From the NCBI GenBank assembly GCA_049294075.1, contig JBAQCK010000138.1, positions 38,361 through 102,360 of the forward strand: 64,000 nt of DNA, read 5' to 3'. The DNA is from Bacteroidales bacterium. GTDB taxonomy: Bacteria > Bacteroidota > Bacteroidia > Bacteroidales > VadinHA17. The translations under genes were made by a program, and so were the position numbers. Under the pieces are notes generated by a model. It worked only from the letters and a program-made list of their open reading frames with translations, had not been told where the DNA came from and did not search any database. This document shows, in pieces, positions 1 to 64,000 of this stretch. The stretch's first letter is position 1. The number at the start of each line of letters is the position of its first letter.

Positions 1-647
1 GCCTGCCGGTAGCTGGTCTGTGCGTACCTGTATGCAAAGGAAAGATAGGTTTCCATTTCCTCGTTCGACCATGAAATTCCGGTTCCCAGGGTCAGCATGC
101 CTCCTCCCTTGTAGTCCTTCCTGAGATAATCATTTGTCGGATCGGTTCCGCCGTCGCCGCCTGAGTGAATTAACGTGCCTCCCCTGAAGAAAACGAAGGG
201 AGCCGTTTTATGCTCGTTCATCAGCAGCTTGTATTCGGCGAAAACAGGAACATAACCCGAATTGAAGTATTCGATTCCCGATCCGATGCCGATAATGTTT
301 CTGGTAGCTGCAGTGTAACTCAGAATGAGATTGAAACTTACAGGTGTGGCATATTCGTTGTCGGGGGCGCCTACCAGAAGACCTATTTCGGGAGAGAATC
401 CGATTCCGCCGGTTTTCCTTCCGTCATATAACGGAGTTTCCTTTTTAAATCTGTCTACTTCGTCGGAGCTGAATTTAAACAGACTGCCGTCGTAGGTGCG
501 GATTGTGTAAGTGTTGTCTGAAATTTCCTGAAGCTTTCCGTAAATAACGCTGCCGTTCCTGAGGCAGAGGGCGTCTTTGGTTCTTTGTGCCGATAGCGGC
601 AAAACGAATATAGCCGCCAGAAGGAGAAGTGTAACGATTTTTTTCAT
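1..647 (-). CDS. hypothetical exported protein (3' end outside window)
   Basis: Reverse-strand ATG at 647-645 gives MKKIVTLLLLAAIFVLPLSAQ (signal peptide). The frame stays open to position 1, and the ORF is absent from the track only because no stop lies in the window. Confidence 0.6.
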   Translation of the reverse strand, partial: MKKIVTLLLLAAIFVLPLSAQRTKDALCLRNGSVIYGKLQEISDNTYTIRTYDGSLFKFSSDEVDRFKKETPLYDGRKTGGIGFSPEIGLLVGAPDNEYATPVSFNLILSYTAATRNIIGIGSGIEYFNSGYVPVFAEYKLLMNEHKTAPFVFFRGGTLIHSGGDGGTDPTNDYLRKDYKGGGMLTLGTGISWSNEEMETYLSFAYRYAQTSYRQ

Positions 648-713
648 GTCAGGGTCAGATTAGAGTAGATTAGCATGATTTTTGTTCATGCATTGATATA
701 AAACCTGACCTCC

Positions 714-2006
714 ATGAAAACAAAAATCATTCCAATTATGGGAATAATTGCGCTTTTCGCCACCTTATTTTTTTCCTGCGAGGATAAAACCTTCAGGGAG
801 TACGAGGGGAACGCACCCGTTTATATGACCTATGAAGATATGAGGAAAGCGATAGTTACCGATTATGATTCTGAACTGAAGAACCCCGGGAAAATATACT
901 ACAAGGATGATTATATATTTATTGTAGAGGAGCTTAAGGGAATCCATGTCTACGATAACTTAAATCCTTCCTCCCCGGTTAAAAAGGTTTTTGTCACCAT
1001 ACCCGGGGTGGTTGATATTTCAATAACAGGCTATATCCTGTATGCTGACAGTTATGTTGATCTGGTTATCCTTGATGTTGAGAACATCGACAATATTCAT
1101 GAGGTGGGAAGGATGAAGGATGTTCTTCCGTATACGGTTCCGCCCACCGGCAATGATCTTCCGATGGCCTGGGTGGACGAAAAGAAGGGAGTCGTTACCG
1201 GGTGGGAGGAGAGGACAATCAGGGAAAGGATTTATACAGTTCCATCGTATCCGTGGCCGATTTTCTTTGAAGGAGGAGGGATGAGATATCTCGACATGGC
1301 AAATGCTTCCGGAGCATCTTCTGGAGTAAGCGGAAGCGGGACGGGCTTCGGAGGATCCATGGCCCGTTTTGGTATAAAGGGAAACGTTCTTTACATTGTT
1401 GACCGTAATAATCTTTCAGTGATTGATATTACAAATAAAACAAACCCCCGGGAAATGGGAGATTTCTACCCCGGGTGGGATGTGGAGACCATGTTCCTTG
1501 CGGGCGACAGGATGTATCTTGGCGCTTCCACGGGAATGGTGATCTTCGATATATCCAATCCGCTGGTTCCGAAATCGAGGGTGTTTTTCAACCACGCGAG
1601 TAGCTGTGATCCGGTTGTTGTGGATGACACAATAGCCTATGTGACTCTCAGAAGCGGAAACACCTGCGCGGGTACAGTCAACTGCCTCGATGTAATTAAT
1701 GTGAAAAATATTAACTCTCCCTCAATGGTTGCCACGTTCCCGATGACCAATCCTCACGGGCTTGGCAAGAGCGGCGATCTGCTCTTTATCTGCGACGGTG
1801 ATGCCGGGCTTAAGATTTATGATGCCTCCGATCCTGCATCGGTAGGGAACAAGCAGGTATCTGCATACCCCGATATCAATGCATACGATGTGATACCCAT
1901 CGGTTCCCTGCTTGTGATGATAGGAGAAGACGGATTGTACCAGTACAGCTATTCGGACATTCAGAATATAAGGCTCCTGAGCAGTATTGCGATCAGCAGT
2001 GAATAA
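714..2006 (+). CDS. LVIVD-repeat beta-propeller lipoprotein
   Basis: Lipoprotein signal (LFFSC). Recurrent LVIVD-like units: LVILDVENIDNIHEVG, LSVIDITNKTNPREMG, MVIFDISNPLVPKS, LKIYDASDPASVG. Confidence 0.75.
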   Translation: MKTKIIPIMGIIALFATLFFSCEDKTFREYEGNAPVYMTYEDMRKAIVTDYDSELKNPGKIYYKDDYIFIVEELKGIHVYDNLNPSSPVKKVFVTIPGVVDISITGYILYADSYVDLVILDVENIDNIHEVGRMKDVLPYTVPPTGNDLPMAWVDEKKGVVTGWEERTIRERIYTVPSYPWPIFFEGGGMRYLDMANASGASSGVSGSGTGFGGSMARFGIKGNVLYIVDRNNLSVIDITNKTNPREMGDFYPGWDVETMFLAGDRMYLGASTGMVIFDISNPLVPKSRVFFNHASSCDPVVVDDTIAYVTLRSGNTCAGTVNCLDVINVKNINSPSMVATFPMTNPHGLGKSGDLLFICDGDAGLKIYDASDPASVGNKQVSAYPDINAYDVIPIGSLLVMIGEDGLYQYSYSDIQNIRLLSSIAISSE

Positions 2007-2303
2007 TTCCGTTCATTGGTTGTTTTCTTTTGTCAGGCCTAAAAATATTGACTTATGGTATAGTGATTTTTTCACAATCCTGACTTCATTTCTTTTTTGT
2101 GCCAAATAGCAACAAATCAAGTATTTAATTAGATATAAGAGACTGAAAATAATATCGGTCTACAGGGTTATTAACATAGTTTATGAAAAATTATGATTTG
2201 TGCTTTGGTAAATTAGGAATTATTGTTATTAATTTAACAGAACGAAGGAATTAGACTCCGTGACAGGTTAAAATTATAGTAATTATTTAAAAATCAATTA
2301 AAT

Positions 2304-2771
2304 ATGTATGAAGTTGAAGATCTTGTAAAGGATTTGTCCCTTAAGTACGGCAGCAACAGGAGCAGTCTCATGCCCATTCTTCAGGGAATAGTGGAGAAAC
2401 ACAACTATCTGTCTGATGAAGTGATGGTCGAGGTCGCGAAGACACTTGACATATCAGCAGCGGAAGTATATGGGACAGCTTCGTTTTACACTTTTCTCGA
2501 TACGCAGGTACGGGGAAAATATGTGATAAGGGTTTGTAAGACAATCACTTGTTCGATGAAGGGGAAAGGAGAGATAATGCAGGTCATTGAAGATATGCTG
2601 AAGATCAAGGCAGGAGAGACGACTCCCGACAGGATGTTCAGCCTTCTTGAGACTAACTGCATAGGATGGTGTCACAAAGCGCCGGCAATACTGATAAATG
2701 AAATACCCTATACGGAGCTTACACCGGAAAAGGTTGTGGAAATACTTAAAAGTTACATGAAAACCAAATAA
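2304..2771 (+). CDS. hydC: [FeFe]-hydrogenase gamma subunit, NuoE-like 2Fe-2S protein
   Basis: Thioredoxin-like 2Fe-2S ligands VCKTITCSM and NCIGWCHKAP. First gene of the hydC-hydB-hydA run. Confidence 0.85.
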   Translation: MYEVEDLVKDLSLKYGSNRSSLMPILQGIVEKHNYLSDEVMVEVAKTLDISAAEVYGTASFYTFLDTQVRGKYVIRVCKTITCSMKGKGEIMQVIEDMLKIKAGETTPDRMFSLLETNCIGWCHKAPAILINEIPYTELTPEKVVEILKSYMKTK

Positions 2772-2782
2772 TCTGCTGTATT

Positions 2783-3943
2783 ATGGAAAACAAAGTTTTA
2801 AATAAAGTAGGGCTGATATTCGAGAATGTTGATCCGAAGGAGGTTCTTACGAAGGCTTTCAATATGTCGAAAGATGAGGTGATTCAGCAGGTTCTTGATT
2901 CAGGGCTTAAAGGACGCGGCGGAGCAGGATTTCCCACTGGTCTCAAGTGGAAGTTTACTGCTGCCGAAAAAGATCCCGAGAAATATATAGTATGCAACGC
3001 CGATGAGGGAGAACCGGGGACTTTCAAGGACAGGGAGATACTCGACCGGGTTGCCTACAAGGTTTATGGAGGTATGGCGATAGCTGGCAGGACCATAGGA
3101 GCGAAGGAAGGATACGTTTATCTGAGGGGAGAGTACAAGTTCCTTCTCCCGAAGCTCATGAAGGAACTTGATGAATTCCATAAGATGATTGATGAGATAG
3201 GCTACGACTTCAGGATTCATTACCGGCTCGGAAGCGGTGCATATATATGCGGTGAGGAGAGTGCGCTGTTTGAATCGATAGAGGGTTTCAGGGGTGAACC
3301 CAGGAACAAGCCTCCTTATCCCACGACATCAGGTGTCTTTTACAAACCCACTTCCATTAATAATGTGGAAACCCTGGTAACCGTGATGATGATCATCAAA
3401 GACGGAGCCGAATCATATTTCAAGCTGGGAACCACGGATTCAAGGGGGTCAAAGGTCTTCTCAATATCAGGTGACACTCCAACCCCGGGCATTTTTGAAC
3501 TTGAACTGGGAATGTCTGTCCAGCAATTCGTGGATGAGTTCGGCGATGGTGACACAAAAGCCGTGCAGGTCGGAGGGGCTTCGGGTTTCTGTGTCCCGAG
3601 GAAGAAGTTTACTGAGACGATCATCGGCTTTGAGGGAGTTCCCACCGGCGGATCGATGAAGCTTTTCAACAGCTCCAGGTCGATGTACAATGTTCTTCAT
3701 AATTACCTTGATTTCTTTACTGAGGAGTCGTGCGGACAGTGTACTCCATGCAGGGTCGGCTGTCAGCAGCTGCTCAAGGGCGTTGAGAAGGTGAAAAAGG
3801 GAGAAGCAAAATCAACATATCTGCATGAACTCGTGAAGCTGGCCGACACCATGAAGATCGCTTCAAAATGCGGGCTTGGCCAGTCGGTCGGAAATGCATT
3901 CCGTACCATCGTTGAAAACTTCAGGGAAGAGATCATCTATTAA
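2783..3943 (+). CDS. hydB: [FeFe]-hydrogenase beta subunit, minimal NuoF-like flavoprotein
   Basis: GRGGAGFPTGLKW, CNADEGEPGTFKDR and YICGEESAL motifs. The single [4Fe-4S] motif is ESCGQCTPCR...KCGLGQ. At 386 aa there are no flanking ferredoxin or 2Fe-2S domains. Confidence 0.85.
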   Translation: MENKVLNKVGLIFENVDPKEVLTKAFNMSKDEVIQQVLDSGLKGRGGAGFPTGLKWKFTAAEKDPEKYIVCNADEGEPGTFKDREILDRVAYKVYGGMAIAGRTIGAKEGYVYLRGEYKFLLPKLMKELDEFHKMIDEIGYDFRIHYRLGSGAYICGEESALFESIEGFRGEPRNKPPYPTTSGVFYKPTSINNVETLVTVMMIIKDGAESYFKLGTTDSRGSKVFSISGDTPTPGIFELELGMSVQQFVDEFGDGDTKAVQVGGASGFCVPRKKFTETIIGFEGVPTGGSMKLFNSSRSMYNVLHNYLDFFTEESCGQCTPCRVGCQQLLKGVEKVKKGEAKSTYLHELVKLADTMKIASKCGLGQSVGNAFRTIVENFREEIIY

Positions 3944-3966
3944 TTCACTTTGAAAATCAGAAAAAT

Positions 3967-5748
3967 ATGATAAATCTGACTATAAACGAACAAAAAGTTT
4001 CAGTACCGGCCGGAACAACAGTTCTGGAAGCTGCGAAATTATTAAAGATAAACATACCCACGTTATGCAACCATCCCGACCTGTGTGTCGCCGGTAATTG
4101 CCGTGTATGCGTGGTGGAACAAAAAAGAGCCAGGACGCTTGTCGCTTCATGTGCGACACCGGTTTCAGAGGGCATGGAAATAAATACAAATACCCTGAAG
4201 GTCCGGAATGCCCGCAGGCATATTGTTGAACTCCTTCTTTCCGAACACAGGTCCGACTGCACGAAATGCTATAAGAACACCAAGTGCGAACTTCAGGCCC
4301 TGGCAAATGAGTTTGCCTTCGGCGACAGTATTTTCCTTGATCTTGTGGAGGATCATCCTTACACAATTGATCGGTCATCCCCGGCTTTCATTAAGGACGA
4401 CAGCAAGTGTATCAGGTGTCAGCGCTGTGTCAGGACCTGTTCCGAGCTGCAGTACATCTCCGCCATTGCCGTTGCCAACAAGGGAGCGCATCAGAAAATT
4501 TCATCATTCCACGACAGGCCGATGAGTCATGTTATATGCACCAACTGCGGACAGTGCGTGAACCGCTGTCCCACGGGAGCGCTCACCGAAAAGACCTATA
4601 TTGATCAGGTCTGGGATGCAATTTATGATCCCGACAAGTATGTAATTGTCCAGACCGCGCCTGCTGTAAGAGTAGCCCTTGGTGAGGATCTTGGCTACGA
4701 CCCGGGAGAAAGGGTTACGGGAAAGATGGTCAATGCCCTGAGGCAGATTGGATTCGATTCGGTTCTTGATACTGATTTCAGCGCTGACCTTACAATTATG
4801 GAAGAAGGGACAGAACTACTGACAAGGCTGAAGAAAGCCCTGGTTGACAAGGATGCATCTATAAAATTCCCGATGTTCACATCCTGTTCTCCCGGCTGGA
4901 TAAAGTTCATTGAACACAAATACCCTGAATTCCTTCCTAACCTTTCAACCTGCAAGTCGCCTCAGCAGATGTTTGGGGCCCTGGCAAAAACCTTTTATGC
5001 CGAAAAAAAGAAGGTCGACCCGTCAAAAATTGTATCTGTGTCGATCATGCCGTGCACCGCGAAGAAATATGAAGCCGACAGGCCTGAAATGAGGGCAAGC
5101 GGGTACAAGGACATAGATTTCGTTCTTACGACGCGCGAACTGGCAGTTATGATAAAACAGGCAGGTATTGATTTCAGAAATCTCGAACCGGCTCACTACG
5201 ATTCTATAATGGGCGATTCAACAGGTGCCGCAGTTATATTCGGAGCCACGGGCGGGGTGATGGAAGCTGCACTCAGAACAGCTTACGAGATAGTTACGGG
5301 AAGAGAGGTTCCGTTTGCCAACCTGAACATTACTCCTGTGAGAGGGCTGGAGGGAGTTAAGGAAGCTTCGGTGAAAATTGAAGGATGCACTGATGACTGG
5401 AAATTCCTCGAGGGTGCTGAACTTAAGGTTGCAATTGCGCATGGACTTGTCAATGCCAACACGATCATGGCAGAGGTTCGTGAAGGGAAATCCCCATATC
5501 ATTTTGTGGAAATAATGGCTTGCCCCGGTGGCTGTATCGGCGGCGGAGGACAACCTATTCCTACAAGCAAAGAGATCCGGCAGAACAGGATTAATGCAAT
5601 CTATTCAGAGGATGAGCACATGGTGCTCCGAAAGTCACATGATAATCCTGATGTAATAGCGCTTTACAAGGAGTTTCTTGGCAAACCCAACAGTCACAAA
5701 GCTCATGAGCTTTTGCATACCCACTATGTTGAGAGAGATAACTTTTAG
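3967..5748 (+). CDS. hydA: [FeFe]-hydrogenase catalytic subunit (M3-type domain layout)
   Basis: N-terminal 2Fe-2S Cys pattern and the ferredoxin motifs CIRCQRCVRTC and CTNCGQCVNRCP. H-cluster motifs are FTSCSPGW, MPCTAKKYEA and EIMACPGGCIGGGGQP. Confidence 0.92.
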   Translation: MINLTINEQKVSVPAGTTVLEAAKLLKINIPTLCNHPDLCVAGNCRVCVVEQKRARTLVASCATPVSEGMEINTNTLKVRNARRHIVELLLSEHRSDCTKCYKNTKCELQALANEFAFGDSIFLDLVEDHPYTIDRSSPAFIKDDSKCIRCQRCVRTCSELQYISAIAVANKGAHQKISSFHDRPMSHVICTNCGQCVNRCPTGALTEKTYIDQVWDAIYDPDKYVIVQTAPAVRVALGEDLGYDPGERVTGKMVNALRQIGFDSVLDTDFSADLTIMEEGTELLTRLKKALVDKDASIKFPMFTSCSPGWIKFIEHKYPEFLPNLSTCKSPQQMFGALAKTFYAEKKKVDPSKIVSVSIMPCTAKKYEADRPEMRASGYKDIDFVLTTRELAVMIKQAGIDFRNLEPAHYDSIMGDSTGAAVIFGATGGVMEAALRTAYEIVTGREVPFANLNITPVRGLEGVKEASVKIEGCTDDWKFLEGAELKVAIAHGLVNANTIMAEVREGKSPYHFVEIMACPGGCIGGGGQPIPTSKEIRQNRINAIYSEDEHMVLRKSHDNPDVIALYKEFLGKPNSHKAHELLHTHYVERDNF

Positions 5749-5767
5749 AAATATTTTGTAATTTGAT

Positions 5768-5799
5768 GGCCGGCGTTTTTTTTAATGCCGGCTTTTTTA
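5768..5799 (+). terminator. rho-independent terminator after hydA
   Basis: GGCCGGC ... GCCGGC stem followed by a T6 run, 20 nt after the hydA stop. Confidence 0.7.
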
Positions 5800-5863
5800 T
5801 TGGGCGACAATTCGCCGGACAATTGATCCGGAAAAGAACGGGATAAGACTAAATAAAACATAC

Positions 5864-6835
5864 ATGGAAAATAGTGAATTGAAGATAGCGACAGCACAAT
5901 TCGAGAACAGGAGCGGAGACAAAGAGTACAATCTGTCGGTTATTGATACTCTTGCAGAAAAAGCGGCTGCAGAAGGAGCGGATGCAATAGCTTTTCATGA
6001 GTGCTCTCTTACAGGCTACACTTTTGCCGGGAAGTTATCCGAAAGCGAGCTTCGAGACATTGCGGAGCCGATACCCGACGGCCCGGGCACTGCAGCCCTG
6101 ATAAAAATTGCCAGGAAGCATAACATATTTGTTCTGGCCGGTCTCTTTGAAAAGGACAAGAGTGGAAAAATATACAAGGCTTATGTATGTGCTGGTACTG
6201 AAGGGCTTGTGGCAAAGCACCGGAAGATTCATCCCTTTATAAACCCTGCAATTGTACCCGGCGACAGCTATACTGTTTTCGACCTGAAGGGATGGAAGTG
6301 CGGCATACTTATCTGCTACGACAACAATGTGATAGAGAATGTCAGGGCCACAGCCCTGCTTGGCGCCAGGATATTGTTCATGCCTCATGTCACCATGTGC
6401 ACTCCCTCGCCCCGTCCGGGAGCAGGATTTGTGGATCCGCAGCTATGGATGAACCGGCATGCCGATCCTGACACATTGAGAATGGAGTTCGACGGACCCA
6501 AGGGCCGGGAATGGCTTATGCGCTGGCTTCCGGCCCGTGCTTATGATAACGGAATATACGTTGTGTTCTCCAATCCTATAGGGATGGATGACGATCAGCT
6601 TAAAAACGGCTGTTCAATGATAATAGATCCTTATGGCGAGATTATTGCCGAGTGCAGGGAACTTGGCGACTGCTTCGCTACCGCGGAAATCAGCAGGCAG
6701 AAACTCGAAGATGCCGGAGGATTCAGGTATACGATGGCGCGGCGCCCCGATCTTTACAGGGATATCATCGGCCGCGACCATACGGCGGTACAGAAAGTGG
6801 CATGGTTGAAAGGGAAAGGTAAATTTCCGGGTTAA
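5864..6835 (+). CDS. carbon-nitrogen hydrolase (nitrilase superfamily)
   Basis: Glu-Lys-Cys triad context: AFHECSLTGY, KHRKIHPF, GILICYDNN. Confidence 0.8.
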   Translation: MENSELKIATAQFENRSGDKEYNLSVIDTLAEKAAAEGADAIAFHECSLTGYTFAGKLSESELRDIAEPIPDGPGTAALIKIARKHNIFVLAGLFEKDKSGKIYKAYVCAGTEGLVAKHRKIHPFINPAIVPGDSYTVFDLKGWKCGILICYDNNVIENVRATALLGARILFMPHVTMCTPSPRPGAGFVDPQLWMNRHADPDTLRMEFDGPKGREWLMRWLPARAYDNGIYVVFSNPIGMDDDQLKNGCSMIIDPYGEIIAECRELGDCFATAEISRQKLEDAGGFRYTMARRPDLYRDIIGRDHTAVQKVAWLKGKGKFPG

Positions 6836-6892
6836 ACAGCAGTTTTGTATTTTTGTATTGATTTCGATCATTTCTCAAAGAGCCTTTCAAAA

Positions 6893-7357
6893 ATGGAAAT
6901 TCGTTACGACTGGAAGACAAAATTTTTCAGTAGGAAGTTCGAGATTTATCAGAACGATCAGCTCAAGGGAGAACTGTTCAAGGAGGGATTGTCGGGAAAA
7001 GTGACCGGGGAGCTGAATACGAAGCGGTTTCAGTTTGAGACCAAAGGATTTTTTAAATTTGAAACGAAAATCGCTGATCTCCAGAGGCATATTGAAGCCG
7101 GCAAGATAACCTTCCTTCGTGGGGAAAGCGGTACTATTATCCTTTATAAGGAAAGGCAGTATAAATGGAAATTTGAAAATTTTATTTGTTCGCGCTGGAG
7201 CCTGAGTGATGAAAAGCGGGTGCTCATCAAATATCATTCGAATGCGTTTACCGGTATGATTGAATCGTACACAACCGATGAACTGCTAATATTATCAGGT
7301 TTCTATATCAGGAACTGCCTAAGGAAAAGATCGGCCCGGATTGCAGCTGCCTCGTAG
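6893..7357 (+). CDS. hypothetical protein
   Basis: Open frame with the first ATG at 6893 (the track start at 6845 is TTG). No motif recognised. Its 3' end overlaps the annotated dinB upstream region. Confidence 0.45.
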   Translation: MEIRYDWKTKFFSRKFEIYQNDQLKGELFKEGLSGKVTGELNTKRFQFETKGFFKFETKIADLQRHIEAGKITFLRGESGTIILYKERQYKWKFENFICSRWSLSDEKRVLIKYHSNAFTGMIESYTTDELLILSGFYIRNCLRKRSARIAAAS

Positions 7358-7388
7358 AACCACCGACCTGTTGATTGCTATTGGCAAA

Positions 7389-8468
7389 ATGAGAAAGATC
7401 ATCCACATCGACATGGATGCTTTTTTTGCATCCATAGAGCAGCTTGACCATCCGGAACTCAGGGGCAAGCCTGTTGCGGTCGGGGGCAGCGGTATCCGTC
7501 ATGTGGTTGCTGCAGCAAGCTATGAAGCACGCAAGTTCGGTGTTCATTCCGCCATGCCTTCGGTAACGGCCAGAAAGCTGTGCCCTGAACTGATTTTTGT
7601 AAGGCACAGGTTTGAACGTTATCACCAGCTGTCGGAGAATATTTTTGATATATTCAGGGAGTTCACTGATCTTGTCGAACCCCTTTCGATCGATGAAGCA
7701 TTTCTTGATGTCACAAACGACAAAAAAGGGATGGGATCTGCAACACTAATTGCACGAACTATAAAGAAGGAGATAAAGGCAAGGACAGGACTGACAGCTT
7801 CGGCCGGGATATCTGTAAACAAGTTCCTGGCAAAGATTGCTTCCGATATGGACAAACCAGATGGATTGTACCTGATCGCTCCGGAGAAAGCTGCGGAATT
7901 TATAGAGAAACTCCCAATCGAGAAATTCTTTGGCATTGGAAGGGTTACGGCTGCAAAAATGCACAAGCTTGGAATACATTGCGGGGCTGATCTCAAAAAG
8001 TGGGACCTTCTTTCGCTGATCAGAAACTTCGGCAAGTCCGGCAGGTTTTATTACGATATTGCGAGGGGTTTAGATGAACGTCCTGTAGAAGTCAACTCGG
8101 AGCGGAAATCAGTGGGCACCGAACTTACATACGAAAAGGACCTGACCACTCAGTTTGAGATCATTGCCGAGCTTTACAAAGTCGAAAAGGAGTTGATGGA
8201 AAGGATTGAAAATGCCGGTGTAACAGGAAGAACAGTCACCTTAAAGGTTAAGTTTTCAGATTTCAGACAGATTACAAGAAGCAGGACTTTGCCTGAATAT
8301 ATCCGTTCGTTCGGGAAACTTCATGAGGAAGTAACAGGAATAAGGAAGTCGCTCGATCTGAGCGGAAGCAGGATAAGACTTCTGGGAGTGAGCATTTCAA
8401 ACCTGGAAACCGATGATAGCTCCGACAGGCAGCTGGAACTGTTTGACCATGATGATCCTATTGGCTGA
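7389..8468 (+). CDS. dinB: DNA polymerase IV (Y-family)
   Basis: MRKIIHIDMDAFFASIEQ and SIDEAFLDVT motifs. Start moved to the internal ATG that opens the conserved N-terminus. Confidence 0.9.
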   Translation: MRKIIHIDMDAFFASIEQLDHPELRGKPVAVGGSGIRHVVAAASYEARKFGVHSAMPSVTARKLCPELIFVRHRFERYHQLSENIFDIFREFTDLVEPLSIDEAFLDVTNDKKGMGSATLIARTIKKEIKARTGLTASAGISVNKFLAKIASDMDKPDGLYLIAPEKAAEFIEKLPIEKFFGIGRVTAAKMHKLGIHCGADLKKWDLLSLIRNFGKSGRFYYDIARGLDERPVEVNSERKSVGTELTYEKDLTTQFEIIAELYKVEKELMERIENAGVTGRTVTLKVKFSDFRQITRSRTLPEYIRSFGKLHEEVTGIRKSLDLSGSRIRLLGVSISNLETDDSSDRQLELFDHDDPIG

Positions 8469-9120
8469 AGCCTGCTTCACTGCCAAACTCCCTGAAAAAA
8501 TCATCCAGCATAAGATATCTTTTCCTGTGCTTTTCTATCAGAACAGTGTATTTTCCAAACCACGATTCCAGGTTCCGGAACCTTTTTGCAGCGTTCTTCC
8601 TGATCTCATCCGCGATTTTTTCAGGAGGGACACCCCGCTCAATATAAATCTCAAGATAACGGTAGATCCCCGTATGCCCGAAGGCATCCATGTCGTCTGC
8701 AGCAGAAAGTATTACCAGAATATTGTTTTTTTCTTCAAGTCCTGAGGAATACTCCTTATTGTCATGTTTTTCAATTGCGTCAAGCATGTCGGTCCAGCCG
8801 GATAAATCCTGCCTGAGTCCTGAAAGGAACTCCGCAGCTAAATTCCGGCTGTGGAAGCCATGATCGACCCCGGTTGTGACTGTCATCCCAAGGTCGTGAA
8901 GATAACATGCGATCAGTGTCTTGCTGTAAAAGTCGAGGGAGTGCGGATTGCTTTTATTTTCCGTGCTGATCAGCAGTTCCCTTGCTAAGTTCCATACTCT
9001 TCGATGGTGGCTGATATCGTGGGAAAACAGCGTTCTGTTGCCCCATTTCCGGGCAAAAAAAACTTCAAGAGCCTGCTGATGCATGTTTTCAGCAAGCCCG
9101 GGGGTATCTATAATATCCAT
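8458..9120 (-). CDS. HD-domain phosphohydrolase
   Basis: H...HD pattern (SHHRRVW ... CYLHDLGM). Its 3' end overlaps the dinB 3' end by 11 bp. Confidence 0.7.
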   Translation of the reverse strand: MDIIDTPGLAENMHQQALEVFFARKWGNRTLFSHDISHHRRVWNLARELLISTENKSNPHSLDFYSKTLIACYLHDLGMTVTTGVDHGFHSRNLAAEFLSGLRQDLSGWTDMLDAIEKHDNKEYSSGLEEKNNILVILSAADDMDAFGHTGIYRYLEIYIERGVPPEKIADEIRKNAAKRFRNLESWFGKYTVLIEKHRKRYLMLDDFFREFGSEAGFSQ

Positions 9121-9135
9121 CTGTTGGTTGAACTA

Positions 9136-9164
9136 TTGAAAAGCAAACCCTTCCGGAAGGTTGC
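9136..9164 (-). terminator. putative terminator of the 80-aa gene
   Basis: On the minus strand, an imperfect GC-rich hairpin (GCAACCTTCC/GGAAGGGTTTGC) is followed by TTTTC. Confidence 0.45.
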
Positions 9165-9177
9165 CTTCTATCTGCTT

Positions 9178-9420
9178 CTATTTGAGCATGCTTTCTGCCA
9201 GATCGAGGATGGTAGTATCATCAAAAGTCACTATTCCGCCTCCCGGACCCTGTTCGTAGTGAACGCCAACACACTGTCCAAGTTTAAAATTTGTTCCTCC
9301 GAAGTAGTTTCTGACAGTTTCTTCATGCAGATCCAGCTTCTCTGCAATCTTTTTCATACTACCGGAGGGTAATTGGTCTTTGATCTTCCGGAGTTCATTG
9401 AATGTGATTGTCTTTGCCAT
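9178..9420 (-). CDS. small putative DNA-binding protein
   Basis: 80 aa. The segment MKKIAEKLDLHEETVRNYF looks helix-turn-helix-like. Confidence 0.55.
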   Translation of the reverse strand: MAKTITFNELRKIKDQLPSGSMKKIAEKLDLHEETVRNYFGGTNFKLGQCVGVHYEQGPGGGIVTFDDTTILDLAESMLK

Positions 9421-9496
9421 GATAGCAGAATTTAGTTAATATAAAGTAAAGTACAATAACCTTACCAAAGTTAGTTATAAATCGGCATAAAAAAAA

Positions 9497-9955
9497 TCAA
9501 ATGTCCATTTTCGGTACATCTCTTATTATGTAAACCAGGTAATCTCCCAGATACCTGAATCCGAATGACTCATAAAGCTTTATCGCTTTTTTGTTTGTGG
9601 TATGTACCTCAAGTTTTACCTGATAACCCGTTGACTTTACGAACCTTAGCGATTCGCCGAGCAGAAATTTAGAAAGACCTTTGCCCTGAAATTCCGGCAG
9701 AATGCCAAAATGGTGGAGGAAAATTCTTCTGCCGTCGAAAGTCAGCCAGGATGTTCCGGCTATCCGGCCTGAGCTTATGTCTTCCAGGATAAGAAGCTTG
9801 CCGCCAAGCCGGATGGTTTCCAGGATTGTGTCACAGTCATCTCCCCGTTCCGGATTTCCCATTTCTGTCTGCTTCCACAGGGCTGCGACAAGTTCAAAGT
9901 CATCTTCCCTGAACGGCCGCACCAGGAATTCATCTTTAATCCGGCTTTCTGTCAT
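9497..9955 (-). CDS. GNAT family N-acetyltransferase
   Basis: 152 aa. Q/RxxGxG/A-type CoA loop (EFQGKGLSKFLL). 4-bp overlap with the mqnA stop. Confidence 0.8.
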   Translation of the reverse strand: MTESRIKDEFLVRPFREDDFELVAALWKQTEMGNPERGDDCDTILETIRLGGKLLILEDISSGRIAGTSWLTFDGRRIFLHHFGILPEFQGKGLSKFLLGESLRFVKSTGYQVKLEVHTTNKKAIKLYESFGFRYLGDYLVYIIRDVPKMDI

Positions 9956-10707
9956 AGCTTCCTGAGATATCCGAGAAACAAATCCAGTGCTTTTCTTTTG
10001 CGCTCGTCGAAGTTGTAATCTATATTATTTTTCAGATAATCCTTCAAGACTTTTCCTGTTATGGTTCCCGCATTTTCAAATCTTTCAGCTACCTTGTCGA
10101 TGTTGTTGACTCCCAATGCCAGTGCATCATTGAAACCGGAGATAAAATCCGCGGGCAGCTCCTTGTTGGCAATCCAGCAGGCAAATACGAAGGGCAGACC
10201 TGTGAAATTTTTCCATTCCTCTGCCAGATCAATACTGTAACTGTATCTGTTCTCCAGTTCAAAGCATTGATCGCCGATCAATACTACAGCATCATTGATT
10301 CCAACTGATTTGAAGTCAAACCCTTCGAAGGTGTTTATCCATTCAGGTTCCCTTTTCCAGAAATTCCGCGCGATAACTCTTATCAGATTCACCGATGTTC
10401 TCGATCTGTAATCGAGGAACACCCGTTGTACGGTTTCAGGCCTGGAATCGCTCATAAGTTGCACCGTTCTAACCTTACCGTCAGCGCCTATGCAGTAATC
10501 TCCGATGATGTGATATCTTTCAATCAGCGGTATTGCAGCCACCGGAACAAGTCCGAGATCAGCCCTTCCCGAAATCAGCTTGGCTGCGCATTCCGACGGA
10601 TGGTCCGTCTCGATGACAGCCCTGCTGTCAAATCTGCTTTCTGTAAGTCCATAGATAAAAGGATATGTGTTGGCGTACCTTACGGCTGATATTCTGATTT
10701 TATGCAT
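9952..10707 (-). CDS. mqnA: chorismate dehydratase (futalosine pathway)
   Basis: MHKIRISAVRYANTYPFIYGL ... GRADLGLVPVAAIP. Start set at the ATG at 10707, so the gene no longer overlaps purB. Confidence 0.75.
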   Translation of the reverse strand: MHKIRISAVRYANTYPFIYGLTESRFDSRAVIETDHPSECAAKLISGRADLGLVPVAAIPLIERYHIIGDYCIGADGKVRTVQLMSDSRPETVQRVFLDYRSRTSVNLIRVIARNFWKREPEWINTFEGFDFKSVGINDAVVLIGDQCFELENRYSYSIDLAEEWKNFTGLPFVFACWIANKELPADFISGFNDALALGVNNIDKVAERFENAGTITGKVLKDYLKNNIDYNFDERKRKALDLFLGYLRKL

Positions 10708-10735
10708 TACTTGTAATTTGGAGCTTCTAAAATAG

Positions 10736-10743
10736 TACTTTTG
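10736..10743 (+). promoter_or_regulatory. candidate Bacteroidota -7 box (TACTTTTG) for purB
   Basis: Perfect TAnnTTTG match 40 nt upstream of the purB ATG. Confidence 0.4.
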
Positions 10744-10783
10744 TATACATATTGTAACAATGGAACAGCCAAAAAGGTAAACA

Positions 10784-12127
10784 ATGGAATTGAATAATCT
10801 TACTGCCATTTCACCCGTCGACGGACGATACAGGCACAAGACAGGCAAACTGGACGGGTACTTCTCGGAGTTCGCCCTGATAAAGTACCGGCTGATGGTG
10901 GAAGTTGAATATTTCATTGCTCTCTGCGAAATACCCCTTCCGCAGCTTTTGGATTTCGGAAAGGAGAACTTCACTTCACTAAGGGCTCTTTATGAGGATT
11001 TTGACATTAAGGAAGCTGAGCGCGTGAAGGAACTGGAACGAACCACAAACCACGATGTGAAAGCTGTGGAGTACTATCTTAAGGAGCGGTTTTTCAAGTC
11101 GGGGTGGGGCAGATGGTCGGAATTCATTCACTTTGGTCTGACATCGCAGGATATTAATAACACAGCTATTCCGCTTTCGCTGAAAGACGGCCTTGCCGAA
11201 GTGTATTTTCCTTTTCTTTTTGAATTGAGGGAAATGTTAGCCGGTCTTGCCGAGGAATGGAAAGACATACCGATGCTCGCCAGGACTCATGGTCAGCCGG
11301 CATCGCCAACGCGGTTGGGAAAAGAGATAAGGGTATTTATCGCCAGGATAGATGAACAATCGAAATATTTCGGGCAGATTCCATATTCGGCAAAATTCGG
11401 CGGAGCGACAGGCAATATGAATGCTCATAAGGCAGCATATCCGGATATTGACTGGACAGGATTCGCCGACGGCTTTGTTAGTGAGGTGCTGGGGCTTCAG
11501 CGGTCTTTCCCGACGACCCAGATTGAGCACTACGACAATCTTGCCGCCTTGTTTGACAATCTTCGCCGGATAAACGTGATACTGACTGACCTGGCCAGGG
11601 ACATGTGGCTCTATATATCATTCGAATACTTCAGGCAGAAGATCCGCAAGGGTGAGATAGGATCATCAGCCATGCCCCACAAGGTTAATCCAATCGATTT
11701 TGAAAACAGCGAGGGCAACCTGGGATATGCAAATGCTATTTTCGGGTACATGGCTGAAAAACTTCCGGTCTCACGGCTTCAGCGCGATCTTACCGATTCC
11801 ACTGTGCTAAGGAACATAGGCGTCCCGATCGGACATACGGTGATTGCCATGAATTCCCTTCTGAAAGGATTGAACCGTGTTGTGGTTAACAGGGAAAAGA
11901 TCGAAAGCGACCTTGAAAATAACTGGGCAGTAGTGGGGGAAGCCATACAGACCATTCTGAGAAGGGAGGGTTTTCATAAGCCATATGAAGCTTTGCTTGA
12001 TCTTACCCGGACAAACCAGAAGATAACCAGGGAGTCAATAATTGATTTCATTGATGGTCTCGATATCAGCGAATCCCTGAAATCGGAACTTAAAGGGATC
12101 ACACCCTCTAATTACACCGGTTTCTGA
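10784..12127 (+). CDS. purB: adenylosuccinate lyase
   Basis: Fumarate-lyase signature GSSAMPHKVNP. Full length at 447 aa. Confidence 0.93.
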   Translation: MELNNLTAISPVDGRYRHKTGKLDGYFSEFALIKYRLMVEVEYFIALCEIPLPQLLDFGKENFTSLRALYEDFDIKEAERVKELERTTNHDVKAVEYYLKERFFKSGWGRWSEFIHFGLTSQDINNTAIPLSLKDGLAEVYFPFLFELREMLAGLAEEWKDIPMLARTHGQPASPTRLGKEIRVFIARIDEQSKYFGQIPYSAKFGGATGNMNAHKAAYPDIDWTGFADGFVSEVLGLQRSFPTTQIEHYDNLAALFDNLRRINVILTDLARDMWLYISFEYFRQKIRKGEIGSSAMPHKVNPIDFENSEGNLGYANAIFGYMAEKLPVSRLQRDLTDSTVLRNIGVPIGHTVIAMNSLLKGLNRVVVNREKIESDLENNWAVVGEAIQTILRREGFHKPYEALLDLTRTNQKITRESIIDFIDGLDISESLKSELKGITPSNYTGF

Positions 12128-12128
12128 A

Positions 12129-13949
12129 ATGAGCAAAGCCAGGCTTCTTCTCAAGTATATCGAACCATATAAATGGTCGGCATTAAGGAATATTATCTAC
12201 AATATCCTTAGTGCGTTGTTTGCCCTCATATCCTATACTCTTGTGATTCCGTTCCTGCAGATACTTTTCGACCGTGTCGGCACTACCCCTGATCCCGGAG
12301 AATTTCAGATGAACCTCGACTACCTTGGCAAAGCCGCCAGGTATTACCTGTACGACTTTATCGACACTTATGGCGAATTCCGGGCGCTTATGCTTGTTTG
12401 TGCGATTGTTGTCGGTGCAAGTCTTTTAAAGAACGGGTTCATTTTTATGGCAAACAACAGCATTGCCTTTATCAGGGCTTCAGTTGTCAGGGATCTGAGA
12501 AAAAAAATGTATGACAAGGTGTTACGACTTCAGCTGTCATTCTTTTCCGATGCGAGGAAGGGAGATGTGATGACGAGGATATCGAACGATGTCCAGGAAA
12601 TCGAACTATCGGTGGTGTCATCCCTGACCATGATGTTCAGGGATCCATTGTATATTCTTTTGTTTGTCATTTATCTTTTTATCGCCAGTTATCAGCTCAC
12701 CCTGTTTGCCCTTGTTCTGCTTCCGATCAGCGGCTGGCTGATAGGAAAGGCAAGCCGTACGCTTCGATCTTCATCCTTTGTTGGCCAGCAGTATCTCGGG
12801 AAACTCTTGTCGGTTGTCGAAGAGACACTTACCGGATTACGAATAGTGAAGGGATTCAACGCCGAGGAAAAGATGACACAGCAGTTTGCACAAACAAATG
12901 AGCGCTATTCGAAAGTATTCAAGAGGGTTACCCGCAAGGCATATCTGGCTTCTCCTGTCAGTGAATTTCTGTCGACGATAGTCCTGATGGTGCTTATGTA
13001 CTTCGGCAGCACGCTTGCCCTGAAGGGTTCAGGCAATATGGGACAGGAGCAGCTGATCGCCTTTCTGGTGATCTTCTCCCAGATCCTTCCGCCTGCAAAA
13101 AACATTACAACAGCATGGTTCAGTATACAGAAAGGGATGGCATCGGTCGACAGGATTGACCAGATACTTGAAGCTGAGGAAACAATCACTGAGAAGCCGG
13201 ACGCATTGCCTGTGAGTGACTTCAGCGACTCGATTGAATTCAGGAATGTATGGTATGGTTACAACGATGAACCGATTCTGAAGGATATCAATCTTAAAAT
13301 AAAAAAAGGTCAGACAGTAGCCGTTGTTGGCAAATCAGGAGCCGGAAAATCGACACTGGCCGACCTCCTGCCCAGGTTCATGGATGTTGATACGGGTCAG
13401 GTACTGATCGATGGCGTTGATGTCCGCGACCTTAAGCTGACTGATCTGAGAAGCCTGATGGGGATCGTGAGCCAGCAATCGATTCTTTTCAACACTACTT
13501 TCAGGGAGAACATTGCTTTCGGAGTTGCTGAACCTGATATGGAGAAGGTGATTGAAGCAGCAAGAATAGCCAATGCTCACGATTTTATTATGGAGACCGA
13601 AAATGGCTATGAAACCGGCGTGGGAGAGGGTGGAAGCAAGCTGAGCGGGGGACAGCGGCAGAGGATAAGCATTGCAAGGGCTATTATGGCCAATCCTCCC
13701 ATTCTTATTCTCGACGAAGCAACATCAGCCCTCGACACCGAATCAGAACGACTTGTTCAGGAGGCAATCGTGAACCTCATGAAGAACAGGACCTCGCTTG
13801 TGATTGCTCATCGTCTTTCAACCATTAAGCATTCCGATATGATTGTTGTTATTGACAATGGCCGCATCATTGAGACCGGAACGCATACTGAACTGATGGA
13901 CAGGGAAGACGGATACTACCGGAAGCTTCACAGTTATCAGGCTATATAA
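12129..13949 (+). CDS. ABC exporter, fused permease/ATPase (MsbA-like)
   Basis: N-terminal 6-TM domain. Walker A GKSGAGKST, signature LSGGQRQR, Walker B ILILDEATSALD. Confidence 0.9.
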   Translation: MSKARLLLKYIEPYKWSALRNIIYNILSALFALISYTLVIPFLQILFDRVGTTPDPGEFQMNLDYLGKAARYYLYDFIDTYGEFRALMLVCAIVVGASLLKNGFIFMANNSIAFIRASVVRDLRKKMYDKVLRLQLSFFSDARKGDVMTRISNDVQEIELSVVSSLTMMFRDPLYILLFVIYLFIASYQLTLFALVLLPISGWLIGKASRTLRSSSFVGQQYLGKLLSVVEETLTGLRIVKGFNAEEKMTQQFAQTNERYSKVFKRVTRKAYLASPVSEFLSTIVLMVLMYFGSTLALKGSGNMGQEQLIAFLVIFSQILPPAKNITTAWFSIQKGMASVDRIDQILEAEETITEKPDALPVSDFSDSIEFRNVWYGYNDEPILKDINLKIKKGQTVAVVGKSGAGKSTLADLLPRFMDVDTGQVLIDGVDVRDLKLTDLRSLMGIVSQQSILFNTTFRENIAFGVAEPDMEKVIEAARIANAHDFIMETENGYETGVGEGGSKLSGGQRQRISIARAIMANPPILILDEATSALDTESERLVQEAIVNLMKNRTSLVIAHRLSTIKHSDMIVVIDNGRIIETGTHTELMDREDGYYRKLHSYQAI

Positions 13950-13954
13950 ACCGG

Positions 13955-16900
13955 TTGAAAATTTCAAAAAGTCTTATGCCGGGGAAGGAAAAATATTGCA
14001 GCCTTTTGTTATTGTTTATTCTTTTTGCGCTGATAGAATCACCTCTCAATGCCCAGATAGACTTTTCATACCAGTCGGATTACTATTTCCTCAAGGGGAA
14101 GGATGCGGTGTCGCTTCCGGCAACCTGGAAGGATCCCGGATTTGATTGTACTTCGTGGAACTGGGGCAAAGCGCCATTCAGGTACGGAAACGGAGCAGGA
14201 GGGACGGAGCTGACTGATATGCAGAATAGCTTCACGACTCTGTTCCTGAGATCGGAATTTGACTGTCAGAATAAGGATCTCCTTAAGGAAATAGTAATTG
14301 CTGCTGATTTTGACGACGGTTTTATAATCTGGATAAACGGATCGGAGGCACTGAGGACCAATTCTCCGTCAGCACCTTCGTACAACAGTGTCGCACCGGC
14401 CAACCATGAATCGGGTACAGGTGAATATTTTACTCTGGATGCTACTGAGGTTGACCTGGTAAACGGAACAAACTACATCGCCATTCAGGGTTTTAATGTC
14501 AGTCTGAACAGTACGGACTTCTATCTTGATTTTGAAATCCATGCAGAGATAAGCCTGCCCCAGCTTACAGATACCCTGGGACTTGATTTTTCTGTGAAAT
14601 CCGGATTTTATGACTCTCCTTTCAGCCTTTCTGTGTCATCACCTGATCCGGCACTTGAAATAACTTACACCCTTGATGGCAGTAATCCGCAGAACTCCCC
14701 TACATCATTCGTTGTCCCCAATCCTGCGTTAATACTTATCGATCCGGAAAGCACAGAAGGAAGGCCAGCTGCCCCATCGGTTACAGTGCGGGCTTCAGCA
14801 TCAAGGACGGGAATGAAGCCGGCAATGTCATCAACAAGAACATATATTTTTCCTGAAAAAGTCAGGACTCAAAAATGGCCGGGAGGCAACTGGCCTGCAA
14901 CCAGTATAAACGGGCAGATCATTGATCTTGAAATGGATCCTGAAGTGGTGGAGGATCCTTTGTATTCTCCCCGGCTGACAGGCTCTCTTCTCGGGATACC
15001 ATCGGTTTCAATTGTGACTGACAACCGTAACCTGTTTGATCCGTCTTCAGGAATCTATGTAAATGCAAAGGGACACGGACTGGGATGGGAAAGGGAATGC
15101 AGTTTTGAGTTGATTTACCCCGATGGAAGGGAGGGATTCAGCATCAATGCCGGTTTAAGAATCCGGGGCGGATACAGCCGTGATGACGCATTTCCGAAAC
15201 ATGCCTTCCGGCTTTTCTTCAGAGAGAAATATGGATATGATAAACTCAGATATCCGCTTTTTGGAGATGAAGGAGTCGATGTGTTCGATAAAATCGACCT
15301 GAGGGCAGAACAGAATTATGCCTGGAGCAACGGTCAGTCGAATAATTCAATGGTAAGAGAGGTGTTTTCGCGCGATACCCAGCGCGACATGGGTCAGCCT
15401 TATACCCGGAGCAGGTATTATCATCTTTATCTCAATGGTATGTACTGGGGCCTGTTCCAGTCGCAGGAAAGATCGGAAGCAAGATATGGCCAGTCTTATT
15501 TTGGAGGAAGCGAGGACGACTATGACGTTATAAAGGTAAATACAGAAAATGGTTACCTGGTGGAAGCCACCGACGGAACGCTCGATTCATGGAGGGTTCT
15601 TTACAATATGTGTACAAAGGGATTCACTTCAAATGCAGAATATTTCAGTATTGAAGGGAAAGATGCCTGGGGGAAGCCTGTCATCGGAGGTGAAGTAAAG
15701 ATTGATCTCGACAACCTGATTGATTTCATGTCGGTCATTTTTTATACTGGTAACTTTGATTCTCCCACTGCAGTTTTCATGCAGAATAAAAAGGCTAATA
15801 ATTTCTATGCCATTGACGACCGAAATGATAAGTCGGCAGGATTTAAATTTTTTATCCATGATGCCGAGCATTCGTTGTTTGATGAGGCTCACAGCCCCGG
15901 CACAGGACTGTTTGAAGACAGGGTGAATATCGGAACCAGGACAGACGCTCTCCGAATGGAAGTCAGCGATCTAACCAGGTTTCATCCGCAGTGGATTCAT
16001 TTCAGGCTGTCAGATAACCCCGAATACCGCATCCGTTTTGCCGACAGGGCCTGGCGGCACTTTTCCGATACGGGAGTATTTGCCCCGGATAGAGTGCTGG
16101 ACCGGCTTGAAAAGAGGATCAGCGAAGCAGATATTGCAGTTGTGGCAGAATCGGCCAGATGGGGTGATGCAATACGGTCAGGGGCACCATACACAAAAGA
16201 CAACAACTGGATTCCGGAAATCAATAAAATCAGAAACAGGTTCATCCCGGAGAGGACACGGATAGTGATAAACCAGCTGAAGCAGGCAGGACTCTATCCG
16301 CTGATCAAGGCTCCGGTTATAAGCGCTGAGAACGGGATAGTTAGTCGGGACGTAATGCCGATTATCGGATCGGTGCATGTTACTATCGGGAATCCGAACC
16401 CCGCGGGAACCATTTACTATACTCTTGATGGTTCCGACCCGAGGAAGATTGGAGGAGGCGTTAACAAGGGTGTAGCCTTTTCGCTCGATAAGGTAAGCAT
16501 GGAGCTTAACGAGTCGACTGTGATCAGGGCGAGGATCCTTTCTTCCGGCGAGTGGAGCGCAATCGTCCATGCAAATTTCATTAAGCAGCCTGAAGATTAC
16601 AGCGGGCTTGGAATAACTGAGCTTAATTATCATCCTCCCGATATTATTAATGGATACGATACGCTTTCCGGGAAGGATCTCGAATTCATCGAATTTAAAA
16701 ATACCGGGAATCACTCAATAAATCTCGGGGGACTTGAGATTGACTCGGCAGTTCATTACAAGTTTCCTGAAAATTGTCTTCTTCCACCGAAGCAGTTTTT
16801 TGTTATCGCATCAAAGCCTTCAAATTTCTTCACTCATTACGGGATGCTTCCCTCTGGTAATTACGAGGGAAATCTTTCCAATGCCGGCGAGGAAGTACTT

Positions 16901-17371
16901 GTAAGGGACAGGAGTGGTGCCGAAATAATAAGGTTTATCTATGAAGATTCCGCGCCCTGGCCTGATGGTGCCGACGGAGACGGCTTTTCAATGGCCTCGG
17001 CAGCTGTCAATCCTGCCGGTGATCCGGGTGATCCTTCATACTGGACTCTTTCGGTTGAGAAGGACGGTAATCCATTTGCTGACAACGTTATGACCCCGGA
17101 TGTTCCGATTGATCCGGCTCCGGATGGATCACTTCTTGTATATCCGAATCCGACTACCGGAATTGTGACGGTTCATCTGTTTACCGATGAAGTACTTGAA
17201 GAAATGGATCTGGAAATACACTCAGCAGCCGGTAAACTGATGAAAAGACTTGAAATAGGAAATCCGGGGCTAATTGATCTTAAATCTGAAGGACTTCCGG
17301 CAGGATTCTATATCTTAGGGGTCAAAACAGCAGATTATTCAATTAAAACTGCAATCATACTGACAAAATAA
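13955..17371 (+). CDS. CotH kinase-family protein with lamin-tail domain and T9SS C-terminal sorting domain
   Basis: CotH core (YVNAKGHGLGWERECSFEL...LRIRGGYSRDDAFPKHAFRLFF). Two xYYTLDGSxP modules. LTD-like segment (ITELNYHP...EFIEFKNTG). C-terminal LLVYPNPTTGIVTV...TAIILTK. The start is either TTG 13955 or ATG 13976. Confidence 0.8.
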   Translation: MKISKSLMPGKEKYCSLLLLFILFALIESPLNAQIDFSYQSDYYFLKGKDAVSLPATWKDPGFDCTSWNWGKAPFRYGNGAGGTELTDMQNSFTTLFLRSEFDCQNKDLLKEIVIAADFDDGFIIWINGSEALRTNSPSAPSYNSVAPANHESGTGEYFTLDATEVDLVNGTNYIAIQGFNVSLNSTDFYLDFEIHAEISLPQLTDTLGLDFSVKSGFYDSPFSLSVSSPDPALEITYTLDGSNPQNSPTSFVVPNPALILIDPESTEGRPAAPSVTVRASASRTGMKPAMSSTRTYIFPEKVRTQKWPGGNWPATSINGQIIDLEMDPEVVEDPLYSPRLTGSLLGIPSVSIVTDNRNLFDPSSGIYVNAKGHGLGWERECSFELIYPDGREGFSINAGLRIRGGYSRDDAFPKHAFRLFFREKYGYDKLRYPLFGDEGVDVFDKIDLRAEQNYAWSNGQSNNSMVREVFSRDTQRDMGQPYTRSRYYHLYLNGMYWGLFQSQERSEARYGQSYFGGSEDDYDVIKVNTENGYLVEATDGTLDSWRVLYNMCTKGFTSNAEYFSIEGKDAWGKPVIGGEVKIDLDNLIDFMSVIFYTGNFDSPTAVFMQNKKANNFYAIDDRNDKSAGFKFFIHDAEHSLFDEAHSPGTGLFEDRVNIGTRTDALRMEVSDLTRFHPQWIHFRLSDNPEYRIRFADRAWRHFSDTGVFAPDRVLDRLEKRISEADIAVVAESARWGDAIRSGAPYTKDNNWIPEINKIRNRFIPERTRIVINQLKQAGLYPLIKAPVISAENGIVSRDVMPIIGSVHVTIGNPNPAGTIYYTLDGSDPRKIGGGVNKGVAFSLDKVSMELNESTVIRARILSSGEWSAIVHANFIKQPEDYSGLGITELNYHPPDIINGYDTLSGKDLEFIEFKNTGNHSINLGGLEIDSAVHYKFPENCLLPPKQFFVIASKPSNFFTHYGMLPSGNYEGNLSNAGEEVLVRDRSGAEIIRFIYEDSAPWPDGADGDGFSMASAAVNPAGDPGDPSYWTLSVEKDGNPFADNVMTPDVPIDPAPDGSLLVYPNPTTGIVTVHLFTDEVLEEMDLEIHSAAGKLMKRLEIGNPGLIDLKSEGLPAGFYILGVKTADYSIKTAIILTK

Positions 17372-17388
17372 TAATCAAAACCAGGACT

Positions 17389-19209
17389 ATGCCACGAAGA
17401 ATTTTACTGATAAGTCTTTCTGTTATTTTTATAACAGTGTCGGGATTTTCGCAGAAGGCAAAAACGAAGCAAACCTTTGCTCTGGGCACAACTGAGTTTT
17501 TGCTTGATGGGAGCCCTTTCCAGATTATAAGCGGCGAGTTGCATCCTTCGAGGATTCCTGCCGACTACTGGCGTCACAGGATCCAGATGGCAAAAGCAAT
17601 GGGATGCAACACAATCAGTGTGTACATCATGTGGAACTACCACGAACAGGAGGAGGGTGTCTTTGATTTTGAGACAGGCAACAGGAATCTGGCGCAGTTC
17701 TTCAACATAGTGCAGGAAGAGGGTTTATGGCTGATTGTCAGGCCGGGACCATACGTATGTGCAGAATGGGAGCTTGGAGGCATTCCTCCTTATCTGCTCA
17801 GGATTCCTGACATCAGGCTCAGGTGCATGGATCCAAGGTACATGGCTGCCGCGGAGCGTTACATGGCAAAGCTTGCCGAAGTGGTTAAACCTTTCCAGGT
17901 GACCAACGGAGGCCCCCTTCTTTTGCTGCAGATAGAAAATGAGTATGGCAGCTTTGGAAATGACAGGAATTACCTTGCCCGCCTGAAAGAGGTATGGACT
18001 GAGAACGGGATTAATGTTCCGCTTTTCACCGGCGACGGACCAACTACCTATATGCTTGAAGCAGGCACTCTGCCGGGCTGTGCCGTGGGTCTCGATTCGG
18101 GAAGCAGGCCCGAACATTTCGAGCTTGCAGCCAAAATGAATCCCGGAGTTCCTGTTTTCAGCAGTGAGACTTATCCGGGCTGGCTCACACACTGGGGAGA
18201 AGAATGGGCAAGGCCCGATACCACAAGTCTGCTGAAGGAGATCAAATACCTTATGGACAACAAGAAGTCTTTTAACTTTTATGTCATTCACGGAGGAACC
18301 AACTTTGGCTATACCGCCGGAGCCAATTCAGGCGGTAAGGGATACGAGCCGGATGTTACCAGTTATGATTATGATGCTCCAATTGATGAGCAGGGAAGGC
18401 CCAGGGCCAAATATTTTGCATTGAGGAACCTCATTGGCTCTTACCTTCCAAAGGGAAAAAAACTTCCTCCGGTTCCCGAACCGATACCCTCTTATGATAT
18501 CCCGTCCATCGGTCTTACAGTTTTTTCATCAGTATGGGACAATCTTCCTCAGGCCGTCAGTTCTGTCCAGCCTAAACCATTTGAAGCTTACGGCCAGGAT
18601 TATGGATTCATTCTTTATTCAACCGAGCTGATTGGTCATAAGAAGGGTAAACTGACAGTTACCGATCTTCATGATTACGCGACAGTGTTTCTGAATGGCG
18701 AATTCATTGGTACACTCGACAGGAGAGAAGGAATTAACACTATTGATATCCCTGAGAGTAAAGCTGAGCGCCCGCTTCTTGAAATTCTGGTGGAGGGAAT
18801 GGGACGTATCAATTTTGCCCAGAATCTGATCGATCGCAAAGGTATAACCGACCGGGTGACCCTTAACGGTATGACTTTGATGAACTGGAAAGTGTACAAT
18901 CTTCCGATGGATGACAAATTCATTTATGACCTCAGGTCATCCAACAGGACCCCCGGGAAGAGGGGCATTTTCTTCAAGGGCAACTTTTTTCTGTCGGCTG
19001 CCGGTGACACTTTTCTTGATATTACGAACTTTCAGAAAGGAGTTATCTGGATCAACGGCCATAACCTCGGCCGCTACTGGAATATCGGACCACAGACAAG
19101 ATTTTATTGTCCGGCTTCATTCCTGAGAAAAGGCAACAATGAAATGATCGTATTTGATCTGTTGCAGACAGAGCCTCAGATTGTTGTCGGTTTCAAGACA
19201 GCGGAATAG
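17389..19209 (+). CDS. GH35 beta-galactosidase
   Basis: Signal peptide, GCNTISVYIMWNYHE, and the catalytic QIENEYGS motif. Confidence 0.88.
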   Translation: MPRRILLISLSVIFITVSGFSQKAKTKQTFALGTTEFLLDGSPFQIISGELHPSRIPADYWRHRIQMAKAMGCNTISVYIMWNYHEQEEGVFDFETGNRNLAQFFNIVQEEGLWLIVRPGPYVCAEWELGGIPPYLLRIPDIRLRCMDPRYMAAAERYMAKLAEVVKPFQVTNGGPLLLLQIENEYGSFGNDRNYLARLKEVWTENGINVPLFTGDGPTTYMLEAGTLPGCAVGLDSGSRPEHFELAAKMNPGVPVFSSETYPGWLTHWGEEWARPDTTSLLKEIKYLMDNKKSFNFYVIHGGTNFGYTAGANSGGKGYEPDVTSYDYDAPIDEQGRPRAKYFALRNLIGSYLPKGKKLPPVPEPIPSYDIPSIGLTVFSSVWDNLPQAVSSVQPKPFEAYGQDYGFILYSTELIGHKKGKLTVTDLHDYATVFLNGEFIGTLDRREGINTIDIPESKAERPLLEILVEGMGRINFAQNLIDRKGITDRVTLNGMTLMNWKVYNLPMDDKFIYDLRSSNRTPGKRGIFFKGNFFLSAAGDTFLDITNFQKGVIWINGHNLGRYWNIGPQTRFYCPASFLRKGNNEMIVFDLLQTEPQIVVGFKTAE

Positions 19210-19223
19210 ACAATTCGTGCAAT

Positions 19224-19257
19224 AAAAAAAGGAGCGCCTGACGACGCTCCTTTTTTT
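19224..19257. terminator. bidirectional rho-independent terminator
   Basis: A7-GGAGCG-CCTGACGA-CGCTCC-T7, between convergent genes. Confidence 0.75.
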
Positions 19258-19282
19258 ATGAGGCATCCCGCTTATTGACTGA

Positions 19283-20230
19283 TCAAACCAGGATCTTTGT
19301 AGTAAGGTTGGTGATGCTTTTCCGGATGTCAAGGAACATATCGCCGTCCCTGCTGTCATCCTGCTCGACGATCATGTACTTCATCCCTGCCACGTCTTTC
19401 GCTGCAATGATCTCCTTGAAATTGACTACACCTTCTCCGACCGGTGCGACGTTATCCTTTACAACATCAAAGTAAGGAGGAAGCTGCTGATAACCGTCTT
19501 TCAGGTGGTAAATAGGGAATCTTCCGGGATATTTGTTGAAGATATCCACCGGATTATGACCGGCCTGTGTTACCCAGAACATATCCATCTCCATAATCAC
19601 CAGATCCTTATCCAGTTCAGCGAGCATCACATCGAAATAGGGGACTTTTCCCTCCACTGTTGCAAACTCAAAATTGTGGTTATGATAACCGAACTGCAGT
19701 CCGAATTCCTTCATTACCTTTCCAATTTCATTCCAGTTTGCGGCCATTTTCTGGTAAGTGGCTATTGAGTTTCGCATCTCCTCAACTATCCATGGCTGGA
19801 TGCAGTATTTGGCTCCGATAATGGCATGATCCTCAGCCATCTTTCTGGCACTATCGAGAGTAACGCCTGCTCCCTCAACCTGGGTGTGGCTGCTTAAAAT
19901 CTCCATTCCAAGATCATTCACAAGTTTCTTAAAGTCGGCCGGTGCATAGCCATAAAACTTGCCATCGACATAATCAGCAAGCTCTACATACTTGTAACCA
20001 AGGTCGGAAACCTTTTTCAGTGAACCAGGAGCATCTGTTGCCATCGCATCCCTGATTGTATAAAGCTGAAGGCCGAGATTAAATGATTTCGGATCGACGA
20101 TTACAGGTTCCGGAGCCTTCGCGGCCTTATTCGAGGCGTTCCGGCAGGAAGACTGTGATAAAACGAAAGCTCCGAGAGCGCCAGCAGCTGACACTCGCAG
20201 AAATTCTCTCCTGGATTGTGATTTTTTCAT
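19283..20230 (-). CDS. TAT-exported sugar phosphate isomerase/epimerase (xylose-isomerase-like TIM barrel)
   Basis: Twin-arginine signal SRREFLRVSAAGALGA. The TIM-barrel family assignment comes from overall pattern only. Confidence 0.65.
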   Translation of the reverse strand: MKKSQSRREFLRVSAAGALGAFVLSQSSCRNASNKAAKAPEPVIVDPKSFNLGLQLYTIRDAMATDAPGSLKKVSDLGYKYVELADYVDGKFYGYAPADFKKLVNDLGMEILSSHTQVEGAGVTLDSARKMAEDHAIIGAKYCIQPWIVEEMRNSIATYQKMAANWNEIGKVMKEFGLQFGYHNHNFEFATVEGKVPYFDVMLAELDKDLVIMEMDMFWVTQAGHNPVDIFNKYPGRFPIYHLKDGYQQLPPYFDVVKDNVAPVGEGVVNFKEIIAAKDVAGMKYMIVEQDDSRDGDMFLDIRKSITNLTTKILV

Positions 20231-20325
20231 CAGTATATAATTTTGATTTTAAAGGTCTGATGGAACCCACATGTTTGAAAATTATATACATACGTGTTTG
20301 TGTATTTGATACATGTGGGTTTCAT
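20224..20325 (+). repeat. conserved ~100-bp intergenic element, copy A
   Basis: Aligns by eye with 30794-30900 and 41803-41907. Hairpin arms are 20262-20273 (GGAACCCACATG) and 20312-20323 (CATGTGGGTTTC). Confidence 0.8.
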
Positions 20326-20594
20326 AGTGGTAATTCTAAATGATTATAAGTTAATTGTTTGTTTTAACGAGATATAACTTCCAAAAATAATACAATTCTT
20401 AAATGAATTTAATTGAATTTCGATTTTTCTGCTTTATTCCTGCAGGCGGAATAGCAGAAGTATGCTTTGAAAAGCCTGCTGATCTTGCTTTCGACGAAAA
20501 GCATTAACTTGCTTTGGAATTTCCAGGAGAGTCCATAAATCCTGATGAAAGCTTTGTATAAAAACTACAGGTATAACAAAAATTTTATAAGAAC

Positions 20595-21772
20595 ATGTCC
20601 GGAATTATCATTATCATGACCATCATTCTTGTTTCATCGTGCGGTTCGAGGCCGTTATCGGAGAAAAAGACTGATACAGAGTTGAAGTGGTCGGTCAGGA
20701 TGGCCAACACGGTCATCAACAGGTCTGACAGTCTTGTCTTTTATGTCGACCGGCACCCAAATGGGCATATGATGTTGCTTTCCTGTGAATGGGCATGGAC
20801 CGTCTGGGAGCTGTTGATCCCTTATACTCCGGATACATGGAGGAATGGGTAGATTATTTCGTACAGCCAGATGGCAGTGTTCTTGATTACAGAAAAGAGG
20901 AATATAACCTTGACAGGATTTTTCCCGGCAGGAACGTGCTGACGGTTTACAGGAGGAGAGGGGATGCAAAATACAAGACTGCCCTGGACGGATTAATTGA
21001 CCAGCTCCGCGATCATCCTAAAACCCAATCGGGCGGTTACTGGCATAAAAAGATATACCCGTGGCAGATGTGGCTTGACGGGATCTTCATGGGATCGACC
21101 TACATGGTTCAGTATGCTTCCGAATTCGGCGCACCGGAATGGTTTGACGTTGCCGTGAACCAGGCAGTGATGGCTTATGAGAAGACACTCGATAAGGAAT
21201 CGGGATTACTTATGCATGCCTGGGATGAAAGCAGGCAGCAGAAGTGGTGCGATCCTGAAACAGGCCGTTCTCATTATCCATGGAGTCGTGCAACTGGCTG
21301 GTATCTGATGGCCCTTACGGATATCCTGGAATATCTTCCTGAGGATCATCCCGGAAGGGTCGATTTGCTCAGGATATTACAATCCACGTCTGAAGCTCTC
21401 CTGAAAGTGCAGGATCCAAATACCGGGCTCTGGTTCCAGGTGCTGAATCAGGGCGGGAGGGATGGTAATTATGTTGAAGGATCAGGTTCGGCAATGTTTG
21501 CTTATGTTTTTGCCCGTGAGGCAAACAAGGGATTTCTCGATAAGACTTACCTGGAAATCGCTGAAAAGGCATTTGACAACATAGTAAAGGAACTAATTAC
21601 AATTGATGAAAGAGGCAACCTGACAATGCATAATATAGTCGGAGGATGCGGTCTGGGAGGGAATCCATACCGTGATGGTTCATACGAATACTACGTCAAC
21701 GAAAAACGTGTTGACAATGACACTAAAGGTGTGGCTCCCTTTATTCTGGCAGCGCTGGAACTGGATAAATAA
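20595..21772 (+). pseudogene. GH105/GH88-type unsaturated (rhamno)galacturonyl/glucuronyl hydrolase, disrupted
   Basis: Lipoprotein signal plus N-terminus lie in frame 0. The GH-like sequence PKWAYDVAFL continues in another frame after the A3 run at 20759-20761, then meets an in-frame TGA at 20786-20788. The remaining 327 aa are intact (YWHKKIYPWQMWLDGIFMG...). Confidence 0.6.
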
Positions 21773-21775
21773 AGA

Positions 21776-23044
21776 CTACAGGAATATCCTTTTTATGTGT
21801 CGTTCGTACATGTTCTCAAAGACACATTGGGAGACAATCTCCTTGTACTCATCAAGCAGCCTGTAAAAATCATCCATTTCGTGAGCGGCCAGCTTGTAGG
21901 CAACATGAACCAGTTGCCGCATATTCGGATTATAATCGCGGTTCGACTGATCGTGCCGGAGCGATGATGAAAATTTCCTGCTGTTCCATGAACGCACCTC
22001 TCCCGCCGAGGGCAGGAGAGATGTATTTATGTCAATCACATCGGCATAGGGGGCACATAGCTCCTCAATCTTTTCAAGTGCTTGTATGTAAATGGATAAG
22101 GCAAAATCAAGAGCCTCTCCTCCGGCTTCTGCAAGTCCGATTACCTCCTCGAGCCATGTGGTTCCGGCAGTTTTGAGATGCACCCCCTTGTCATGTTTTT
22201 TGAGGATAGAACCGATGTGAGGATACAGGGCAAATTTGTCAGAACCGGAATGAATGCTGATCTTCAGTTCGGGTGGCAGTCCGAATTTTTTCACTGCATG
22301 ATCGATGACCAGAAGATCCTCCTCGAACTCAACGGCAAACTCATTTGCATCACCAACATAGTCAACTCCCTTGTTGAATCTTCCCGAGAATTTCGGAGCG
22401 ATGGTCTGGACCGGTACTTTTTCATTTCCCAGCATGAGCAGGATGAAAAACAGATCCACAGGCGACTGGGGCTTGGCTACTTCATCCATCGATACTTCGG
22501 TGATGAAGTTGCCGGCACCCTTTGCTTTTTCAATCTTCCTGTAAATCTCGCCTGCTTTTTGCGCAGCATAGAGATAATTTTCAGCTATCCCCGTCAACTG
22601 GTCAATGGAACATTTAACCGGTCTTTTGATACCCGGCACTTCGATCCTGCCGGTGTATTTCTTTGCCTTTTCGATGAATTCGCCGACTTTTGAATCAGCT
22701 GCACGCTTCCCAATATAAGAAGCGACGTCGATGGTGAAGAAGTCGGAACTCGATATAAATTTGTCGACCGTATCAAGATTTATATGATCGGCATCGACAA
22801 AATAGGGTTCCGCAAAACCGGATGCCTTTGTGACGGCATCAGCCTCCTTTCTTACATCCTGGGGCTGGGTGCCGATAATCATGTGTTCCCTGTTTGACTT
22901 GTTCCATACAGGTGTAATTCCGGCACCATTTTTCCCGGCCTCGATAATTGCTTTAAGCTGGGCATGGCCCTGGTGGCCAAAGCGGTCACCCATCCCCATT
23001 GAATATTTCCCTAATTTCTTCATTACCTGGCTATAAGTTTTCAA
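21776..23044 (-). CDS. putative tagaturonate/fructuronate epimerase (UxaE-like)
   Basis: YSMGMGDRFGHQG N-terminal motif, TIM-barrel-like length, and position in the hexuronate operon. Assignment from memory of the family. Confidence 0.5.
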   Translation of the reverse strand: MKTYSQVMKKLGKYSMGMGDRFGHQGHAQLKAIIEAGKNGAGITPVWNKSNREHMIIGTQPQDVRKEADAVTKASGFAEPYFVDADHINLDTVDKFISSSDFFTIDVASYIGKRAADSKVGEFIEKAKKYTGRIEVPGIKRPVKCSIDQLTGIAENYLYAAQKAGEIYRKIEKAKGAGNFITEVSMDEVAKPQSPVDLFFILLMLGNEKVPVQTIAPKFSGRFNKGVDYVGDANEFAVEFEEDLLVIDHAVKKFGLPPELKISIHSGSDKFALYPHIGSILKKHDKGVHLKTAGTTWLEEVIGLAEAGGEALDFALSIYIQALEKIEELCAPYADVIDINTSLLPSAGEVRSWNSRKFSSSLRHDQSNRDYNPNMRQLVHVAYKLAAHEMDDFYRLLDEYKEIVSQCVFENMYERHIKRIFL

Positions 23045-24443
23045 CGCGTTTCATTTTGGGAACAAGGAAGTGCATCAGAATCCAGGCCAGGATGTAAGCT
23101 ATTCCACAGAATATAAACATAATACTGTATCCGACTTCTGTTTTATCGAGAGCTGTGTAATGCTTCAGCAGAAGACCTGCCGCCTGCGCAACAAGGATAC
23201 CGCCAACTGCACCTGCCATACCTCCGATACCGGTGACGGATGCCACGGCTTTTTTAGGGAACATGTCGGTTACAGTTGTAAATATGTTTGCAGACCATGC
23301 CTGGTGAGCTGCACAGGCCAGTCCGATAACAAGAACTGCATACCATGTATTAAACTGTCCGAGCCAACTTGCCAGAAGAACTGAAAGCGGAAACAGAGCA
23401 TAGATAAACATCGATAGTTTCCTGGCCTTGTAGGTAACCATTCCGCTGTTCATGAATTTCTTCGGCAGCCAGCCGCCGAAGATAGATCCGACGGTGGCAA
23501 TTGTATAAACGACTGCCACTGCGAATGTCCAGCTTATAACGCCGGGAATGTCAGCCCCGGTGCCCGCGTAAGTGGGATTCATTGTTTTGAATTCAAGTAT
23601 CTTCCTTGCATTTTCTCCGTTAAGGAAGGCTGGTAACCAGAAAAGGTAGAACCACCACACGGGGTCGGTGAGGAACTTTCCGAAGAAGAAGGCCCATGTC
23701 TGACGTTTCGCAAGAAGTATCACCCATGGAACCTTTTCTGTCTGGCCTTCAACTTCTTTCTTTTTTTCTTCTTTTTCGTCGATGTCGCTGTGGATGTAAT
23801 CATATTCAGCCTGAGACAGGATACCTGCCCTGAGCTTTTGTTCAGGAGAGGCATAGGTGCGGAACCAGAATAACAGCCAGATCAGTCCGATCACACCGAC
23901 AAATATGAATGCCACCTGCCAGCCCCAGTGCACCGCGATCCATGGAACGAAAAGCGGGGTGAGGATGGCTCCGACGTTGGTTCCTGAGTTGTAAATACCT
24001 GTGGCAAGTGCTCTTTCCTTCTTTGGAAACCATTCTGCCATAGTCTTGTTGGCGGCAGGGAAGTTACCTGCTTCAGTGAAGCCCAGAGCTGCTCTCCATA
24101 TACCAAAGGTGAAAGTGTTATATGCCAGAGCGTGGCCTATCGCCGCAATGCTCCAGCCAAGAAGCGAAAAGGCATATCCTCTTTTGGTCCCGATCCAGTC
24201 GATGAACCTGCCTGCAAGTGTCATACCTATGGCATAGGCAATCTGAAAACTCATGACGACCCATGAATAATACAATTCCTGGTTTGCCTTGTCGGGTCCG
24301 AAAATGCCATCTTCGGCCAGAGTGGGTTTAAGAAGACCAAGAACGTTCCGGTCGAAATAGTTCACTGTGGTTGCGAAAAAAACAAGAGCACAGATTGTCC
24401 ACCTGTATTTTCCAATTGTCTCATTGATTGAAGCTGCTGACAT
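23031..24443 (-). CDS. exuT: MFS hexuronate transporter
   Basis: 12-TM MFS protein. N-terminal FFATTVNYFDRNVLG is typical of the ExuT/ACS family. Confidence 0.8.
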   Translation of the reverse strand: MSAASINETIGKYRWTICALVFFATTVNYFDRNVLGLLKPTLAEDGIFGPDKANQELYYSWVVMSFQIAYAIGMTLAGRFIDWIGTKRGYAFSLLGWSIAAIGHALAYNTFTFGIWRAALGFTEAGNFPAANKTMAEWFPKKERALATGIYNSGTNVGAILTPLFVPWIAVHWGWQVAFIFVGVIGLIWLLFWFRTYASPEQKLRAGILSQAEYDYIHSDIDEKEEKKKEVEGQTEKVPWVILLAKRQTWAFFFGKFLTDPVWWFYLFWLPAFLNGENARKILEFKTMNPTYAGTGADIPGVISWTFAVAVVYTIATVGSIFGGWLPKKFMNSGMVTYKARKLSMFIYALFPLSVLLASWLGQFNTWYAVLVIGLACAAHQAWSANIFTTVTDMFPKKAVASVTGIGGMAGAVGGILVAQAAGLLLKHYTALDKTEVGYSIMFIFCGIAYILAWILMHFLVPKMKRVENL

Positions 24444-24463
24444 AACATCCGGATTAGGTAGGC

Positions 24464-25918
24464 TTAAACATTATAGGTTGTTGATGCGGTTGATCCTCCG
24501 CGGCCGGTCCAGTTGGTATGGAAAAATTCTTTCCTGGGCTTGTCGATGCGTTCATAGGTATGGGCACCGAAGTAATCCCTCTGGGCCTGAAGCAGGTTGG
24601 CCGGAAGATTTTCGCATCTGTATCCGTCAAAATAGCAGAGCGCCGAAGACATGGCTGGCACAGGAATCCCGTTGACGAGAGCGGCAGAGATAACATTTCT
24701 CCATCCGGCCTGTGCCTTCTCAACCTTTGTCTTGAAGAACGGATCGAGAAGCAGGTTGGGAATATCCTCATTGGCATCAAATGCTTCCTTTATCTTTCCG
24801 AGGAATGCTGACCTGATTATGCAGCCACCCCTCCACATCAGGGCTATCCCACCGTAATTCAGTTTCCATCCGAATTCCTGAGCTGCAGCTCTCATCAGGG
24901 AATAACCCTGTGCGTATGACACGATTTTCGAGGCGTAAACTGCTTCTTTGAGGTCAGTCACAAATGATTTCAGATTGCCTTTGAATACTTTGGCCGGACC
25001 TGTGATTATCTTCGATGCAGCCACTCGTTCATCTTTCAGTGCCGAAAGACATCTCGCGAACACGGCTTCGCCTATCAGGGTAAGTGGGATACCGAAGTCA
25101 AGCGCAGTTACCGCGGTCCATTTACCGGTGCCCTTCTGACCGGCAGTATCAAGGATTTTATCGACCATTGGTTCTCCGTCTTCATCCTTGAAGGCAAGAA
25201 TATCCCTTGTTATTTCAATCAGATAACTGTCGAGGTCCCCCTTGTTCCATTCCCTGAACACAACGTGCATCTCATCGGCGTTCATTTTGAGAAGATCCCT
25301 CATAATCTGGTAAGCTTCGCAGATAAGCTGCATATCGCCATATTCAATACCGTTATGCACCATTTTCACGAAATGGCCTGCGCCATTTTCACCCACCCAG
25401 TCACAGCATGGAGTTCCGCCGTCAACTTTTGCGGCAATAGCCTGGAAAATTGGTTTGACTTCGGGCCAGGCAGCAGGTGAACCTCCGGGCATGATGGACG
25501 GTCCGAGAAGTGCTCCTTCCTCTCCGCCTGAAACACCGGTTCCGATGTATAGAAGTCCCTTGCTTTCAACAAGGGCTGTTCTTCTGTTTGTATCAGGGAA
25601 ATGAGTGTTTCCGCCGTCAATGATAATATCGCCCTTTTCAAGGAGGGGGATAAGTGAGTTGATCATGTCGTCAACAGCACTTCCGGCCTTTACCATTATC
25701 ATTATTTTCCTTGGCCTTTTTAGTGACTTAACCAACTCTTCCAGGGAGTGGGCTCCGACAATTCTTTTTCCTGAGGCCCGGCCTGACAGGAAATCATCAA
25801 CCTTTTGAAGCGTGCGGTTGTACACTGTGACCTGGAATCCTTTGCTCTCCATGTTGAGAACAAGGTTTTCGCCCATCACAGCCAGTCCGATCAATCCGAT
25901 ATCCGATTTTGTGTTCAT
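24464..25918 (-). CDS. gnd: 6-phosphogluconate dehydrogenase (decarboxylating)
   Basis: GLIGLAVMGENL Rossmann motif, IIDGGNTHF, and full-length 6PGD C-terminal domain. Confidence 0.93.
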   Translation of the reverse strand: MNTKSDIGLIGLAVMGENLVLNMESKGFQVTVYNRTLQKVDDFLSGRASGKRIVGAHSLEELVKSLKRPRKIMIMVKAGSAVDDMINSLIPLLEKGDIIIDGGNTHFPDTNRRTALVESKGLLYIGTGVSGGEEGALLGPSIMPGGSPAAWPEVKPIFQAIAAKVDGGTPCCDWVGENGAGHFVKMVHNGIEYGDMQLICEAYQIMRDLLKMNADEMHVVFREWNKGDLDSYLIEITRDILAFKDEDGEPMVDKILDTAGQKGTGKWTAVTALDFGIPLTLIGEAVFARCLSALKDERVAASKIITGPAKVFKGNLKSFVTDLKEAVYASKIVSYAQGYSLMRAAAQEFGWKLNYGGIALMWRGGCIIRSAFLGKIKEAFDANEDIPNLLLDPFFKTKVEKAQAGWRNVISAALVNGIPVPAMSSALCYFDGYRCENLPANLLQAQRDYFGAHTYERIDKPRKEFFHTNWTGRGGSTASTTYNV

Positions 25919-25968
25919 AAAAATATGTTTTTCAATTAATTATAAATTTGTCTCTTCGTATAAAAGCT

Positions 25969-26964
25969 CTATGTTTTAAGCCCTGTTCCCCGATAGTATT
26001 CCCTTACAACCTCATCCAGCACCCAACTGGTTCTCGCAGCCGTTGCTCCTGTGCTTACAACATCCCCGGCGCCTGAAAGGGCCCTGACGATTTGTTCTAT
26101 AAGGTAGAACTGGATATTTTCAGGTCTTTCATTCACAAATTCCTGTGTTCCGGCGGAATTGACAAGTACGATCGGGTCGTATGTAAAAGTAGAGGTTTTT
26201 ATAATTCCTTTTTCACCCGCTATTTCAAAATAATCCCTGTTTGCTTCCCGGGAAACGCTGAAACTCCATATTCCGGTTCCGATTATATTGTCACGGAAAA
26301 GAAAGCTGGCAGCAACGAAATCCTCAGCCTTATACAGCTGGCCCTGGTTGGCGGCAAGGGCCGATACTTTCAGGACAGGGCCGAAAAGATAGTCAAGGAA
26401 ATCAAGCTGATGTGAACCGAGGTCAAAGAAATGGCCCGCACCGGAGATTTCAGGGATGACACGCCACGGCAGATTTCCTGATTTTTCATTTTCTGAAGCA
26501 TAATTATAAATCTGGAAATTTGTGAATCGCGGTTTCCCTATTTCGCCGGCATCGATAAGTTTTTTTATAAGCCGGAAACCGGGTAGAGTTCTTCTGTAAT
26601 ATGCAACGTAAACCGGGATGCCTGTAAGTTCAGCCATCTCATTTATCATGACGCACTCCCTGTAATTTGCAGCCATTGGTTTTTCAATATAAACCGGCTT
26701 GCCGGCTTTGAGAGCCCTGATGGCGTATTCGGCATGACTTCCCGGGGGAGTGGCTATGTATACGGCATTTACCTCATTGTCGTTGATGAGTTCATCGGGG
26801 TCGGAATAAAATCTTGGTACATTATGTCTCCTTGCATAGTCTTCGGCCAGGGCTTTGTCACGCCGCATCACGGCGACAAGCCTCGAACCGGCCACCTTGC
26901 TGAATGCCGGACCGCTTTTTTGTTCTGTGACTTTGCCGCAGCCTATTATCCCCCAGTTGATCAT
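25969..26964 (-). CDS. Gfo/Idh/MocA family oxidoreductase
   Basis: WGIIGCGKV Rossmann motif and the EKPMA motif. Confidence 0.85.
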   Translation of the reverse strand: MINWGIIGCGKVTEQKSGPAFSKVAGSRLVAVMRRDKALAEDYARRHNVPRFYSDPDELINDNEVNAVYIATPPGSHAEYAIRALKAGKPVYIEKPMAANYRECVMINEMAELTGIPVYVAYYRRTLPGFRLIKKLIDAGEIGKPRFTNFQIYNYASENEKSGNLPWRVIPEISGAGHFFDLGSHQLDFLDYLFGPVLKVSALAANQGQLYKAEDFVAASFLFRDNIIGTGIWSFSVSREANRDYFEIAGEKGIIKTSTFTYDPIVLVNSAGTQEFVNERPENIQFYLIEQIVRALSGAGDVVSTGATAARTSWVLDEVVREYYRGTGLKT

Positions 26965-28232
26965 TTGAGCTTGTCTTTAGCCGCCCAAAGTCCCAGCGCG
27001 GGATTTGAGATATAGTAAATTTCCTCACCGTCAGGCATACTGTTCACACCTTCGTGCAGTAGGGCCGGATCATATTTCTTTATCTTGGTCTCAAGGCTGG
27101 CGTATTTGAAATTGACCGATTCAATTTCCTGCCTTGTAAGGTTGCCCGGACAATAGGTTATTGAGAATCTTCCTTCCGAACTGCCGTGAATAAGGTGTGC
27201 TGCAGCACTAAGATTGTCCATCAGTTCCGGATTCTGGTCGAGCGCCTTAAGTGTGGCGGGGGTTCCCCTGTAGCCATATTTCCTTATAAGCCTGTCAATC
27301 TCCTTGTCCTCCCCAAACTCACTCAGTCCGGGTGCAAGTATAATCAGTTCGCCATTGTCAGCCATCGCCATCCTGGTCCGGTAAATGCTTTTGTTGCCGA
27401 GCCAGGTGCTTTTGAACTCAGAGGGATCGAGATAAACGACTGCCTTCTTTATCGGCTTGTCGAGAACTGTAAAATTGACCTTGATTGAAAGTTCAGAGGC
27501 CAGTCTGAACACTTCGTAGTCGTCGCCAATGAAAAGTCCCCGGATCACAAGTTTGCCGTCATCATCGCGGCCAATGACCGTCTGAATATAAACAACCGGC
27601 AGTTCCTTAATGAAGCTATCGGAAGCATAGTTGAGCAATCTTCTTACCGGAGTGTCAGCTTTGCCCATCATCCGTTCCATACCGTAGACAGCTCCTACGA
27701 AATGGCTTTTGTTGATCCCTTCCGGACCACCTGTTCCGATAAACAGGTTCTTGTTATAGTTGGCCATCCCCACCACCTCGTGGGGCACAACCTGGCCAAT
27801 TGAGATAATAAGATCGTGCCTGCCGTTTACCAGAAGCTTGTTGAGCTGAGCCGGCCAGGAGTAGCTGAGCTTTCCTTCGGTGATTTCGCTTATGAATTCG
27901 CCAGGAACAGTTCCCACAGTTACAACATCATTCCTCCAGTCGTGAACCCTGAACAACTCTGCAGGGACCCCTCTGAACATTTCAGAAATCTCAGCCGGTG
28001 ACATTGGAGAGTGGGTGCCCAGGGCCGGTAGTATGTCGGTCAGGTTCTCCTTGTAATACCGGTGAACGAGAGTGGTAATGTCCCCGGCCCGGGAGTGGAA
28101 CCTGGTGAAATCAGGAGGCAATGCAAGTACTTTTTTGCGCTGCCCCAGCTTCACGAGTGCTGAAAAGACTCCATACTCAAGTTCATTTGGGCCGATTACT
28201 GTATTTTCCGAACCGAATTGGTAGTATATCAT
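26961..28232 (-). CDS. LarA-family (DUF2088) putative nickel-pincer 2-hydroxyacid racemase/epimerase
   Basis: The segment IGQVVPHEVVGMANYNKNLFIGTGGPEGINKSH matches the LarA PH...G..K......H spacing. 423 aa. Confidence 0.6.
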   Translation of the reverse strand: MIYYQFGSENTVIGPNELEYGVFSALVKLGQRKKVLALPPDFTRFHSRAGDITTLVHRYYKENLTDILPALGTHSPMSPAEISEMFRGVPAELFRVHDWRNDVVTVGTVPGEFISEITEGKLSYSWPAQLNKLLVNGRHDLIISIGQVVPHEVVGMANYNKNLFIGTGGPEGINKSHFVGAVYGMERMMGKADTPVRRLLNYASDSFIKELPVVYIQTVIGRDDDGKLVIRGLFIGDDYEVFRLASELSIKVNFTVLDKPIKKAVVYLDPSEFKSTWLGNKSIYRTRMAMADNGELIILAPGLSEFGEDKEIDRLIRKYGYRGTPATLKALDQNPELMDNLSAAAHLIHGSSEGRFSITYCPGNLTRQEIESVNFKYASLETKIKKYDPALLHEGVNSMPDGEEIYYISNPALGLWAAKDKLK

Positions 28233-28278
28233 TTCTTTTTCTTTTATGTCACACTAAAATTCATTCGTCAGTTTCTTG

Positions 28279-28362
28279 CACGGCGTGCGGCTTGCGGTTT
28301 TCGGCTTATGCGACTTTCCTGCTTTACTGCCGACCGCACACTGCCAACTGCCAACTTCTGCG
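28279..28362. repeat. degenerate tandem heptamer tract
   Basis: One 7-nt register throughout: cacggcg tgcggct tgcggtt ttcggct tatgcga ctttcct gctttac tgccgac cgcacac tgccaac tgccaac ttctgcg. Confidence 0.7.
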
Positions 28363-28368
28363 GGTGCC

Positions 28369-29205
28369 CTACACTCCACTAAAGGCGCTGAATCCGCCGT
28401 CGACCGGGATAATGACTCCGGTAACGAACTTCGACAGGTCGGAAGCCAGGTAAAGGAGGGTCCCGGTCAGTTCTTCCGGAGTTCCGAATCTTTCCATCGG
28501 AGTGCTTCCAAGTATTTTCCTGGTTCTGGCAGTGGGTTCTCCGGTTTTTTCATCCATAAGCAGGAACCTGTTCTGGTTCGTGAGAAGAAATCCCGGTGCA
28601 ATGGCATTAACTCTGATGCCTGTTTTCGAGAAATGCACAGCCAGCCATTGTGTGAAATTATTAACAGCTGATTTTGCGGCTGAATATGCAGCTATCTTGG
28701 TAAGAGGCCTGTAGGAGTTCATCGATGAAATGTTGATTATAACCCCTGTTTTATTCTTTACCATATCGGTTGAGTACACCAATGTCGGGATGAGAGTCCC
28801 CTTGAAGTTAAGGTCGAATACCTTGTCAAAACCTTCAAGTTTCAGTCCGAAGAATGTATCGTCGGGGTCCTCGGTACCATCCATTTTTTCAACCTTTGTG
28901 GTAGCGGCCGGAGAATTTCCTCCGGCGCCGTTCACCAGGATATCGATAGCGCCGAACTTCTCGTTTATGATTTTCTTTGATGCCAATAGTGATTCCTTGT
29001 CGAGCACGCTGGCAGGGAGCCCTATTGATTGTGTTCCGAACTCCTTCTGGATTTCAGTTGCAACTTTCACTGCAGCTTCCTGGTTGAGATCAATGATCAC
29101 AGTCTTTACTCCCTGGGATGCAAGTGATCGGGCCATTTCTGAACATATGAGACCTGCGCCGCCGGTGATAACCGCTGTTTTTCCTTTAAGATTTAATTCG
29201 TTCAT
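28369..29205 (-). CDS. SDR oxidoreductase, probable fructuronate/mannonate reductase (UxuB-type)
   Basis: TGGAGLICSE cofactor motif, YSAAK catalytic motif, and a position next to uxaC. Confidence 0.6.
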   Translation of the reverse strand: MNELNLKGKTAVITGGAGLICSEMARSLASQGVKTVIIDLNQEAAVKVATEIQKEFGTQSIGLPASVLDKESLLASKKIINEKFGAIDILVNGAGGNSPAATTKVEKMDGTEDPDDTFFGLKLEGFDKVFDLNFKGTLIPTLVYSTDMVKNKTGVIINISSMNSYRPLTKIAAYSAAKSAVNNFTQWLAVHFSKTGIRVNAIAPGFLLTNQNRFLLMDEKTGEPTARTRKILGSTPMERFGTPEELTGTLLYLASDLSKFVTGVIIPVDGGFSAFSGV

Positions 29206-29229
29206 GTTTAAAAATATTTATTGACAGTC

Positions 29230-29258
29230 CGGCATCCTCAGGTTTTTCCCGGATGCCG
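29230..29258 (-). promoter_or_regulatory. intercistronic hairpin between uxaC and the SDR gene
   Basis: CGGCATCC / GGATGCCG 8-bp stem with a 13-nt loop. Confidence 0.4.
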
Positions 29259-29279
29259 CCCTGCCGGAATGATTTAATG

Positions 29280-30677
29280 TTAGAATCCGAAGTATTCTTT
29301 CGCGTTTTTGTAGGATACACCTTCGATCAGAGGTCTTACAAGTTCATCCTCATCGGGTATGTTTCCTTTTTCTATTTCAGAACCGATATAATTACACAAT
29401 ATTCTCCTGAAGTACTCATGACGGGGGAATGAGAGGAAACTTCGGGAGTCGGTGACCATCCCCACGAATCTTCTCAGCAGTCCGAGAGAAGCGAGGTCCC
29501 TGAAGTGTTTTTCCATCCCGTTTTTCTGATCGAGGAACCACCATGCTGCACCGTACTGCACTTTAACTGCCCCGGAGCCGTCGTTGAAGTTGCCTGCCAT
29601 AGTGATCATTAGTTCGTTATCGGCAGGATTAAGATTGTAAAGGATTGTTTTTGCAAGCTGATCCGAATCATCGAGCGCGTCAATGAATCTTGACATTCTG
29701 AAAGCATCCTGAGGTACACCGATGGAATCCCATCCCGTATCGGGACCCATTTTCCTGAACATTCTGGAATTGTTGTTTCTGAGCGCGCCCACATGGAACT
29801 GCTGGGTCCATCCTCTTTTGTGATTCATCCTGCAGAGCTCGAGCATTATGGCCATCCTGTATTTTTCAGTTTCATCGGCAGAAACCTGCTGTCCCTTTAA
29901 AATTGACCTGAATATAAGGTCCGCTTCCCTCTCGCTGCACGGCGAAAAGAAAAACCTCTCGGATCCGTGGTCGGAGAGGCGGCATCCCATTTCATGGAAA
30001 AAGGCATGCCTTTCGTCCAAAGCCTCTGTCAGGGCTTCAAAACTTCCGATTTCCTTTCCGGTGACTTTTTCAAGCTTCAGTATATACTCTCTGAATTTAT
30101 CCGGGTCATCAGTTTTGATTACATTGTCGGGACGGAAGGCCGGAAGCATCTTAATCTCACTGCTGCCTTTCATCTGAGTGTGGAATTCGAGGGTGTCAGC
30201 CGGATCGTCAGTAGTGCAGACAACTTCCACATTATTCTTTCTGAGTAGCGACCTGATGCTGAATTCCCTTGTTCTGAGCATTGATGATGCTCTTTCATAG
30301 ATCTCAGCGGCATTGGATGGTGAAAGGAGGTCATAAATCCCGAAATACCTTGCCAGTTCAAGATGAGCCCAGTGGTACAAGGGATTTCCAATTGTTGCAG
30401 GCAGGGTCTCAGCCCACTTCTCAAATTTCTCTTTCGGAGGGGCTTCGCCTGTACAGTAAAGCTCGTTAATACCATTCATTCTCATGGCCCTCCATTTGTA
30501 ATGATCGCCGTCGAGCCATGCCTGGCCTATATTATCAAAGCAGATGTCACCGGCAATCATCGAGGGCGATAAGTGGCAATGAAAATCGATGATTGGCTGA
30601 TTTTCTGAAAATTCATGATAAAGTCTCCTTGCTGTCTTTGTTTCCAGCAGAAAGTCGTCGTTTATAAATCTTTTCAT
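29280..30677 (-). CDS. uxaC: glucuronate isomerase
   Basis: MKRFINDDFLL...IIDFHCHL N-terminus. Full length at 465 aa. Confidence 0.92.
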   Translation of the reverse strand: MKRFINDDFLLETKTARRLYHEFSENQPIIDFHCHLSPSMIAGDICFDNIGQAWLDGDHYKWRAMRMNGINELYCTGEAPPKEKFEKWAETLPATIGNPLYHWAHLELARYFGIYDLLSPSNAAEIYERASSMLRTREFSIRSLLRKNNVEVVCTTDDPADTLEFHTQMKGSSEIKMLPAFRPDNVIKTDDPDKFREYILKLEKVTGKEIGSFEALTEALDERHAFFHEMGCRLSDHGSERFFFSPCSEREADLIFRSILKGQQVSADETEKYRMAIMLELCRMNHKRGWTQQFHVGALRNNNSRMFRKMGPDTGWDSIGVPQDAFRMSRFIDALDDSDQLAKTILYNLNPADNELMITMAGNFNDGSGAVKVQYGAAWWFLDQKNGMEKHFRDLASLGLLRRFVGMVTDSRSFLSFPRHEYFRRILCNYIGSEIEKGNIPDEDELVRPLIEGVSYKNAKEYFGF

Positions 30678-30793
30678 CCCTGGTTGTATATAATTTGATT
30701 ATTCTTGATCAGCTGCTTTAAGCGAAAAAATGAGTTATTAAAAATAGCAAATAAAATCAGAGGTAAGGACAAAAAGCCGTTAAGGTAAGTTAA

Positions 30794-30900
30794 TTTTCAT
30801 CATAATCTAATTTTGATTTTAGCGGTATGATGGAACCGCGCATGATTGAAAATTATTTTCATTAAGTGTTTGTGTTTGAAATCAATCATGTGGGTTTCAT
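30794..30900 (+). repeat. conserved ~100-bp intergenic element, copy B
   Basis: Hairpin arms are 30832-30849 and 30882-30898. The flanking and loop blocks AATTTTGATTTTA and GTGTTTGTGT are shared with copy A. Confidence 0.8.
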
Positions 30901-31034
30901 ATATTTCCGGTGAGGAGCCAGGGGCATCCCGGGTAACAAATATGGATTTTCTCTTCATCATTTCAGCCAAAGATTGTATTTTTAACATTCCAAATCAGGT
31001 CTTGTCATTTTTAACAATCAAAATTTATTGAATT

Positions 31035-31871
31035 ATGAAGATTGAGTTGAGATATGCAGTGCATCCTGACGATTTCAGGTCGTATGATACCGGAAAACTG
31101 AGGAAGGAATTCCTGATAGAGAAGGTGTTTGTTCAGGATGAGATAATGCTTGTTTATTCAATGTACGACAGGTATATCGTGGGTGGCGCCATGCCTGTTG
31201 ACAAAGTCCTTAAGCTTGAGTCGGCTGATGATCTTAAGGCTTCTTATTTTCTCGAAAGAAGAGAAATGGGAATGATCAATGTCGGTGGTGAAGCCGAAAT
31301 TGAAGCAGGCGGGGTGACATATAATGTCGGGTTCAAGGAGGCGCTATACCTTGGCAGGGAGACAAATGACGTGTTTTTCAGATCGAAGGATGCCTCAAAT
31401 CCGGCCAGATTGTATATTAACTCGGCTCCGGCCCACCATAAGTATCCTTCAAGAAAAGTCACCCTGAGGGATGCAGAGATTGTCACACAAGGATCCGCCG
31501 AAGCCTCCAACCACCGGACGATCAACAAGCTTATTGTGAACAGCGTCCTTCCGACATGCCAGCTTCAGATGGGGATGACGGAACTTAAGACAGGCAGTGT
31601 ATGGAACACCATGCCTGTTCATACCCATAACCGCAGGATGGAAGCATACTTTTACTTTGAACTCCCGGATAAGCAGGGTATTTGCCATTTCCTGGGGGAC
31701 CCTGACGAAACCCGTCATATCTGGATGAAAAATGAGCAGGCGGTGCTGTCACCTTCGTGGAGCATTCATAGCGCCTCAGGCACATCCAGTTATACATTCA
31801 TCTGGGGAATGGCCGGTGAGAACCTTGATTACAGCGATATGGATGTCCGACATCCCGATACTCTTAAATAA
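31035..31871 (+). CDS. kduI: 5-dehydro-4-deoxy-D-glucuronate isomerase
   Basis: 278 aa, MKIELRYAVHPDD..., cupin His cluster (MPVHTHNRRMEAYFYF). Confidence 0.9.
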   Translation: MKIELRYAVHPDDFRSYDTGKLRKEFLIEKVFVQDEIMLVYSMYDRYIVGGAMPVDKVLKLESADDLKASYFLERREMGMINVGGEAEIEAGGVTYNVGFKEALYLGRETNDVFFRSKDASNPARLYINSAPAHHKYPSRKVTLRDAEIVTQGSAEASNHRTINKLIVNSVLPTCQLQMGMTELKTGSVWNTMPVHTHNRRMEAYFYFELPDKQGICHFLGDPDETRHIWMKNEQAVLSPSWSIHSASGTSSYTFIWGMAGENLDYSDMDVRHPDTLK

Positions 31872-31877
31872 CATTTA

Positions 31878-32681
31878 ATGGAAACTGTAAAGGAATTATT
31901 TGATCTGAAGGGCAAGGTGGCCCTTGTTACCGGTGGAACTCATGGTATCGGACTGGCAATTGGCCTTATGCTGGGAAAGGCGGGAGCCAGGGTGTGCGTT
32001 AATGATCTCAGCACTGAGAAGCTTGCCCTGTGCAGGGAGGCATTCGGGAAGGAGGGTCTGAGTGTTTACACGCTGGTGTTCGACGTCACCGACGAAAAGG
32101 ATGCAGACAGGGGGATATCACAGATTGAAGCCGATGAAGGTCCTGTTGACATCCTTGTAAATAATGCCGGAATAATAAAAAGAATACCGATTCTCAGCAT
32201 GCCCGTCGCGGAGTATAAACAGGTCATTGACGTGGATCTGGTTGCCCCTTTCATTGTCTCCAGACGTGTAGCCCCGAATATGATATCAAAGCGAAGCGGG
32301 AAGATAATCAACATGTGTTCTATGATGAGCGTTTACGGCCGGAATACCGTGTCAGCTTATGCTTCAGCAAAGGGAGGTCTTGCGCTTCTTACAAGGAACA
32401 TGACATGCGAATGGGCAAAATACAACATTCAGATTAACGGGATCGGTCCCGGATACATTGAGACCGCTCAGACAGGTCCGATTCGTGAAAACGGTCATCC
32501 GTTCAACGACCTGGTAATGACCAGGACTCCGGCAGGTAGATGGGGTCAGCCTGAGGACGTGGCCAACGCTGCTTTGTTTCTTGCATCAAGGGCAAGCGAT
32601 TTCGTCAACGGGCATATTCTGTTCGTCGACGGAGGCATTCTTGCCAACTTCGGCTACGTGAAAGGAGAAAACGATTTATAG
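31878..32681 (+). CDS. kduD: 2-dehydro-3-deoxy-D-gluconate 5-dehydrogenase (SDR)
   Basis: TGGTHGIG, YASAKGG, and immediately downstream of kduI. Confidence 0.8.
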   Translation: METVKELFDLKGKVALVTGGTHGIGLAIGLMLGKAGARVCVNDLSTEKLALCREAFGKEGLSVYTLVFDVTDEKDADRGISQIEADEGPVDILVNNAGIIKRIPILSMPVAEYKQVIDVDLVAPFIVSRRVAPNMISKRSGKIINMCSMMSVYGRNTVSAYASAKGGLALLTRNMTCEWAKYNIQINGIGPGYIETAQTGPIRENGHPFNDLVMTRTPAGRWGQPEDVANAALFLASRASDFVNGHILFVDGGILANFGYVKGENDL

Positions 32682-33506
32682 ATTATTTTCCGCCTCCCTG
32701 GCTCTTGCATTGAAATACAGAATGCTTGAGAAGATCGGAAGCAGAGGCAGGGTGATGGCGTTCACCACAGCCGACAGAATAATGTAAAGCGGCCTGGTGC
32801 TGATTTCAAGGGCAGCCGTGGCCTCTTCAGGATTGCTGACCGCCGAAAGGAAACTTCCTGTAAATGGCAGCAGTACCAATCCGGACAAAAGAATCGATAT
32901 AACAAGCAAAAGAATTATGAAAACCGCTGTCCAGCCGAGGTTGTTCCAGAAATTCCGGTGGGCAAGGGTTGCCGTTCTGACTATTGCATGAGCGATAATG
33001 GGCCCTTCAACCATCATTACAGGAAGTATGAAAAGATAAAGGGTCATGATATATACGCCTGCAAATAAAGCCCCGACAAACAGGAGAATAAGTCCGAGGA
33101 AAAGGGCAAAAGAGCCCACAAACGCCAGTATTACAAGTATAAGGAGATAGGGGACATAGTATCTCAGCGATTTCACCAGGCACTTCAGGAAATTGTATTC
33201 CCTGTCAAGCGGATTGAACATTACAAAATACTGCAGAATAACCGTGAACAGCACATTTACAAGTGTGAAAATGATCATCGGCCATTTGAATTCATTAAGC
33301 TTATTCATCATTTCATCCATATTGAAGGTCTGGTAATCGCCGATATCTATCCTGATGAATGTGCCCAGATACTGAATGACAAGTCCCATTGCAAATGAGA
33401 TAAGGAAAAGCCCCACGAATCTTTTCTTATAAAAATCCCACAGCGAATTCATTGCACTGTCGATAGTATGAGCCTTGTACAGGGGGTGATTTTCTATTGG
33501 TTCCAT
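32676..33506 (-). CDS. polytopic membrane protein, unknown function
   Basis: Six or more hydrophobic helices. No catalytic motif recognised. Confidence 0.6.
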   Translation of the reverse strand: MEPIENHPLYKAHTIDSAMNSLWDFYKKRFVGLFLISFAMGLVIQYLGTFIRIDIGDYQTFNMDEMMNKLNEFKWPMIIFTLVNVLFTVILQYFVMFNPLDREYNFLKCLVKSLRYYVPYLLILVILAFVGSFALFLGLILLFVGALFAGVYIMTLYLFILPVMMVEGPIIAHAIVRTATLAHRNFWNNLGWTAVFIILLLVISILLSGLVLLPFTGSFLSAVSNPEEATAALEISTRPLYIILSAVVNAITLPLLPIFSSILYFNARAREAENNL

Positions 33507-33556
33507 TTAAACCTGCTTCAATTAATACTTGTTTACGTTCCCGGCCTTGTTTTGCA

Positions 33557-34156
33557 TTACTTTCCCGGCCTCCAGCCGCGGATCACATTTGCGAAAGGGA
33601 ATATATGACTTTTCTTGCGGGGATTGAATATACCCTCATTTACCGACTTTACGTCCTCGATGGTGTAAAAAGCCCTGGAGTTGAAAGAAGTGATAATATT
33701 TATTACGTTCTTAAGTTCACTGCGGTGAATGATTGAATAGATTATGTGGATTTTTTCCTTTGCACCGTGCGCTTCAATGGTTGTGGCTCCGAATCCGTTT
33801 GAATTCAGATTTCTGACAAGCTCCATGCCGTTCTCGCTTACAAAAACCCTTATCATCTGGATACCCATTGCCAATCGTTCCTCAATTTTCATCCCGACAA
33901 AATTCCCTGTGGCGAATCCGGCTGCATAGGCAACGTAATTAATGTAGTTATCAAGATTCTGCATGATCTTGCTGATTGCAATGATCCATATGAGTACTTC
34001 AAAGAATCCGAGAATCGGAGCTGCTTTCCTGTTCCCCTTCGAGACGAAGATGATTCTCATCGTGCCTATCGATACATCGCAGATCCTTGCCAGAAATATC
34101 AGGATAGGCATGACAGCATAATCGAAAATTTCTGAGTCGAAAAATGATGTCTCCAT
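33557..34156 (-). CDS. UPF0316/DUF2179-family membrane protein
   Basis: N-terminal 3 TM segments (LIFLARICDVSIGTMRIIF) plus a C-terminal soluble domain. Confidence 0.6.
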   Translation of the reverse strand: METSFFDSEIFDYAVMPILIFLARICDVSIGTMRIIFVSKGNRKAAPILGFFEVLIWIIAISKIMQNLDNYINYVAYAAGFATGNFVGMKIEERLAMGIQMIRVFVSENGMELVRNLNSNGFGATTIEAHGAKEKIHIIYSIIHRSELKNVINIITSFNSRAFYTIEDVKSVNEGIFNPRKKSHIFPFANVIRGWRPGK

Positions 34157-34296
34157 GATCGGGTTATTTTACCGGCTAAAGATAGTAATTGTAGTGAAGG
34201 AATTATAGCAGACCGGATTGCTTTATCGATGTGCCGTAATTCCATTTCGTTCATTATAGTTCTTTATATCTTATCTTCGCCTTAAATTTAAATCAA

Positions 34297-35073
34297 ATGT
34301 CGAGATTCAAACTTACAATAGAATATGACGGGACAAGGTATTCCGGGTGGCAGATGCAAAAGGGTGGCAAATCGGTTCAGGGTGAAATTGTTGATGCCTG
34401 CAGGGATCTGTTCGGAGTGGAAGATATAGATGTGTTCGGAGCCGGCCGCACCGACAGCGGTGTACATGCCATTGGCCAGGTTGCTCATCTTGAAGCAACC
34501 ACCGACCTGAACCCCTTAAGGATCCGTTATGGAATAAACGACAGGCTTCCGCATGATATATCCATTCTCAATGTTGAAAAGGTGCAGGATGGATTCCATG
34601 CACGGCATGATGCAGTGGCCCGGAGTTATTTTTACCAGATCAGCCGCCGCAGAACATCTTTTGGGAAAAAATATGTCTGGTGGATAAAGGATCAGCTGGA
34701 TGTCGATCTGATGAATGAAGCGGCGAAGCATTTTCCGGGACTGAAAAACTATAAGTCATTCACTGATGAGGAACAGGAGCAAAGATCAACGAAGGTCGAG
34801 ATAATGCACTCCAAAGTTTATGATTACGGCGATATGCTGCTGTTCCATGTGATCGGATCGCATTTTCTTTGGAAGCAGGTTCGCAGAATGACAGGAGTGG
34901 TTATTGAAGCCGGACGTGGCAAGCTTGATCCGGGAGATATCCCCGGATTTTTCAGGAACAGGTCCGATGTACCGGCCGGACTTACAGCGCCGCCAAGTGG
35001 TCTTTTCCTTGAGAGGGTATATTATCAGGATGAAAAAATAAATTTCACAGCCCGGCCGGTTATCAGTTTATGA
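34297..35073 (+). CDS. truA: tRNA pseudouridine(38-40) synthase
   Basis: YDGTRYSGWQ and the GAGRTDSGVHA catalytic Asp motif. Confidence 0.92.
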   Translation: MSRFKLTIEYDGTRYSGWQMQKGGKSVQGEIVDACRDLFGVEDIDVFGAGRTDSGVHAIGQVAHLEATTDLNPLRIRYGINDRLPHDISILNVEKVQDGFHARHDAVARSYFYQISRRRTSFGKKYVWWIKDQLDVDLMNEAAKHFPGLKNYKSFTDEEQEQRSTKVEIMHSKVYDYGDMLLFHVIGSHFLWKQVRRMTGVVIEAGRGKLDPGDIPGFFRNRSDVPAGLTAPPSGLFLERVYYQDEKINFTARPVISL

Positions 35074-35128
35074 CTTGTGCGACAACTTTTTTTTGTTTGT
35101 CGGGAACAATTTCGTAACTTTTCACCTT

Positions 35129-35176
35129 TTAAAAAAAGATACTATTATGAAGTTAAAAAAAGATACTATTATGAAG
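35129..35176 (+). repeat. perfect 24-bp tandem duplication spanning a start codon
   Basis: TTAAAAAAAGATACTATTATGAAG occurs twice, at 35129-35152 and 35153-35176. Confidence 0.95.
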
Positions 35177-36136
35177 CGACGCGATTTCATCAGGACGACC
35201 TCACTGGCTGTGCCCGTTATTGGTCTTTTCCCTGCTGACCTGAGCAGGATAGCGAGAATAAGTGCTCCCGGAGGTATCGAAAAAAGAGCCCTTGGAAGGA
35301 CAGGCGAGATGCTCTCAATTATTGGTTTTGGAGGCATTGTGGTTATGAACGCCACAACTGAAGAGTCATCAGCCCTTGTACGTCAGGCAATCGAAGCCGG
35401 GATTAATTATTTCGATGTAGCCCCGTCATATGGAAATGCCGAGCAAATGCTTGGCCCGGCACTGGAGCCTTACAGAAAGGATGTATTTCTTGCCTGTAAG
35501 ACAGGCAAAAGGAAAAAAGCCGAAGCCCGTGCCGAACTTGAACAGTCGCTTAAGAATATGCGGACTGATCATTTTGATCTCTATCAGCATCATGCAGTCA
35601 CCTCCCTTGAGGATGTTGACACCCTGCTGGGTCCGGGAGGAGCCATGGAGACTTTCATCGAGGCCAGGAAGGAGGGCAAGATTAAATACATCGGGTTCTC
35701 AGCTCACTCCGTTGAAGCCGCAATGGCCATGATGGAACGCTTCGACTTCGACAGCATCCTTTTCCCTTTCAACTATACAACATGGAATTCAGGGAATTTC
35801 GGCCCTCAGGTGCTGGCCCGAGCCCGTGAGAAGAAAATGGGAATCCTTGCCCTGAAGGCAATGGCAAAAGGCCCCTGGGCAAAGGGAGCCGACAGGTCGG
35901 CTTATCCGAAATGCTGGTACGAACCTCTGGTAACGCCTGAAGATATAAAGATGGGATTGCGATTCACCCTCAGTCACCCTATAACAGCTGCTGTTCCTCC
36001 GGGCGAAGCCGAATTGTTCAAAATCGCACTCGGGATGAGAAACGATCTCAAACCTCTGAAAAAATCAGAAATAAAAGCCTTAAAGGAAAAAGCTGCCGCG
36101 GGTGTTCCCCTGTTCAGTTACAAAGGCACCGTCTGA
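35171..36136 (+). CDS. TAT-signal aldo/keto reductase
   Basis: MKRRDFIRTTSLAVPV signal, then an AKR core (GINYFDVAPSYG, DLYQHH). An alternative in-frame start at 35147 is created by the duplication. Confidence 0.8.
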   Translation: MKRRDFIRTTSLAVPVIGLFPADLSRIARISAPGGIEKRALGRTGEMLSIIGFGGIVVMNATTEESSALVRQAIEAGINYFDVAPSYGNAEQMLGPALEPYRKDVFLACKTGKRKKAEARAELEQSLKNMRTDHFDLYQHHAVTSLEDVDTLLGPGGAMETFIEARKEGKIKYIGFSAHSVEAAMAMMERFDFDSILFPFNYTTWNSGNFGPQVLARAREKKMGILALKAMAKGPWAKGADRSAYPKCWYEPLVTPEDIKMGLRFTLSHPITAAVPPGEAELFKIALGMRNDLKPLKKSEIKALKEKAAAGVPLFSYKGTV

Positions 36137-36150
36137 GCAGGATCGACCGG

Positions 36151-36582
36151 CTAATCGGCAGTGTAGTTAAGCCGGAGGTCAAGCTCGCGGTCGTAAACGT
36201 ACCAGCAGGCATCCTCGCACTGCGTCCTGGTAAATTTTGTCCTTGGAATTGCTGAGTCGACTGCTGTATAGGTTTTGCCATTTCTCTCATAACTGGCAGT
36301 CGCCGTGTATTTCTTATTTAGCCTGACATCTAACCTGTAGATGTCAGAGGGGGGATTTACCGTGTTCAGAAGCACCCCGTCCTCCAGTTCGCCCTCATAC
36401 ACATTAATTGTCGCAGCCGGATTGTTCTCCGAGAATTTGATAAGCAGATAGTCGCTTGCAGGCTCATTGGAAGTGCAATCGCCGCAATCGGCAATCCATC
36501 CCTGTTCCTCGCACGAGAACGCAGCGGCGAGAACCAGGAAAAGAAAGATACCAAGGCAATGTTTCGTGATTTTCGCTACCAT
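36151..36582 (-). CDS. hypothetical lipoprotein
   Basis: Signal peptide plus lipobox (AAAFSC). 143 aa. Confidence 0.6.
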   Translation of the reverse strand: MVAKITKHCLGIFLFLVLAAAFSCEEQGWIADCGDCTSNEPASDYLLIKFSENNPAATINVYEGELEDGVLLNTVNPPSDIYRLDVRLNKKYTATASYERNGKTYTAVDSAIPRTKFTRTQCEDACWYVYDRELDLRLNYTAD

Positions 36583-38015
36583 TCTATTGTCTTTTCATGT
36601 TTTTTGACCCGGCTCAGTCTGTAGCTGTAAGTGAAGCCCAGCCTGCCCCAGAGAGGACCAATTTTATAGAATTCGGTTTTCAGATATTCAATACCTGCAC
36701 TCACAGCCAGGTTTGACCTTTCGAACTTTATTCCTGCGGCCGGCATTATTCTTGCCTTACTTTCGGGCCGGGCAATCGTTCCATTGAAAGCGGGGCCGAA
36801 GTTATATCCTGCCGACAGGGAAGCAGAGGCCATAATGGTGAATCCCGAAGGTCTCTCCAGAAGTGTGAAGTCCTTGAATAGTCCTGCGTAAGCCAGGGAG
36901 CTTTTATCGAGATACTGGTAAAACTCATTGTCGCCGGTTTCCTTCATGACTCTTGTTCTGAAGGGTTTTGTATCAAATCCGGCCATGAATCCCGCATTGA
37001 GGAGCGGTTCTTTGAATGAAAGCATCAGTCCGGCCAGAAAATCCCTGTTGTTGGCCCTGGCATTGGCCGACAGGGAGATCACATCAATTCTTAATCCCGG
37101 TTTGCCCTTTATATTATATTTTTCAAGAAGTGAAGTGATATCCTTTCTTCCGAAAGCTGCTGCCACGGTATAGGGATTGACTCCTCCCTTTTCCGGATCA
37201 TTCCACAGGTCTCCTTTTTTTAGAAGAAGCTCTGCTGCCGGGATATGGTTCGACTGGATAGCCAGGGCCAGTGCATTGTAATTATAGATGTTCTTTTCAT
37301 ACAGGTCGACACCCTCCTTGAGCAGCAGGCTCATTATCGCGGTGTCACCTTTCTGGGCTGCTATAAGAAATGGGGTGAAGCCTTCCTGGTCCCTTGCTTC
37401 CAGATTGGCACCGTTTTGAAAGAGCAAATCGGTTACATCGGCATATCCCGAAAGGATAGAGGCCATCAGCGGGGTTGTTCCGTCATCTGACTTCAGGTTG
37501 CAGTCTGCATCATAATAAAGCAGGAGGTCAGTCATCAGCATATCACCGTTCACCGCGGCGTAATGTAACGGAGTGGCGCCGTGATTGTCAGGAAGATCAA
37601 TATCTGCCCCGCCCCTGATGAGAGTCTCTGCAATTTCAGTGTTCATATTTTTGACTGCAATCAGGAGAGCAGTCTCATGCCCGGCAGTTTTCTTATCTAT
37701 ATTTGGATTCCAGGCCAGCAATGCTTCCACCGCAGAATGCCTGTTATTTGCAACGGCAAAGATCAGGGGCGTTGCTCCCTCGTAAGTCTCCGCGTCTATT
37801 TCGGCTCCTTTTGAAAGAAGTCTGTTGACTTCGGTGTGGAGCCCCTTTGATGATGCAATCATGAGATTGTATTCAAGCGCGCCCTCGGTGTCCATCGGTA
37901 TGTAATCGAGAGTGTCAAGAATTGTAATAACCTGTCCTGATAATCTTTGCAGCGGGAAGGTCAGATTAGCGAGGATCAGCGTTATGGCAAATATGCTACT
38001 TCGTGTTAATAACAT
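36576..38015 (-). CDS. exported ankyrin-repeat protein with C-terminal beta-barrel-like domain
   Basis: Signal peptide. About 8 ANK units (G.TPL..A......V..LL..GA). The last ~170 aa show alternating-hydrophobic strands and end in ...GFTYSYRL...IEW. Confidence 0.7.
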   Translation of the reverse strand: MLLTRSSIFAITLILANLTFPLQRLSGQVITILDTLDYIPMDTEGALEYNLMIASSKGLHTEVNRLLSKGAEIDAETYEGATPLIFAVANNRHSAVEALLAWNPNIDKKTAGHETALLIAVKNMNTEIAETLIRGGADIDLPDNHGATPLHYAAVNGDMLMTDLLLYYDADCNLKSDDGTTPLMASILSGYADVTDLLFQNGANLEARDQEGFTPFLIAAQKGDTAIMSLLLKEGVDLYEKNIYNYNALALAIQSNHIPAAELLLKKGDLWNDPEKGGVNPYTVAAAFGRKDITSLLEKYNIKGKPGLRIDVISLSANARANNRDFLAGLMLSFKEPLLNAGFMAGFDTKPFRTRVMKETGDNEFYQYLDKSSLAYAGLFKDFTLLERPSGFTIMASASLSAGYNFGPAFNGTIARPESKARIMPAAGIKFERSNLAVSAGIEYLKTEFYKIGPLWGRLGFTYSYRLSRVKKHEKTIEW

Positions 38016-38162
38016 ATTCGCAAAGTTAGTTTTTTGGCCATTCGGTGTTTGAAATTTCTGAACAAAAAAACAATATTTGCAAAACCTGTAAGTTAATTTT
38101 TATGAAAGTTCAATGCCAAACTTGAATTCTGTTAATAAAACATATATTTTTATCCCCTAAAA

Positions 38163-39479
38163 GTGAAATTCTTGACCATTTCGAAGAAAATCCTCCTGGT
38201 TGTAATTTTGTCGCTGGTGGCGCGTTACAGCCCCATTGCAGTGGAGAAACCAGGCAACCCCGCCGACAGGCTGGCGCCTGCCTACGTGAGGCTTACAAAT
38301 ACCGATTCGTCGGTTTCGGAGTTTGACGGCTGTGTCCCTGTCATCAATTCCTTCATGAAGAAGTGGTCCATCCAGGGTGCATCCGTGGCGATCGCAAGAG
38401 ATGGAAAACTTGTGTATGCAAGGGGATTTGGATATGCCGATACAGCGGCCGGGATTGAGATACAGCCTTACAGCAAATTCCGGATAGCCAGTATTTCGAA
38501 GCTGGTAACTGCAGTCGCAATTATGAAACTGAGGGAGGATGGAAAGCTTTCACTCGACGACAGGGTGTTCGGTCCGGAGGGTGTTCTTAATGATTCATGC
38601 TATTGTGACGCCAAAGACAAAAGAGCCTATAACATAACCATTGCTCACCTGTTGTCGCACGAGGGAGGATGGTCGCAGCGTTACGGCGATCAGATGTTCA
38701 TGCCTCATCAGGTGGCCAGTCAGATGAAATGTGAGCTTCCGGTAGATACCCGGACCATTGTCCGGTTTGCCCTTTCAAAGAAGCTTCATTTTACTCCGGG
38801 GACAGGTCGTTCTTACTCAAATCTGGGATACAGTATACTTGGACTTGTGATTGAAAAGGTTTCCGGACTGCCGTACGAAGAATACTGCAGAACGGCAATA
38901 TTCGAACCCCTGGGGATTTACGACATAGTCCCGGCCAAAAACCTTCCTGATCAGAAAGCTCCGTTTGAGGTCACCTATTATGAACCTGCAGGTATGCCGA
39001 TGCGGCCTTCTGTTTACGGTACCGGAGAGTTGGTTCCTGCCCGTTACGGAGGGAACGATGTTGAGACTCTGGGTGCAGCCGGTTACTGGCTTGCAACGGC
39101 GCCCGACCTCATGAGACTGGTTCTTGCTGTTGACGGATTTGATTATAATGATGATATTCTTACCGATGGAAGTATAAGTTTAATGACGGACGTGAACAAC
39201 AAATTCTCGCCGGTCGGATGGAAGACCACCTACGAAAACGGTACATGGATCCGCACAGGTTCCTTCGCGGGAACTGCGGCCATGATAAAGCGCCAGCCCG
39301 ACGGCCTGTCATGGATAGTGCTTCTTAATACAAGCGCCTGGAACGGTCCGGGAATCCATACCTACATAAGCAGTATGATGGCGGGAGCGGTTTCAAAGAT
39401 TGATAAATGGCCGGAATACAACCTGTTCGACAATACGCTTCCGGTTCCGATACGATTTGAGCTGACAGGAATCAACTAA
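38163..39479 (+). CDS. serine hydrolase, class C beta-lactamase/PBP family
   Basis: S-x-x-K motif (ASISKLV) and a YSN motif. GTG start. Confidence 0.75.
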   Translation: MKFLTISKKILLVVILSLVARYSPIAVEKPGNPADRLAPAYVRLTNTDSSVSEFDGCVPVINSFMKKWSIQGASVAIARDGKLVYARGFGYADTAAGIEIQPYSKFRIASISKLVTAVAIMKLREDGKLSLDDRVFGPEGVLNDSCYCDAKDKRAYNITIAHLLSHEGGWSQRYGDQMFMPHQVASQMKCELPVDTRTIVRFALSKKLHFTPGTGRSYSNLGYSILGLVIEKVSGLPYEEYCRTAIFEPLGIYDIVPAKNLPDQKAPFEVTYYEPAGMPMRPSVYGTGELVPARYGGNDVETLGAAGYWLATAPDLMRLVLAVDGFDYNDDILTDGSISLMTDVNNKFSPVGWKTTYENGTWIRTGSFAGTAAMIKRQPDGLSWIVLLNTSAWNGPGIHTYISSMMAGAVSKIDKWPEYNLFDNTLPVPIRFELTGIN

Positions 39480-39482
39480 GGA

Positions 39483-40208
39483 ATGTGCTTTACAGTCAAT
39501 GTAAACTTAGTAAAGGATGAACTTGAAAACAGGTACGGGGTTTCTTTTCCCGACCGAGACAGGTATCAGCCCAGTTACTATTATCATGCATTCAGTCTGC
39601 CTGAGCTCCCGGCCATCTGCCTGGATGATCCGGAAAGGGCCCGGCTTCTTAAATGGGGTCTGATTCCGTCCTGGACAAAGAAACCTGAGGATGCAGATGA
39701 AATAAGATACAAGACATTCAATGCCAGGGCTGAAACCGTATTTTCAAAGCCTTCGTTTTCAAGATCATTCAGATCAGGTCGCTGCATTATCCCGGTTAAA
39801 GGATTCTTTGAATGGCAGCATGCAGTTAACGAAAAGATTCCATGGTATATCCGCCATGCAGGTGAGGAGATATTTTCACTGGCAGGTTTGTACGACAGGT
39901 GGACAAATACAGCAACGGGAGAGGTCCTTGATACCTTTACGATAGTGACCACCGATGCAAACGATCTGCTCGCCGTTATTCACAACTCGAAGAAAAGGAT
40001 GCCTGTGATTCTCGACCATGACGCTGAAAAAAGATGGATTAGTTCAGACACTTCTCCTGAGGAAGCGTTTTCACTCCTGAAACCCTGTCCCACGGCTTTA
40101 CTCAAAGCCTGGACGATCAGCAATCTGATAAACAATAAGTCTGCCAACCGGAACACTCCGGAGGTGATAAGGCCTTACCCCCGGCAGAATAACACGCTCT
40201 TTGGCTGA
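39483..40208 (+). CDS. SOS-response-associated peptidase (SRAP/YedK family)
   Basis: Catalytic Cys2 (MCFTV), FNARAET, and the GFFEW motif. Confidence 0.85.
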   Translation: MCFTVNVNLVKDELENRYGVSFPDRDRYQPSYYYHAFSLPELPAICLDDPERARLLKWGLIPSWTKKPEDADEIRYKTFNARAETVFSKPSFSRSFRSGRCIIPVKGFFEWQHAVNEKIPWYIRHAGEEIFSLAGLYDRWTNTATGEVLDTFTIVTTDANDLLAVIHNSKKRMPVILDHDAEKRWISSDTSPEEAFSLLKPCPTALLKAWTISNLINNKSANRNTPEVIRPYPRQNNTLFG

Positions 40209-40248
40209 GATTGCAGAAGTGATCCGGCTGTGTAAAACGGATACTTCC

Positions 40249-41013
40249 TTATTGGGCAACAAATATGTAAGTAAGAGTACCCTTCTGGATTTTTGGGGCA
40301 TCAAGATTGCTTTCAAATCTTGATCTCAGGGCAGTGCCGACAGCTGTTTCGACCAGGCATTCGTCTGTGGCGCTGCTCTGGGCCTGAATTATTGAGGCAT
40401 TTTCAACATATCCCCGCTGGTTAACCTCGATAAGCAGCACCACTTTCCCCGATCCTTCGCACTTATAGATAGGTATCGGCAGGTATATGTGATTTCTCCC
40501 GGTGAGTTCATAAAAAATTCTGGTCGGTCCCTGAAAATTGGCAGCCATCTTTTGTGATTCGTTGGCTTCCTTCTCTTTCTCCTCCGCTTCATCCTGATCG
40601 TCAACTGCAATCTCTTCTGCATTGGTCTGCTGGTAGCCTGTCCCCCTGGAATCTATAAAATTGTCAGTGCCAAGTTTACCGCTTTCAATCAGTTCGTCCT
40701 TTACCTGATCGATATATGCCTGCGGGTCGACTTTTTCCTCGCCTCTGGCTGCCAGGTTACGGGCAATGTTTAGCATCTCGGGATCGTTACGCAATATGTT
40801 TTCAACTGTTACGGCTGAGAGATTTTCAGCAGGCACTGCAGGGGCCATCTCCATCCTTTCCTCTACCGCGGCAAATTCAATCTCAAACTTATCGATTTCC
40901 TTTTCCCTGGTTTTCATTGAACCAAGCTGGTAGGACATGAAAATTATACCCGCTGTCAGATGGATGCTAACGGTTCCAAGTATTCCCACTAATCTGCCGT
41001 TATTTCTGCTCAC
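40249..41013 (-). CDS. TonB-C-like domain membrane protein
   Basis: Single N-terminal TM segment, an acidic linker, and a C-terminal TonB-like fold pattern (GKVVLLIEVNQRGYV). Confidence 0.5.
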   Translation of the reverse strand: MSRNNGRLVGILGTVSIHLTAGIIFMSYQLGSMKTREKEIDKFEIEFAAVEERMEMAPAVPAENLSAVTVENILRNDPEMLNIARNLAARGEEKVDPQAYIDQVKDELIESGKLGTDNFIDSRGTGYQQTNAEEIAVDDQDEAEEKEKEANESQKMAANFQGPTRIFYELTGRNHIYLPIPIYKCEGSGKVVLLIEVNQRGYVENASIIQAQSSATDECLVETAVGTALRSRFESNLDAPKIQKGTLTYIFVAQ

Positions 41014-41758
41014 TTTTTTTCTTCTTCCTGGGTTTTTTCATCTTCACCTTTGATGGTTTATCAGAATTGTGCTGATTTTTAAACAGGCCGTTTTGCAATC
41101 CATTTACAAATTTCGCCCAGGCAAAGGGATTCAGCAGGTTGTTGATGGGATACTGTCCCCTTGTTACATTATTCCTGAAGTTTTGCTGCATGGCATAGCG
41201 GTATCCGGCCTCCGGTGTGATTTTTACATCCACGGTTGTCGACATTGCTTCCTCAATTGAGGCAATGTTCCTGTTCATATTTTCAATTTCCGGCCCCAGT
41301 GGCGATGGTGTTGACATATCCCTGATGAATTCGCTGTAACTTTTCCATGGAATCACCACTACATTGTCGATCGGTATTGTATCCAGACTCAGTTTAACGT
41401 CCAGATTGTAATTGCGTCCTGTAAAATCGTTTGGCAGTATCACCAGTTTCCTTTTAAAACCAAGCGCCCTGAAAAATATTGTGTCGCCTGGGGTGCTTGT
41501 GATACTGTAAATCCCCGTTCTCTCGCTTATGGTACCCCTTTTGAGCTTTAGGGAAACGACGCCCACGTTTGCCATCGGATTGTTTTCCTCGTCAGATATT
41601 ATTCCGCTTACCTGGAAAAACCTTTCCATTTCCCGGGTTTGACCTTTCAGGAGGCACAGTGGCAGCAGAAGAAAAAATACTATATGGAGAAACCGTTTCA
41701 ATTCCTGATTCCTTGAATAATTTCTGAGTTTTACAATCAGTGCCTGCAAAATAAACAT
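41000..41758 (-). CDS. carboxypeptidase-regulatory-like domain protein
   Basis: VSGIISDEENNPMANVGVV...TGIYSI pattern and a basic C-terminal tail. Confidence 0.55.
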   Translation of the reverse strand: MFILQALIVKLRNYSRNQELKRFLHIVFFLLLPLCLLKGQTREMERFFQVSGIISDEENNPMANVGVVSLKLKRGTISERTGIYSITSTPGDTIFFRALGFKRKLVILPNDFTGRNYNLDVKLSLDTIPIDNVVVIPWKSYSEFIRDMSTPSPLGPEIENMNRNIASIEEAMSTTVDVKITPEAGYRYAMQQNFRNNVTRGQYPINNLLNPFAWAKFVNGLQNGLFKNQHNSDKPSKVKMKKPRKKKKSEQK

Positions 41759-41802
41759 TATTGGATGGAACGTTAAAAGCTTTTAGGTTATTTTTAACTA
41801 AA

Positions 41803-41907
41803 TTTCATCATAATAAAATTTTGAATTTAATGGAAAGATGGAACCGCACATGATGATAATTCTGTTCATCAGGTGTTTATGTTTAAAATCAATCATGTGG
41901 GTTTCAA
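41803..41907 (+). repeat. conserved ~100-bp intergenic element, copy C
   Basis: Hairpin arms are 41840-41854 and 41892-41905. The right half is near-identical to copy B (AATCAATCATGTGGGTTTCA). Confidence 0.8.
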
Positions 41908-41924
41908 AATTGAACTTATTCAGG

Positions 41925-41932
41925 TAATTTTG
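41925..41932 (+). promoter_or_regulatory. candidate -7 box (TAATTTTG) for iorA
   Basis: Perfect TAnnTTTG match 43 nt upstream of the iorA ATG. A TTTC sequence lies 19 nt upstream as a weak -33 element. Confidence 0.4.
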
Positions 41933-41975
41933 AACCGTTAAAATAAGGTTCGATCGGATCAACAGGAAATACATT

Positions 41976-43589
41976 ATGCAGAAACAATTATTAATGGGTG
42001 ACGAGGCAATTGCGCTTGGAGCACTTGATGCCGGCCTGAGCGGCATGTACGCTTACCCCGGAACCCCCTCGACCGAAATAATGGAGTATATTCAGTCGTC
42101 GGAAGAGGCAGCCGGAAGAGGTGTACACAGGGAATGGTCGGCCAATGAGAAGACTGCCATGGAGGCAGCTTTGGGAATGTCGTATACGGGAAGAAGAGCC
42201 ATGGTAGCCATGAAGCATGTTGGTCTCAACGTGGCTGCCGACCCCTTTATCAATTCATCTGTGACCGGGATTAATGGCGGACTCGTGGTTGTATCAGCCG
42301 ACGATCCCTCGATGCATTCATCACAGAATGAACAGGATTCAAGATTCTACGGAAAATTTGCTTTTGTGCCGGTTTTTGAGCCTTCAAACCAACAGGAGGC
42401 CTACGATATGGTAAGCGATGCCTTTGACCTTTCTGAGAAATTCAGGATTCCCGTGCTGTTCAGGATAACTACGCGTCTTGCCCATTCACGTTCAGCGGTA
42501 AAGAGGAAAACTGCAATTCCTCAGAAGTCTTTTCAGCTTCCTTCCGATCCCCGCCAGTTTGTACTTCTTCCTGCCATAGCAAGGAAGAAGTACCATGCAC
42601 TGCTGGCCACTTACGAATCTCTGAAATATGATAACAGGCTTTCAAGATACAACGTGTTCAAGGATGGGAAGAACAGAAGAATGGGCGTAATAGCATGCGG
42701 CATAACATATAATTATCTTATGGAGAACTTTCCGGATAAGGGTCCGGGATTTCCCGTGCTGAAAATCACCACCTACCCGTTTCCGAAAGATATTATCAGT
42801 GATCTGACAAGCAGATGTGAGGAGGTTCTTGTTCTCGAGGAGGGGTACCCTATTATTGAGGAGGGTCTGAGAGGAATACTGGATAACAGCCTGTCGGTTT
42901 ACGGACGACTCGACGGTGCAATCCCGAGGGAAGGTGAACTGAATCCGTCGGTTGTGGCCAAAGCACTGGGGATCAAATCAGAGCCATTGTTCAAAGTCCC
43001 CGATGTTGTAAAAACCCGGCCGCCGTCATTTTGCAAGGGATGCGGGCATTCCGACACTTTCCTTGCTGTTATCGATGCCTTGAAACCGTCGGGCGGCAGG
43101 GGAGTATTCTCGGACATCGGATGTTATACACTGGCTGCACTGCCTCCATACAGCATCATAAACTCCTGTGTCGATATGGGAGCATCTGTTACCATGGCTG
43201 TAGGGGCCGCTGACGGGGGATTAAGACCCTCTGTTGCAGTGATAGGCGATTCAACCTTCACCCATTCGGGCATGACCGGGCTACTCGATGCAGTGATGAA
43301 AAACTCCCCGGTAACAGTAATCATATCGGATAACTCAGCCACGGCAATGACCGGCGGACAGAAATCCCATGCCACCGGACGGCTTGAAAAAATCTGCGAA
43401 GGACTTGGCGTTGACCCCAAACACATCAGGACGATAGTGCCGCTTAAGAAGAATCACGCGGAGAATGTGGAAGTCATGCAGGAAGAATTCGAATATCAGG
43501 GTGTCTCGGTGATAATTTCTGCAAGGGAATGCATCCAAACTGCCTCAAAGCGCAGGAAATCCAATAAAAGCAACGAGCAGGAATCATGA
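41976..43589 (+). CDS. iorA: indolepyruvate:ferredoxin oxidoreductase alpha subunit
   Basis: MQKQLLMGDEAIALGALDAG...YPGTPSTEI and a TPP-binding domain (FCKGCGH, GDSTFTHSG). Confidence 0.85.
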   Translation: MQKQLLMGDEAIALGALDAGLSGMYAYPGTPSTEIMEYIQSSEEAAGRGVHREWSANEKTAMEAALGMSYTGRRAMVAMKHVGLNVAADPFINSSVTGINGGLVVVSADDPSMHSSQNEQDSRFYGKFAFVPVFEPSNQQEAYDMVSDAFDLSEKFRIPVLFRITTRLAHSRSAVKRKTAIPQKSFQLPSDPRQFVLLPAIARKKYHALLATYESLKYDNRLSRYNVFKDGKNRRMGVIACGITYNYLMENFPDKGPGFPVLKITTYPFPKDIISDLTSRCEEVLVLEEGYPIIEEGLRGILDNSLSVYGRLDGAIPREGELNPSVVAKALGIKSEPLFKVPDVVKTRPPSFCKGCGHSDTFLAVIDALKPSGGRGVFSDIGCYTLAALPPYSIINSCVDMGASVTMAVGAADGGLRPSVAVIGDSTFTHSGMTGLLDAVMKNSPVTVIISDNSATAMTGGQKSHATGRLEKICEGLGVDPKHIRTIVPLKKNHAENVEVMQEEFEYQGVSVIISARECIQTASKRRKSNKSNEQES

Positions 43590-44152
43590 AGAGCGACATT
43601 ATACTATCAGGAGTAGGAGGGCAGGGGATATTGTCAATTGCGGCAATTATCGGCCTTGCCGCAATAGAAAATGATCTTTATCTCAAGCAGGCTGAAGTTC
43701 ATGGAATGAGCCAGAGGGGAGGAGATGTCCAGTCACACCTCAGGCTGTCATCAATGCCGGTTCATTCTGATCTGATTCCATATGGAAAAGCCGATCTGAT
43801 AATTTCAGTCGAACCAATGGAATCGCTCAGGTACCTGCCATGGCTTTCGGCATCCGGATGGCTGGTCACCAATTCAACACCATTCGTGAATATCGACGAC
43901 TATCCTCCTGTGGAAGATATCCTCAGCAGGATAAGGAAAGTGGGCAATCATAAAATTGTTGATGCTGACGAGATTGCACGACAGATAGGTTCGGCGCGTT
44001 CGGGTAATGTGGTGATCCTCGGCGCCGCCTCTAATTATCTTGATCTTCCCTGGGAAAGCCTCGAGAATGCTGTGATGAGATTATTTTCAAAGAAGAGTCC
44101 TGAACTGGCTGAGTTGAACGTGAAAGCCCTAAAGGCAGGACGAAACGCATGA
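43586..44152 (+). CDS. iorB: indolepyruvate:ferredoxin oxidoreductase beta subunit
   Basis: GVGGQGILS motif. 4-bp overlap with iorA. Confidence 0.85.
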   Translation: MKSDIILSGVGGQGILSIAAIIGLAAIENDLYLKQAEVHGMSQRGGDVQSHLRLSSMPVHSDLIPYGKADLIISVEPMESLRYLPWLSASGWLVTNSTPFVNIDDYPPVEDILSRIRKVGNHKIVDADEIARQIGSARSGNVVILGAASNYLDLPWESLENAVMRLFSKKSPELAELNVKALKAGRNA

Positions 44153-44164
44153 AAATGAAAAACA

Positions 44165-44189
44165 AGAGGCTGTCCTGACGACAGCCTCT
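44165..44189. terminator. terminator hairpin between iorB and ssb
   Basis: AGAGGCTGTC-CTGAC-GACAGCCTCT. The strong T-run lies on the minus strand (TTGTTTTTCATTTTC). Confidence 0.7.
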
Positions 44190-44219
44190 TTCCACCAGGA
44201 AAACAGCGAGTGATCCGTG

Positions 44220-44582
44220 CTATTCTTCCTTCTCCTCGCCGTTCCTGCCCGACGACCCCAGAAAGAGCATTTCATTCAGGACAATCTCCGTCACATACTT
44301 GGTCACACCCTTCTTGTCCTCATAGCTCCTGTACACAAGTCTTCCGTCGATGGCCACTTCCTTGCCTTTCCTAAGGTACTTGGCAGCTCGCTCTGCAAGG
44401 CCATTCCATGCTACGATATTGTGCCAGGTCGTCTCCTCAACCTTCTGACCTTCAGTGTTCTTGTAGGCATCATTGGTGGCAATTGTGAAATTCACAACCT
44501 TTTTCCCGTTTTCAAGGTTCTTGATCTCGGGATCCTGCCCCAGATGCCCGATAAGCTGTACGCGGTTCCTTAAATTGTTCAT
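44220..44582 (-). CDS. ssb: single-stranded DNA-binding protein (short form)
   Basis: OB-fold N-terminus MNNLRNRVQLIGHLGQDPE. 120 aa. Confidence 0.85.
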   Translation of the reverse strand: MNNLRNRVQLIGHLGQDPEIKNLENGKKVVNFTIATNDAYKNTEGQKVEETTWHNIVAWNGLAERAAKYLRKGKEVAIDGRLVYRSYEDKKGVTKYVTEIVLNEMLFLGSSGRNGEEKEE

Positions 44583-44620
44583 GACTAAAAGATTTTGGTT
44601 TTACATGTTTTTAACTGATA

Positions 44621-44628
44621 CAAACTTA
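44621..44628 (-). promoter_or_regulatory. candidate -7 box (TAAGTTTG) for ssb
   Basis: Perfect TAnnTTTG match on the minus strand, 39 nt upstream of the ssb ATG. Confidence 0.4.
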
Positions 44629-44744
44629 AACCCTCGCGGCCGGAGCTGTCGGTTATTAAATATTTATACCTGTTTCAAAATCATTTATAATCGTTTGCTG
44701 TCGCTTTTTACGTTTTTTTGTAACTTTATCAAAACTTTCGTGCT

Positions 44745-45110
44745 GTGGAAAAGAAATGTCTCGATTGCGGCTGCACAATACGCGGCCGGACTGATAAGAA
44801 ATTCTGCTCTGATCAGTGCAGAAACAATTACAACAACAAGCTGAACCGTGATTCGAACAATTTCATGAGGAATGTTCACGGATTACTCAGGAAAAACAGG
44901 CGCATCCTTGCAGACCTGTACCTTGAAGGAAGGTGCAGGATCCACAAGGATGCGCTTTTTGCCCTGGGTTATAATTTCAGTTTTTTCACCCATCTGATAG
45001 AAACATCAGATGGTACCCGGTACCATTACTGTTTCGAGTATGGATACAGGGAAACAGGCGATGACTTCATCGAACTGAAGGAGAACAGCCAGTATATCGA
45101 ATATCAATAG
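44745..45110 (+). CDS. zinc-ribbon protein, unknown function
   Basis: CLDCGC...FCSDQC four-Cys pattern at the N-terminus. Confidence 0.55.
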   Translation: MEKKCLDCGCTIRGRTDKKFCSDQCRNNYNNKLNRDSNNFMRNVHGLLRKNRRILADLYLEGRCRIHKDALFALGYNFSFFTHLIETSDGTRYHYCFEYGYRETGDDFIELKENSQYIEYQ

Positions 45111-45991
45111 AAAGGGAAGTAGTGTCTTATATTCTCCTTTGTCAGAGGCGTTCCATAGCCGCTGTCCTGGAATGCTTCACAGTTTCTGATTTTTGAGCCC
45201 CTTTCCTTACCGTACTGTTCAATCAGTCTGGCCCTGAATGGTTCGGCATTCGATCTTGCGCCCCAGGTCTTGCCCAGCCATGCCCTTCTTTCCTTTTCTG
45301 TTGCAGGAACCTGATCAAGCTGACCGCGGTTGAAGGGGAGCCATTCATACATCTGAGAGGTGTGCTGATGATACATGTCTATCTTCTTCTCCATCACATC
45401 ATCTATGTCGATGCATACATCCGGGATGAAAGGCTCGGGATGAACGAACTGGTCATAAGTGTAAAGAAATACCGGATTTTTTTCAAGGAAAGGTACTTCC
45501 GGAAGTATCTTCGGAACTGTAACCATGTAGGCAGCATCCAGAACCAGTGTCCCGCAATACCGGTGGTCAGGGTGATAGTCGTAGGGGCGGGGGAAAATGA
45601 CGATGTCTGCCTTCTGTTCCCTGATGAGCTTTATCACCTCCAGCCTGTTCTCATAAGTAGGCATCAGCTGACCGTCGTGGTTGTCGAGTGTAATGTACCT
45701 GACACCTATGACTTCACCAGCCTTCCTTGCTTCTTCCCTCCTGATTTTTGCCAGTTCTTCTGAACTGTAGGTCTGATGCCCTGCATCGCCGTTTGTAAGC
45801 GAAACCATGAGAACATCATGTCCTGCCTTTGCCCATTTGTATGCTGTACCTCCCACTTCATCAGGGTCGTCGGGATGGGCGCCTATGATAATAATATGAA
45901 GCTTGTCATTTTGTTTTACCTGCTGACTGCTGGCCCCTGATGCCAGGCCCAGTAAAACAGGCATCAATGCAATAAGTCTGAGTATTTTCAT
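45104..45991 (-). CDS. PIG-L/LmbE family deacetylase (exported)
   Basis: Signal peptide and the IIIGAHPDDPDEVGG motif. Confidence 0.8.
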   Translation of the reverse strand: MKILRLIALMPVLLGLASGASSQQVKQNDKLHIIIIGAHPDDPDEVGGTAYKWAKAGHDVLMVSLTNGDAGHQTYSSEELAKIRREEARKAGEVIGVRYITLDNHDGQLMPTYENRLEVIKLIREQKADIVIFPRPYDYHPDHRYCGTLVLDAAYMVTVPKILPEVPFLEKNPVFLYTYDQFVHPEPFIPDVCIDIDDVMEKKIDMYHQHTSQMYEWLPFNRGQLDQVPATEKERRAWLGKTWGARSNAEPFRARLIEQYGKERGSKIRNCEAFQDSGYGTPLTKENIRHYFPFY

Positions 45992-46043
45992 GTCGTACGG
46001 GTTTTGGGTGACAATATACGAAAACCATTGATAATTTCAATGA

Positions 46044-46148
46044 ACCGGAAACGAGAAACCAAAAACGGTAATCGGTAATCAGTAATCGGTAAACAGAACC
46101 GAATACCGAATACTGAATACCAGCGACCTTGAACCTTGAACCAGCCCA
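46044..46148. repeat. tandem heptamer tract (15 units in one register)
   Basis: accggaa acgagaa accaaaa acggtaa tcggtaa tcagtaa tcggtaa acagaac cgaatac cgaatac tgaatac cagcgac cttgaac cttgaac cagccca. Confidence 0.85.
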
Positions 46149-46154
46149 ATCTGA

Positions 46155-47765
46155 TCACCATTCGCTGTTGGCAAGTTCCCAGATATTCGCGAACCCGATT
46201 CTTACTATCTTCTGCATGATATCCCAGTCAACCGTCGAAATGTCATCCGCGGGGGTATGATATTCTTCCCTGTGTCCGGGTTTGAATCGCATAACAGGAA
46301 TACCTGCGTCAACGAATGACCTGTGATCGCTTCCTCCGGGCGGATCAGCGGAAGGCTGGTATTCCACCTCCAGATCAATCCCGTATCTTTTAAGATGCTT
46401 CTCCGTCATGGTTTTGAATCCGGGATAAGTGTCGGTGTAGATCATGTATGCTTTTTTGTATTCCTTTTCGGATACATATCTCGATATCATGTCAAAATTC
46501 AGATTGAGCCGGATGTTACGCACCGGGAAGGGAAGATTTGCCACAAAATGCCTCGAACCAAGCAGGCCCTCTTCCTCCGCTGCCCACAAGGCAATAATGA
46601 TAGTCTTTTCAGGCTTTACACCGGTTTCCATGACAGCCTTTGCAATTGTCATTATGCCGACGGTCCCCGATCCGTTGTCGTCGGCTCCATTCCAGACATA
46701 CCCGTTCCACATGCCAATGTGGTCGTAATGGGCGCCTGCCACTATTATCCGTGAGGGATCCTTTCCTTCGATAATCCCGATCACATTCCTCGCCTTTACA
46801 ATCTCAGTTTTCACTGTTGTCTTCAGAAATATCTTCTTCCCGGTCAGGTCAGCCTGCGGTTTGACGTAACTGCCGGCAGATTTGCTTATATAATCTTCCG
46901 TGTTGAAACCGGATCCACTGAATAATTCATCTGCAATTCCGGGGGAGATCATGATCCTTACGAAGCTGTCGGAGCTCTTTGCAGAAGGGAGAGAATAGTC
47001 AGCATACGGGCGGCCGGATCCCGGTCTTTTTTCCGATGGTGCCATATCCGGAAAAGGAAGACCAGGGACTGATCCTGACACCGCAACAGCAGGATCAAAC
47101 TCTATTATTCCGGCTGCTCCCATCTGCCTGGCAACACGTTCCGCCTGCATCGAACTATTTGAAATTTCTGATATTGACAATTTTTCTTTAAGGAATCCTG
47201 GTGATCCTGCAATTCTAAGCACGAATTTTCCCCTGAGGTCCTGATTGCCGAAATCATCGATCCGTAGTTTTTCGTTTCTGATGCCGAAACCAACAAATAC
47301 AACAGGAGCCTCAGTCTCAACAGATTGCTCTGGGATTCTTGTCAGGAAATCGACGTTATGAGCAAGGCTCAGGGTTTTAATGTGTTCTTTCCCGTCCGAA
47401 ACTATGATTTTCATTACTGGGGCTTCACCCCTGGTTGACTTTACAAGTGGGAAGTTCTGAAAGTACGTTTTCTCAGGAGTTCCGAATGTTCCTGATGGAG
47501 TTCTTTCACTCGAGGTATCTCCACCTGGAGCAACGCCGTAAAGCCGCAACTGGCTGGCAATATATTCGGAAGCCAGGTAATCGCCCCTGGTGCTGGTTCC
47601 CCTGCCTTCCATCTGGTCGGAAGCCAGAAAACCAAGCTGTGCCTTAAGAACATTCTCATTTATGTTCCGGAGAGCCTCCATGAAATTGTCACCTCCCGTC
47701 TGGGCTTGCACCTCCATGATGGCCGATGCGATAATAAAAAGGAGAATCAATTTGTGCTTTTTCAT
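46155..47765 (-). CDS. M28 family metallopeptidase with PA domain
   Basis: HYDHIG, GADDNGSG and AAEEEGLLGS zinc-ligand motifs. Start set at MKKHKLILLF (47765). Confidence 0.85.
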   Translation of the reverse strand: MKKHKLILLFIIASAIMEVQAQTGGDNFMEALRNINENVLKAQLGFLASDQMEGRGTSTRGDYLASEYIASQLRLYGVAPGGDTSSERTPSGTFGTPEKTYFQNFPLVKSTRGEAPVMKIIVSDGKEHIKTLSLAHNVDFLTRIPEQSVETEAPVVFVGFGIRNEKLRIDDFGNQDLRGKFVLRIAGSPGFLKEKLSISEISNSSMQAERVARQMGAAGIIEFDPAVAVSGSVPGLPFPDMAPSEKRPGSGRPYADYSLPSAKSSDSFVRIMISPGIADELFSGSGFNTEDYISKSAGSYVKPQADLTGKKIFLKTTVKTEIVKARNVIGIIEGKDPSRIIVAGAHYDHIGMWNGYVWNGADDNGSGTVGIMTIAKAVMETGVKPEKTIIIALWAAEEEGLLGSRHFVANLPFPVRNIRLNLNFDMISRYVSEKEYKKAYMIYTDTYPGFKTMTEKHLKRYGIDLEVEYQPSADPPGGSDHRSFVDAGIPVMRFKPGHREEYHTPADDISTVDWDIMQKIVRIGFANIWELANSEW

Positions 47766-47853
47766 CAGTCTGCAGAATTTTGTATTGCAATCGGATTTCA
47801 ATATTAATCAAAAAATAGATTTTTTCTTCTGAACAGGCACCAATTTAACCAGC

Positions 47854-47909
47854 GCCTTAATGCCTTCACCCCTTAATGCCTTAACACCTTAACGCCTTAA
47901 CGCCTTCAA
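47854..47909. repeat. tandem octamer tract (7 units)
   Basis: gccttaat gccttcac cccttaat gccttaac accttaac gccttaac gccttcaa. Confidence 0.85.
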
Positions 47910-48027
47910 AACCATATCGTTTCAGGTAAAAAAATTGTCGTAAAACGATAAGCGGGATATCGTTTTGGGTAAAAAATTCTGTTATTCTGCCTCTTACGGC
48001 CTTCCTGCCTCAATTTTCAGGGATTGC

Positions 48028-48035
48028 TATATTTG
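48028..48035 (+). promoter_or_regulatory. candidate -7 box (TATATTTG)
   Basis: Perfect TAnnTTTG match 13 nt upstream of the ATG at 48049. Confidence 0.4.
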
Positions 48036-48048
48036 CAAAAAAATTACC

Positions 48049-48582
48049 ATGAAGAGAATATTACTGGCTGCAATATCCGCTGCTATTTTAAGTATTTCCC
48101 TGACCGGACAGGAAAAGAAGGTTTATGATAACGGTTACATAGTTAAGGTGGGAGACCAGGCTCCCGATTTTGCTATTAAGGAAGCCGGCGGCAAATCGTA
48201 CAGGCTTTCGGATCTCAGGGGAAAGGTCGTGATGCTTCAGTTTACCGCCAGCTGGTGTTCTGTATGCAGGCAGGAGATGCCATTTATTGAGAAGGAGATC
48301 TGGCTCCCCGCCAATAAGCCGGATATTGCAGTAATAGGCATCGACCGCGACGAACCACCGGACAAAGTATTGAAATTCAAAAAGGATATAGGTGTAACTT
48401 ACCCTCTTGCCCTTGATCCGGGAGCCGATATTTTCGGGCTCTATGCCCTTAAGGAAGCCGGTGTCACCAGGAATGTGATCATTGACCGGTCGGGCAAAAT
48501 AGTATTCCTGACGCGTCTTTTTGACAGGGATGAATTCGACCTCATGAAGAAGGCGATATTCAGCGAGCTTGCCGGGAAATAA
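48049..48582 (+). CDS. TlpA/AhpC-like thiol:disulfide oxidoreductase (exported)
   Basis: Signal peptide from MKRILLAAISAA and the thioredoxin motif SWCSVC. Confidence 0.8.
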   Translation: MKRILLAAISAAILSISLTGQEKKVYDNGYIVKVGDQAPDFAIKEAGGKSYRLSDLRGKVVMLQFTASWCSVCRQEMPFIEKEIWLPANKPDIAVIGIDRDEPPDKVLKFKKDIGVTYPLALDPGADIFGLYALKEAGVTRNVIIDRSGKIVFLTRLFDRDEFDLMKKAIFSELAGK

Positions 48583-48599
48583 GTACTTTCCCTTCCCTG

Positions 48600-48625
48600 C
48601 CGGGCTTTGCATGGCCCGGTTTTTG
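48600..48625 (+). terminator. rho-independent terminator
   Basis: CCGGGC-tttgcatg-GCCCGG followed by a T5 run. Confidence 0.65.
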
Positions 48626-48745
48626 ACGAATGTCCGAAACATTTATTGAACTTTACCGTTATATGTCAGATGAAGATGAATGTAACTTCAATTGTCTGTG
48701 TGTATTTTTTTATCTGATTAACATGTAGAACTAAAAACCAAAGAA

Positions 48746-49387
48746 ATGAAAAAATCAATTTTAATTGTATTAACTGTTTTTCTTGCACTTCCCGCATTTT
48801 CGCAGGTGAATTTCGGACTTAAGGCGGGCGTCAGCACCACAAATGTTAAGATGGATGATGTAAAAACGCTTACTTCAGGTGAAACAGAGTATCTGGTCGA
48901 CGCGATAAATGGGGCCAATTATGGTTTCCACGCCGGCGCATTTGTAAGGTTCAGTATGTTGGGATTCTACATTCAACCGGAACTTGTTTTTGCATCAAGG
49001 ACTGATGAGTATACAGTTGCTGATGCCGAAACCCCGACTGAAGAAACCATCAAGAAGCAGCAGTTCAACAGGCTTGACCTTCCCATAATGCTTGGGACAA
49101 AGCTTGGCCCGATCCGCCTCAACGCCGGCCCTGCAGCACGTCTCCTTATCAATTCACCCAAGGATCTGATAGCAGAAGCCGACGACTTAAAGGCGATGTA
49201 CAATGACCTTACCTTCGGCTATCAGGCAGGAATTGGAGTAGATATTGTAAAAAGGATCACCATTGACCTGAGATATGAAGGCAGTCTGCAGAAGTACCAG
49301 ACAAAAATAGAGAATGCAGCTGGCACCACGGTCACACTTGATGACAGGACCAATGCATTTCTGCTTAGTGTTGGAATAATGTTCTAA
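48746..49387 (+). CDS. outer-membrane beta-barrel (porin-family) protein
   Basis: Signal peptide, alternating beta-strand pattern, C-terminal ...LLSVGIMF. Confidence 0.7.
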   Translation: MKKSILIVLTVFLALPAFSQVNFGLKAGVSTTNVKMDDVKTLTSGETEYLVDAINGANYGFHAGAFVRFSMLGFYIQPELVFASRTDEYTVADAETPTEETIKKQQFNRLDLPIMLGTKLGPIRLNAGPAARLLINSPKDLIAEADDLKAMYNDLTFGYQAGIGVDIVKRITIDLRYEGSLQKYQTKIENAAGTTVTLDDRTNAFLLSVGIMF

Positions 49388-49406
49388 AATATAACAGACC
49401 ACCAGG

Positions 49407-49437
49407 CAGGGACATTGTTTTCATTGTCCCTGTTTTT
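49407..49437 (+). terminator. rho-independent terminator
   Basis: CAGGGACA-ttgttttcat-TGTCCCTG followed by a T5 run. Confidence 0.7.
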
Positions 49438-49804
49438 ATTTTGAGAACAGCATTTTCAGGGATACAAGGAGCAGGAGAAGGCCAAAAATCTTCTTAAGGA
49501 TGTGCTGGGGGATGTTGAGCGCCAGCTTCGATCCGAAAAATGAACCGATAAGGAATGCCCCTGCAAGTATCAGTGCAAATTTAAGATTTACCTCACCTGC
49601 CTTGTAGTAGTTATACGCGGCAATGATACCGATGGGAGGAAGCATAACTGCAAGACTTGTACCCTGTGCCTGGTGCTGGGTCAGACCCATGATGAACACA
49701 AGTGCCGGAACCATGATTATCGCACCCCCGATGCCCAGCATACCTGCGGCAACACCGGTGATGATACCGATTACGATAAGTGACAATAAAACTGTTGTGG
49801 TCAT
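49436..49804 (-). CDS. half-size TSUP/TauE-SafE family membrane protein
   Basis: 122 aa, 4 TM segments, with G-rich helices (GMLGIGGAIIMVP). Confidence 0.65.
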   Translation of the reverse strand: MTTTVLLSLIVIGIITGVAAGMLGIGGAIIMVPALVFIMGLTQHQAQGTSLAVMLPPIGIIAAYNYYKAGEVNLKFALILAGAFLIGSFFGSKLALNIPQHILKKIFGLLLLLVSLKMLFSK

Positions 49805-49914
49805 AAGAATTTATTTGAATGGTTTGTCAAACTCAAGAGCTCAAAAATAATCATTTGTCTCAGAGTAAGTCAAATCGGCAGCTTTCTTTAAATTTGTAAG
49901 ATATCCTTTAATGC

Positions 49915-50949
49915 ATGAGTAGGAGGAGATTGCTTTTAATTGCCCTGTCGCTGGTTGTCCCTGCAGCGTTTTTCATCGCAGTTATATTGTATGGCAGGTT
50001 GTACAGCCCGTCGGTCTTTCCGGTGGGTGAAGAGTCGGTACTTTTCATCCCTGAGGGAGCAGGCTATGAGCAGGCAATGGACACTATTGAAGCCAACCTG
50101 GAGATCAAAAACCTTAAGGCCCTGAAATGGGCAGCCGGGAAAAAGAAATACCCCGCTCTGATCAAACCGGGCAAGTATGTTATTAAAACGGCATTGAGCA
50201 ATAACGACCTGATAAACATGCTCAGGGGCGGCCGGCAGACACCGGTAAAGATCACCTTCAACAACATCAGGACGATTAACGAGCTTGCCGGAAAGATAGG
50301 TGGACAAATTGAAGCTGACTCGGCAGAGATAATGGCTTTCTTTTCTGACCCGGAAAACTACAGTGATGACGGATTCTTGCCGGAGACAGTTATTTCGGTC
50401 TTTATCCCCGATACCTATGAGTTTTACTGGAACACCAGCGCGAGGAAGCTTTACACCAGGATGCTGAGGGAATATAACAGATACTGGAACAAGGACAGGA
50501 TTGAAAAGAGCGAAGAAATAGGGCTTTCGCCGGTCGAGGTGGCGACACTCGCCTCAATTGTAGATGAGGAGGTTCTTAAAAATGATGAGAAACCAAGGAT
50601 CGCAGGAGTTTACATGAACAGGCTCAGGAGAGGCATGCCCCTCCAGGCTGATCCCACTATAAAATTTGCAATCAATAATTTCAATGTCAACAGGATACTT
50701 TACCGTCATCTCGAAACCGATTCTCCGTATAACACTTACAAATACGCGGGCTTACCTCCAGGTCCGATAGGTTGTCCTTCAATCAGCGGATTGGAAGCGG
50801 TACTGAACGCCGAGAAGCACGATTATCTTTATTTTGCTGCCAGACCTGATTTTTCGGGATATCATAATTTTTCCAGGACGCTGTCGGAGCATAACCTGAA
50901 TGCCCGAAGGTACCAGAACGAGCTCAACAGGAGGCGGATTTACAGATAG
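49915..50949 (+). CDS. mltG: endolytic murein transglycosylase
   Basis: YceG-like protein: N-terminal TM segment, ASIVDEE, and the LQADPT motif. Confidence 0.88.
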   Translation: MSRRRLLLIALSLVVPAAFFIAVILYGRLYSPSVFPVGEESVLFIPEGAGYEQAMDTIEANLEIKNLKALKWAAGKKKYPALIKPGKYVIKTALSNNDLINMLRGGRQTPVKITFNNIRTINELAGKIGGQIEADSAEIMAFFSDPENYSDDGFLPETVISVFIPDTYEFYWNTSARKLYTRMLREYNRYWNKDRIEKSEEIGLSPVEVATLASIVDEEVLKNDEKPRIAGVYMNRLRRGMPLQADPTIKFAINNFNVNRILYRHLETDSPYNTYKYAGLPPGPIGCPSISGLEAVLNAEKHDYLYFAARPDFSGYHNFSRTLSEHNLNARRYQNELNRRRIYR

Positions 50950-50956
50950 TAAGGCT

Positions 50957-51964
50957 TCAGATCACCTCAACCTCGCGTTCGAGGTCGATGCCGAAAGTAT
51001 CAGCAACGGATTTCCTTACCTTTTCCGACAGGTCAAAAAGTTCCCTGCCTGTTGCGTTTCCATGATTGACAATAACCAGAGCCTGTTTTTCGTGGATGCC
51101 TGCATCCCCTATCCTTCTGCCCTTCCATCCGCACTGTTCGATAAGCCAGCCTGCCGGTATCTTGACTCCGCCTGACCGGTCCCTGAAAACTGGCATTTTA
51201 GGGAAATTCTTCTGAATATTTTTTAGGACTTCTTCGGATACAAACGGATTCTTGAAGAAGCTGCCTGCATTTCCAATCTGTTCGTGGTCCGGAAGCTTTG
51301 CCTGCCTTGTGCTTATTACAATTTTTCTGATATTGGCAAGTGATGTGGAGCCGAGCTTGCTCAACTCATCCTTGAGCGACCCGTATTCAAGGCATAGTTT
51401 GGGCCGGGTTGACAGTCTGAATAAAATTTTTGTTATCAGGTATTTGCCCTTAAGTTCGTGTTTGAAAACGCTGTCCCTGTATCCGAACTTGCATTCGCTG
51501 CCTGTGAATTCCCTGATTGTCCCGTCTTCGAGAGAGATGGCTCTTACTTTTTCAATCACATCCTTTACTTCTGCCCCGTAGGCGCCAATGTTCTGAACTG
51601 CAACAGCGCCAACACGGCCGGGTATGAGGGAAAGGTTTTCCAACCCTCCCAGACCGTTTTTTACGGTCGATTCCACCAGTTTGTCCCACAATACTCCGGC
51701 TCCGGCAGAAATGATGATATCGGCCCCCTTTTTCCCTTCCATGGTAATGCCTTCCATTTCGGGATGGATAATTGTGCCGTGAAAATCATCCGTAAAAAGG
51801 ATATTGCTGCCACCGCCCAGAACCAGGTAGTTTTGTTCTGTTCCCCTGTTTTTCCGGAAGAAGTGAACGGCATTATCCTCGAGTTTGAAGGCAGCCAGGT
51901 GATCGGCCCGTACATTAATGCCGAATGTATTAAACTTCTTTAGTGAAATCTTTTCGTAGATCAT
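50957..51964 (-). CDS. murB: UDP-N-acetylenolpyruvoylglucosamine reductase
   Basis: FAD-binding LVLGGGSNILF and a C-terminal MurB domain (SAGWLIEQCGWKG). Confidence 0.9.
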   Translation of the reverse strand: MIYEKISLKKFNTFGINVRADHLAAFKLEDNAVHFFRKNRGTEQNYLVLGGGSNILFTDDFHGTIIHPEMEGITMEGKKGADIIISAGAGVLWDKLVESTVKNGLGGLENLSLIPGRVGAVAVQNIGAYGAEVKDVIEKVRAISLEDGTIREFTGSECKFGYRDSVFKHELKGKYLITKILFRLSTRPKLCLEYGSLKDELSKLGSTSLANIRKIVISTRQAKLPDHEQIGNAGSFFKNPFVSEEVLKNIQKNFPKMPVFRDRSGGVKIPAGWLIEQCGWKGRRIGDAGIHEKQALVIVNHGNATGRELFDLSEKVRKSVADTFGIDLEREVEVI

Positions 51965-52095
51965 GTCAGGTTAGTGTGGCGTAAAATTAGCAAAACGAAG
52001 CTAAATCCTTTGAAAGGAGGGGTTGGTTTTTATCATTAAAGTAGTATTTTCGCTGTAATCAATCCATTATCAAACGCCGACAACCTGAATCTGAT

Positions 52096-52565
52096 ATGAA
52101 AAGCAATCGTCGGGATTTTTTGAAGCATGCAACAGTGGCTGGCGCGGGAGCCTTTGCAGGAGGACTCCTTTCGCCCCCTTTGCAAATCTTAGTTATCGCG
52201 GAAACATGAACACTTCGCTGGTCAGAACAAACCCTGGAAAGACTATTCTGATACAGCACGACGTGTCTTCGGTTCGTCCCTGTTCCCGGCTCCATGTGAT
52301 TAGGGGAACATCAGGCGCGGCAAGCAAGTATCCAGGGCCCGAACGGATTGCGATGGGGCATGACTGGTTCAATGAGGAATAGATGAAGGATGTCACTGAG
52401 AAGTTCACTCCTGAAATAGTGAGAAGAATTGGCGAGATGGCAAAAAAGGCCGGAGGCCACGGAGGAATCGATTTCATCATGGACTGTGGAGGCTGATCGA
52501 TTGCCTTAGGAAAGGTCTGCCGCTCGATCAGGATGTTTACGACGGCGCATTGTGGAGTTCCGTTA
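52096..52565 (+). pseudogene. relic of a TAT-signal Gfo/Idh/MocA glycosidase-like (GH109-type) gene
   Basis: An intact TAT signal (MKSNRRDFLKHATVAGAGAFAG) runs directly into C-terminal-domain fragments in three frames: GKTILIQHDV...; AKKAGGHGGIDFIMD; WRLIDCLRKGLPLDQDVYDGALWSSV. The Rossmann domain and the extreme C-terminus are missing. Confidence 0.7.
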
Positions 52566-52571
52566 TTTTTT

Positions 52572-52579
52572 TACTTTTG
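52572..52579 (+). promoter_or_regulatory. candidate -7 box (TACTTTTG) for the hyf-like operon
   Basis: Perfect TAnnTTTG match 33 nt upstream of the ATG at 52613. Confidence 0.4.
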
Positions 52580-52612
52580 CGGGCACAATTAAAGATAGGA
52601 AATTATCCTGCA

Positions 52613-54604
52613 ATGAATATCGCGCTTTTTTTTACCGTTCTGATTCTCTCTTTTGCGCTTTTCCTGGTCCCTAAAATCCTGAAGCACAGTACCGCACTGT
52701 TTGTACTTGCAGCAGGCATTCTGGTAACCACAGGCTGGAGCTTTGAAGTGTTTGCGGGAAGAACCGGTGAACTAAGGCTGGAAACCGTTGTTCCCCTTAT
52801 TGGAAAGTCAGTCACTCTCATAATTGACAGGCTGTCGGCGTTTTTCATACTTGTGGTTAATATTACCCTTCTTGTCGGATTGATATACGCAAAAGGATAT
52901 CTGAAGCCATATTACCAGATCAGGAACTCCCTGCGCTTTTCAATACATTACTTTTCGTACCTGTGGCTTTATTTCTCAATGATCCTGGTGTTGATCACGC
53001 GCGACGGATTGTCCTTTCTGATAGTGTGGGAAATAATGGCGCTTTCGTCATTCATGCTGGTCATTTTCGATGCAGAGGACACCTCGATCATGAAAACCGG
53101 TATCAGCTATCTTATCCAGATGCATGTTGGCATGTTCTTCCTGATGTTTGCCTTTCTCATTCTTGACCGTGAAACGGGGGAAATGAGTTTTGATGCCCTG
53201 GGCGGCTACTTCAGGGATCATTCGAACCTGCTCCTTTTCATTCTGTTCTTCATGGGATTTGGCATCAAAGCCGGATTCATTCCGCTGCACACATGGCTTC
53301 CACAGGCACATCCGGCTGCCCCTTCGCACGTTTCGGGAGTGATGTCGGGAGTGATGATAAAGATGGGAATATATGGTATTATGAGAGTACTGCTCTATGT
53401 CAGTCAGGATCTTCTGCAGATCGGAATCCTGATCCTGATCGTATCGCTCATATCGGGGCTGCTTGGAGTGATGATGGCGATAGTGCAGCATGACCTGAAA
53501 AGGTTGCTGGCTTACCACAGCATCGAAAACATAGGGATAATTGGCATCGGCATCGGGCTGGGAGTAATCGGACTCGCTACCGGGAACAATGCGCTGAGTA
53601 TCCTGGGATTCAGCGGCGGATTGCTGCATGTGCTTAACCATTCCCTGTTTAAATCGCTCCTTTTTTTCAGTGCGGGATCCGTATACACCTCCACTCACAC
53701 CAGGAATATTGAAAAGATGGGAGGGCTGATGAAGCGAATGCCCTATACATCCGTGCTTTTTCTTATAGGGTCGCTTGCTATCTGCGGTCTGCCTCCCTTT
53801 AACGGATTCATTTCCGAATACCTTATTTACCTGGGTATGTTCAGAGACCTGCCGTCGGCGGGGATGCACGAGTCAATACTTGTGCTTGGATCAATTGTAG
53901 GCCTGTCACTCATCGGAGGCCTTGCCGTTTTCTGTTTTACAAAGGCATTCGGGATAGCTTTTCTCGGGGAACCACGCTCACAGCATTCAACATCAGCCAT
54001 TGAAGTTGAGAAGGTGATGATTTTCCCGCAATTTGTTTCAGTTGCCATGATAATACTCATCGGAGTGGCTTCGCCATGGTTTGTCAGGCCCGTTTTTGAA
54101 ATCGTCTCATCGGGATTCGGAATTGAAGGGATGCCCGCAGTAGCAAATTCAACATTACCGGGACTTTCAAAGATTAGTATCATTTCAGGAGTCTTCATTA
54201 TGCTTGTGCTTGCTTTGTCACTGTACAGGCAATTCCATCTTAAGTCGGTCAAAGTGAGCCGGGGTCCGACATGGGGTTGCGGCTACACTGCCCCGGATCC
54301 TAAACAGCAATACACTTCAACGTCTTTTGCATACAACTACAACCATCTGGCAAAACCGGTTATCGGGACAAAAAAAATGATGCCGGAGATAATGGAGGAA
54401 GAGATTTTCCCGGTGGAAAGAAGCTTCAGTTCGTTTAGTGACGATGTTTTCCGGAAAGTGTTAATTGACAAGCCAGCCGGTATGGTCTCTTCGCTTCTCA
54501 AGAAGATAGCCGTGATGCAGACCGGGAAGGTTCAGCACTACGTACTATACGCGTTTATTTTCATGCTCTTTGTGCTTTTGCTCACCTGGCTCAATATTAT
54601 CTGA
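52613..54604 (+). CDS. HyfB/NuoL-like antiporter-type membrane subunit
   Basis: About 16 TM segments and Mrp/NuoL family motifs (GFIPLHTWLPQAHPAAPSHVSG). Start set at MNIALFF rather than the upstream TTG. Confidence 0.85.
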   Translation: MNIALFFTVLILSFALFLVPKILKHSTALFVLAAGILVTTGWSFEVFAGRTGELRLETVVPLIGKSVTLIIDRLSAFFILVVNITLLVGLIYAKGYLKPYYQIRNSLRFSIHYFSYLWLYFSMILVLITRDGLSFLIVWEIMALSSFMLVIFDAEDTSIMKTGISYLIQMHVGMFFLMFAFLILDRETGEMSFDALGGYFRDHSNLLLFILFFMGFGIKAGFIPLHTWLPQAHPAAPSHVSGVMSGVMIKMGIYGIMRVLLYVSQDLLQIGILILIVSLISGLLGVMMAIVQHDLKRLLAYHSIENIGIIGIGIGLGVIGLATGNNALSILGFSGGLLHVLNHSLFKSLLFFSAGSVYTSTHTRNIEKMGGLMKRMPYTSVLFLIGSLAICGLPPFNGFISEYLIYLGMFRDLPSAGMHESILVLGSIVGLSLIGGLAVFCFTKAFGIAFLGEPRSQHSTSAIEVEKVMIFPQFVSVAMIILIGVASPWFVRPVFEIVSSGFGIEGMPAVANSTLPGLSKISIISGVFIMLVLALSLYRQFHLKSVKVSRGPTWGCGYTAPDPKQQYTSTSFAYNYNHLAKPVIGTKKMMPEIMEEEIFPVERSFSSFSDDVFRKVLIDKPAGMVSSLLKKIAVMQTGKVQHYVLYAFIFMLFVLLLTWLNII

Positions 54605-54605
54605 T

Positions 54606-55526
54606 ATGGCAGGACTGATAATGATATTGATATCGGCCATGTTCTTCCCGGGAATGATACTCCGGACCAGGAGCATCGCATCAGGGCGCAAGGGACCCGG
54701 TATCCTTCAGCCTTTGAGAGATGCCGGAGTCCTGGTAAGGAAAGGGAGCGTATTCAGCACGACGACGGGTATTATTTTCCAGGTTGCACCTGTGGTTTCG
54801 CTTTCTTCAGTCATCTGCGCGATACTGGTGGTGCCTTTTGGACATCAGGAGGCGCTTATTCACTTCGAAGGGGACTTTGTATTTTTTGCGTATATCCTGG
54901 CCCTGGGACGTTTTTTCATGATAATTGCCGCTCTCGACACAGGTAGCAGCTTTGAAGGAATGGGAGCAAGCCGCGAAGCCTTTTTTTCAATGCTTATCGA
55001 ACCCGCATTCTTTATCCTTATGGCTACCTTCTCGATGTTTACAGGACTCGTTTCCTTTTCGGATATCTTCAGCCATTTCTTCATTACCGGTAATCATTAT
55101 GTACTTATATTCAGCATTATAGGTTTTTATTTATTCATACAGACCGCTTTGATCGAAAACAGCCGGCTTCCTGTCGATGATCCCAAAACCCATCTGGAGC
55201 TGACAATGATTCATGAAGTGATGATCCTCGATTACAGCGGCTTCGACAAGGCGCTTATCCATATTACTACATGGCTCAAATTTGCTGCATACGGATCGCT
55301 CATGTATAATGTTATAGTGCCGGCGGGATGGAATATATTCCTTCAGATTGCACTCTTCATTGCCGTTCAGGCTTTGTTTGCGATTATTGTAGGATTTCTC
55401 GAATCATTCAGGGCAAGAAACAAGATGAACAAGAATCCCAAGTTCATATTAACGATTTCGGCAATTGCCCTTCTTGCCTTTGTGGTTATACTGATATTGA
55501 ACCTGAATATGAATAGTAATTTTTAG
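54606..55526 (+). CDS. HyfC/HycD/NuoH-like membrane subunit
   Basis: RTRSIASGRKGPGILQPLRD N-terminal loop and 8 TM segments. Confidence 0.8.
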   Translation: MAGLIMILISAMFFPGMILRTRSIASGRKGPGILQPLRDAGVLVRKGSVFSTTTGIIFQVAPVVSLSSVICAILVVPFGHQEALIHFEGDFVFFAYILALGRFFMIIAALDTGSSFEGMGASREAFFSMLIEPAFFILMATFSMFTGLVSFSDIFSHFFITGNHYVLIFSIIGFYLFIQTALIENSRLPVDDPKTHLELTMIHEVMILDYSGFDKALIHITTWLKFAAYGSLMYNVIVPAGWNIFLQIALFIAVQALFAIIVGFLESFRARNKMNKNPKFILTISAIALLAFVVILILNLNMNSNF

Positions 55527-55532
55527 CAAGCG

Positions 55533-56147
55533 ATGGAGATTTACCTTATAGTGTTATTTGCGATAACACTCGTATATTTTGCTTCAGCCGAACGACTGGT
55601 GACCTACATACGGCTCATCGGCATTCAGGGTCTGCTTTTGTGCGGGATCGCCATATTTGAACTTACCGAGGTGAACACCGTAAACCTGATATTCATTATT
55701 GCAGAGACTATCATAATAAAGGCAACAGTGATACCTTACCTTCTTAAACGCATCACAACGGAATCAGGTGTAACCAAAGTTCACAGGCAGGCAATGCCCG
55801 GATTTTATCTTATCATACTGTCGGTTACAGCCCTGCTGGCAAGCCTTATCCTTTCTTATTCGATGAAGAACCCGTATGTGAACGTGATTTACATGACGAT
55901 TGCACTGTTCAGCCTTTTTACAGGGCTACTGATGATTGTAACCCACAGGCTGATCATTTCCCATCTTACCGGCTTTCTTATAATTGAGAATGCTGTTTTC
56001 GTTTTTTCGATTGCTGTTGGAAATGAAATGCCGATGCTTATAAATATCGGAATTCTCCTTGATATTTTTGTCGGGGTTCTTATTCTTGGCTTTTTCGGAT
56101 TGCGCCTTAAACCCCACACCAACGAACTAACCCTGCTAAAGGACTGA
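55533..56147 (+). CDS. HyfE-like small membrane subunit
   Basis: 204 aa, about 6 TM segments, positioned between the NuoH-like and NuoM/N-like genes as in hyf operons. Confidence 0.65.
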   Translation: MEIYLIVLFAITLVYFASAERLVTYIRLIGIQGLLLCGIAIFELTEVNTVNLIFIIAETIIIKATVIPYLLKRITTESGVTKVHRQAMPGFYLIILSVTALLASLILSYSMKNPYVNVIYMTIALFSLFTGLLMIVTHRLIISHLTGFLIIENAVFVFSIAVGNEMPMLINIGILLDIFVGVLILGFFGLRLKPHTNELTLLKD

Positions 56148-56148
56148 C

Positions 56149-57573
56149 ATGCTGCTGTTGTTTTTTATAATATCTGTGCTTATATGTCTGTCGATGCTGC
56201 TCTTCAGAAGCAAAAACCTTACAAAAATCCTGATGGTGGGCTTCGCAATGATGCATATAGTGCTGAGCATCTACTCATTTACCAGACTCGGCAATACCGA
56301 GCTCCGATTTTTCACCTATACAGGGATAGGAGTTCTTCTTCTTTCGGTGCTTTCAATTCTGGCGGTTCCCGTTGTTTACCATGGATTTATATATACGGCC
56401 GGCGATGATACAAGGAAATTCAACATCTATCATGCTTCTCTGGTTGCCCTTATGACCTTTATGACCGGAGCTTACCTGGCAAACGGAATGACAGTGCTTT
56501 GGGCATTTGTGGAAGCAACCACTCTGGCTGTGGCATTATTGATTTATCACGACCGGACTCCGGCAGCTCTTGAAGCAACCTGGAAATATGTGTTTATCTG
56601 CTCAGCCGGAATTGCCCTTGCATACCTGGGGATTCTGTTCCTGGGATTTATCTACGGACGCGAGGATGCGGCCAGCCTTTCATTCTCATCACTTTCCACA
56701 ATAATCAACCAGGCAAATCCGATGTATCTAAGGATTGCCTTCCTGTTTGTTCTGACAGGCTTCAGCACGAAGATGGGTCTTTTCCCCATGCACACCGTTA
56801 CTATCGATGCCCATTCCGTTGCCCCTCCTCCAATTTCCGCCTTGATCTCCACCACTCTTATGAATGTGGGCTTTCTGGCGATTTTCAGGGTTTATTCCCT
56901 GTTCTCGTCTTCATCGGTTTTTCCGTTTATGAACAATGTGCTGATCTTAGCCGGACTGCTTTCAATCCTCGTCGCTTCAGGCTACATGCTTAAGGCCAAG
57001 CATCTGAAACGTATGCTGGCATATTCAAGCCTTGAGAATATGGGGTTGGTTGCAATAGCGATCGGAGTGGGAGGCATAGGGTACTATGCCGGAATATTGC
57101 TGCTTTTATTGCATTCTCTGGCTAAATCGAGCCTGTTTTTCCAGATGGGTCAGCTGTCGAGGGTGCTTCATACCTTTAAGCTGGACAATTGCGGCAGATA
57201 TATGGAACTGTATCCCGCCGGGGCGATGGTATTGCTCCTGGGAATGATCTGTATACTTGCGCTTCCGCCGTCGGGACTTTTTATTACTGAATTCCTGATC
57301 TTCAAGGGAATGGTTAGCAATGGCCAATGGGTTGTGATGATTACGGCTGTGGCGCTTTTATGCTTTGTGGTTTATGCAATGAGCACACGCTTCATGCATA
57401 TTTTATTCTCAAATCCGCGCGGTGATGCCGGACTTACGGAACCGGGTAAAGTAAACGGGATTGAGACGGTCAGCCAGTTTGTCCTTCTGGGTGTGGTGGT
57501 GCTTATGTGCTTTTATCAGCCCTCCTTCCTGTCGGAAATGATCTTTCAAAGCATCAGCCTATTGCCAAAATGA
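56149..57573 (+). CDS. HyfF/NuoM-N-like antiporter-type membrane subunit
   Basis: About 13 TM segments, with FSTKMGLFPMHTV and AYSSLENMG motifs. Confidence 0.8.
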   Translation: MLLLFFIISVLICLSMLLFRSKNLTKILMVGFAMMHIVLSIYSFTRLGNTELRFFTYTGIGVLLLSVLSILAVPVVYHGFIYTAGDDTRKFNIYHASLVALMTFMTGAYLANGMTVLWAFVEATTLAVALLIYHDRTPAALEATWKYVFICSAGIALAYLGILFLGFIYGREDAASLSFSSLSTIINQANPMYLRIAFLFVLTGFSTKMGLFPMHTVTIDAHSVAPPPISALISTTLMNVGFLAIFRVYSLFSSSSVFPFMNNVLILAGLLSILVASGYMLKAKHLKRMLAYSSLENMGLVAIAIGVGGIGYYAGILLLLLHSLAKSSLFFQMGQLSRVLHTFKLDNCGRYMELYPAGAMVLLLGMICILALPPSGLFITEFLIFKGMVSNGQWVVMITAVALLCFVVYAMSTRFMHILFSNPRGDAGLTEPGKVNGIETVSQFVLLGVVVLMCFYQPSFLSEMIFQSISLLPK

Positions 57574-57580
57574 GTAAATA

Positions 57581-59098
57581 ATGAACGAACTTTTCATAGA
57601 GATATCATCCAATCCGTTTACTGTCAGCATTGATATGATCCCGGTGCTGGAATATGAACTTTTCTGTGATCAGGCTGCCCTGATGCTTAAGGATGAATCG
57701 CAGCATTGTGTTGCCTATTATGCCGTGGAGACTCAAGGAAGCCTGAAGCTTATCTGCTGCATTGCAGATGACAGGGATCACAGTTTCAGGTTATTTTCTT
57801 CCATGCTTTCTGGCTGCAAAAGCACGGTAAGGTCACTGTCGAAGGAAGTCCCGCAGCTTCATGTATATGAACGCGAGATTCACGAGAATTACGGTGTTGT
57901 TTTTGAGGGGCATCCCTGGCTCAAGCCTGTGAGGTATCCTCACAACCGGGCATCAATGGCATCGGTTATGGACAACTATCCTTTTTACAGGATAGAAGGA
58001 GAGGAGCTTCATGAGGTTGGTGTCGGACCTGTACATGCCGGCGTGATAGAACCCGGACATTTCAGGTTCATCTGCAACGGCGAAAAGGTTCTGCATCTTG
58101 AAATACAGCTTGGTTACCAGCACAGGGGAGTGGAGCGTCTGCTGGCAGAAACCGGAAGCGGGATCAGGCGTTGTGTCCTGTGCGATAACATCGTGGGCGA
58201 TACCTCTGTCGGTTACGCACTTACATACGCCCGGGTAATTGAATCTCTGGCAGGTATCCAGCCCTCCAGGGCAATTCAGATTGAGCGTAACATCGGCCTG
58301 GAACTGGAAAGGATTGCTGTCCATATCGGCGATACGGCGGCATTGTGCGGTGATGTGGCATACCAGCTTGGTCAGGTTGTATGTGAGGCTCTGCGGACCG
58401 AAATAATAAACACCACACAGCTCTGGTGCGGCAACAGGTTTGGAAAAGGACTTGTTCGTCCGGGAGGCACAAATTATAAAATGACTTCCGAAGTTACTGA
58501 CAGGATACTTATTGTGCTTAAGGATGTTGGAGAAAGGTTTGCCACTATTTCCGACAGGATATATTCCCTTCAGAGTGTTCTGGCCCGGTTCGAGGATATT
58601 GGCCAGGTAACCCGGCAGCAGGCGCTTTTAACTGGCGCAGTAGGGATGGCAGCAAGGGCATGCGGAATCAGACGTGATATAAGATGGTCGCATCCTGACC
58701 AGTATTACCAGGATTGTTCTTTTGAGCCGGTGGTTCTCGAAACCGGGGATGTTCTTGCACGCGGGCTGCTCAGGGTTAAGGAAGTAAGTGAATCCATAAA
58801 CATTATCTCCCGACTTATAGCTGACCGGCAGAATCAGCAGGACGAGCTCTCCCTTCCTGATTACAATTGCAGTCTCAGGGCTGACAGTTTCGCACTGTCA
58901 CTTACAGAAGGCTGGAGAGGTGAGATATGCCATTCCGCAATCACTGACGGGAGCGGAAATATTGTTCATTACAAGGTAAAGGACCCGTCGTTCCATAACT
59001 GGATGGCTCTTGCTCTGGCGGTAAGAAACGAGGAGATTTCCGATTTTCCGGTCTGTAACAAGAGCTTTAACCTTAGTTACTGCGGGAATGATCTTTAG
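57581..59098 (+). CDS. fused NuoC-NuoD / HycE-like 'large subunit' lacking the canonical Ni-Fe cysteine motifs
   Basis: NuoC-like YEREIHENYGVVFEGHPWLKP. NuoD/HycE-like GPVHAGVIEPGHFRF and LGYQHRGVERL. The expected RxCGxCxxxH position reads NIVGDTSVGY, and the C-terminus reads NLSYCGNDL-stop instead of DPCxxCxxR. Confidence 0.8.
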   Translation: MNELFIEISSNPFTVSIDMIPVLEYELFCDQAALMLKDESQHCVAYYAVETQGSLKLICCIADDRDHSFRLFSSMLSGCKSTVRSLSKEVPQLHVYEREIHENYGVVFEGHPWLKPVRYPHNRASMASVMDNYPFYRIEGEELHEVGVGPVHAGVIEPGHFRFICNGEKVLHLEIQLGYQHRGVERLLAETGSGIRRCVLCDNIVGDTSVGYALTYARVIESLAGIQPSRAIQIERNIGLELERIAVHIGDTAALCGDVAYQLGQVVCEALRTEIINTTQLWCGNRFGKGLVRPGGTNYKMTSEVTDRILIVLKDVGERFATISDRIYSLQSVLARFEDIGQVTRQQALLTGAVGMAARACGIRRDIRWSHPDQYYQDCSFEPVVLETGDVLARGLLRVKEVSESINIISRLIADRQNQQDELSLPDYNCSLRADSFALSLTEGWRGEICHSAITDGSGNIVHYKVKDPSFHNWMALALAVRNEEISDFPVCNKSFNLSYCGNDL

Positions 59099-59115
59099 AT
59101 GCATATAACTGAGAG

Positions 59116-59871
59116 ATGTACAGGGAAATTAAAATATTAAAGCAGCATGGGATCCAGTATGTAAGGGACCTCCGGAATCAGCCGGTCTCTGACCTTTTCC
59201 GGGGAAGGCCGGTGATTTCAAGGGATATTACGGCCGCTGAAATCGAAAAGGTCAGTTCCCTTTGTCCGGCCGGCGCTATCGATAAGGTAAGCGGGTCAAT
59301 CGATCTGGGAAAATGTGTTTTTTGCAGAGAATGTGAATTCTGTCTGAAAGAAAAGATCCGTTTTACAAATGATTACCGGATAGCAGCCAGCAGGAGGGAG
59401 GATCTTGTAATCCGGCCGGGAACGGAGGCTCTGCTCAGGCTTGACGGGGAAGTAATAAGAAAGGAGATAAGGAAGATTTACAAGCGTTCGCTTAAGCTGA
59501 GGCAGGTATCTGCCGGTGGGGATAATTCGTGTGAGATGGAGCTCAATGCAACGGGCAATGTGAACTTCGACCTGGGGCGGTATGGGATTGAGTTTACAGC
59601 ATCGCCGCGTCATGCTGACGGGATAGTGATTACCGGACCTGTTTCAGCAAACATGGCTGCAGCACTACGACTAACATATGAAGCAGTGCCCGATCCGAAG
59701 GTGATCATCCTGGTTGGAACCGATGCGATCAGCGGAGGCATGTATGCCGGCTCACCTGCTGTTGAAAGGAGTTTTATCGAAGAACATCACATTGATCTTT
59801 ATGTTCCGGGCAACCCGGCCCATCCTTTGACTTTCATTAACGGGATTCTCGATCTTCTTGGAAAAAAATGA
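59116..59871 (+). CDS. NuoB/HycG-like 'small subunit' with N-terminal ferredoxin remnant and degenerate cluster ligands
   Basis: N-terminus has LCPAGAI...CVFCRECEFC. The NuoB core is RHADGIVITGP. The cluster motifs read GGDNSCEME, GTDAISGG and VPGNPAHP, so only 1 of 4 Cys is kept. Confidence 0.75.
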   Translation: MYREIKILKQHGIQYVRDLRNQPVSDLFRGRPVISRDITAAEIEKVSSLCPAGAIDKVSGSIDLGKCVFCRECEFCLKEKIRFTNDYRIAASRREDLVIRPGTEALLRLDGEVIRKEIRKIYKRSLKLRQVSAGGDNSCEMELNATGNVNFDLGRYGIEFTASPRHADGIVITGPVSANMAAALRLTYEAVPDPKVIILVGTDAISGGMYAGSPAVERSFIEEHHIDLYVPGNPAHPLTFINGILDLLGKK

Positions 59872-59921
59872 CAGAAAAGGCAGAAAAATTTGCCTGCAAC
59901 TGTATCTGATGTATTATTGAA

Positions 59922-61613
59922 TCAATACCCGGCGGCCTGTCCGTCCTTCCTGGACTCCGAGGCCCCGTACCAGACCATGTTTTTCTCATCCCACATGATA
60001 GCCTGATAACCCCCGTAGGAGCCCAGGTTCCACTGGACATTATGGCCCATTGAAAGAAGCTGCCTGATTTCTTCCCAGCGTACCCCGCTTTCGAGGTAAA
60101 GAATGCCGCCGTCGGTCATCACCTGGCCTGTTGGTTCTGACGATCCGGTATGGTATATCCTGGGTGCATCACCGGCTTCCTGGAGGTTCATTTTGAAATC
60201 CACCAGGTTCACTATCACCTGGACATGTCCCTGGGGCTGCATATCGCCGCCCATAACACCAAAGCTGATATAAGGCTTTCCGTTTTTGGTGATGAAGCCG
60301 GGTATGATTGTGTGAAACGGCCTTTTCCCGGGGGCATATGCATTGGCATGGCCCGGATCGAGGCTGAACATTTCACCTCTGTCCTGGAGGATAAAGCCCA
60401 GTCCGGTGGGGCACATTCCTGAACCCATTCCTCGGTAGTTGCTCTGGATGAGTGAAACCATGTTGCCATATCTGTCGGCAACTGTAAGATAAATTGTATT
60501 GCCTGCTTCAATTTTTCCCGCGCTGACCACGTTGGCGGCCTTTGCCGGATTGATATGCTTCCTCCGTTCAGCAGCATATTTCTTCGAAATGAGCTGTGCA
60601 ACCGGTACCTTGCTGTACCTGAGGTCGGCATAGAATTTAGCCCTGTCCTCGAATGCCAGTTTTTTTGCTTCAGTGAAAGTATGGATATACTGGGCTGATC
60701 CGAATCCCATCCTGGCAATGTCGAAGCCTTCGAGGATATTAAGCATCTGGATGGTAGCTATGCCTTGTCCGTTAGGGGGAAGCTCCCAGATGTCGTAACC
60801 CCTGTAGGAAGAACTGACAGGCTCGATCCATTCCGAATTGTGTCTCGACAGATCGTCAAATGTAAGGAATCCGCCATGCGACTTCATGAAAGCATCTATA
60901 GCTTTGGCAATGCTACCGCGGTAAAATTCGTTTCTCCCGCCTTTTGCTATCTTGTCGAGGGTGTTGGCAAGATCAGGATTTCTGAAGATCTCGCCCTTTC
61001 CTGGAACTTTTCCGTTAGGCATGTAGGTTTCCTTTATATTAGGGAACCCACTCAAAGCCTTGACATTGCTTTCAAGATAATAGGCTATGACCTCGGTAAC
61101 AGGGAAACCGTTTCTGGCATAATTAATGGCGGGCTGAAGAATATCACGCATTGGAATCCGTCCGAATAATTCATGCATTTCAAACCAGCCGTCAACGCAT
61201 CCGGGAACACTAACTGGAAGAGGGCCGGTAGAGGGTATGAACTGGAGACCCTGTTTCTTGAAATATTCCATTTTTAGAGATCTCGGCGATCTTCCGCTTG
61301 CATTGAGTCCGTATAATTTTTGTTTTTCGGCGCTCCAGATTATTGCAAACAAGTCTCCCCCGATACCGCAACCGGTAGGTTCCACCACTCCAAGCACTGC
61401 ATTGGCTGCAATGGCCGCATCAATTGCATTTCCTCCCTTCTTGAGGATGTCCAGGGCAGCCTGGGTAGCAAGAGGCTGGCTGGTTGCCGCCATCCCGTTC
61501 TGGGCAATTACTTCCGAACGTGTTGCAAAGTCTCTGCCTGTAACCCTGTCCTGAGCCACTATAAGTAACGGTATAAGAAAAAACACCGACGCGATCAATA
61601 TCTTTTTATTCAT
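59922..61613 (-). CDS. ggt: gamma-glutamyltransferase
   Basis: Signal peptide and the autoprocessing Thr context (AGNTIYLTVADRYGN). 563 aa. Confidence 0.9.
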   Translation of the reverse strand: MNKKILIASVFFLIPLLIVAQDRVTGRDFATRSEVIAQNGMAATSQPLATQAALDILKKGGNAIDAAIAANAVLGVVEPTGCGIGGDLFAIIWSAEKQKLYGLNASGRSPRSLKMEYFKKQGLQFIPSTGPLPVSVPGCVDGWFEMHELFGRIPMRDILQPAINYARNGFPVTEVIAYYLESNVKALSGFPNIKETYMPNGKVPGKGEIFRNPDLANTLDKIAKGGRNEFYRGSIAKAIDAFMKSHGGFLTFDDLSRHNSEWIEPVSSSYRGYDIWELPPNGQGIATIQMLNILEGFDIARMGFGSAQYIHTFTEAKKLAFEDRAKFYADLRYSKVPVAQLISKKYAAERRKHINPAKAANVVSAGKIEAGNTIYLTVADRYGNMVSLIQSNYRGMGSGMCPTGLGFILQDRGEMFSLDPGHANAYAPGKRPFHTIIPGFITKNGKPYISFGVMGGDMQPQGHVQVIVNLVDFKMNLQEAGDAPRIYHTGSSEPTGQVMTDGGILYLESGVRWEEIRQLLSMGHNVQWNLGSYGGYQAIMWDEKNMVWYGASESRKDGQAAGY

Positions 61614-61637
61614 TTAATTACAGTTTGAGAACTTTTA

Positions 61638-61645
61638 CAAAGTTA
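61638..61645 (-). promoter_or_regulatory. candidate -7 box (TAACTTTG) for ggt
   Basis: Perfect TAnnTTTG match on the minus strand, 24 nt upstream of the ggt ATG. Confidence 0.4.
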
Positions 61646-61663
61646 ACAAACTAACGCGACAAA

Positions 61664-64000
61664 TTATATGATCTGAATGTCTTCCTCAAGCAGGTTCACC
61701 TCTTTAACACTGCGGTTTTTGCAGTCGAGCCGCAGGCTCTTTATTTCACAGGGTCTGAAGGTGCCTGTCCACCTGCGGTTAAGAAATGAAAAATTAACAG
61801 TGGCCGTAACGCTTTTTCCTGAGGTTTCGACGCACCTGACAATAAGATCTTCTCCCTCCTCCGCCTGTTTGATTGAAGAAACAATAACGTTTTCATTGTC
61901 AACCGACACAAATGATCCGGCTCCCGGCATTGATCCTCCATGAATTCCCTGGTAGATTGCGATTGGAGGAGAAAGGAATTCCTCGGCCTTCCGGGTGACT
62001 GAATTTTCCTGCCATGTTCCCCTGTGAGGGACCAGCATCATGCGGAAAGTATGTATACCCTGATCCTGCCAGATATGTTCCTTGTCCATTTCGAGAACTC
62101 GCGGATTGTGATGGGCGAAGACAGCAGAACGGATCACTGAAATGCGCATGTCATTTCCATTTACACTGTATCCGTATTTTGCATCATTGATAACTGCCAG
62201 CCCGTAAGTTCCTCCCTTGCCTGTTCCCGTAACATCTATCCATCGCTGCCCCGGATCCTCGTCGCCGTTTGCCTTTCGCCTGATGAAACCGTAGGAGGTT
62301 TCGTAGGTTGCTGCCGGGGATTCAACATTGACAGGGAAGGAGAACTTGACCATCTTAAGTTTTTCGTTCCAGTTAAGGCTGACTTTTGCCTCGACGGTTC
62401 TTGTACCTGCATAAAGTACCCAGTCGATTGTAAGAGTCGAATCGCCGTATTTGGAAACTGACCTTATTATTCCGCGAAGCGGACCCGTTTCGGGAATTTT
62501 TACAACTGTGTTGCCGAATGATCCGATCTCTTTTGAGAACGACTTTATGTCGTGGCTCCATGTATCGCTCGGATCATCTATAACTATGGCACGGCATCCG
62601 GAGGAGTTTCCCCTGAATACTTCAATCCCGTTTTCCTTGTCAAGCAAGCCTATGGATCCCGGTTCGTGGACCGTAAGTTTAAGGAATTCATTCTCAATAG
62701 AATTTCCGGCGGCGCTTACACCGGGCATGGCATCCTGAGGTTCGCCGGCCCTGATCCTGATCTGCCTGTATCCCAGGGCGGGAATGGTGGTTCTGACTAC
62801 AATACCCTTTCGGCTTCCTGTTTCGGTTGTCCCTGCAGTCCACTGGTGTCGCAGCAGGTTCCCCTTTTCATCCTCGGCTGTTGAAGGTGTTTTCAGATCC
62901 CAGTTGAAATCGTATTCAATGTTACCCTTGATGTCCCAGGCATGCGGATTGAAGGCGATCATGTACTGTGAAGCTGGATCCTTTGATTCGATTTGCCATT
63001 CAAGTTTTTGAACGGCCTTATAAACAGCCTGATGTGCAACATCAAGGGCATAGCCGTAACCTTCGCGGGCTGCTGCAGAGTGTTCGGGAACGGATGTGCC
63101 GGCCAGGCTGTCGTGGAATTGAAGGAAGAGGACCCTTTTCCACGCGGAAGTAAACTCTTCCCCCGGATATTTGAAATTCCAGATTACTGATCCGAGAGCT
63201 GATATCTTTTCAGCTGTTATAAGGGCGGCCTCTGAAAGCCGGTTATTCTTTTTTATCTCCGCTTCGGCCGTATAACAGCCGACAGCATGATGCTGAAGGT
63301 CATCCTTTATTACAGGAAGATTCAAACTTTTATCAGTTCTTATTTCAGCAAAATATTTCTCAGGTGTGCTGAAAATGAGTTCGGGTGCCCCGCCTTCAGC
63401 CTGGATTTCCTTTATTGAAGCTATGTTTTCCTTTGTGGCCCCTCCGCCGTGATCACCGGCACCGTAATAAGACATGAAGGATCTGAAAGGCTGTTCCCTG
63501 AACTGTTCCATGATCTTCTCTATTCTGCCCCGCACTGATCTGTTGTCGTTGTAGCTGATGGGTATCCGGTAGGTGAGGACTGAGGATCCGTCGGGCCCTT
63601 CCCACCAGAACATGTCGGCCGGTATCTCTTTCTCCCCTGGTCCGGGGCGCATGAAGACGTAATTATCCATTCCCTGCGATTTGATTATCTGAGGCAGGGT
63701 TCCGGTATGACCGAACGAGTCGGGGTTAAAGGCTACTGTTGCCCGGCGGCCAGTCAGTTTCTGCAGGGTTCGTTGTCCGTAGAGTCCCTGGCGCACCATA
63801 GCTTCGCCTCCGGGGATATTCATGTCAGGTTCGACCCACCAGCCTCCGACTACATTCCAACGACCCTCCCCGACGCGCTTTCTTATTTCTGCAAGCATCT
63901 CCGGGTCATTTTCGTCTACCCATTCATAAAACTGGGCGGAGCTGGAGGTAAAAGCGAAGTCGGGGGTTTCGTTCATCCTGTCGAGGGCTGAACGGAAAGT
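61664..64000 (-). CDS. GH38 alpha-mannosidase (5' end outside window)
   Basis: FAFTSSSAQFYEWV...GRWNVVGGWWVEPDMNIPGGE is typical of the GH38 N-domain. The frame remains open upstream of the track's ATG through to position 64000. Confidence 0.85.
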   Translation of the reverse strand, partial: TFRSALDRMNETPDFAFTSSSAQFYEWVDENDPEMLAEIRKRVGEGRWNVVGGWWVEPDMNIPGGEAMVRQGLYGQRTLQKLTGRRATVAFNPDSFGHTGTLPQIIKSQGMDNYVFMRPGPGEKEIPADMFWWEGPDGSSVLTYRIPISYNDNRSVRGRIEKIMEQFREQPFRSFMSYYGAGDHGGGATKENIASIKEIQAEGGAPELIFSTPEKYFAEIRTDKSLNLPVIKDDLQHHAVGCYTAEAEIKKNNRLSEAALITAEKISALGSVIWNFKYPGEEFTSAWKRVLFLQFHDSLAGTSVPEHSAAAREGYGYALDVAHQAVYKAVQKLEWQIESKDPASQYMIAFNPHAWDIKGNIEYDFNWDLKTPSTAEDEKGNLLRHQWTAGTTETGSRKGIVVRTTIPALGYRQIRIRAGEPQDAMPGVSAAGNSIENEFLKLTVHEPGSIGLLDKENGIEVFRGNSSGCRAIVIDDPSDTWSHDIKSFSKEIGSFGNTVVKIPETGPLRGIIRSVSKYGDSTLTIDWVLYAGTRTVEAKVSLNWNEKLKMVKFSFPVNVESPAATYETSYGFIRRKANGDEDPGQRWIDVTGTGKGGTYGLAVINDAKYGYSVNGNDMRISVIRSAVFAHHNPRVLEMDKEHIWQDQGIHTFRMMLVPHRGTWQENSVTRKAEEFLSPPIAIYQGIHGGSMPGAGSFVSVDNENVIVSSIKQAEEGEDLIVRCVETSGKSVTATVNFSFLNRRWTGTFRPCEIKSLRLDCKNRSVKEVNLLEEDIQII

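Follow-up and report, generated by a model that had tools for sequence, protein, structure and literature searches.

Among described systems, those closest to the repeat analysed here are the PATEs, gene-less derivatives of IS200/IS605-family elements, such as those related to ISGst5, with the adjacent motif TTCAT; an IS605-family element with this motif and gene-less PATE derivatives have both been described (bioRxiv 10.1101/2023.03.14.532601). PATEs resemble our repeat in being short and non-coding, in having no terminal inverted repeats (TIRs), in having predicted hairpins on one strand, and, if the hexamers of our repeat are an adjacent motif and an end motif, in always following a fixed motif of 5-6 nt on its 3′ side and having a related one at their own 3′ end, with an internal sequence complementary to these motifs. 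They also insert in tandem into the end motif of a resident copy, and are precisely present or absent at a given site. Other groups of repeats share parts of this description. REP/REPIN-RAYT systems of Proteobacteria are likewise high-copy extragenic hairpin repeats of ~100 nt (in the REPIN-like long hairpin), often located between co-directional genes, that spread without a transposase of their own and have possible roles in mRNA stability. Correia (NEMIS, Neisseria), ERIC, RUP and BOX elements are repeats of ~100-150 bp near gene starts that are co-transcribed as hairpins, are able to alter expression, and show presence/absence polymorphism between strains. Integron attC sites are imperfect palindromes of 57-141 bp that fold as single strands, contain extrahelical bases, and lie directly upstream of the next open reading frame (ORF). 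The literature searched held no relevant description of a start-codon repeat in Bacteroidota.

We analysed a 64,000-nt stretch of an uncultured Bacteroidales contig (JBAQCK010000138.1), hereafter the window, which contains three copies of such a repeat, A, B and C. All three are on the + strand, are ~101-106 bp long, have a stem of 12-13 bp, and share the same sequence blocks in the same order, with a mean column identity of 74% in the alignment. An initial description made from the letters alone (the sequence-only reading) had reported three aligned intergenic copies of ~100 bp with this block order and a hairpin stem, and had not recognised the motif. Each of these points was borne out: a covariance model built from 82 family members recovers all three copies (E 6e-20 to 6e-15 for the bit scores listed below), and Rfam 15 has nothing at the gathering threshold in the window, with a best E of 2.7, over copy B, and all scores far below threshold. 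The hairpin pattern, GATGGAACCNCNCATG followed by CATGTGGGTTTCA, had no match in 100 shuffles. Scanning the window with the model's filters off did not reveal a fourth copy, such that A, B and C are the window total. The features referred to below are:

20225-20325, + strand: copy A, 101 bp including both TTTCAT hexamers, ~95 bp of it inserted relative to empty orthologous sites; 120 bits
30795-30900, + strand: copy B, 106 bp, of a subfamily with a bulged G and a longer stem; 113 bits
30831-30844 and 30887-30899, + strand: stem of copy B, TGGAACCGCGCATG with CATGTGGGTTTCA
41803-41907, + strand: copy C, 105 bp, with TTTCAA at its right end; 93 bits
19283-20230, − strand: gene abutted by copy A, encoding a 315-aa xylose-isomerase-like TIM-barrel protein (Pfam PF01261) with a TAT/lipoprotein-like N-terminus
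20225-20230, + strand: left TTTCAT of copy A, the target hexamer, in which CAT (20228-20230) forms the start codon of the minus-strand gene 19283-20230
20228-20233, + strand: 5′ arm of hairpin H1, CATCAG, from the DNA fold; with wobble pairs it extends to TTTCATCAG (20225-20233)
20239-20252, + strand: conserved A/T-rich box AATTTTGATTTTAA, from the alignment; the H1 loop, containing TAATTTTG
20257-20265, + strand: 3′ arm of H1, CTGATGGAA, which holds the internal ATGGAA and overlaps the 5′ arm of H2
20261-20273, + strand: 5′ arm of hairpin H2, TGGAACCCACATG, which pairs with CATGTGGGTTTCA at 20312-20324
20312-20324, + strand: 3′ arm of H2, CATGTGGGTTTCA, which includes most of the right-end TTTCAT (20320-20325)

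We consider it very probable that the three stretches are copies of a non-autonomous mobile repeat of ~100 bp that is widespread and multi-copy in uncultured Bacteroidales. The clearest evidence comes from orthologous sites. For copies A and B, the filled sites differ from empty ones by an insert of 95-100 bp, exactly 5′ of ATGAAA, with the hexamer present once in empty sites and at both ends of the element in filled sites. Thus, the insertion occurred beside a TTTCAT that was already there, and the element afterwards has a hexamer on either side. The copy A site, which is the ATGAAA start of the TIM-barrel gene, is empty in three sets of relatives (L111/L112, 90% identity; L125/L126, 94%; L115-L118, 83%) and filled by other variants in L127 (95% identity) and in L113/L114 (88%, B-type). 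At this one start codon, some close relatives have no element and others carry different subfamilies. The copy B site, an intergenic TTTCA(C/T) between uxaC and kduI that abuts no gene, is empty in L124, whose KduI is 92% identical. The upstream regions of GH88 and kduI orthologues lack the element in relatives that are 90-94% identical, and it is also absent upstream of TIM-barrel orthologues. The data already argue against an element found only at vertically inherited orthologous positions. An assembly contig, L001, ends inside copy B.

On the top (+) strand, the element consists of TTTCAT, H1, H2 and a second TTTCAT, and a DNA fold of this strand yields the two hairpins. The consensus of H1 is CATCAK...MTGATG, with an A/T-rich loop of 21 nt, and that of H2 is GGAACC(N)CACATG...CATGTGGGTTTC, with 12-20 bp. 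The internal ATGGAA is complementary, with one G.T pair, to both TTTCAT hexamers. There are no TIRs at the empty-site boundaries; of the ends, CATAATAT... and ...GGGTTTCAT, neither is an inverted copy of the other. Pairing is maintained in 95% of cases in each hairpin, with 14 double-change cells in H1 (2.1 in shuffles) and 35 in H2 (18 in shuffles). Compensatory variants of H1 include CAT/ATG, CAG/CTG, CCG/CGG and CTG/CAG, and CCTCC/GGAGG and CCCGCA/TGCGGG are further examples. RNAalifold, run on a MAFFT alignment, recovered only the outer seven pairs because the inner stem is misaligned between subfamilies, and we therefore used explicit pair counts. The covariation that the original description had proposed as a check was thus found in both hairpins.

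The repeat belongs to a family for which at least 109 loci, with unrelated genes alongside, were identified in ~55 assemblies of uncultured Bacteroidales. These were collected with a search anchored on the left part of the element only, leaving the right arm free; nhmmer gives 141 matches in 0.94 Mb of DNA around the copies. Searches of plasmid, phage and IMG/VR sequences gave no copies. Of the 110 copies that have a CAT in the left-end TTTCAT, 81 use it as the start codon of an opposite-strand ORF of at least 80 aa, and 10 further ORFs in this count run off the end of the locus. ATGAAA (Met-Lys) has TTTCAT as its complement, and about 78% of copies consequently lie exactly 5′ of a start codon, always in one orientation and mostly with co-directional genes on either side. 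Of 10 copies without the search pattern, eight or nine also abut a start codon. The expected share is ~24% (90 start sites versus 285 intergenic ATGAAA sites) if only coding insertions are purged, which makes the excess over availability three- to four-fold; we can account for this excess only by assuming selection. Most copies lie 2-100 nt past the stop codon of the upstream co-directional gene. Head-to-tail tandem copies have one TTTCAT in common. The orientation of 13 copies on the 3.36-Mb contig JAXGLU010000001.1 tracks local gene direction (8/13 are in the majority orientation). Among the matches listed, JAXGYS010000003.1 has one pattern match, as compared with at least 13 on JAXGLU010000001.1. 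The first T of the left hexamer changes according to the flank (ATTCAT, GTTCAT), but the right-end TTTCAT does not; any duplication is therefore of at most 5 nt. In several copies, the left and right hexamers are unlike each other.

The abutted genes (~80) are mutually unrelated, and include those for a tyrS-like protein, a ROK kinase, a LytTR regulator and many lipoproteins. In the window, the flanking genes are annotated as GH88/GH105, UxaC, KduI and an SDR/KduD-like gene, with copies A and B upstream of GH88/105 and kduI, respectively, in agreement with the sequence-only reading; copy C, however, is not beside uronate genes but between a CarboxypepD_reg-like gene (−) and iorA/iorB-like genes (+), and it abuts neither. 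The association with uronate catabolism drawn from copies A and B was not supported, given the range of abutted genes and the existence of orthologues of the copy A locus (including GH88) and of uxaC-kduI that lack the element. All three copies do sit in divergent promoter regions, as had been noted, but this does not extend to the family, in which 65 of 91 copies are between co-directional genes and 26 of 91 have a + strand gene to the right. The overlap of the left end of copy A with the ATG of the minus-strand gene, also seen in the original description, proved to be the key feature of the family. That description had taken copies scattered with no relation to gene starts as the mark of a plain dispersed repeat or MITE; a dispersed repeat is indeed what we find, but one whose copies are tied to the starts of opposite-strand genes.

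On the strand of the abutted gene, the element would become part of the 5′ UTR or of an intercistronic mRNA, and would bring a stable hairpin with it. In copy A, the A/T-rich box read on this strand is an A-rich leader preceding the ATG, and the element would replace the last ~25 nt before the ATG with this leader, placing A at −3, −6 and −11 to −14. Native starts in these genomes have A peaks at −13 to −11 and at −3, where the element also supplies A, and A at those positions promotes initiation in Flavobacterium johnsoniae (PMC6847099). Such a leader fits the Shine-Dalgarno-less initiation of Bacteroidota, and together these properties would explain why insertions at start codons survive. 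Two other candidate signals were set aside. An upstream ORF spanning copy A (31 aa, its stop overlapping the gene's ATG as TGATG) is not conserved, and B-type copies stop after four codons; and a candidate gene-strand promoter in the H2 loop, TAATTTTC, departs from TAnnTTTG in missing the final G, and no −33 element accompanies it.

Our confidence that the element is a non-autonomous, site-specific mobile repeat is high. Movement in the form of folded single-stranded DNA, with cleavage by an HUH-type enzyme acting in trans (IS200/IS605 TnpA- or RAYT-like), is plausible, although we would put this at somewhat less than an even chance. By such a mechanism, TTTCAT would act both as the adjacent target motif and as the element-end motif, each being read by pairing with the internal ATGGAA. 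The arrangement of the hexamers fits an adjacent motif and an end motif, and would fit a 5-bp target-site duplication equally well; against the single-strand model, H1 shares bases with the target hexamer and, through its 3′ arm, with H2. The start-codon excess noted above, the loss of strand asymmetry among wobble pairs once stems are well aligned, and the lack of any sign of replication bias on JAXGLU010000001.1 (both described below) also count against this model. Within the 0.94 Mb around the copies, regular expressions for IS200 TnpA and RAYT motifs found no ORF with a Y1 or RAYT motif, clustering of the 703 flanking ORFs gave no recurrent transposase-like family, and left-end-only and right-end-only searches, with inspection of L069, L050, L052 and L053, found no copies whose ends are split by a gene. 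The lack of a mobilising gene near the copies counts against the proposed mechanism, although it is expected of an element mobilised in trans.

Several properties set the repeat apart from its closest counterparts. For PATEs, pairing between motif and guide involves ~4 nt with base triples, as opposed to 6-10 ordinary base pairs here; moreover, the target hexamer is part of H1, a single guide is used for the two ends, omega-RNA-bearing ends are far longer than the whole element, and we found no autonomous partner with the same ends in the 0.94 Mb around the copies. IS608 has two separate subterminal hairpins, whereas H1 and H2 overlap. A bias towards the lagging-strand template is typical of IS608 and ISDra2; we saw no sign of it, unlike for PATEs, among the 13 copies on JAXGLU010000001.1, a single contig available in 8-kb pieces, on which the origin could not be placed. 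The repeat has neither the GTAG-type 5′ tetranucleotide of REPs nor inverted REP doublets beyond the single H2, and no RAYT was found; conversely, REPs do not insert strictly at TTTCAT and at start codons, and the host phylum is different. Correia and RUP elements have terminal inverted repeats and duplicate TA or other short sequences, and none of the Correia, ERIC, RUP and BOX elements is known to home to start codons. Lastly, attC cores are absent, it is the element rather than a gene that is present or absent, and there is no integrase or attI context.

The original description favoured a plus-strand RNA structure. In developed form, this would be a cis-regulatory RNA, or an sRNA made from the TAATTTTG box and ending with H2, that controls GH105 and kduI-kduD. 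We consider this very improbable, and its pathway-specific (uronate) form is largely refuted. The TAATTTTG sequence of copy A (20238-20245, +) does match the Bacteroides −7 box TAnnTTTG, and in copies A and B, which precede GH88/105 and kduI, a box of this type is found on the + strand ~12 nt before H2; but copy C precedes iorA/iorB-like genes, a + strand gene follows on the right in only the 26 of 91 copies noted above, there is no relation among the abutted genes, and the GH88 and kduI upstream regions of close relatives do without the element. Moreover, diverged copies have not kept the TTTG of the box, the covarying H1 could not form in an RNA starting past the box, no U-tract follows H2, and kduI retains a −7-like box of its own (30974-30986) between copy B and its ATG, just as the TIM-barrel gene has a native promoter-like box outside the element (20382-20395). 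Plus-strand RNA is predicted to fold more stably (−28.5, −26.6 and −20.7 kcal/mol for copies A, B and C, versus −18.1, −17.5 and −17.2 kcal/mol for the minus strand; in 82 of 84 copies, with means of −22.4 versus −15.6 kcal/mol for the gene strand), but a folded top DNA strand would account for this equally well. The G.U pairs at the stem base, and the additional one in copy B, are as first stated; the argument for a plus-strand RNA rests mainly on the G of ATGGAA, and variable wobble cells in well-aligned stems show no strand bias (16 G.T versus 13 A.C). A larger asymmetry obtained with free arm alignment (290 G.T versus 47 A.C) vanished in well-aligned stems, and we do not rely on it. The opposite strand offers a stronger case, in which the element is a selected 5′-UTR or intercistronic cassette, with H2 acting in gene-strand RNA as a stabilising or processing hairpin and the A-rich end as the initiation region. 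The share of copies at start codons, their position shortly past an upstream stop codon, and the agreement of the A positions with the native profile and published determinants all speak for this; in L012, L018 and L057, the native ATG is mutated and the element's own in-frame ATG keeps the ORF open. The start-codon excess would then reflect positive selection rather than tolerance, which would be compatible with mobility. Nonetheless, a C.A mismatch replaces the G.T pair of the top strand in both gene-strand hairpins, and folds are weaker, H1 on this strand would sequester the start codon, and orthologues work without the element, such that we regard this alternative as rather unlikely.

Two other kinds of mobility, each of which seems improbable to us, would replace the single-strand mechanism. 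If the element were a classical MITE, mobilised by a DDE transposase with duplication of a 5-bp target, TTCAT, the hexamer would stand on both sides of the element and once in empty sites, as observed, and the size and copy number are MITE-like. However, no TIRs lie beside the putative duplication (CATAATAT... versus ...ACCCACATG, read inward), H2, which is the inverted repeat, has an internal, asymmetric position, strict specificity for 5-6 bp is unusual for DDE duplications, and several copies have unlike hexamers at their two ends. Alternatively, TTTCAT could be the crossover core of a tyrosine or serine recombinase (integron-, Xer- or IS607-like), with the hairpins as a folded site. The core is identical at both junctions and common to neighbours in tandem arrays, and a folded imperfect palindrome with a bulged base resembles attC logic; yet the sequence has no R″/R′ (RYYYAAC/GTTRRRY) core sites, the element moves alone, without a cassette gene, and no recombinase gene is recurrent among the 703 ORFs near the copies. 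We take the resemblance to dif to be weak, and dropped the dif/Xer-like and attC-like readings because the core sites are absent.

The repeat also admits a more far-reaching interpretation, which we offer as conceivable but unlikely: a start-codon-homing element, possibly mobilised by an HUH enzyme, that serves as a portable 5′-UTR or intercistronic module and rewires operons. The guide ATGGAA would read the complement of ATG-AAA, the commonest Bacteroidota start, and the element would therefore land between a gene and its upstream signals, carrying with it a ready-made, Shine-Dalgarno-independent initiation leader and a hairpin. In the boldest version, the plus-strand transcript, comprising the hairpin and the adjacent flank, would be a guide RNA for a TnpB/IscB-like protein.

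If the element is only a selfish repeat, it is an ordinary finding that is still useful for annotation. Uncultured Bacteroidales of digesters and sediments have hundreds of such hairpins, which break assemblies and can be mistaken for riboswitch-like leaders; a covariance model of the family would flag them. For the study of mobile DNA, an element without TIRs whose 6-nt specificity spells the complement of Met-Lys is a natural case of insertion aimed at gene starts, and repeated independent insertions at one start codon are a simple system in which to study guide-based target choice. Lastly, the family provides dozens of natural experiments in which one structured leader of 100 nt stands before different ORFs, in a phylum without Shine-Dalgarno initiation, and these could be used to test what Bacteroidota ribosomes need upstream of the AUG.

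The repeat analysed here is a non-autonomous hairpin element of a known kind, and three copies of it lie in the window, with boundaries set by us.

Copies of the element in the window
20225-20325, + strand: copy A
30795-30900, + strand: copy B
41803-41907, + strand: copy C

The copies align over ~105 bp with a mean column identity of 74%, and their flanks are unrelated. Their hairpin pattern had no match in 100 shuffles, and a covariance model trained on 82 relatives scored copies A, B and C at 120, 113 and 93 bits and found no others in the 64-kb window with filters off. The hairpin stretches picked out by the sequence-only reading, an interpretation that as a whole is partly supported, are therefore real repeats, and the motif was rightly called unfamiliar: Rfam gave no match at the gathering threshold for the window, and with E values up to 10 allowed, its scores over copy B all stay far below threshold (best E 2.7). 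The stem of copy A is formed by TGGAACCCACATG (20261-20273) and CATGTGGGTTTCA (20312-20324), and the G.U positions described earlier are present in the copies. The left end of copy A does contain the ATG of a minus-strand gene, as had been seen: that gene encodes a 315-aa xylose-isomerase-like TIM-barrel protein and begins at the CAT of 20228-20230. The right neighbour of copy A is a GH88/105 gene. Copy B has uxaC on one side and kduI with an SDR gene on the other, and copy C separates a CarboxypepD_reg-like gene from iorA/iorB-like genes and so has no uronate genes beside it. The GH88/GH105 gene (20595-21772, + strand) is itself broken: its coding sequence falls in two overlapping frames (20595-20852; 20789-21772), the break lying between residues ~55 and ~66 of the intact 392-aa orthologue in locus L111, which points to a frameshifted pseudogene or, alternatively, to an error in the assembly. 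Copy A also holds, on the gene strand, a 31-codon ORF (20230-20325, - strand) that runs from the distal ATGAAA to a TGA overlapping the gene's ATG (TGATG); this ORF is not kept in other subfamilies, and B-type copies stop after four codons.

A pattern covering only the left part of the element (AATTTTGAWTTTA-N7-GATGGAACC), which puts no constraint on the right arm or on most of the stem, matched at least 109 stretches when run against a single genome of each GTDB species. The matches listed come from ~55 assemblies of uncultured Bacteroidales, which carry the labels Rikenellaceae, Bacteroidales or Lentimicrobium, and the right arm ...CATGTGGGTTTCAT follows nearly every left part. Copy numbers are high in many of these genomes, with at least 13 on the 3.36-Mb contig JAXGLU010000001.1 alone and at least 21 loci in CAZTJT01; an nhmmer profile gave 141 matches in the 0.94 Mb around the listed copies, 25 of them outside the search pattern. 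Plasmid, phage and IMG/VR collections yielded no copies. The public kduI-bearing contig of the source assembly (L001, Logan SRR28062829, ~ window 30871-39800) breaks off inside copy B, the behaviour that a repeat would lead one to expect and an example of how the element fragments short-read assemblies. In the Pfam listing of the same contig, and unrelated to the repeat, a 479-aa ankyrin-repeat protein (window 36576-38015, - strand) adjoins a 438-aa beta-lactamase-family protein (38163-39479, + strand). A typical copy occurs on a 2.5-kb contig from a bin labelled Chloroflexi (L077, JANYKH010000091.1), a contig that is probably mis-binned. Locus L052 (JAXGLU010000001.1, 272-280 kb) contains a ~1.7-kb tandem duplication with a 270-aa lipoprotein gene, in which a full element precedes each copy and a degenerate remnant of the second hairpin alone follows each; the repeats may have mediated this duplication.

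Most copies of the element lie at start codons. Among the matches listed, 110 of 116 have (T)TTCAT at the left end, and in 81 of these 110 an ORF of at least 80 aa on the opposite strand starts with this CAT, and 10 more ORFs run off the locus; eight or nine of ten full-length copies outside the search pattern likewise abut an ORF start. Copy A is a typical member of the family, and copies B and C, whose ORFs from the CAT span only 6 and 4 codons, belong to the minority class. The abutted proteins all begin with MK or MN and are otherwise mutually unrelated, including lipoproteins, secreted enzymes, a tyrosyl-tRNA-synthetase-like protein, a ROK kinase, a LytTR response regulator and an NAD-epimerase. 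The nearest long ORF on the element's right side shares the strand of the abutted gene in 65 cases and lies opposite in 26, and its stop codon is often only 2-60 nt away; the usual setting is therefore a short spacer between co-directional genes, rather than the divergent promoter regions noted for the window copies. The wider scan thus agrees with a plain dispersed repeat, the earlier counter-case, in that the stretches are dispersed, but not in their placement, which is tied to gene starts.

Of the ATGAAA hexamers left unoccupied in these loci, 1093 are in coding sequence, 285 between genes and 90 at gene starts. If within-gene insertions were simply lost, ~24% of the surviving copies would be expected at starts; the observed share is ~78%. 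This excess might be explained if an element placed exactly at the ATG spares every signal upstream and swaps the last nucleotides before the ATG for ...AAAAUCAAAAUUAUAUUAUG. Counted from the native ATG, the element's leader carries A at -3, -6 and -11 to -14; the native starts of these genomes have A peaks at -13 to -11 (49-54%) and -3 (42%), and in Flavobacterium johnsoniae initiation is promoted by A-3, A-6, A-12 and A-13 (PMC6847099). In three copies (L012, L018, L057) the native ATG is mutated and the ORF is kept open by an in-frame ATG of the element. Apart from a composition like that of gene starts in general, the left flank shows no feature beyond TTTCAT. In the left hexamer the first position varies with the flank (ATTCAT, GTTCAT), and the right end is constantly TTTCAT, so any duplication is of at most 5 nt.

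Orthologues of the copy-A gene allowed filled and empty sites to be compared.

State of the copy-A ATGAAA start (protein identity to the window)
Window, reference: filled, A-type
L127, 95%: filled, third variant
L125/126, 94%: empty
L111/112, 90%: empty
L113/114, 88%: filled, B-type with nested 20-bp palindrome
L115-118, 83%: empty

The empty site reads ...TTAGAAATTATACC|ATGAAAAAATCACAA and the filled window site ...TTAGAATTACCACT[ATGAAACCCACATG...ATATACTG]ATGAAAAAATCACAA, so that 95 bp were gained exactly 5' of ATGAAA and the hexamer now stands at both ends. Presence of the element is uncoupled from relatedness and the subfamilies differ, which argues for repeated insertion, or insertion and precise loss, at one hexamer. 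At the copy-B site, the empty orthologue L124 (KduI 92% identical) reads GTTAATTTTCA-C-ATATTTCC and the window GTTAATTTTCA[TCATAATC...GGGTTTCA]TATATTTCC. A Bacteroidota-type box (TTG...TAnnTTTG-like) is kept outside the element in all orthologues.

Promoter-like boxes conserved across orthologues
20382-20395, - strand: TTG..TATTATTTTTG, TIM-barrel gene
30974-30986, + strand: TTGTATTTTTA/G, kduI

These boxes are likely the native promoters, and the GH88/105, kduI and TIM-barrel genes would then not depend on the element. With abutted genes unrelated, orthologous sites empty and native boxes outside the element, the proposal of a plus-strand regulatory RNA linked to unsaturated uronate catabolism is not supported; the uronate link is a coincidence of two insertions in one pectin/uronate locus.

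The predicted top-strand DNA fold consists of two hairpins, H1 and H2. In H1, TTTCATCAT(A) pairs with (T)ATGATGGAA around an A/T-rich loop of 21 nt. Each hairpin has 95% of cells paired, with more double-change cells than in shuffles (14 vs 2.1 for H1, 35 vs 18 for H2), and the covariation check that had been suggested thus shows a compensated structure. H1 has four pair combinations (CAT/ATG, CAG/CTG, CCG/CGG, CTG/CAG); in H2, alignment columns 57/103 are A-U in 33 copies and U-A in 28, and whole arms vary together as CCTCC/GGAGG (L081, L087) or CCCGCA/TGCGGG (L004, L009, L016, L098, L100). The H1 3' arm and H2 5' arm overlap in GGAA, and the internal ATGGAA can pair with the left TTTCAT (via H1) or the right TTTCAT (at the base of H2). 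Eight copies form head-to-tail tandems with one common TTTCAT. The plus-strand fold is the more stable in 82 of 84 copies (in the window, -28.5, -26.6 and -20.7 kcal/mol versus -18.1, -17.5 and -17.2 for the minus strand), in line with the proposed plus-strand RNA structure. However, both conserved G.T wobbles come from the single G of ATGGAA, and with these two invariant pairs excluded the variable wobble cells of the aligned stems are balanced (9 G.T vs 2 A.C in H1, 7 vs 11 in H2), so the top-strand preference is suggestive only, and a folded DNA strand accounts for it as well as RNA does. Two smaller palindromes are nested in some copies. One, ~27 bp and GC-rich (CTTCGTCGAGCTCGCAAGCTCGGTTGA, variant AGCTTCGCTGAGCTCGCAAGCTCGGTT), lies in the H2 loop of L011, L012, L013, L033, L035, L048, L080, L092 and L095 after TTGA or GTTT, with TTGA looking duplicated, and seems to represent a mobile hairpin family of its own, very small in size. 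The other (CCTGCCTGTTGGCAGACAGG and related sequences, ~20 bp) occupies the exact junction of H1 and H2 (GATG|GAACC) in L113 (2884-3008), L076, L050 and L080, indicating that this junction tolerates insertions.

How the element moves can be judged from these features. The strict specificity for a 5-6-nt site, the recurrence of that motif at the 3' end of the element itself, the lack of inverted termini, the hairpins with internal complement to the motifs, the tandem insertion into the end motif and the precise presence or absence at a site would all fit transposition as a folded single strand by an HUH enzyme. IS200/IS605 elements and their gene-less PATE derivatives follow the same logic, REPIN/RAYT systems being an alternative match, and an IS605-family element with TTCAT as its adjacent motif, plus related PATEs, is documented (bioRxiv 10.1101/2023.03.14.532601). 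We nonetheless give HUH-mediated movement rather less than an even chance, because the 0.94 Mb around the copies yielded neither a split copy nor a Y1, RAYT or other recurrent transposase gene, because the hairpin layout is unlike that of IS608, and because the 13 copies on JAXGLU010000001.1 track gene orientation, with no replication bias visible in the 8-kb pieces of that contig. A DDE-type MITE is unlikely, since the element has no terminal inverted repeats; insertion by a site-specific recombinase is possible, although we found nothing in support of it.

Gene-strand transcription probably carries the element into a 5' UTR or intercistronic RNA, given native promoters upstream and the location of most copies inside co-directional pairs. 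On that strand H2 is predicted to form a stable hairpin (mean -15.6 kcal/mol), followed by the A-rich leader, and the effect on the host would resemble that of REP and Correia elements in other phyla. What distinguishes this repeat is its homing to ATGAAA start codons in the Bacteroidota, a phylum without Shine-Dalgarno initiation.

Follow-up and report, generated by a model that had tools for sequence, protein, structure and literature searches.

A hexuronate operon of a Bacteroidales bacterium with a group 18 LarA homolog and gnd: a probable link from mannonate to the pentose phosphate pathway

In a 64-kb window from an uncultured Bacteroidales bacterium (the whole stretch of DNA analysed, 64,000 nucleotides), seven open reading frames are arranged in one direction on the minus strand between positions 21776 and 30677. 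From the first gene of the operon to the last, they encode the glucuronate/galacturonate isomerase UxaC (29280-30677), an SDR-type D-mannonate oxidoreductase with the fructuronate reductase function of UxuB/UxaD (28369-29205), a LarA homolog of group 18 (LarAH18, 26961-28232), a cytoplasmic Gfo/Idh/MocA oxidoreductase (GFO, 25969-26964), the decarboxylating NADP-dependent 6-phosphogluconate dehydrogenase Gnd (24464-25918), an MFS permease (23031-24443) and a short-form UxaE-family protein (21776-23044). These reading frames lie at exactly the coordinates given in the first-pass annotation, and the junctions that it described were also found. The LarAH18 and GFO genes overlap by 4 bp (ATGA, 26961-26964), and the remaining gaps within the operon measure 74, 136, 50 and 20 bp. 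The MFS and UxaE-like genes overlap by 14 bp provided that TTG at 23044 is the UxaE-like start; an alternative in-frame ATG at 23023 would leave a 7-bp gap instead.

The flanking genes, all on the plus strand, also belong to uronate metabolism. Divergent from uxaC lie kduI (5-dehydro-4-deoxy-D-glucuronate isomerase, 31035-31871; NF002091 equivalog, 424 bits) and a KduD-type SDR (31878-32681), which NCBIfam names gluconate 5-dehydrogenase (NF005488, 415 bits, cutoff 369). Since the latter is paired with kduI in every related locus that has it, it fits the KduD role, and the two enzymes produce KDG. The convergent neighbour on the other side is a GH88-family unsaturated uronyl hydrolase (20789-21772; PF07470, 293 bits), which supplies unsaturated uronate.

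UxaC matches PF02614 over its full length (648 bits) and the NF002794 equivalog (600 bits, cutoff 387), and the operon SDR matches NF006132, the D-mannonate oxidoreductase family, with 391 bits (cutoff 281). The Asp at the end of beta2 in this SDR (IIDLN) suggests linkage to NAD(H). The UxaE-like protein gave no match in the NCBIfam scan and matches PF16257 with 177 bits over profile positions 79-473 only, so that about 78 N-terminal profile positions are missing. In the PDB it matches C. laeviribosi UxaE best (6IL9, E 6e-25), and E53 and D86 correspond to the catalytic Glu126 and Asp159 (PMC11194214). Together with H87, H265 and H289, these two residues are invariant in 41/41 homologs, and the protein is probably a tagaturonate/fructuronate epimerase. 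The permease is of the anion:cation symporter type (ExuT/DgoT-like; PF07690, 192 bits) and is a probable hexuronate importer; it remains beneath subfamily cutoffs (TIGR00893, 186 bits, cutoff 395). At the equivalent position, a TRAP transporter is found in about 9 related loci.

The LarA homolog scores 655 bits against NF052594, "nickel-dependent putative hexonate epimerase" or LarAH group 18 (cutoff 500), and carries the group signature HEV at 151, WLGNK at 277 and SAAAHLIHG at 342. Every catalytic and NPN-binding residue is retained. D41, R44, H74, H151, K161 and H177 correspond to D72, R75, H108, H174, K184 and H200 of LarA, and all six catalytic and cofactor residues are kept in 81/81 sequences. 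The sole PDB match is 4NAR, TM0442/GntE2 of T. maritima (E 5e-37). GntE1, GntE2 and LarAH15 interconvert D-mannonate and D-gluconate (PMC7583248; PMC11770544). At several substrate-pocket positions group 18 differs from GntE1 and GntE2 (L rather than T at 295, N rather than A/G at 297, S rather than R at 262), and the native substrate could accordingly differ as well. None of the 13 LarA homologs for which PMC7583248 gives assays (Dataset S1) belongs to group 18, and a literature search found no report of an assayed member. The protein is a candidate nickel-pincer-dependent (phospho)hexonate 2-epimerase. The genes larB, larC and larE are not present in the window.

Gnd scores 777 bits against TIGR00873 (cutoff 427) and has an NRT motif. 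The protein between LarAH18 and Gnd matches PF01408, PF22725 and PF02894, without any NCBIfam equivalog reaching its cutoff, and its best PDB matches are 1ZH8, of unknown function, and Zymomonas GFOR. It has an EKP motif at 94-96 and the sequence VAVMRRD after beta2; judged from these regions, the enzyme is probably NADP(H)-linked. The 4-bp overlap of its start with the end of LarAH18 suggests that the two are translationally coupled. The published hexuronate-to-6-phosphogluconate pathway has no place for a Gfo/Idh/MocA gene.

The first-pass annotation had noted that mannonate dehydratase, KDG kinase, KDPG aldolase and a gluconate kinase were absent. Throughout the window, tblastn (E<=1e-3) gave no hit for uxuA, kdgK, eda, a PfkB or PFK-type kinase or LacI, and Pfam and NCBIfam scans of all other long reading frames revealed no uxuA, kdgK, eda, kinase, LacI or lar genes. 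The absence therefore holds for the window, where the chain to 6-phosphogluconate lacks a hexonate kinase and is incomplete. The claim that the operon stands instead of uxuA, kdgK and kdgA extends no further than this stretch; as the adjacent kduI-kduD pair makes KDG, one would expect kdgK and kdgA at other sites in the genome. In other genomes, the kinase adjoining LarAH18 belongs to a distinct and highly conserved KdgK-like PfkB clade (PfkB2), whose members are 72-81% identical to a reference copy (L048) and about 28% identical to KdgK; among PDB entries, T. maritima KdgK is the nearest to it. PfkB2 is unlinked from the LarAH18 cluster in many genomes, one example being a pgi-PfkB2 pair whose genes overlap by 4 bp, and for this reason the absence of a kinase from the window is not anomalous.

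Eighty species-level LarAH18 loci were surveyed, of which 44 were fully flanked. The core SDR-[kinase]-LarAH18-[GFO]-gnd was found repeatedly across phyla, and the order of the window recurs in dozens of species-level genomes; the arrangement is not due to chance. The SDR lies within 3 genes upstream of LarAH18 in 63/70 loci, 34/70 have a dedicated PfkB kinase or a PFK-like gene upstream, and in 53/59 loci, spread over Bacteroidota, Ignavibacteriota and Acidobacteriota, gnd is at most 3 genes downstream. Neither zwf nor pgl is found with gnd in LarAH18 loci, and a transketolase gene directly follows it in 3 related loci. GFO occurs in 34/81 loci and in 33 of these 34 is the next gene after LarAH18; in all 4 places examined with GFO as the centre the gene lies between Lar_N and 6PGD. 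Among the fully flanked loci, UxaC is present in 37/44, UxaE-like proteins in 31/44, kduI in 27/44 and uxuA in only 2/44.

From gene content, family membership, conserved active-site residues and synteny, we infer that the operon serves the catabolism of pectin-derived hexuronates and connects the upper part of the "isomerase" pathway with the pentose phosphate pathway through mannonate, a LarA-type epimerase and 6-phosphogluconate, with a probability of about 0.65. Glucuronate and galacturonate would enter through the MFS permease and be converted by UxaC to fructuronate and tagaturonate; the short UxaE would turn tagaturonate into fructuronate, which the SDR would reduce to D-mannonate. C2 inversion by the nickel-pincer-dependent LarAH18 and phosphorylation by a hexonate 6-kinase whose gene lies outside the window, most likely a member of the PfkB2 clade, would jointly yield 6-phosphogluconate, and from this Gnd would form ribulose-5-P, CO2 and NADPH. 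The Gfo/Idh/MocA enzyme may perform an accessory redox step, probably NADP(H)-linked. A bypass of this kind, from mannonate by C2 epimerisation to 6-phosphogluconate and ribulose-5-P, had been suggested from the window, and the NF052594 assignment, the likeness to GntE2 and the synteny all support it. The substrate of the epimerase may, however, be 6-phosphomannonate and not mannonate itself. By analogy with the activities measured for GntE enzymes, we lean slightly towards epimerisation of free mannonate to gluconate ahead of phosphorylation.

The opposite order, in which an unlinked mannonate kinase (PfkB2) makes 6-phosphomannonate and LarAH18 epimerises it to 6-phosphogluconate for Gnd, is less likely but a realistic alternative. 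Extracts of Lactobacillus suebicus phosphorylate mannonate and then epimerise it, and without ATP form no gluconate from mannonate (PMC6978723). The KM values of GntE1 and GntE2 for free mannonate are high (120 and 17 mM; PMC7583248), and enzymes of phosphorylated sugar acids occur nearby in some loci. In 11 loci the gene for a PdxB-like homolog of 4-phosphoerythronate dehydrogenase is placed between LarAH18 and gnd, and HAD phosphatases, including a 6-phosphogluconate-phosphatase-like protein, are found as well. The order SDR-PfkB2-LarAH18-gnd, collinear with such a reaction sequence, is found in about 25 loci, but gene order is weak evidence. Against this, the assayed relatives GntE1, GntE2 and LarAH15 all use unphosphorylated mannonate, and at the published pocket positions group 18 has no extra basic residue, the Arg of groups 19 and 20 being Ser here.

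It is doubtful that LarAH18 acts on another 2-hydroxy acid, either D-fructuronate at C2 to give 5-keto-D-gluconate or a hexonate such as L-gulonate or L-idonate, with the Gfo/Idh/MocA enzyme or an SDR then forming gluconate by reduction, followed by phosphorylation and the Gnd step. The pocket differences from proven gluconate 2-epimerases, the overlap with the NADP(H)-type Gfo/Idh/MocA gene and the gluconate 5-dehydrogenase score of the flanking SDR would agree with it, and Desguin et al. (2020, PMC7583248), who hypothesised a hexonate epimerase, left the substrate as "a hexonate". However, the presence of GFO in fewer than half of the loci, against near-universal SDR-LarAH18-gnd, indicates that GFO is no obligatory step, and the flanking SDR, always accompanied by kduI, fits KduD. 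That gnd is a housekeeping oxidative pentose phosphate gene placed by chance in a uronate operon, with mannonate consumed via UxuA-KdgK-KdgA elsewhere and the LarA homolog unrelated, is very improbable: kdgK and eda are indeed to be expected elsewhere, given that kduI-kduD produce KDG, and LarAH18 co-occurs with uxuA in 5 loci and with kdgK-eda in about 12, but the gnd linkage in three phyla without zwf or pgl, the transketolase neighbours, the rarity of uxuA and the same gnd linkage in the T. maritima pectin regulon all speak against it.

Compared to known systems, the operon is most likely a new example and not a new kind, as such a route was put forward earlier for other bacteria and has in part been shown there. 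For Thermotoga, entry of mannonate into the pentose phosphate pathway was predicted (Rodionova 2012, as cited in PMC6978723), the same link as proposed here. The pectin-induced operon of the T. maritima UxaR regulon, aldH-pelB-gnd-uxaR-uxaE-uxaD-gntE-gntK (Rodionov 2013, PMC3750489), likewise unites Gnd, the UxaE epimerase, fructuronate reductase and a LarA-family 2-epimerase, the last (GntE2, 4NAR) being the one relative of the LarAH18 protein with a solved structure. Its epimerase belongs to group 20, with different pocket residues, and gntK lies inside the operon. By contrast, the window cluster has a short UxaE, no regulator gene, and uxaC, the MFS permease and the Gfo/Idh/MocA gene as additions. 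Valk et al. (2020, PMC6978723) demonstrated the complete conversion as far as 6-phosphogluconate with extracts of L. suebicus. In this hybrid isomerase-phosphoketolase galacturonate pathway, UxaC, UxaE and UxuB lead to mannonate, a kinase and 2-epimerase to 6-phosphogluconate, and Gnd to ribulose-5-P; the route is redox-neutral and leaves the lower isomerase-pathway enzymes unused. There, kinase-then-epimerase activity was shown without assignment to genes and no LarA-family enzyme was named as the epimerase, whereas the window shows genes for the proposed route.

The canonical (Ashwell) pathway (UxaC, UxuB/UxaB, UxuA/UxaA, KdgK, KdgA) shares with the window UxaC, fructuronate reductase and the usual pectin and uronate genes KduI/KduD and GH88, whereas its dehydratase, KDG kinase and KDPG aldolase are absent from the window. 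Group 18 with such a gene context had already been flagged by Desguin et al. (Table S1 and text): SDR 36%, 6PGDH 32%, ribokinase-family kinase 16%, and UxaC, KduI and MFS 12% each, which matches the window. Both the HMM score and the signature residues place the window protein in this group. The published set of 25 proteins, those seen in the supplement being from Acidobacteria, lists neither a Gfo/Idh/MocA neighbour nor UxaE; the Bacteroidales clade, which has GFO but lacks a kinase next to LarAH18, represents an undescribed arrangement.

The 357-bp divergent region between uxaC and kduI (30678-31034) is presumed to hold the promoter and regulatory sequences. A sigma-70 scan of this region gave nothing above chance, and across 16 orthologous spacers compared, only AT-rich 9-mers are common, TGTATTTTT in 9 and TGCTATTTT in 7.

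According to the ORF listing of the window, the seven minus-strand genes that the first-pass annotation had placed at 21776-30677 are all present at exactly those positions. They comprise uxaC (29280-30677; NCBIfam equivalog match), an SDR gene (28369-29205; NF006132, D-mannonate oxidoreductase, 391 bits against a cutoff of 281), the LarA homolog LarAH18 (26961-28232; NF052594, 655.5 bits against a cutoff of 500, full length), the Gfo/Idh/MocA oxidoreductase gene GFO (25969-26964), the 6-phosphogluconate dehydrogenase gene gnd (24464-25918; TIGR00873, 777 bits), an MFS permease gene of the anion:cation symporter type (23031-24443) and a UxaE-family gene (21776-23044; PF16257, 177 bits over profile positions 79-473). 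Judged by these sequence matches, the family assignments of UxaC, the SDR, Gnd and the LarA homolog are firm, and those of the permease and the UxaE-like protein weaker. The permease falls below the subfamily cutoffs (186 bits for the ExuT-type model TIGR00893, cutoff 395); a role in uptake is supported by the TRAP systems that take the same position in related loci. An ATGA junction overlaps LarAH18 and GFO by 4 bp. The permease and UxaE-like genes overlap by 14 bp with TTG at 23044 as the start, and are separated by 7 bp if the in-frame ATG at 23023 is used. The other intergenic gaps within the operon are 74, 136, 50 and 20 bp. The operon is flanked by pectin and uronate genes, namely a GH88 hydrolase gene (20789-21772) and the divergent kduI (31035-31871) and KduD-type SDR (31878-32681) genes. 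In the intrinsic-terminator scan of 21000-31500, no terminator on the minus strand fell within the operon. Sigma-70 promoters and intrinsic terminators in the same region did not exceed the shuffled expectation (17 versus 13.6 and 12 versus 10.4), the consensus being unsuited to Bacteroidota. When 16 orthologous uxaC-kduI spacers were searched for a common operator, AT-rich 9-mers alone emerged, and Rfam and tRNA scans of the window gave no matches.

Two membrane proteins are encoded beyond the kduI-kduD pair on the minus strand, a multi-pass protein without Pfam or NCBIfam match (32676-33506) and a DUF5698/DUF2179 protein (33557-34156). Among the best 80 of at least 582 related loci, they keep their position next to kduI-kduD in 23 and 15 loci, respectively, and they may serve in transport connected with the uronate locus. 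On the other side of the operon, a xylose-isomerase-like TIM-barrel protein (19283-20230, minus strand) carries a twin-arginine/lipoprotein-type signal, SRREFLRVSAAGALGAFVLSQSSC, and is conserved just past the UxaE-like gene in close relatives. It is probably periplasmic and would therefore lie outside the cytoplasmic pathway.

The model NF052594, named by NCBI 'nickel-dependent putative hexonate epimerase', corresponds to group 18 of the LarA superfamily as defined by Desguin et al. 2020 (PMC7583248). The Lar_N domain of LarAH18 was also recognized (PF09861, 32 bits against a cutoff of 23.3), and comparison with the PDB gave as the sole solved relative 4NAR (E 5e-37), which is T. maritima TM0442 (GntE2). 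LarAH18 was aligned with L. plantarum LarA and one group-18 sequence from the PMC7583248 dataset, with residue positions taken from Dataset S2. In this alignment H74 and H151 correspond to the catalytic histidines H108 and H174 of LarA, K161 to the cofactor-tethering K184, H177 to the nickel ligand H200, and D41 and R44 to D72 and R75; all six residues are invariant in 81/81 homologs. The group-18 signature (D R H H E V K H V W L N K S A A L I H) is complete, with its segments HEV at 151, WLGNK at 277 and SAAAHLIHG at 342. The pocket signature of the GntE groups 19 and 20 is shared at E175, W294, K298 and A356, and differs at three positions: 295 (L versus T), 297 (N versus A/G) and 262 (S versus R). 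By its model score and group-18 signature LarAH18 is assigned to group 18 of the LarA superfamily as a putative hexonate epimerase. Interconversion of D-mannonate and D-gluconate was shown for GntE1, GntE2 and a Phytophthora homolog (PMC7583248; PMC11770544). The 13 LarA homologs purified and assayed by Desguin et al. 2020 did not include group 18 (PMC7583248), and no report of a group-18 enzyme assay was found in the literature searched. Group 18 owes its name to its signature and gene context, the published context consisting of an SDR, 6-phosphogluconate dehydrogenase, a ribokinase-family kinase, UxaC, KduI and MFS (PMC7583248).

The UxaE-like protein is a short form of 422 aa, compared with about 475-490 aa for the full-length architecture. 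Profile positions 1-78 are missing, and the PDB alignment begins at UxaE residue 92. No NCBIfam model matches it; its Pfam score, however, is far above the cutoff of 27 bits. Its E53 and D86 correspond to the catalytic Glu126 and Asp159 of the Cohnella enzyme (PMC11194214), and together with the histidines H87, H265 and H289 they are invariant in 41/41 homologs. On this residue evidence the family assignment of the short protein is sound, and the protein would function as an epimerase.

A scan of species-representative genomes recovered at least 582 relatives containing LarAH18-gnd module stretches, and the best 80 loci were analysed with 10-kb flanks; all counts in this paragraph refer to these 80 of at least 582. 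They belong mostly to uncultured Bacteroidales, with Marinilabiliales-type isolates (Natronoflexus pectinivorans, Alkaliflexus imshenetskii, Geofilum, Carboxylicivirga), Ignavibacteria/Melioribacter, Saprospiraceae and Acidobacteria also represented. Cultured strains that carry the cluster include N. pectinivorans DSM 24179, A. imshenetskii DSM 15055, Geofilum rubicundum JCM 15548, Carboxylicivirga linearis and Melioribacter roseus. A core of SDR-[kinase]-LarAH18-[GFO]-[PdxB-like]-gnd recurs, in other Bacteroidota and beyond that phylum as well. Within three genes of LarAH18, gnd lies downstream in 53/59 loci with room, an SDR upstream in 63/70 and a kinase upstream in 34/70. In the 44 fully flanked loci uxaC is present in 37, the UxaE-like gene in 31, kduI in 27, GFO in 18, eda in 12 and uxuA in only 2, and in three loci a transketolase gene immediately follows gnd. 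Within the clade of the window the genes run kduD-kduI / uxaC-SDR-LarAH18-GFO-gnd-MFS-(LacI)-UxaE, usually with the adjacent kinase missing; one member, UBA6117 (contig DIWB01000030.1), shares this colinear arrangement with the window and 90% of its nucleotides. A PdxB-like D-2-hydroxyacid dehydrogenase gene lies between LarAH18 and gnd in 11 loci, including L049, L051, L056, L061, L064 (11272-12432), L072, L075, L076 and L078, and its product scores 439 bits, barely above the cutoff for 4-phosphoerythronate dehydrogenase. An ankyrin-repeat protein of 479 aa (36576-38015, minus strand), followed by a small Cys-rich lipoprotein-like ORF without family match (36151-36582, minus strand), forms a pair conserved in 11-12 related Bacteroidales loci.

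The absence of uxuA, kdgK, kdgA and a gluconate kinase from the window, as first described, was borne out. No match within the 64 kb was obtained by tblastn with kdgK, the LarA-associated PfkB, eda, uxuA and the PFK-like kinase of related loci, nor with their PdxB-like dehydrogenase, HAD hydrolase and LacI regulator. All remaining long ORFs were compared with Pfam and NCBIfam, which revealed no kinase, dehydratase or aldolase, nor any larB, larC or larE cofactor-synthesis gene, and the combined searches detected no hexonate (gluconate or mannonate) 6-kinase in the window. Since the kduI-kduD pair adjoining the operon makes KDG, the genome should still carry kdgK and kdgA at some other site. 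The conserved ORF at 32676-33506 was considered as a hidden kinase and rejected, being a multi-pass membrane protein.

A candidate for the mannonate or gluconate kinase is PfkB2, a KdgK-like PfkB clade found beside LarAH18 in other genomes. Among the best 80 of at least 582 loci, about 25 genomes have PfkB2 placed between SDR and LarAH18 genes (for example at L048, L050, L053, L057 and L064). Conservation within the clade is high: across phyla, its members share 72-81% identity with the L048 reference copy. PfkB2 is only about 28% identical to the KdgK adjoining eda in the same loci, and its closest structure is T. maritima KdgK. In some loci a PPi-PFK-like gene and a HAD hydrolase gene precede LarAH18 instead. 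A PfkB2-centred metagenome scan found many orthologs away from any LarAH18 cluster, so that an unlinked kinase is normal for the system; another lineage has a recurrent pair of PfkB2 with the phosphoglucose isomerase gene pgi, overlapping by 4 bp (L099:6607-9074). In three relatives of the window's clade, PfkB2 lies two genes past UxaE. From this we infer an unlinked kinase in the window's genome.

In the canonical isomerase pathway, hexuronates are converted to pyruvate and glyceraldehyde-3-phosphate; its UxuA/UxaA, KdgK and KdgA were not found in the window by tblastn with uxuA, kdgK and eda. UxaC, UxaE, fructuronate reductase, 2-epimerase and Gnd of a T. maritima / L. suebicus-type hybrid route are all in the window, within a single co-directional cluster, and only the hexonate 6-kinase of that route was not found there. 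Support for the bypass from mannonate into the pentose phosphate pathway, deduced in the first-pass annotation, therefore comes from membership in curated families, from the conservation of catalytic residues and from strong synteny across phyla, with every substrate assignment in the operon deduced from homology and context. Such a route is already in the literature. For T. maritima, Rodionova et al. 2012, as relayed in PMC6978723, proposed that GntE and GntK link mannonate to 6-phosphogluconate, and the pectin-induced operon aldH-pelB-gnd-uxaR-uxaE-uxaD-gntE-gntK (PMC3750489) has nearly the same enzyme set as the window operon. In L. suebicus extracts, Valk et al. 2020 traced galacturonate through UxaC, UxaE and UxuB to mannonate, and onward through 6-phosphomannonate and 6-phosphogluconate to ribulose-5-phosphate, leaving the kinase and epimerase genes unidentified (PMC6978723). 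No further paper on mannonate kinase or 6-phosphomannonate epimerase activities was found in the literature searched. Desguin et al. 2020 considered that GntE2 probably allows mannonate into the pentose phosphate pathway (PMC7583248). The window operon is thus a Bacteroidales example of a pathway type already known, and adds no new principle.

Among the best 80 of at least 582 relatives, GFO lies directly downstream of LarAH18 in 33/34 loci having it, mostly with a 4-bp overlap that suggests translational coupling, and all four GFO-centred look-ups returned the Lar_N-GFO-6PGD arrangement. The protein contains an EKP motif, and Arg-Arg after beta2 suggests the use of NADP(H). No signal peptide was found, nor any close relative that has been characterised. 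A role of GFO as kinase substitute was considered, as the two genes are negatively associated (3/15/19/7, Fisher p = 5e-4), an association confounded by phylogeny. Both are present in L073, L076, L078, L015, L032, L036, L113, L138, L148 and L151, and this role was therefore rejected; co-occurrence of GFO with PfkB2 in several genomes likewise argues that GFO is not a kinase replacement. As it is missing from most loci outside the window's clade, GFO is accessory. A tentative joint reading, to which we give about one chance in four, is that LarAH18 and PfkB2 are the 6-phosphomannonate 2-epimerase and mannonate kinase of the L. suebicus-type pathway, and that GFO adds a new NADPH-linked step in the Bacteroidales clade, one possibility being an NADPH-dependent fructuronate or 2-ketohexonate reductase. 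If so, GFO could either offset the NADPH that Gnd produces or recover the 2-keto intermediate formed by the nickel-pincer enzyme.

The bypass leads from hexuronates to ribulose-5-phosphate without net redox cost. This alters the stoichiometry of fermentation and is relevant to the bioconversion of pectin (PMC6978723). With at least 582 stretches among species-representative genomes, the LarAH18-gnd module is frequent in anaerobic members of the Bacteroidales, Ignavibacteria and Acidobacteria living in sediments, peat and digesters, implying that nickel-dependent uronate catabolism may be widespread among pectin degraders.

Several other genes of the window were also noted. A six-gene complex-I/Mrp-like membrane module (52550-59871, plus strand) includes two Proton_antipo_M subunits, a NuoH-like, a fused 30-kDa/49-kDa and a NuoB-like subunit. 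Its large-subunit homolog (57581-59098) is without the RxCGxC and DPCxxC NiFe-ligand motifs, so a nickel link through this cluster was rejected; the module resembles an energy-converting hydrogenase-related complex that lacks a NiFe site. At 44217-45110 (plus strand), three ORFs, each about 120 aa long, overlap one another in different frames and have essentially no family matches; the region may be non-coding, or a gene that has decayed or suffered a frameshift. Three adjacent genes at 2304-5748 (plus strand), for a thioredoxin-like 2Fe-2S protein, a NuoF-like FMN/4Fe-4S subunit and an Fe-only hydrogenase large subunit with small-subunit domain, resemble a HydABC-type electron-bifurcating [FeFe] hydrogenase and are consistent with a fermentative anaerobe. 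Additionally, a secreted protein of 1138 aa (13955-17371, plus strand) carries CotH kinase, lamin-tail, Fn3-associated and chitobiase C-terminal domains with a T9SS C-terminal sorting signal, and its gene is conserved beside a GH35 gene in relatives.

Follow-up and report, generated by a model that had tools for sequence, protein, structure and literature searches.

In insertion sequences of the IS200/IS605 group, short guide sequences sit 5′ of the hairpin foot (PMC3201880, PMC3597680), and in the members IS608 and ISDra2 transposition targets the lagging strand (PMC5027513). [quoted passage not shown] Multicopy families of small RNAs are known in Bacteroides as well (PMC11697453). These are the described systems against which we compare a small repeat found in a stretch of Bacteroidales DNA of 64 kb, hereafter the window.

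A first-pass annotation of the window had singled out a hairpin between uxaC and kduI, interpreting it as a control element of the hexuronate operons. Our comparison with related genomes places this hairpin, here called copy B, in a new family of small mobile repeats that target a hexamer. In the reading we favor, to which we assign a probability of about 0.85, copy B belongs to a family of small (87 to 103 bp), non-coding, non-autonomous mobile repeats present in many uncultured Bacteroidales, and is a passenger at this locus, not a hexuronate regulator.

Results

Copy B folds into two stem-loops and carries a hexamer at each end

Copy B, including both flanking hexamers, occupies positions 30795-30900 on the plus strand and has a unit period of 100 bp. 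It lies between uxaC (29280-30677, minus strand) and kduI (31035-31871, plus strand), both assigned from Pfam, at 117 nt from the uxaC ATG and 134 nt from the kduI ATG, exactly as first reported. The features of the region are as follows, L208, L209 and L210 being relatives with 90-92% identical KduI that are described in the next section.

30732..30755, minus strand: uxaC-side block GAGTTATTAAAAATAGCAAATAAA, promoter/operator-like, outside the element, invariant in the window, L208, L209 and L210
30795..30900, plus strand: copy B, whole element, of the subfamily with the ATTGA/TCAAT stem extension; 100 bp extra relative to L208 in the empty-site alignment
30795..30800, plus strand: proximal (left) hexamer TTTCAT; L208 has a single TTTCAC at the same position
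30801..30900, plus strand: inserted unit proper, CATAATCT...CATGTGGGTTTCAT, with its own terminal TTTCAT at 30895-30900
30795..30835, plus strand: stem-loop P1, in which TTTCATCAT (30795-30803) pairs with ATGATGGAA (30827-30835) around an A/T-rich loop
30830..30900, plus strand: stem-loop P2, with a 5′ arm at 30830-30849, a bulged G30838 and a 3′ arm at 30882-30900
30886..30900, minus strand: distal ATGAAA followed by CCCACATGA, a 4-codon ORF (MKPT*) typical of the subfamily of copies B and C
30970..30986, plus strand: kduI-side block AAGATTGTATTTTTA(AC), resembling TAnnTTTG, outside the element, identical in L208

The long stem, initially described as about 20 bp with one bulged G, is borne out: the arms ATGGAACCGCGCATGATTGA (30830-30849) and TCAATCATGTGGGTTTCAT (30882-30900) form 19 pairs, including two G-T wobbles, and leave G30838 as the bulge; a ViennaRNA fold reproduces this stem. 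Its lengthening, given before as GATTGA/TCAATC, is also real in the form of an ATTGA/TCAAT extension which, together with the bulged base, marks one subfamily that includes copies B and C and is seen in many genomes. The loop of P2 holds the conserved sequence GTGTTTGTG at 30866-30874. Two features had gone unmentioned, namely the second stem, P1 (30795-30803 with 30827-30835), and the presence of TTTCAT at both ends of the unit. The internal ATGGAA at 30830-30835 can pair with either flanking TTTCAT, so that P1 and P2 cannot form their outer parts at the same time. Fold z-scores for copy B are -2.5 on the plus strand and -3.7 on the minus strand, the corresponding energies being -34.4 and -24.1 kcal/mol. 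On the minus strand, a mini-ORF of six codons (ATGAAAATTAACTTACCTTAA, MKINLP*, 30800-30780) is present as noted before, and the likeness of its ATGAAA end to real start codons holds across the family, as detailed below.

Copies A and B had been regarded as the same element, the former placed at 20224-20325. Their identity of 81% over aligned stretches, some flank included, upholds this view, with copy A set at 20225-20325. An nhmmer profile finds exactly three copies within the 64 kb, at E-values of 1e-17 to 5e-27, and a 30-nt core pattern matches the window twice where 0.00 matches are expected; the repeats are not a product of chance. The third copy, which the first-pass annotation had missed, came from a repeat search.

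20225..20325, plus strand: copy A, of the 95-bp class; its proximal hexamer is the start codon of an AP_endonuc_2 TIM-barrel gene (19283-20230, minus strand)
41803..41907, plus strand: copy C, of the B subfamily, with TTTCAA as right hexamer; between a CarbopepD_reg-like gene (minus strand) and iorA (plus strand)

The host gene of copy A encodes a sugar-phosphate isomerase-like TIM-barrel protein (AP_endonuc_2). In this copy, the distal ATGAAA opens an ORF of 31 codons whose TGA stop overlaps the real start (TGATG). Given a conserved promoter-like box ~56 nt upstream of the distal hexamer, copy A is predicted to be transcribed inside the mRNA of its host gene. Copy C has the CarbopepD_reg-like gene on one side and iorAB on the other.

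Empty sites in close relatives mark all three copies as insertions

The closest relative with uxaC<->kduI-kduD synteny is L208 (GCA_003486745.1), whose KduI is 92% identical, whose gene layout is the same (SDR-uxaC <-> kduI-SDR) and which can be aligned through the entire spacer. At the site of copy B, the window reads ...GTTAAT TTTCAT[94 bp]TTTCAT ATATTTCC and L208 reads ...GTTAAT TTTCAC ATATTTCC. In full, the site is ...GCCGTTAAGGTAAGTTAAT TTTCAT [CATAATC...GGG TTTCAT] ATATTTCCGGTGAG in the window and ...GCCGTTAAGGTATGTTAAT TTTCAC ATATTTCCGATGAG in L208. The uxaC-kduI spacer measures 357 nt in the window versus 257 nt in L208, a difference of exactly 100 bp. As L208 has a single TTTCAC at this position, and as the left hexamer tracks the target throughout the family, we infer that the left TTTCAT of copy B (30795-30800) derives from the target.

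Copy B is also absent from L209 to L214, with 90% identical KduI, and from L114, L115, L119, L122 and L127, with 73-82% identical KduI; the spacers of this last group are too diverged for the empty site to be placed, the MAFFT alignment being misleading, and the relatives at 90-92% were used for that purpose. The site of copy A is empty in L198 (94% amino acid identity) and L200 (90%), where the 5′ region TTTAAGAATTGTATTATTTTTG...TTAGAA leads straight into a single ATGAAA. In L204 (88%), the very start codon used by copy A is occupied by a member of another subfamily, which has a GC-rich nested hairpin. As for copy C, its site is empty in Bacteroidales UBA6117 (L215; neighboring protein 96% identical), which reads ...AAATTTCAT|TTTTGAAC, and filled in an 87% relative (L216). 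A site filled in the window and the 87% relative and empty in the 96% relative would need a clean loss or an allele replacement. All three copies of the window thus have precise filled/empty pairs and, by these alignments, the uxaC-kduI hairpin is an insertion.

Further copies occur at a related locus. In the metagenome contig L123 (KduI 74% identical), two tandem copies lie on the ATG of kduI in the orientation opposite to copy B, and one more precedes the next gene. Look-ups by exact protein match with the KduI and AP_endonuc_2 genes of the window yielded only contigs ending within the repeat; copies A and B are thus points at which short-read assemblies of this organism break.

The family is dispersed, and both of its stems covary

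A scan with an exact two-block pattern, using one genome per species, placed the family at more than 113 loci among the matches listed, in dozens of metagenome-assembled genomes (MAGs) and often with many copies per genome; the carriers among these matches are Bacteroidales, Rikenellaceae, Paludibacteraceae and Lentimicrobium MAGs. The unit period ranges from 87 to 103 bp, with modes at 95, 98 and 100-102. In an alignment of 120 distinct copies, conservation sets in sharply at TTTCATC and ends as sharply at GGGTTTCAT. The unit consensus, CA(G/T)(T/A)AT...CATGTGGGTTTCAT, lies directly 3′ of (T/A)TTCAT in the same orientation throughout, and the unit carries a terminal TTTCAT of its own, which leaves a hexamer on both sides. 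Terminal inverted repeats are absent from the alignment of these 120 copies, the termini CAKWATATAA... and ...ACATGTGGG(TTTCAT) being unrelated.

Compensatory variants of P1 include CATCAG/CTGATG, CATCAT/ATGATG, CATCCG/CGGATG and CATCTG/CAGATG. At the level of single columns (alignment A3), pair 22-49 of P1 is AU in 90, CG in 17 and UA in 5 copies, and pair 23-48 is UA in 53 and GC in 52; in P2, pair 66-114 is UA in 62 and AU in 35, and the distal part varies, e.g., ATTGA/TCAAT versus TTTT/AAAA. Covariation scores 0.142, compared with 0.051 in shuffles, none of 500 shuffles scoring as high, and slid controls reach 0.011-0.027. G-T mismatches outnumber A-C mismatches 30 to 20 when only unforced stem columns are counted, one conserved wobble having been imposed by the search pattern. 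The hexamer and its internal complement do not covary in the L123 variant, where ATGGAG occurs with GTTCAT.

Nearly a fifth of the copies (23/119) run directly into another copy with one hexamer in common. The neighbors in such arrays often belong to different subfamilies (L031, L068), a mixture better explained by repeated insertion than by duplication in place. Over the 64 kb, Rfam gave no hits at gathering thresholds, and for 30700-31040 at E ≤ 10 it returned chance-level hits alone (E > 1.9). A literature search for the core sequences found no paper containing them and no description of the family sequence. The plasmid and phage collections yielded no match other than two IMG/VR contigs with the pattern.

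The target hexamer usually doubles as a start codon

The left hexamer is TTTCAT in 108 and ATTCAT in 7 of 119 copies, and beyond it there is a weak A/T preference only. In 107 of 125 full-length copies the left and right hexamers are identical. Where they differ, the right hexamer tracks the lineage of the element and the left one tracks the target: the left is the gene's own ATGAAT or ATGAAA, and the right is ATGAAC (L123) or TTTCAA (copy C). In L123, that is, the distal hexamer is ATGAAC, yet the proximal one is the gene's own ATGAAA; seven copies have ATTCAT on the left with TTTCAT or TTTCAC on the right. Judged by this family-wide pattern, the distal hexamer belongs to the element, and the unit is probably best described as CAKWAT...GGGTTTCAT placed 3′ of (T/A)TTCAT, not as the product of a staggered-cut duplication.

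Read on the other strand, the hexamer is ATGAAA, the commonest start context in these genomes, so that most surviving insertions coincide exactly with a start codon. Of 119 copies, 83 have a proximal hexamer that serves on the opposite strand as the ATGAAA (or ATGAAT) start of a long ORF; these host ORFs are functionally unrelated, and many encode signal peptides. In another 35, B and C among them, the hexamer opens only a short ORF of 2 to 43 codons. Among unoccupied ATGAAA sites outside genes at the same loci, 22% are predicted starts (95 against 333), and another 977 unoccupied sites lie inside predicted genes. The comparison of occupied with free hexamers at starts (70% versus 22%) indicates that start codons are either preferred or better tolerated, and selection presumably eliminates insertions within genes.

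In 28 of 123 copies, a co-directional ORF of 100 codons or more has its end no farther than 40 nt from the distal hexamer; four of these copies have a TGA inside that hexamer (ATGA overlap) and two a 1-nt overlap. Both types of overlap are typical operon junctions (PMC10666635). With the distal hexamer in the old start position, the upstream stop and the downstream start both survive insertion; in operons, the distal hexamer preserves the overlapping TGA stop of the upstream gene.

Conserved promoter-like blocks lie on either side of copy B

The -7 box of Bacteroidetes promoters has the consensus TAnnTTTG. A kduI promoter had been proposed at 30875-30907, consisting of TTTG, a 21-nt spacer and TATATTTC. 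Both TTTG and a TAnnTTT-like box are indeed there, but the box lacks the final G of TAnnTTTG and the candidate spans the insertion junction, with all but the first base of the putative -7 box of TATATTTC in the flank. Because it straddles the junction, this combination cannot exist in an empty-site relative. A better candidate is the kduI-side block AAGATTGTATTTTTA, which is near-identical in L209 and recognizable in every layout-keeping relative examined. On the uxaC side, a related block, (G/A)AAATAG(C/G)AA, occurs in L114, L119 and L122.

Copy B sits between the two conserved blocks, where L209 shows no conservation of the spacer. We consider these blocks the likely control sequences of uxaC and kduI. 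Copy B probably falls outside both transcripts, adding 100 bp between the divergent promoters, and its presence is probably near-neutral for uxaC-kduI, as far as can be read from the alignments. A regulatory side effect on uxaC or kduI is possible, as is an accidental junction promoter created by the insertion from TTTG, the 21-nt spacer and TATATTTC, although such a promoter is not needed. With respect to a promoter built into the family, 38 of the 120 copies have TAnnTTTG on the plus strand and 2 have it on the gene-sense strand, none with a properly spaced TTTG.

Discussion

In the picture that emerges for this repeat, the unit lies directly 3′ of (T/A)TTCAT in a single orientation. At start codons so occupied, the proximal hexamer stays the start of the gene, and the distal hexamer replaces the old start beside the native 5′ region. 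P1, P2 and the pairing of the internal ATGGAA with either TTTCAT may together form the structure read by the mobilizing enzyme, a recognition logic that would resemble the hairpin-plus-guide scheme of single-strand (HUH-type) transposons. Copies on start codons would be transcribed inside the host mRNA, where the A/U-rich loop of P1 could act as a new translation leader. Copy B, for its part, would have found its TTTCAT between genes, in the middle of the spacer, where conservation is poor, with a promoter-like block on either side.

A search for the mobilizing enzyme in the flanks of the copies (~800 kb in 8-kb pieces, 1018 flanking ORFs clustered) found no recurrent ORF family, the 20 window ORFs scanned include no transposase, and a noisy orphan-end search for a parent insertion sequence (IS) found nothing. 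In JAXGLU010000001.1 (3.36 Mb), a replication-strand bias is absent, with ~5+/5- and 7+/12- in the two GC-skew halves, a comparison of few copies with the origin inferred from local skew alone. We tentatively extend the proposal, in a form that may well prove wrong, to a previously undescribed type of non-autonomous mobile DNA that homes to ATGAAA by means of the ATGGAA inside its two-hairpin fold. By regenerating the hexamer it would let both the start and an overlapping stop survive, and so could spread to start codons and operon junctions across the whole genome without inactivating genes. Its mover might be an HUH-type enzyme without fork bias or an RNA-guided recombinase, of a class not yet linked to such elements.

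Several other readings deserve to be weighed against a mobile passenger. The one we take most seriously, although we hold it unlikely, sees the repeat as a domesticated expression cassette, comparable to Neisseria REP2/CREN with its stem-loops, promoter, ribosome-binding site and ATG (PMC3184786), that supplies a leader, a start codon and a coupled upstream ORF or regulatory hairpin and so places many genes under common control. It would account for the 70% of copies on real start codons, where free hexamers predict 22%, and for the ORF of 31-32 codons (MKPTCIAYTNTYVYNFQTCGFHQTIKIKIIY*) which, in the 95- and 98-bp classes, starts at the distal ATGAAA and ends in a TGA that overlaps the real ATG. 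This element-spanning ORF is open in 27 of 38 copies of 95 bp and in 14 of 15 of 98 bp, compared with 11% in shuffles. It is not enriched at real starts, however (31/41 versus 50/68, Fisher p = 1), for which reason we reject built-in translational coupling as an adaptation, and in the B/C subfamily it stops after four codons (MKPT*). Nor does a cassette fit with the lack of a conserved promoter, the unrelated functions of the adjoining genes or the empty orthologous sites of close relatives, and copy B, lying away from any gene start, falls outside this reading. [quoted passage not shown] Clean filled and empty sites, identical hexamers around 107 of 125 full-length copies, and a size and copy number typical of MITEs (PMC3184786) speak for it. 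The unrelated termini (CAKWAT... and ...CATGTGGG), i.e., the absence of terminal inverted repeats, speak against it, and a right hexamer that follows the element lineage while the left follows the target would be unexpected for a staggered-cut duplication.

We think it very unlikely that the family represents sRNA genes in the manner of FopS/GibS, expressed from the plus strand with TAATTTTG in the P1 loop as -7 box and P2 as a terminator-like end, and acting in trans or antisense to start codons. In copies A and B TAATTTTG does fit TAnnTTTG, UUUCAU follows P2, the fold of copy B is stronger on the plus strand, and multicopy sRNAs have precedents in Bacteroides (PMC11697453). Yet TAnnTTTG is kept in just 38 of 120 copies, none with a properly spaced TTTG, and the 5′ half of the covarying P1 would lie upstream of the putative promoter and hence outside the RNA. 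Rfam, in which FopS is deposited (PMC11697453), gave no hit, and an sRNA leaves the insertion, hexamer and empty-site behavior unexplained. Least probable of all is the view from which the first-pass annotation had started, i.e., a cis-regulatory hairpin (operator, attenuator or promoter) of the divergent uxaC/kduI operons, including the hybrid promoter of TTTG, 21 nt and TATATTTC for kduI. The element does lie where the two operons share their control region, at 117 and 134 nt from the start codons, its hairpin is stable, and insertions can create junction promoters of the kind that TTTG and a TAnnTTT-like box at 21-nt spacing might form. Against this role, it is missing from relatives at 92% and 90% that share the synteny exactly and conserve the rest of the spacer, as well as from more distant ones; unrelated genes flank its sister copies; and the independent copies of L123 lie on the kduI ATG in the opposite orientation. 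The -7 box, moreover, is without the conserved G and nearly all in the flank, and the conserved promoter-like blocks are elsewhere, at 30732-30755 and 30970-30986.

Recognizing the uxaC-kduI hairpin as a passenger removes a false regulatory lead. The family also breaks short-read assemblies of many environmental Bacteroidales and, occupying a large share of start codons, will confuse start calling, the prediction of 5′ UTRs and promoters, and searches for RNA motifs. Translation initiation in Bacteroidetes is not driven by Shine-Dalgarno sequences, and the family offers a natural experiment on how these bacteria tolerate the replacement of a whole leader. If targeting guided by ATGGAA is true, the element would show in compact, natural form how insertion can be guided by sequence to translation starts.

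Comparison with known systems

Integron attC sites have an R''/R' core of RYYYAAC/GTTRRRY and lie 3′ of cassette ORFs in arrays beside intI. We rejected this identity, the core here being TTTCAT/ATGGAA and the copies being dispersed at gene 5′ ends. Like REP/BIME sequences and REPINs, the family consists of short, highly repeated extragenic hairpins that form heterogeneous clusters (PMC3333891), and by analogy with REP/REPIN and RAYT (TnpA-REP) it is probably mobilized in trans by a single-copy enzyme, although the flanks of the copies revealed no RAYT-like gene beside them and no gene flanked by them. REPs, however, are 20-40 nt long, have a conserved GTAG, lie mostly at gene 3′ ends, and show neither a flanking hexamer nor an association with start codons, while the family has units of 87-103 bp, no GTAG and a location at gene 5′ ends. 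A REP/REPIN identity was rejected on size, the missing GTAG and this 5′-end location.

With FopS/GibS, the family shares a multicopy, conserved non-coding sequence in Bacteroidales that is centered on start-codon regions (PMC11697453). FopS has a single-stranded 5′ seed and a terminator, canonical promoters and 12-15 copies per genome; the family differs in architecture, and together with the lack of an Rfam match this led us to reject the identity. [quoted passage not shown] The REP2 (CREN) repeats and similar upstream repeats of Borrelia come closer in that they lack terminal inverted repeats, have two stem-loops, lie upstream of genes and supply an ATG (PMC3184786). This likeness is one of architecture only, between different phyla and without sequence homology; unlike REP2, which brings a promoter and a ribosome-binding site to a co-regulated gene set, the family has no conserved promoter, adjoins unrelated genes and is polymorphic for insertion.

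As a multicopy, non-coding sequence with filled/empty polymorphism between relatives, the family resembles a classical MITE. Its resemblance to derivatives of IS200/IS605 elements (PATEs) extends to the lack of terminal inverted repeats, the orientation-specific insertion 3′ of a short specific sequence and the clean empty sites. It departs from IS200/IS605 in that the flanks of the copies show no TnpA or parent IS, in having one large and one small hairpin instead of imperfect palindromes at the left and right ends, and in a 6-mer target that coincides with start codons. Unlike IS608 and ISDra2 (PMC5027513), it has no replication-strand orientation bias in JAXGLU010000001.1. What it may have in common with these two elements is a set of hairpins near the ends and, in the predicted fold, an internal ATGGAA complementary to the sequences at both putative cleavage positions.

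Copies and conserved blocks within the window

A third copy of the element, which was not part of the first-pass annotation, lies within the window:

41803-41907, copy C, between a CarbopepD_reg-like gene and iorA

Copy C shares its subfamily with copy B, the copy in the uxaC-kduI spacer, and its right hexamer reads TTTCAA. The closest relative, UBA6117 (locus L215), has no element at this site, which is filled, with the identical odd junction, in the more distant relative L216. This distribution implies either that the copy was cleanly lost or that the allele was replaced.

Within the uxaC-kduI spacer itself, two blocks are conserved, both of which are also present in relatives that do not carry the element:

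30732-30755, conserved block GAGTTATTAAAAATAGCAAATAAA
30970-30986, conserved block AAGATTGTATTTTTA

The actual promoters or operators of the two hexuronate operons are more likely to be found in these blocks.

To the right of copy A, the GH88 gene is split:

20595-21772, GH88 gene in two overlapping frames

Residues 5-48 map to 20628-20759 and residues 48-385 to 20756-21769. The 94% relative (amino acid level) encodes a single 385-aa protein. The split reflects either a frameshift, that is, a pseudogene, or an assembly error.

A further gene in the window (36576-38015, minus strand) encodes a 479-aa protein in which ankyrin repeats make up most of the length, with a match to Pfam Ank_2 at E = 4e-48. 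Proteins made largely of such repeats are uncommon in bacteria.

Arrays and nested hairpins at other loci

At three other loci, two to three element copies are arranged head-to-tail, with single TTTCAT hexamers common to adjoining units:

L031, 7010-7228, array
L068, 3603-3821, array
L099, 7460-7676, array

Since the adjoining units are of different subfamilies, such arrays point to repeated insertion beside a resident copy and not to tandem duplication.

Locus L112 (JAXGLU010000001.1, about 276-279 kb) carries a tandem duplication of a lipoprotein gene, both copies of which have a full element on the start codon and a degenerate right-half element directly beyond the stop codon.

Additional mini-hairpins rich in GC, such as CCTGTCTGCCGACAGGCAGG and GAGCTCGCAAGCTC, are present in some copies:

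L033, L076, L081 and L089, copies with mini-hairpins
L204, 2384-2510, likewise
L216, about 2300-2480, likewise

These occupy two fixed sites, namely, the junction of stem-loops P1 and P2 (inside GATG^GAACC) and the P2 loop. They could represent a second mobile hairpin of still smaller size, or an expansion of the structure that the element tolerates.

Among the element-bearing loci, L030 (DIWC01000030.1) and L020/L049 (CAYGFI01) are labeled Peptococcaceae UBA6116 and "uncultured Chitinophaga sp."; because all remaining hosts are Bacteroidales-like, both labels probably arose from errors in binning or naming.
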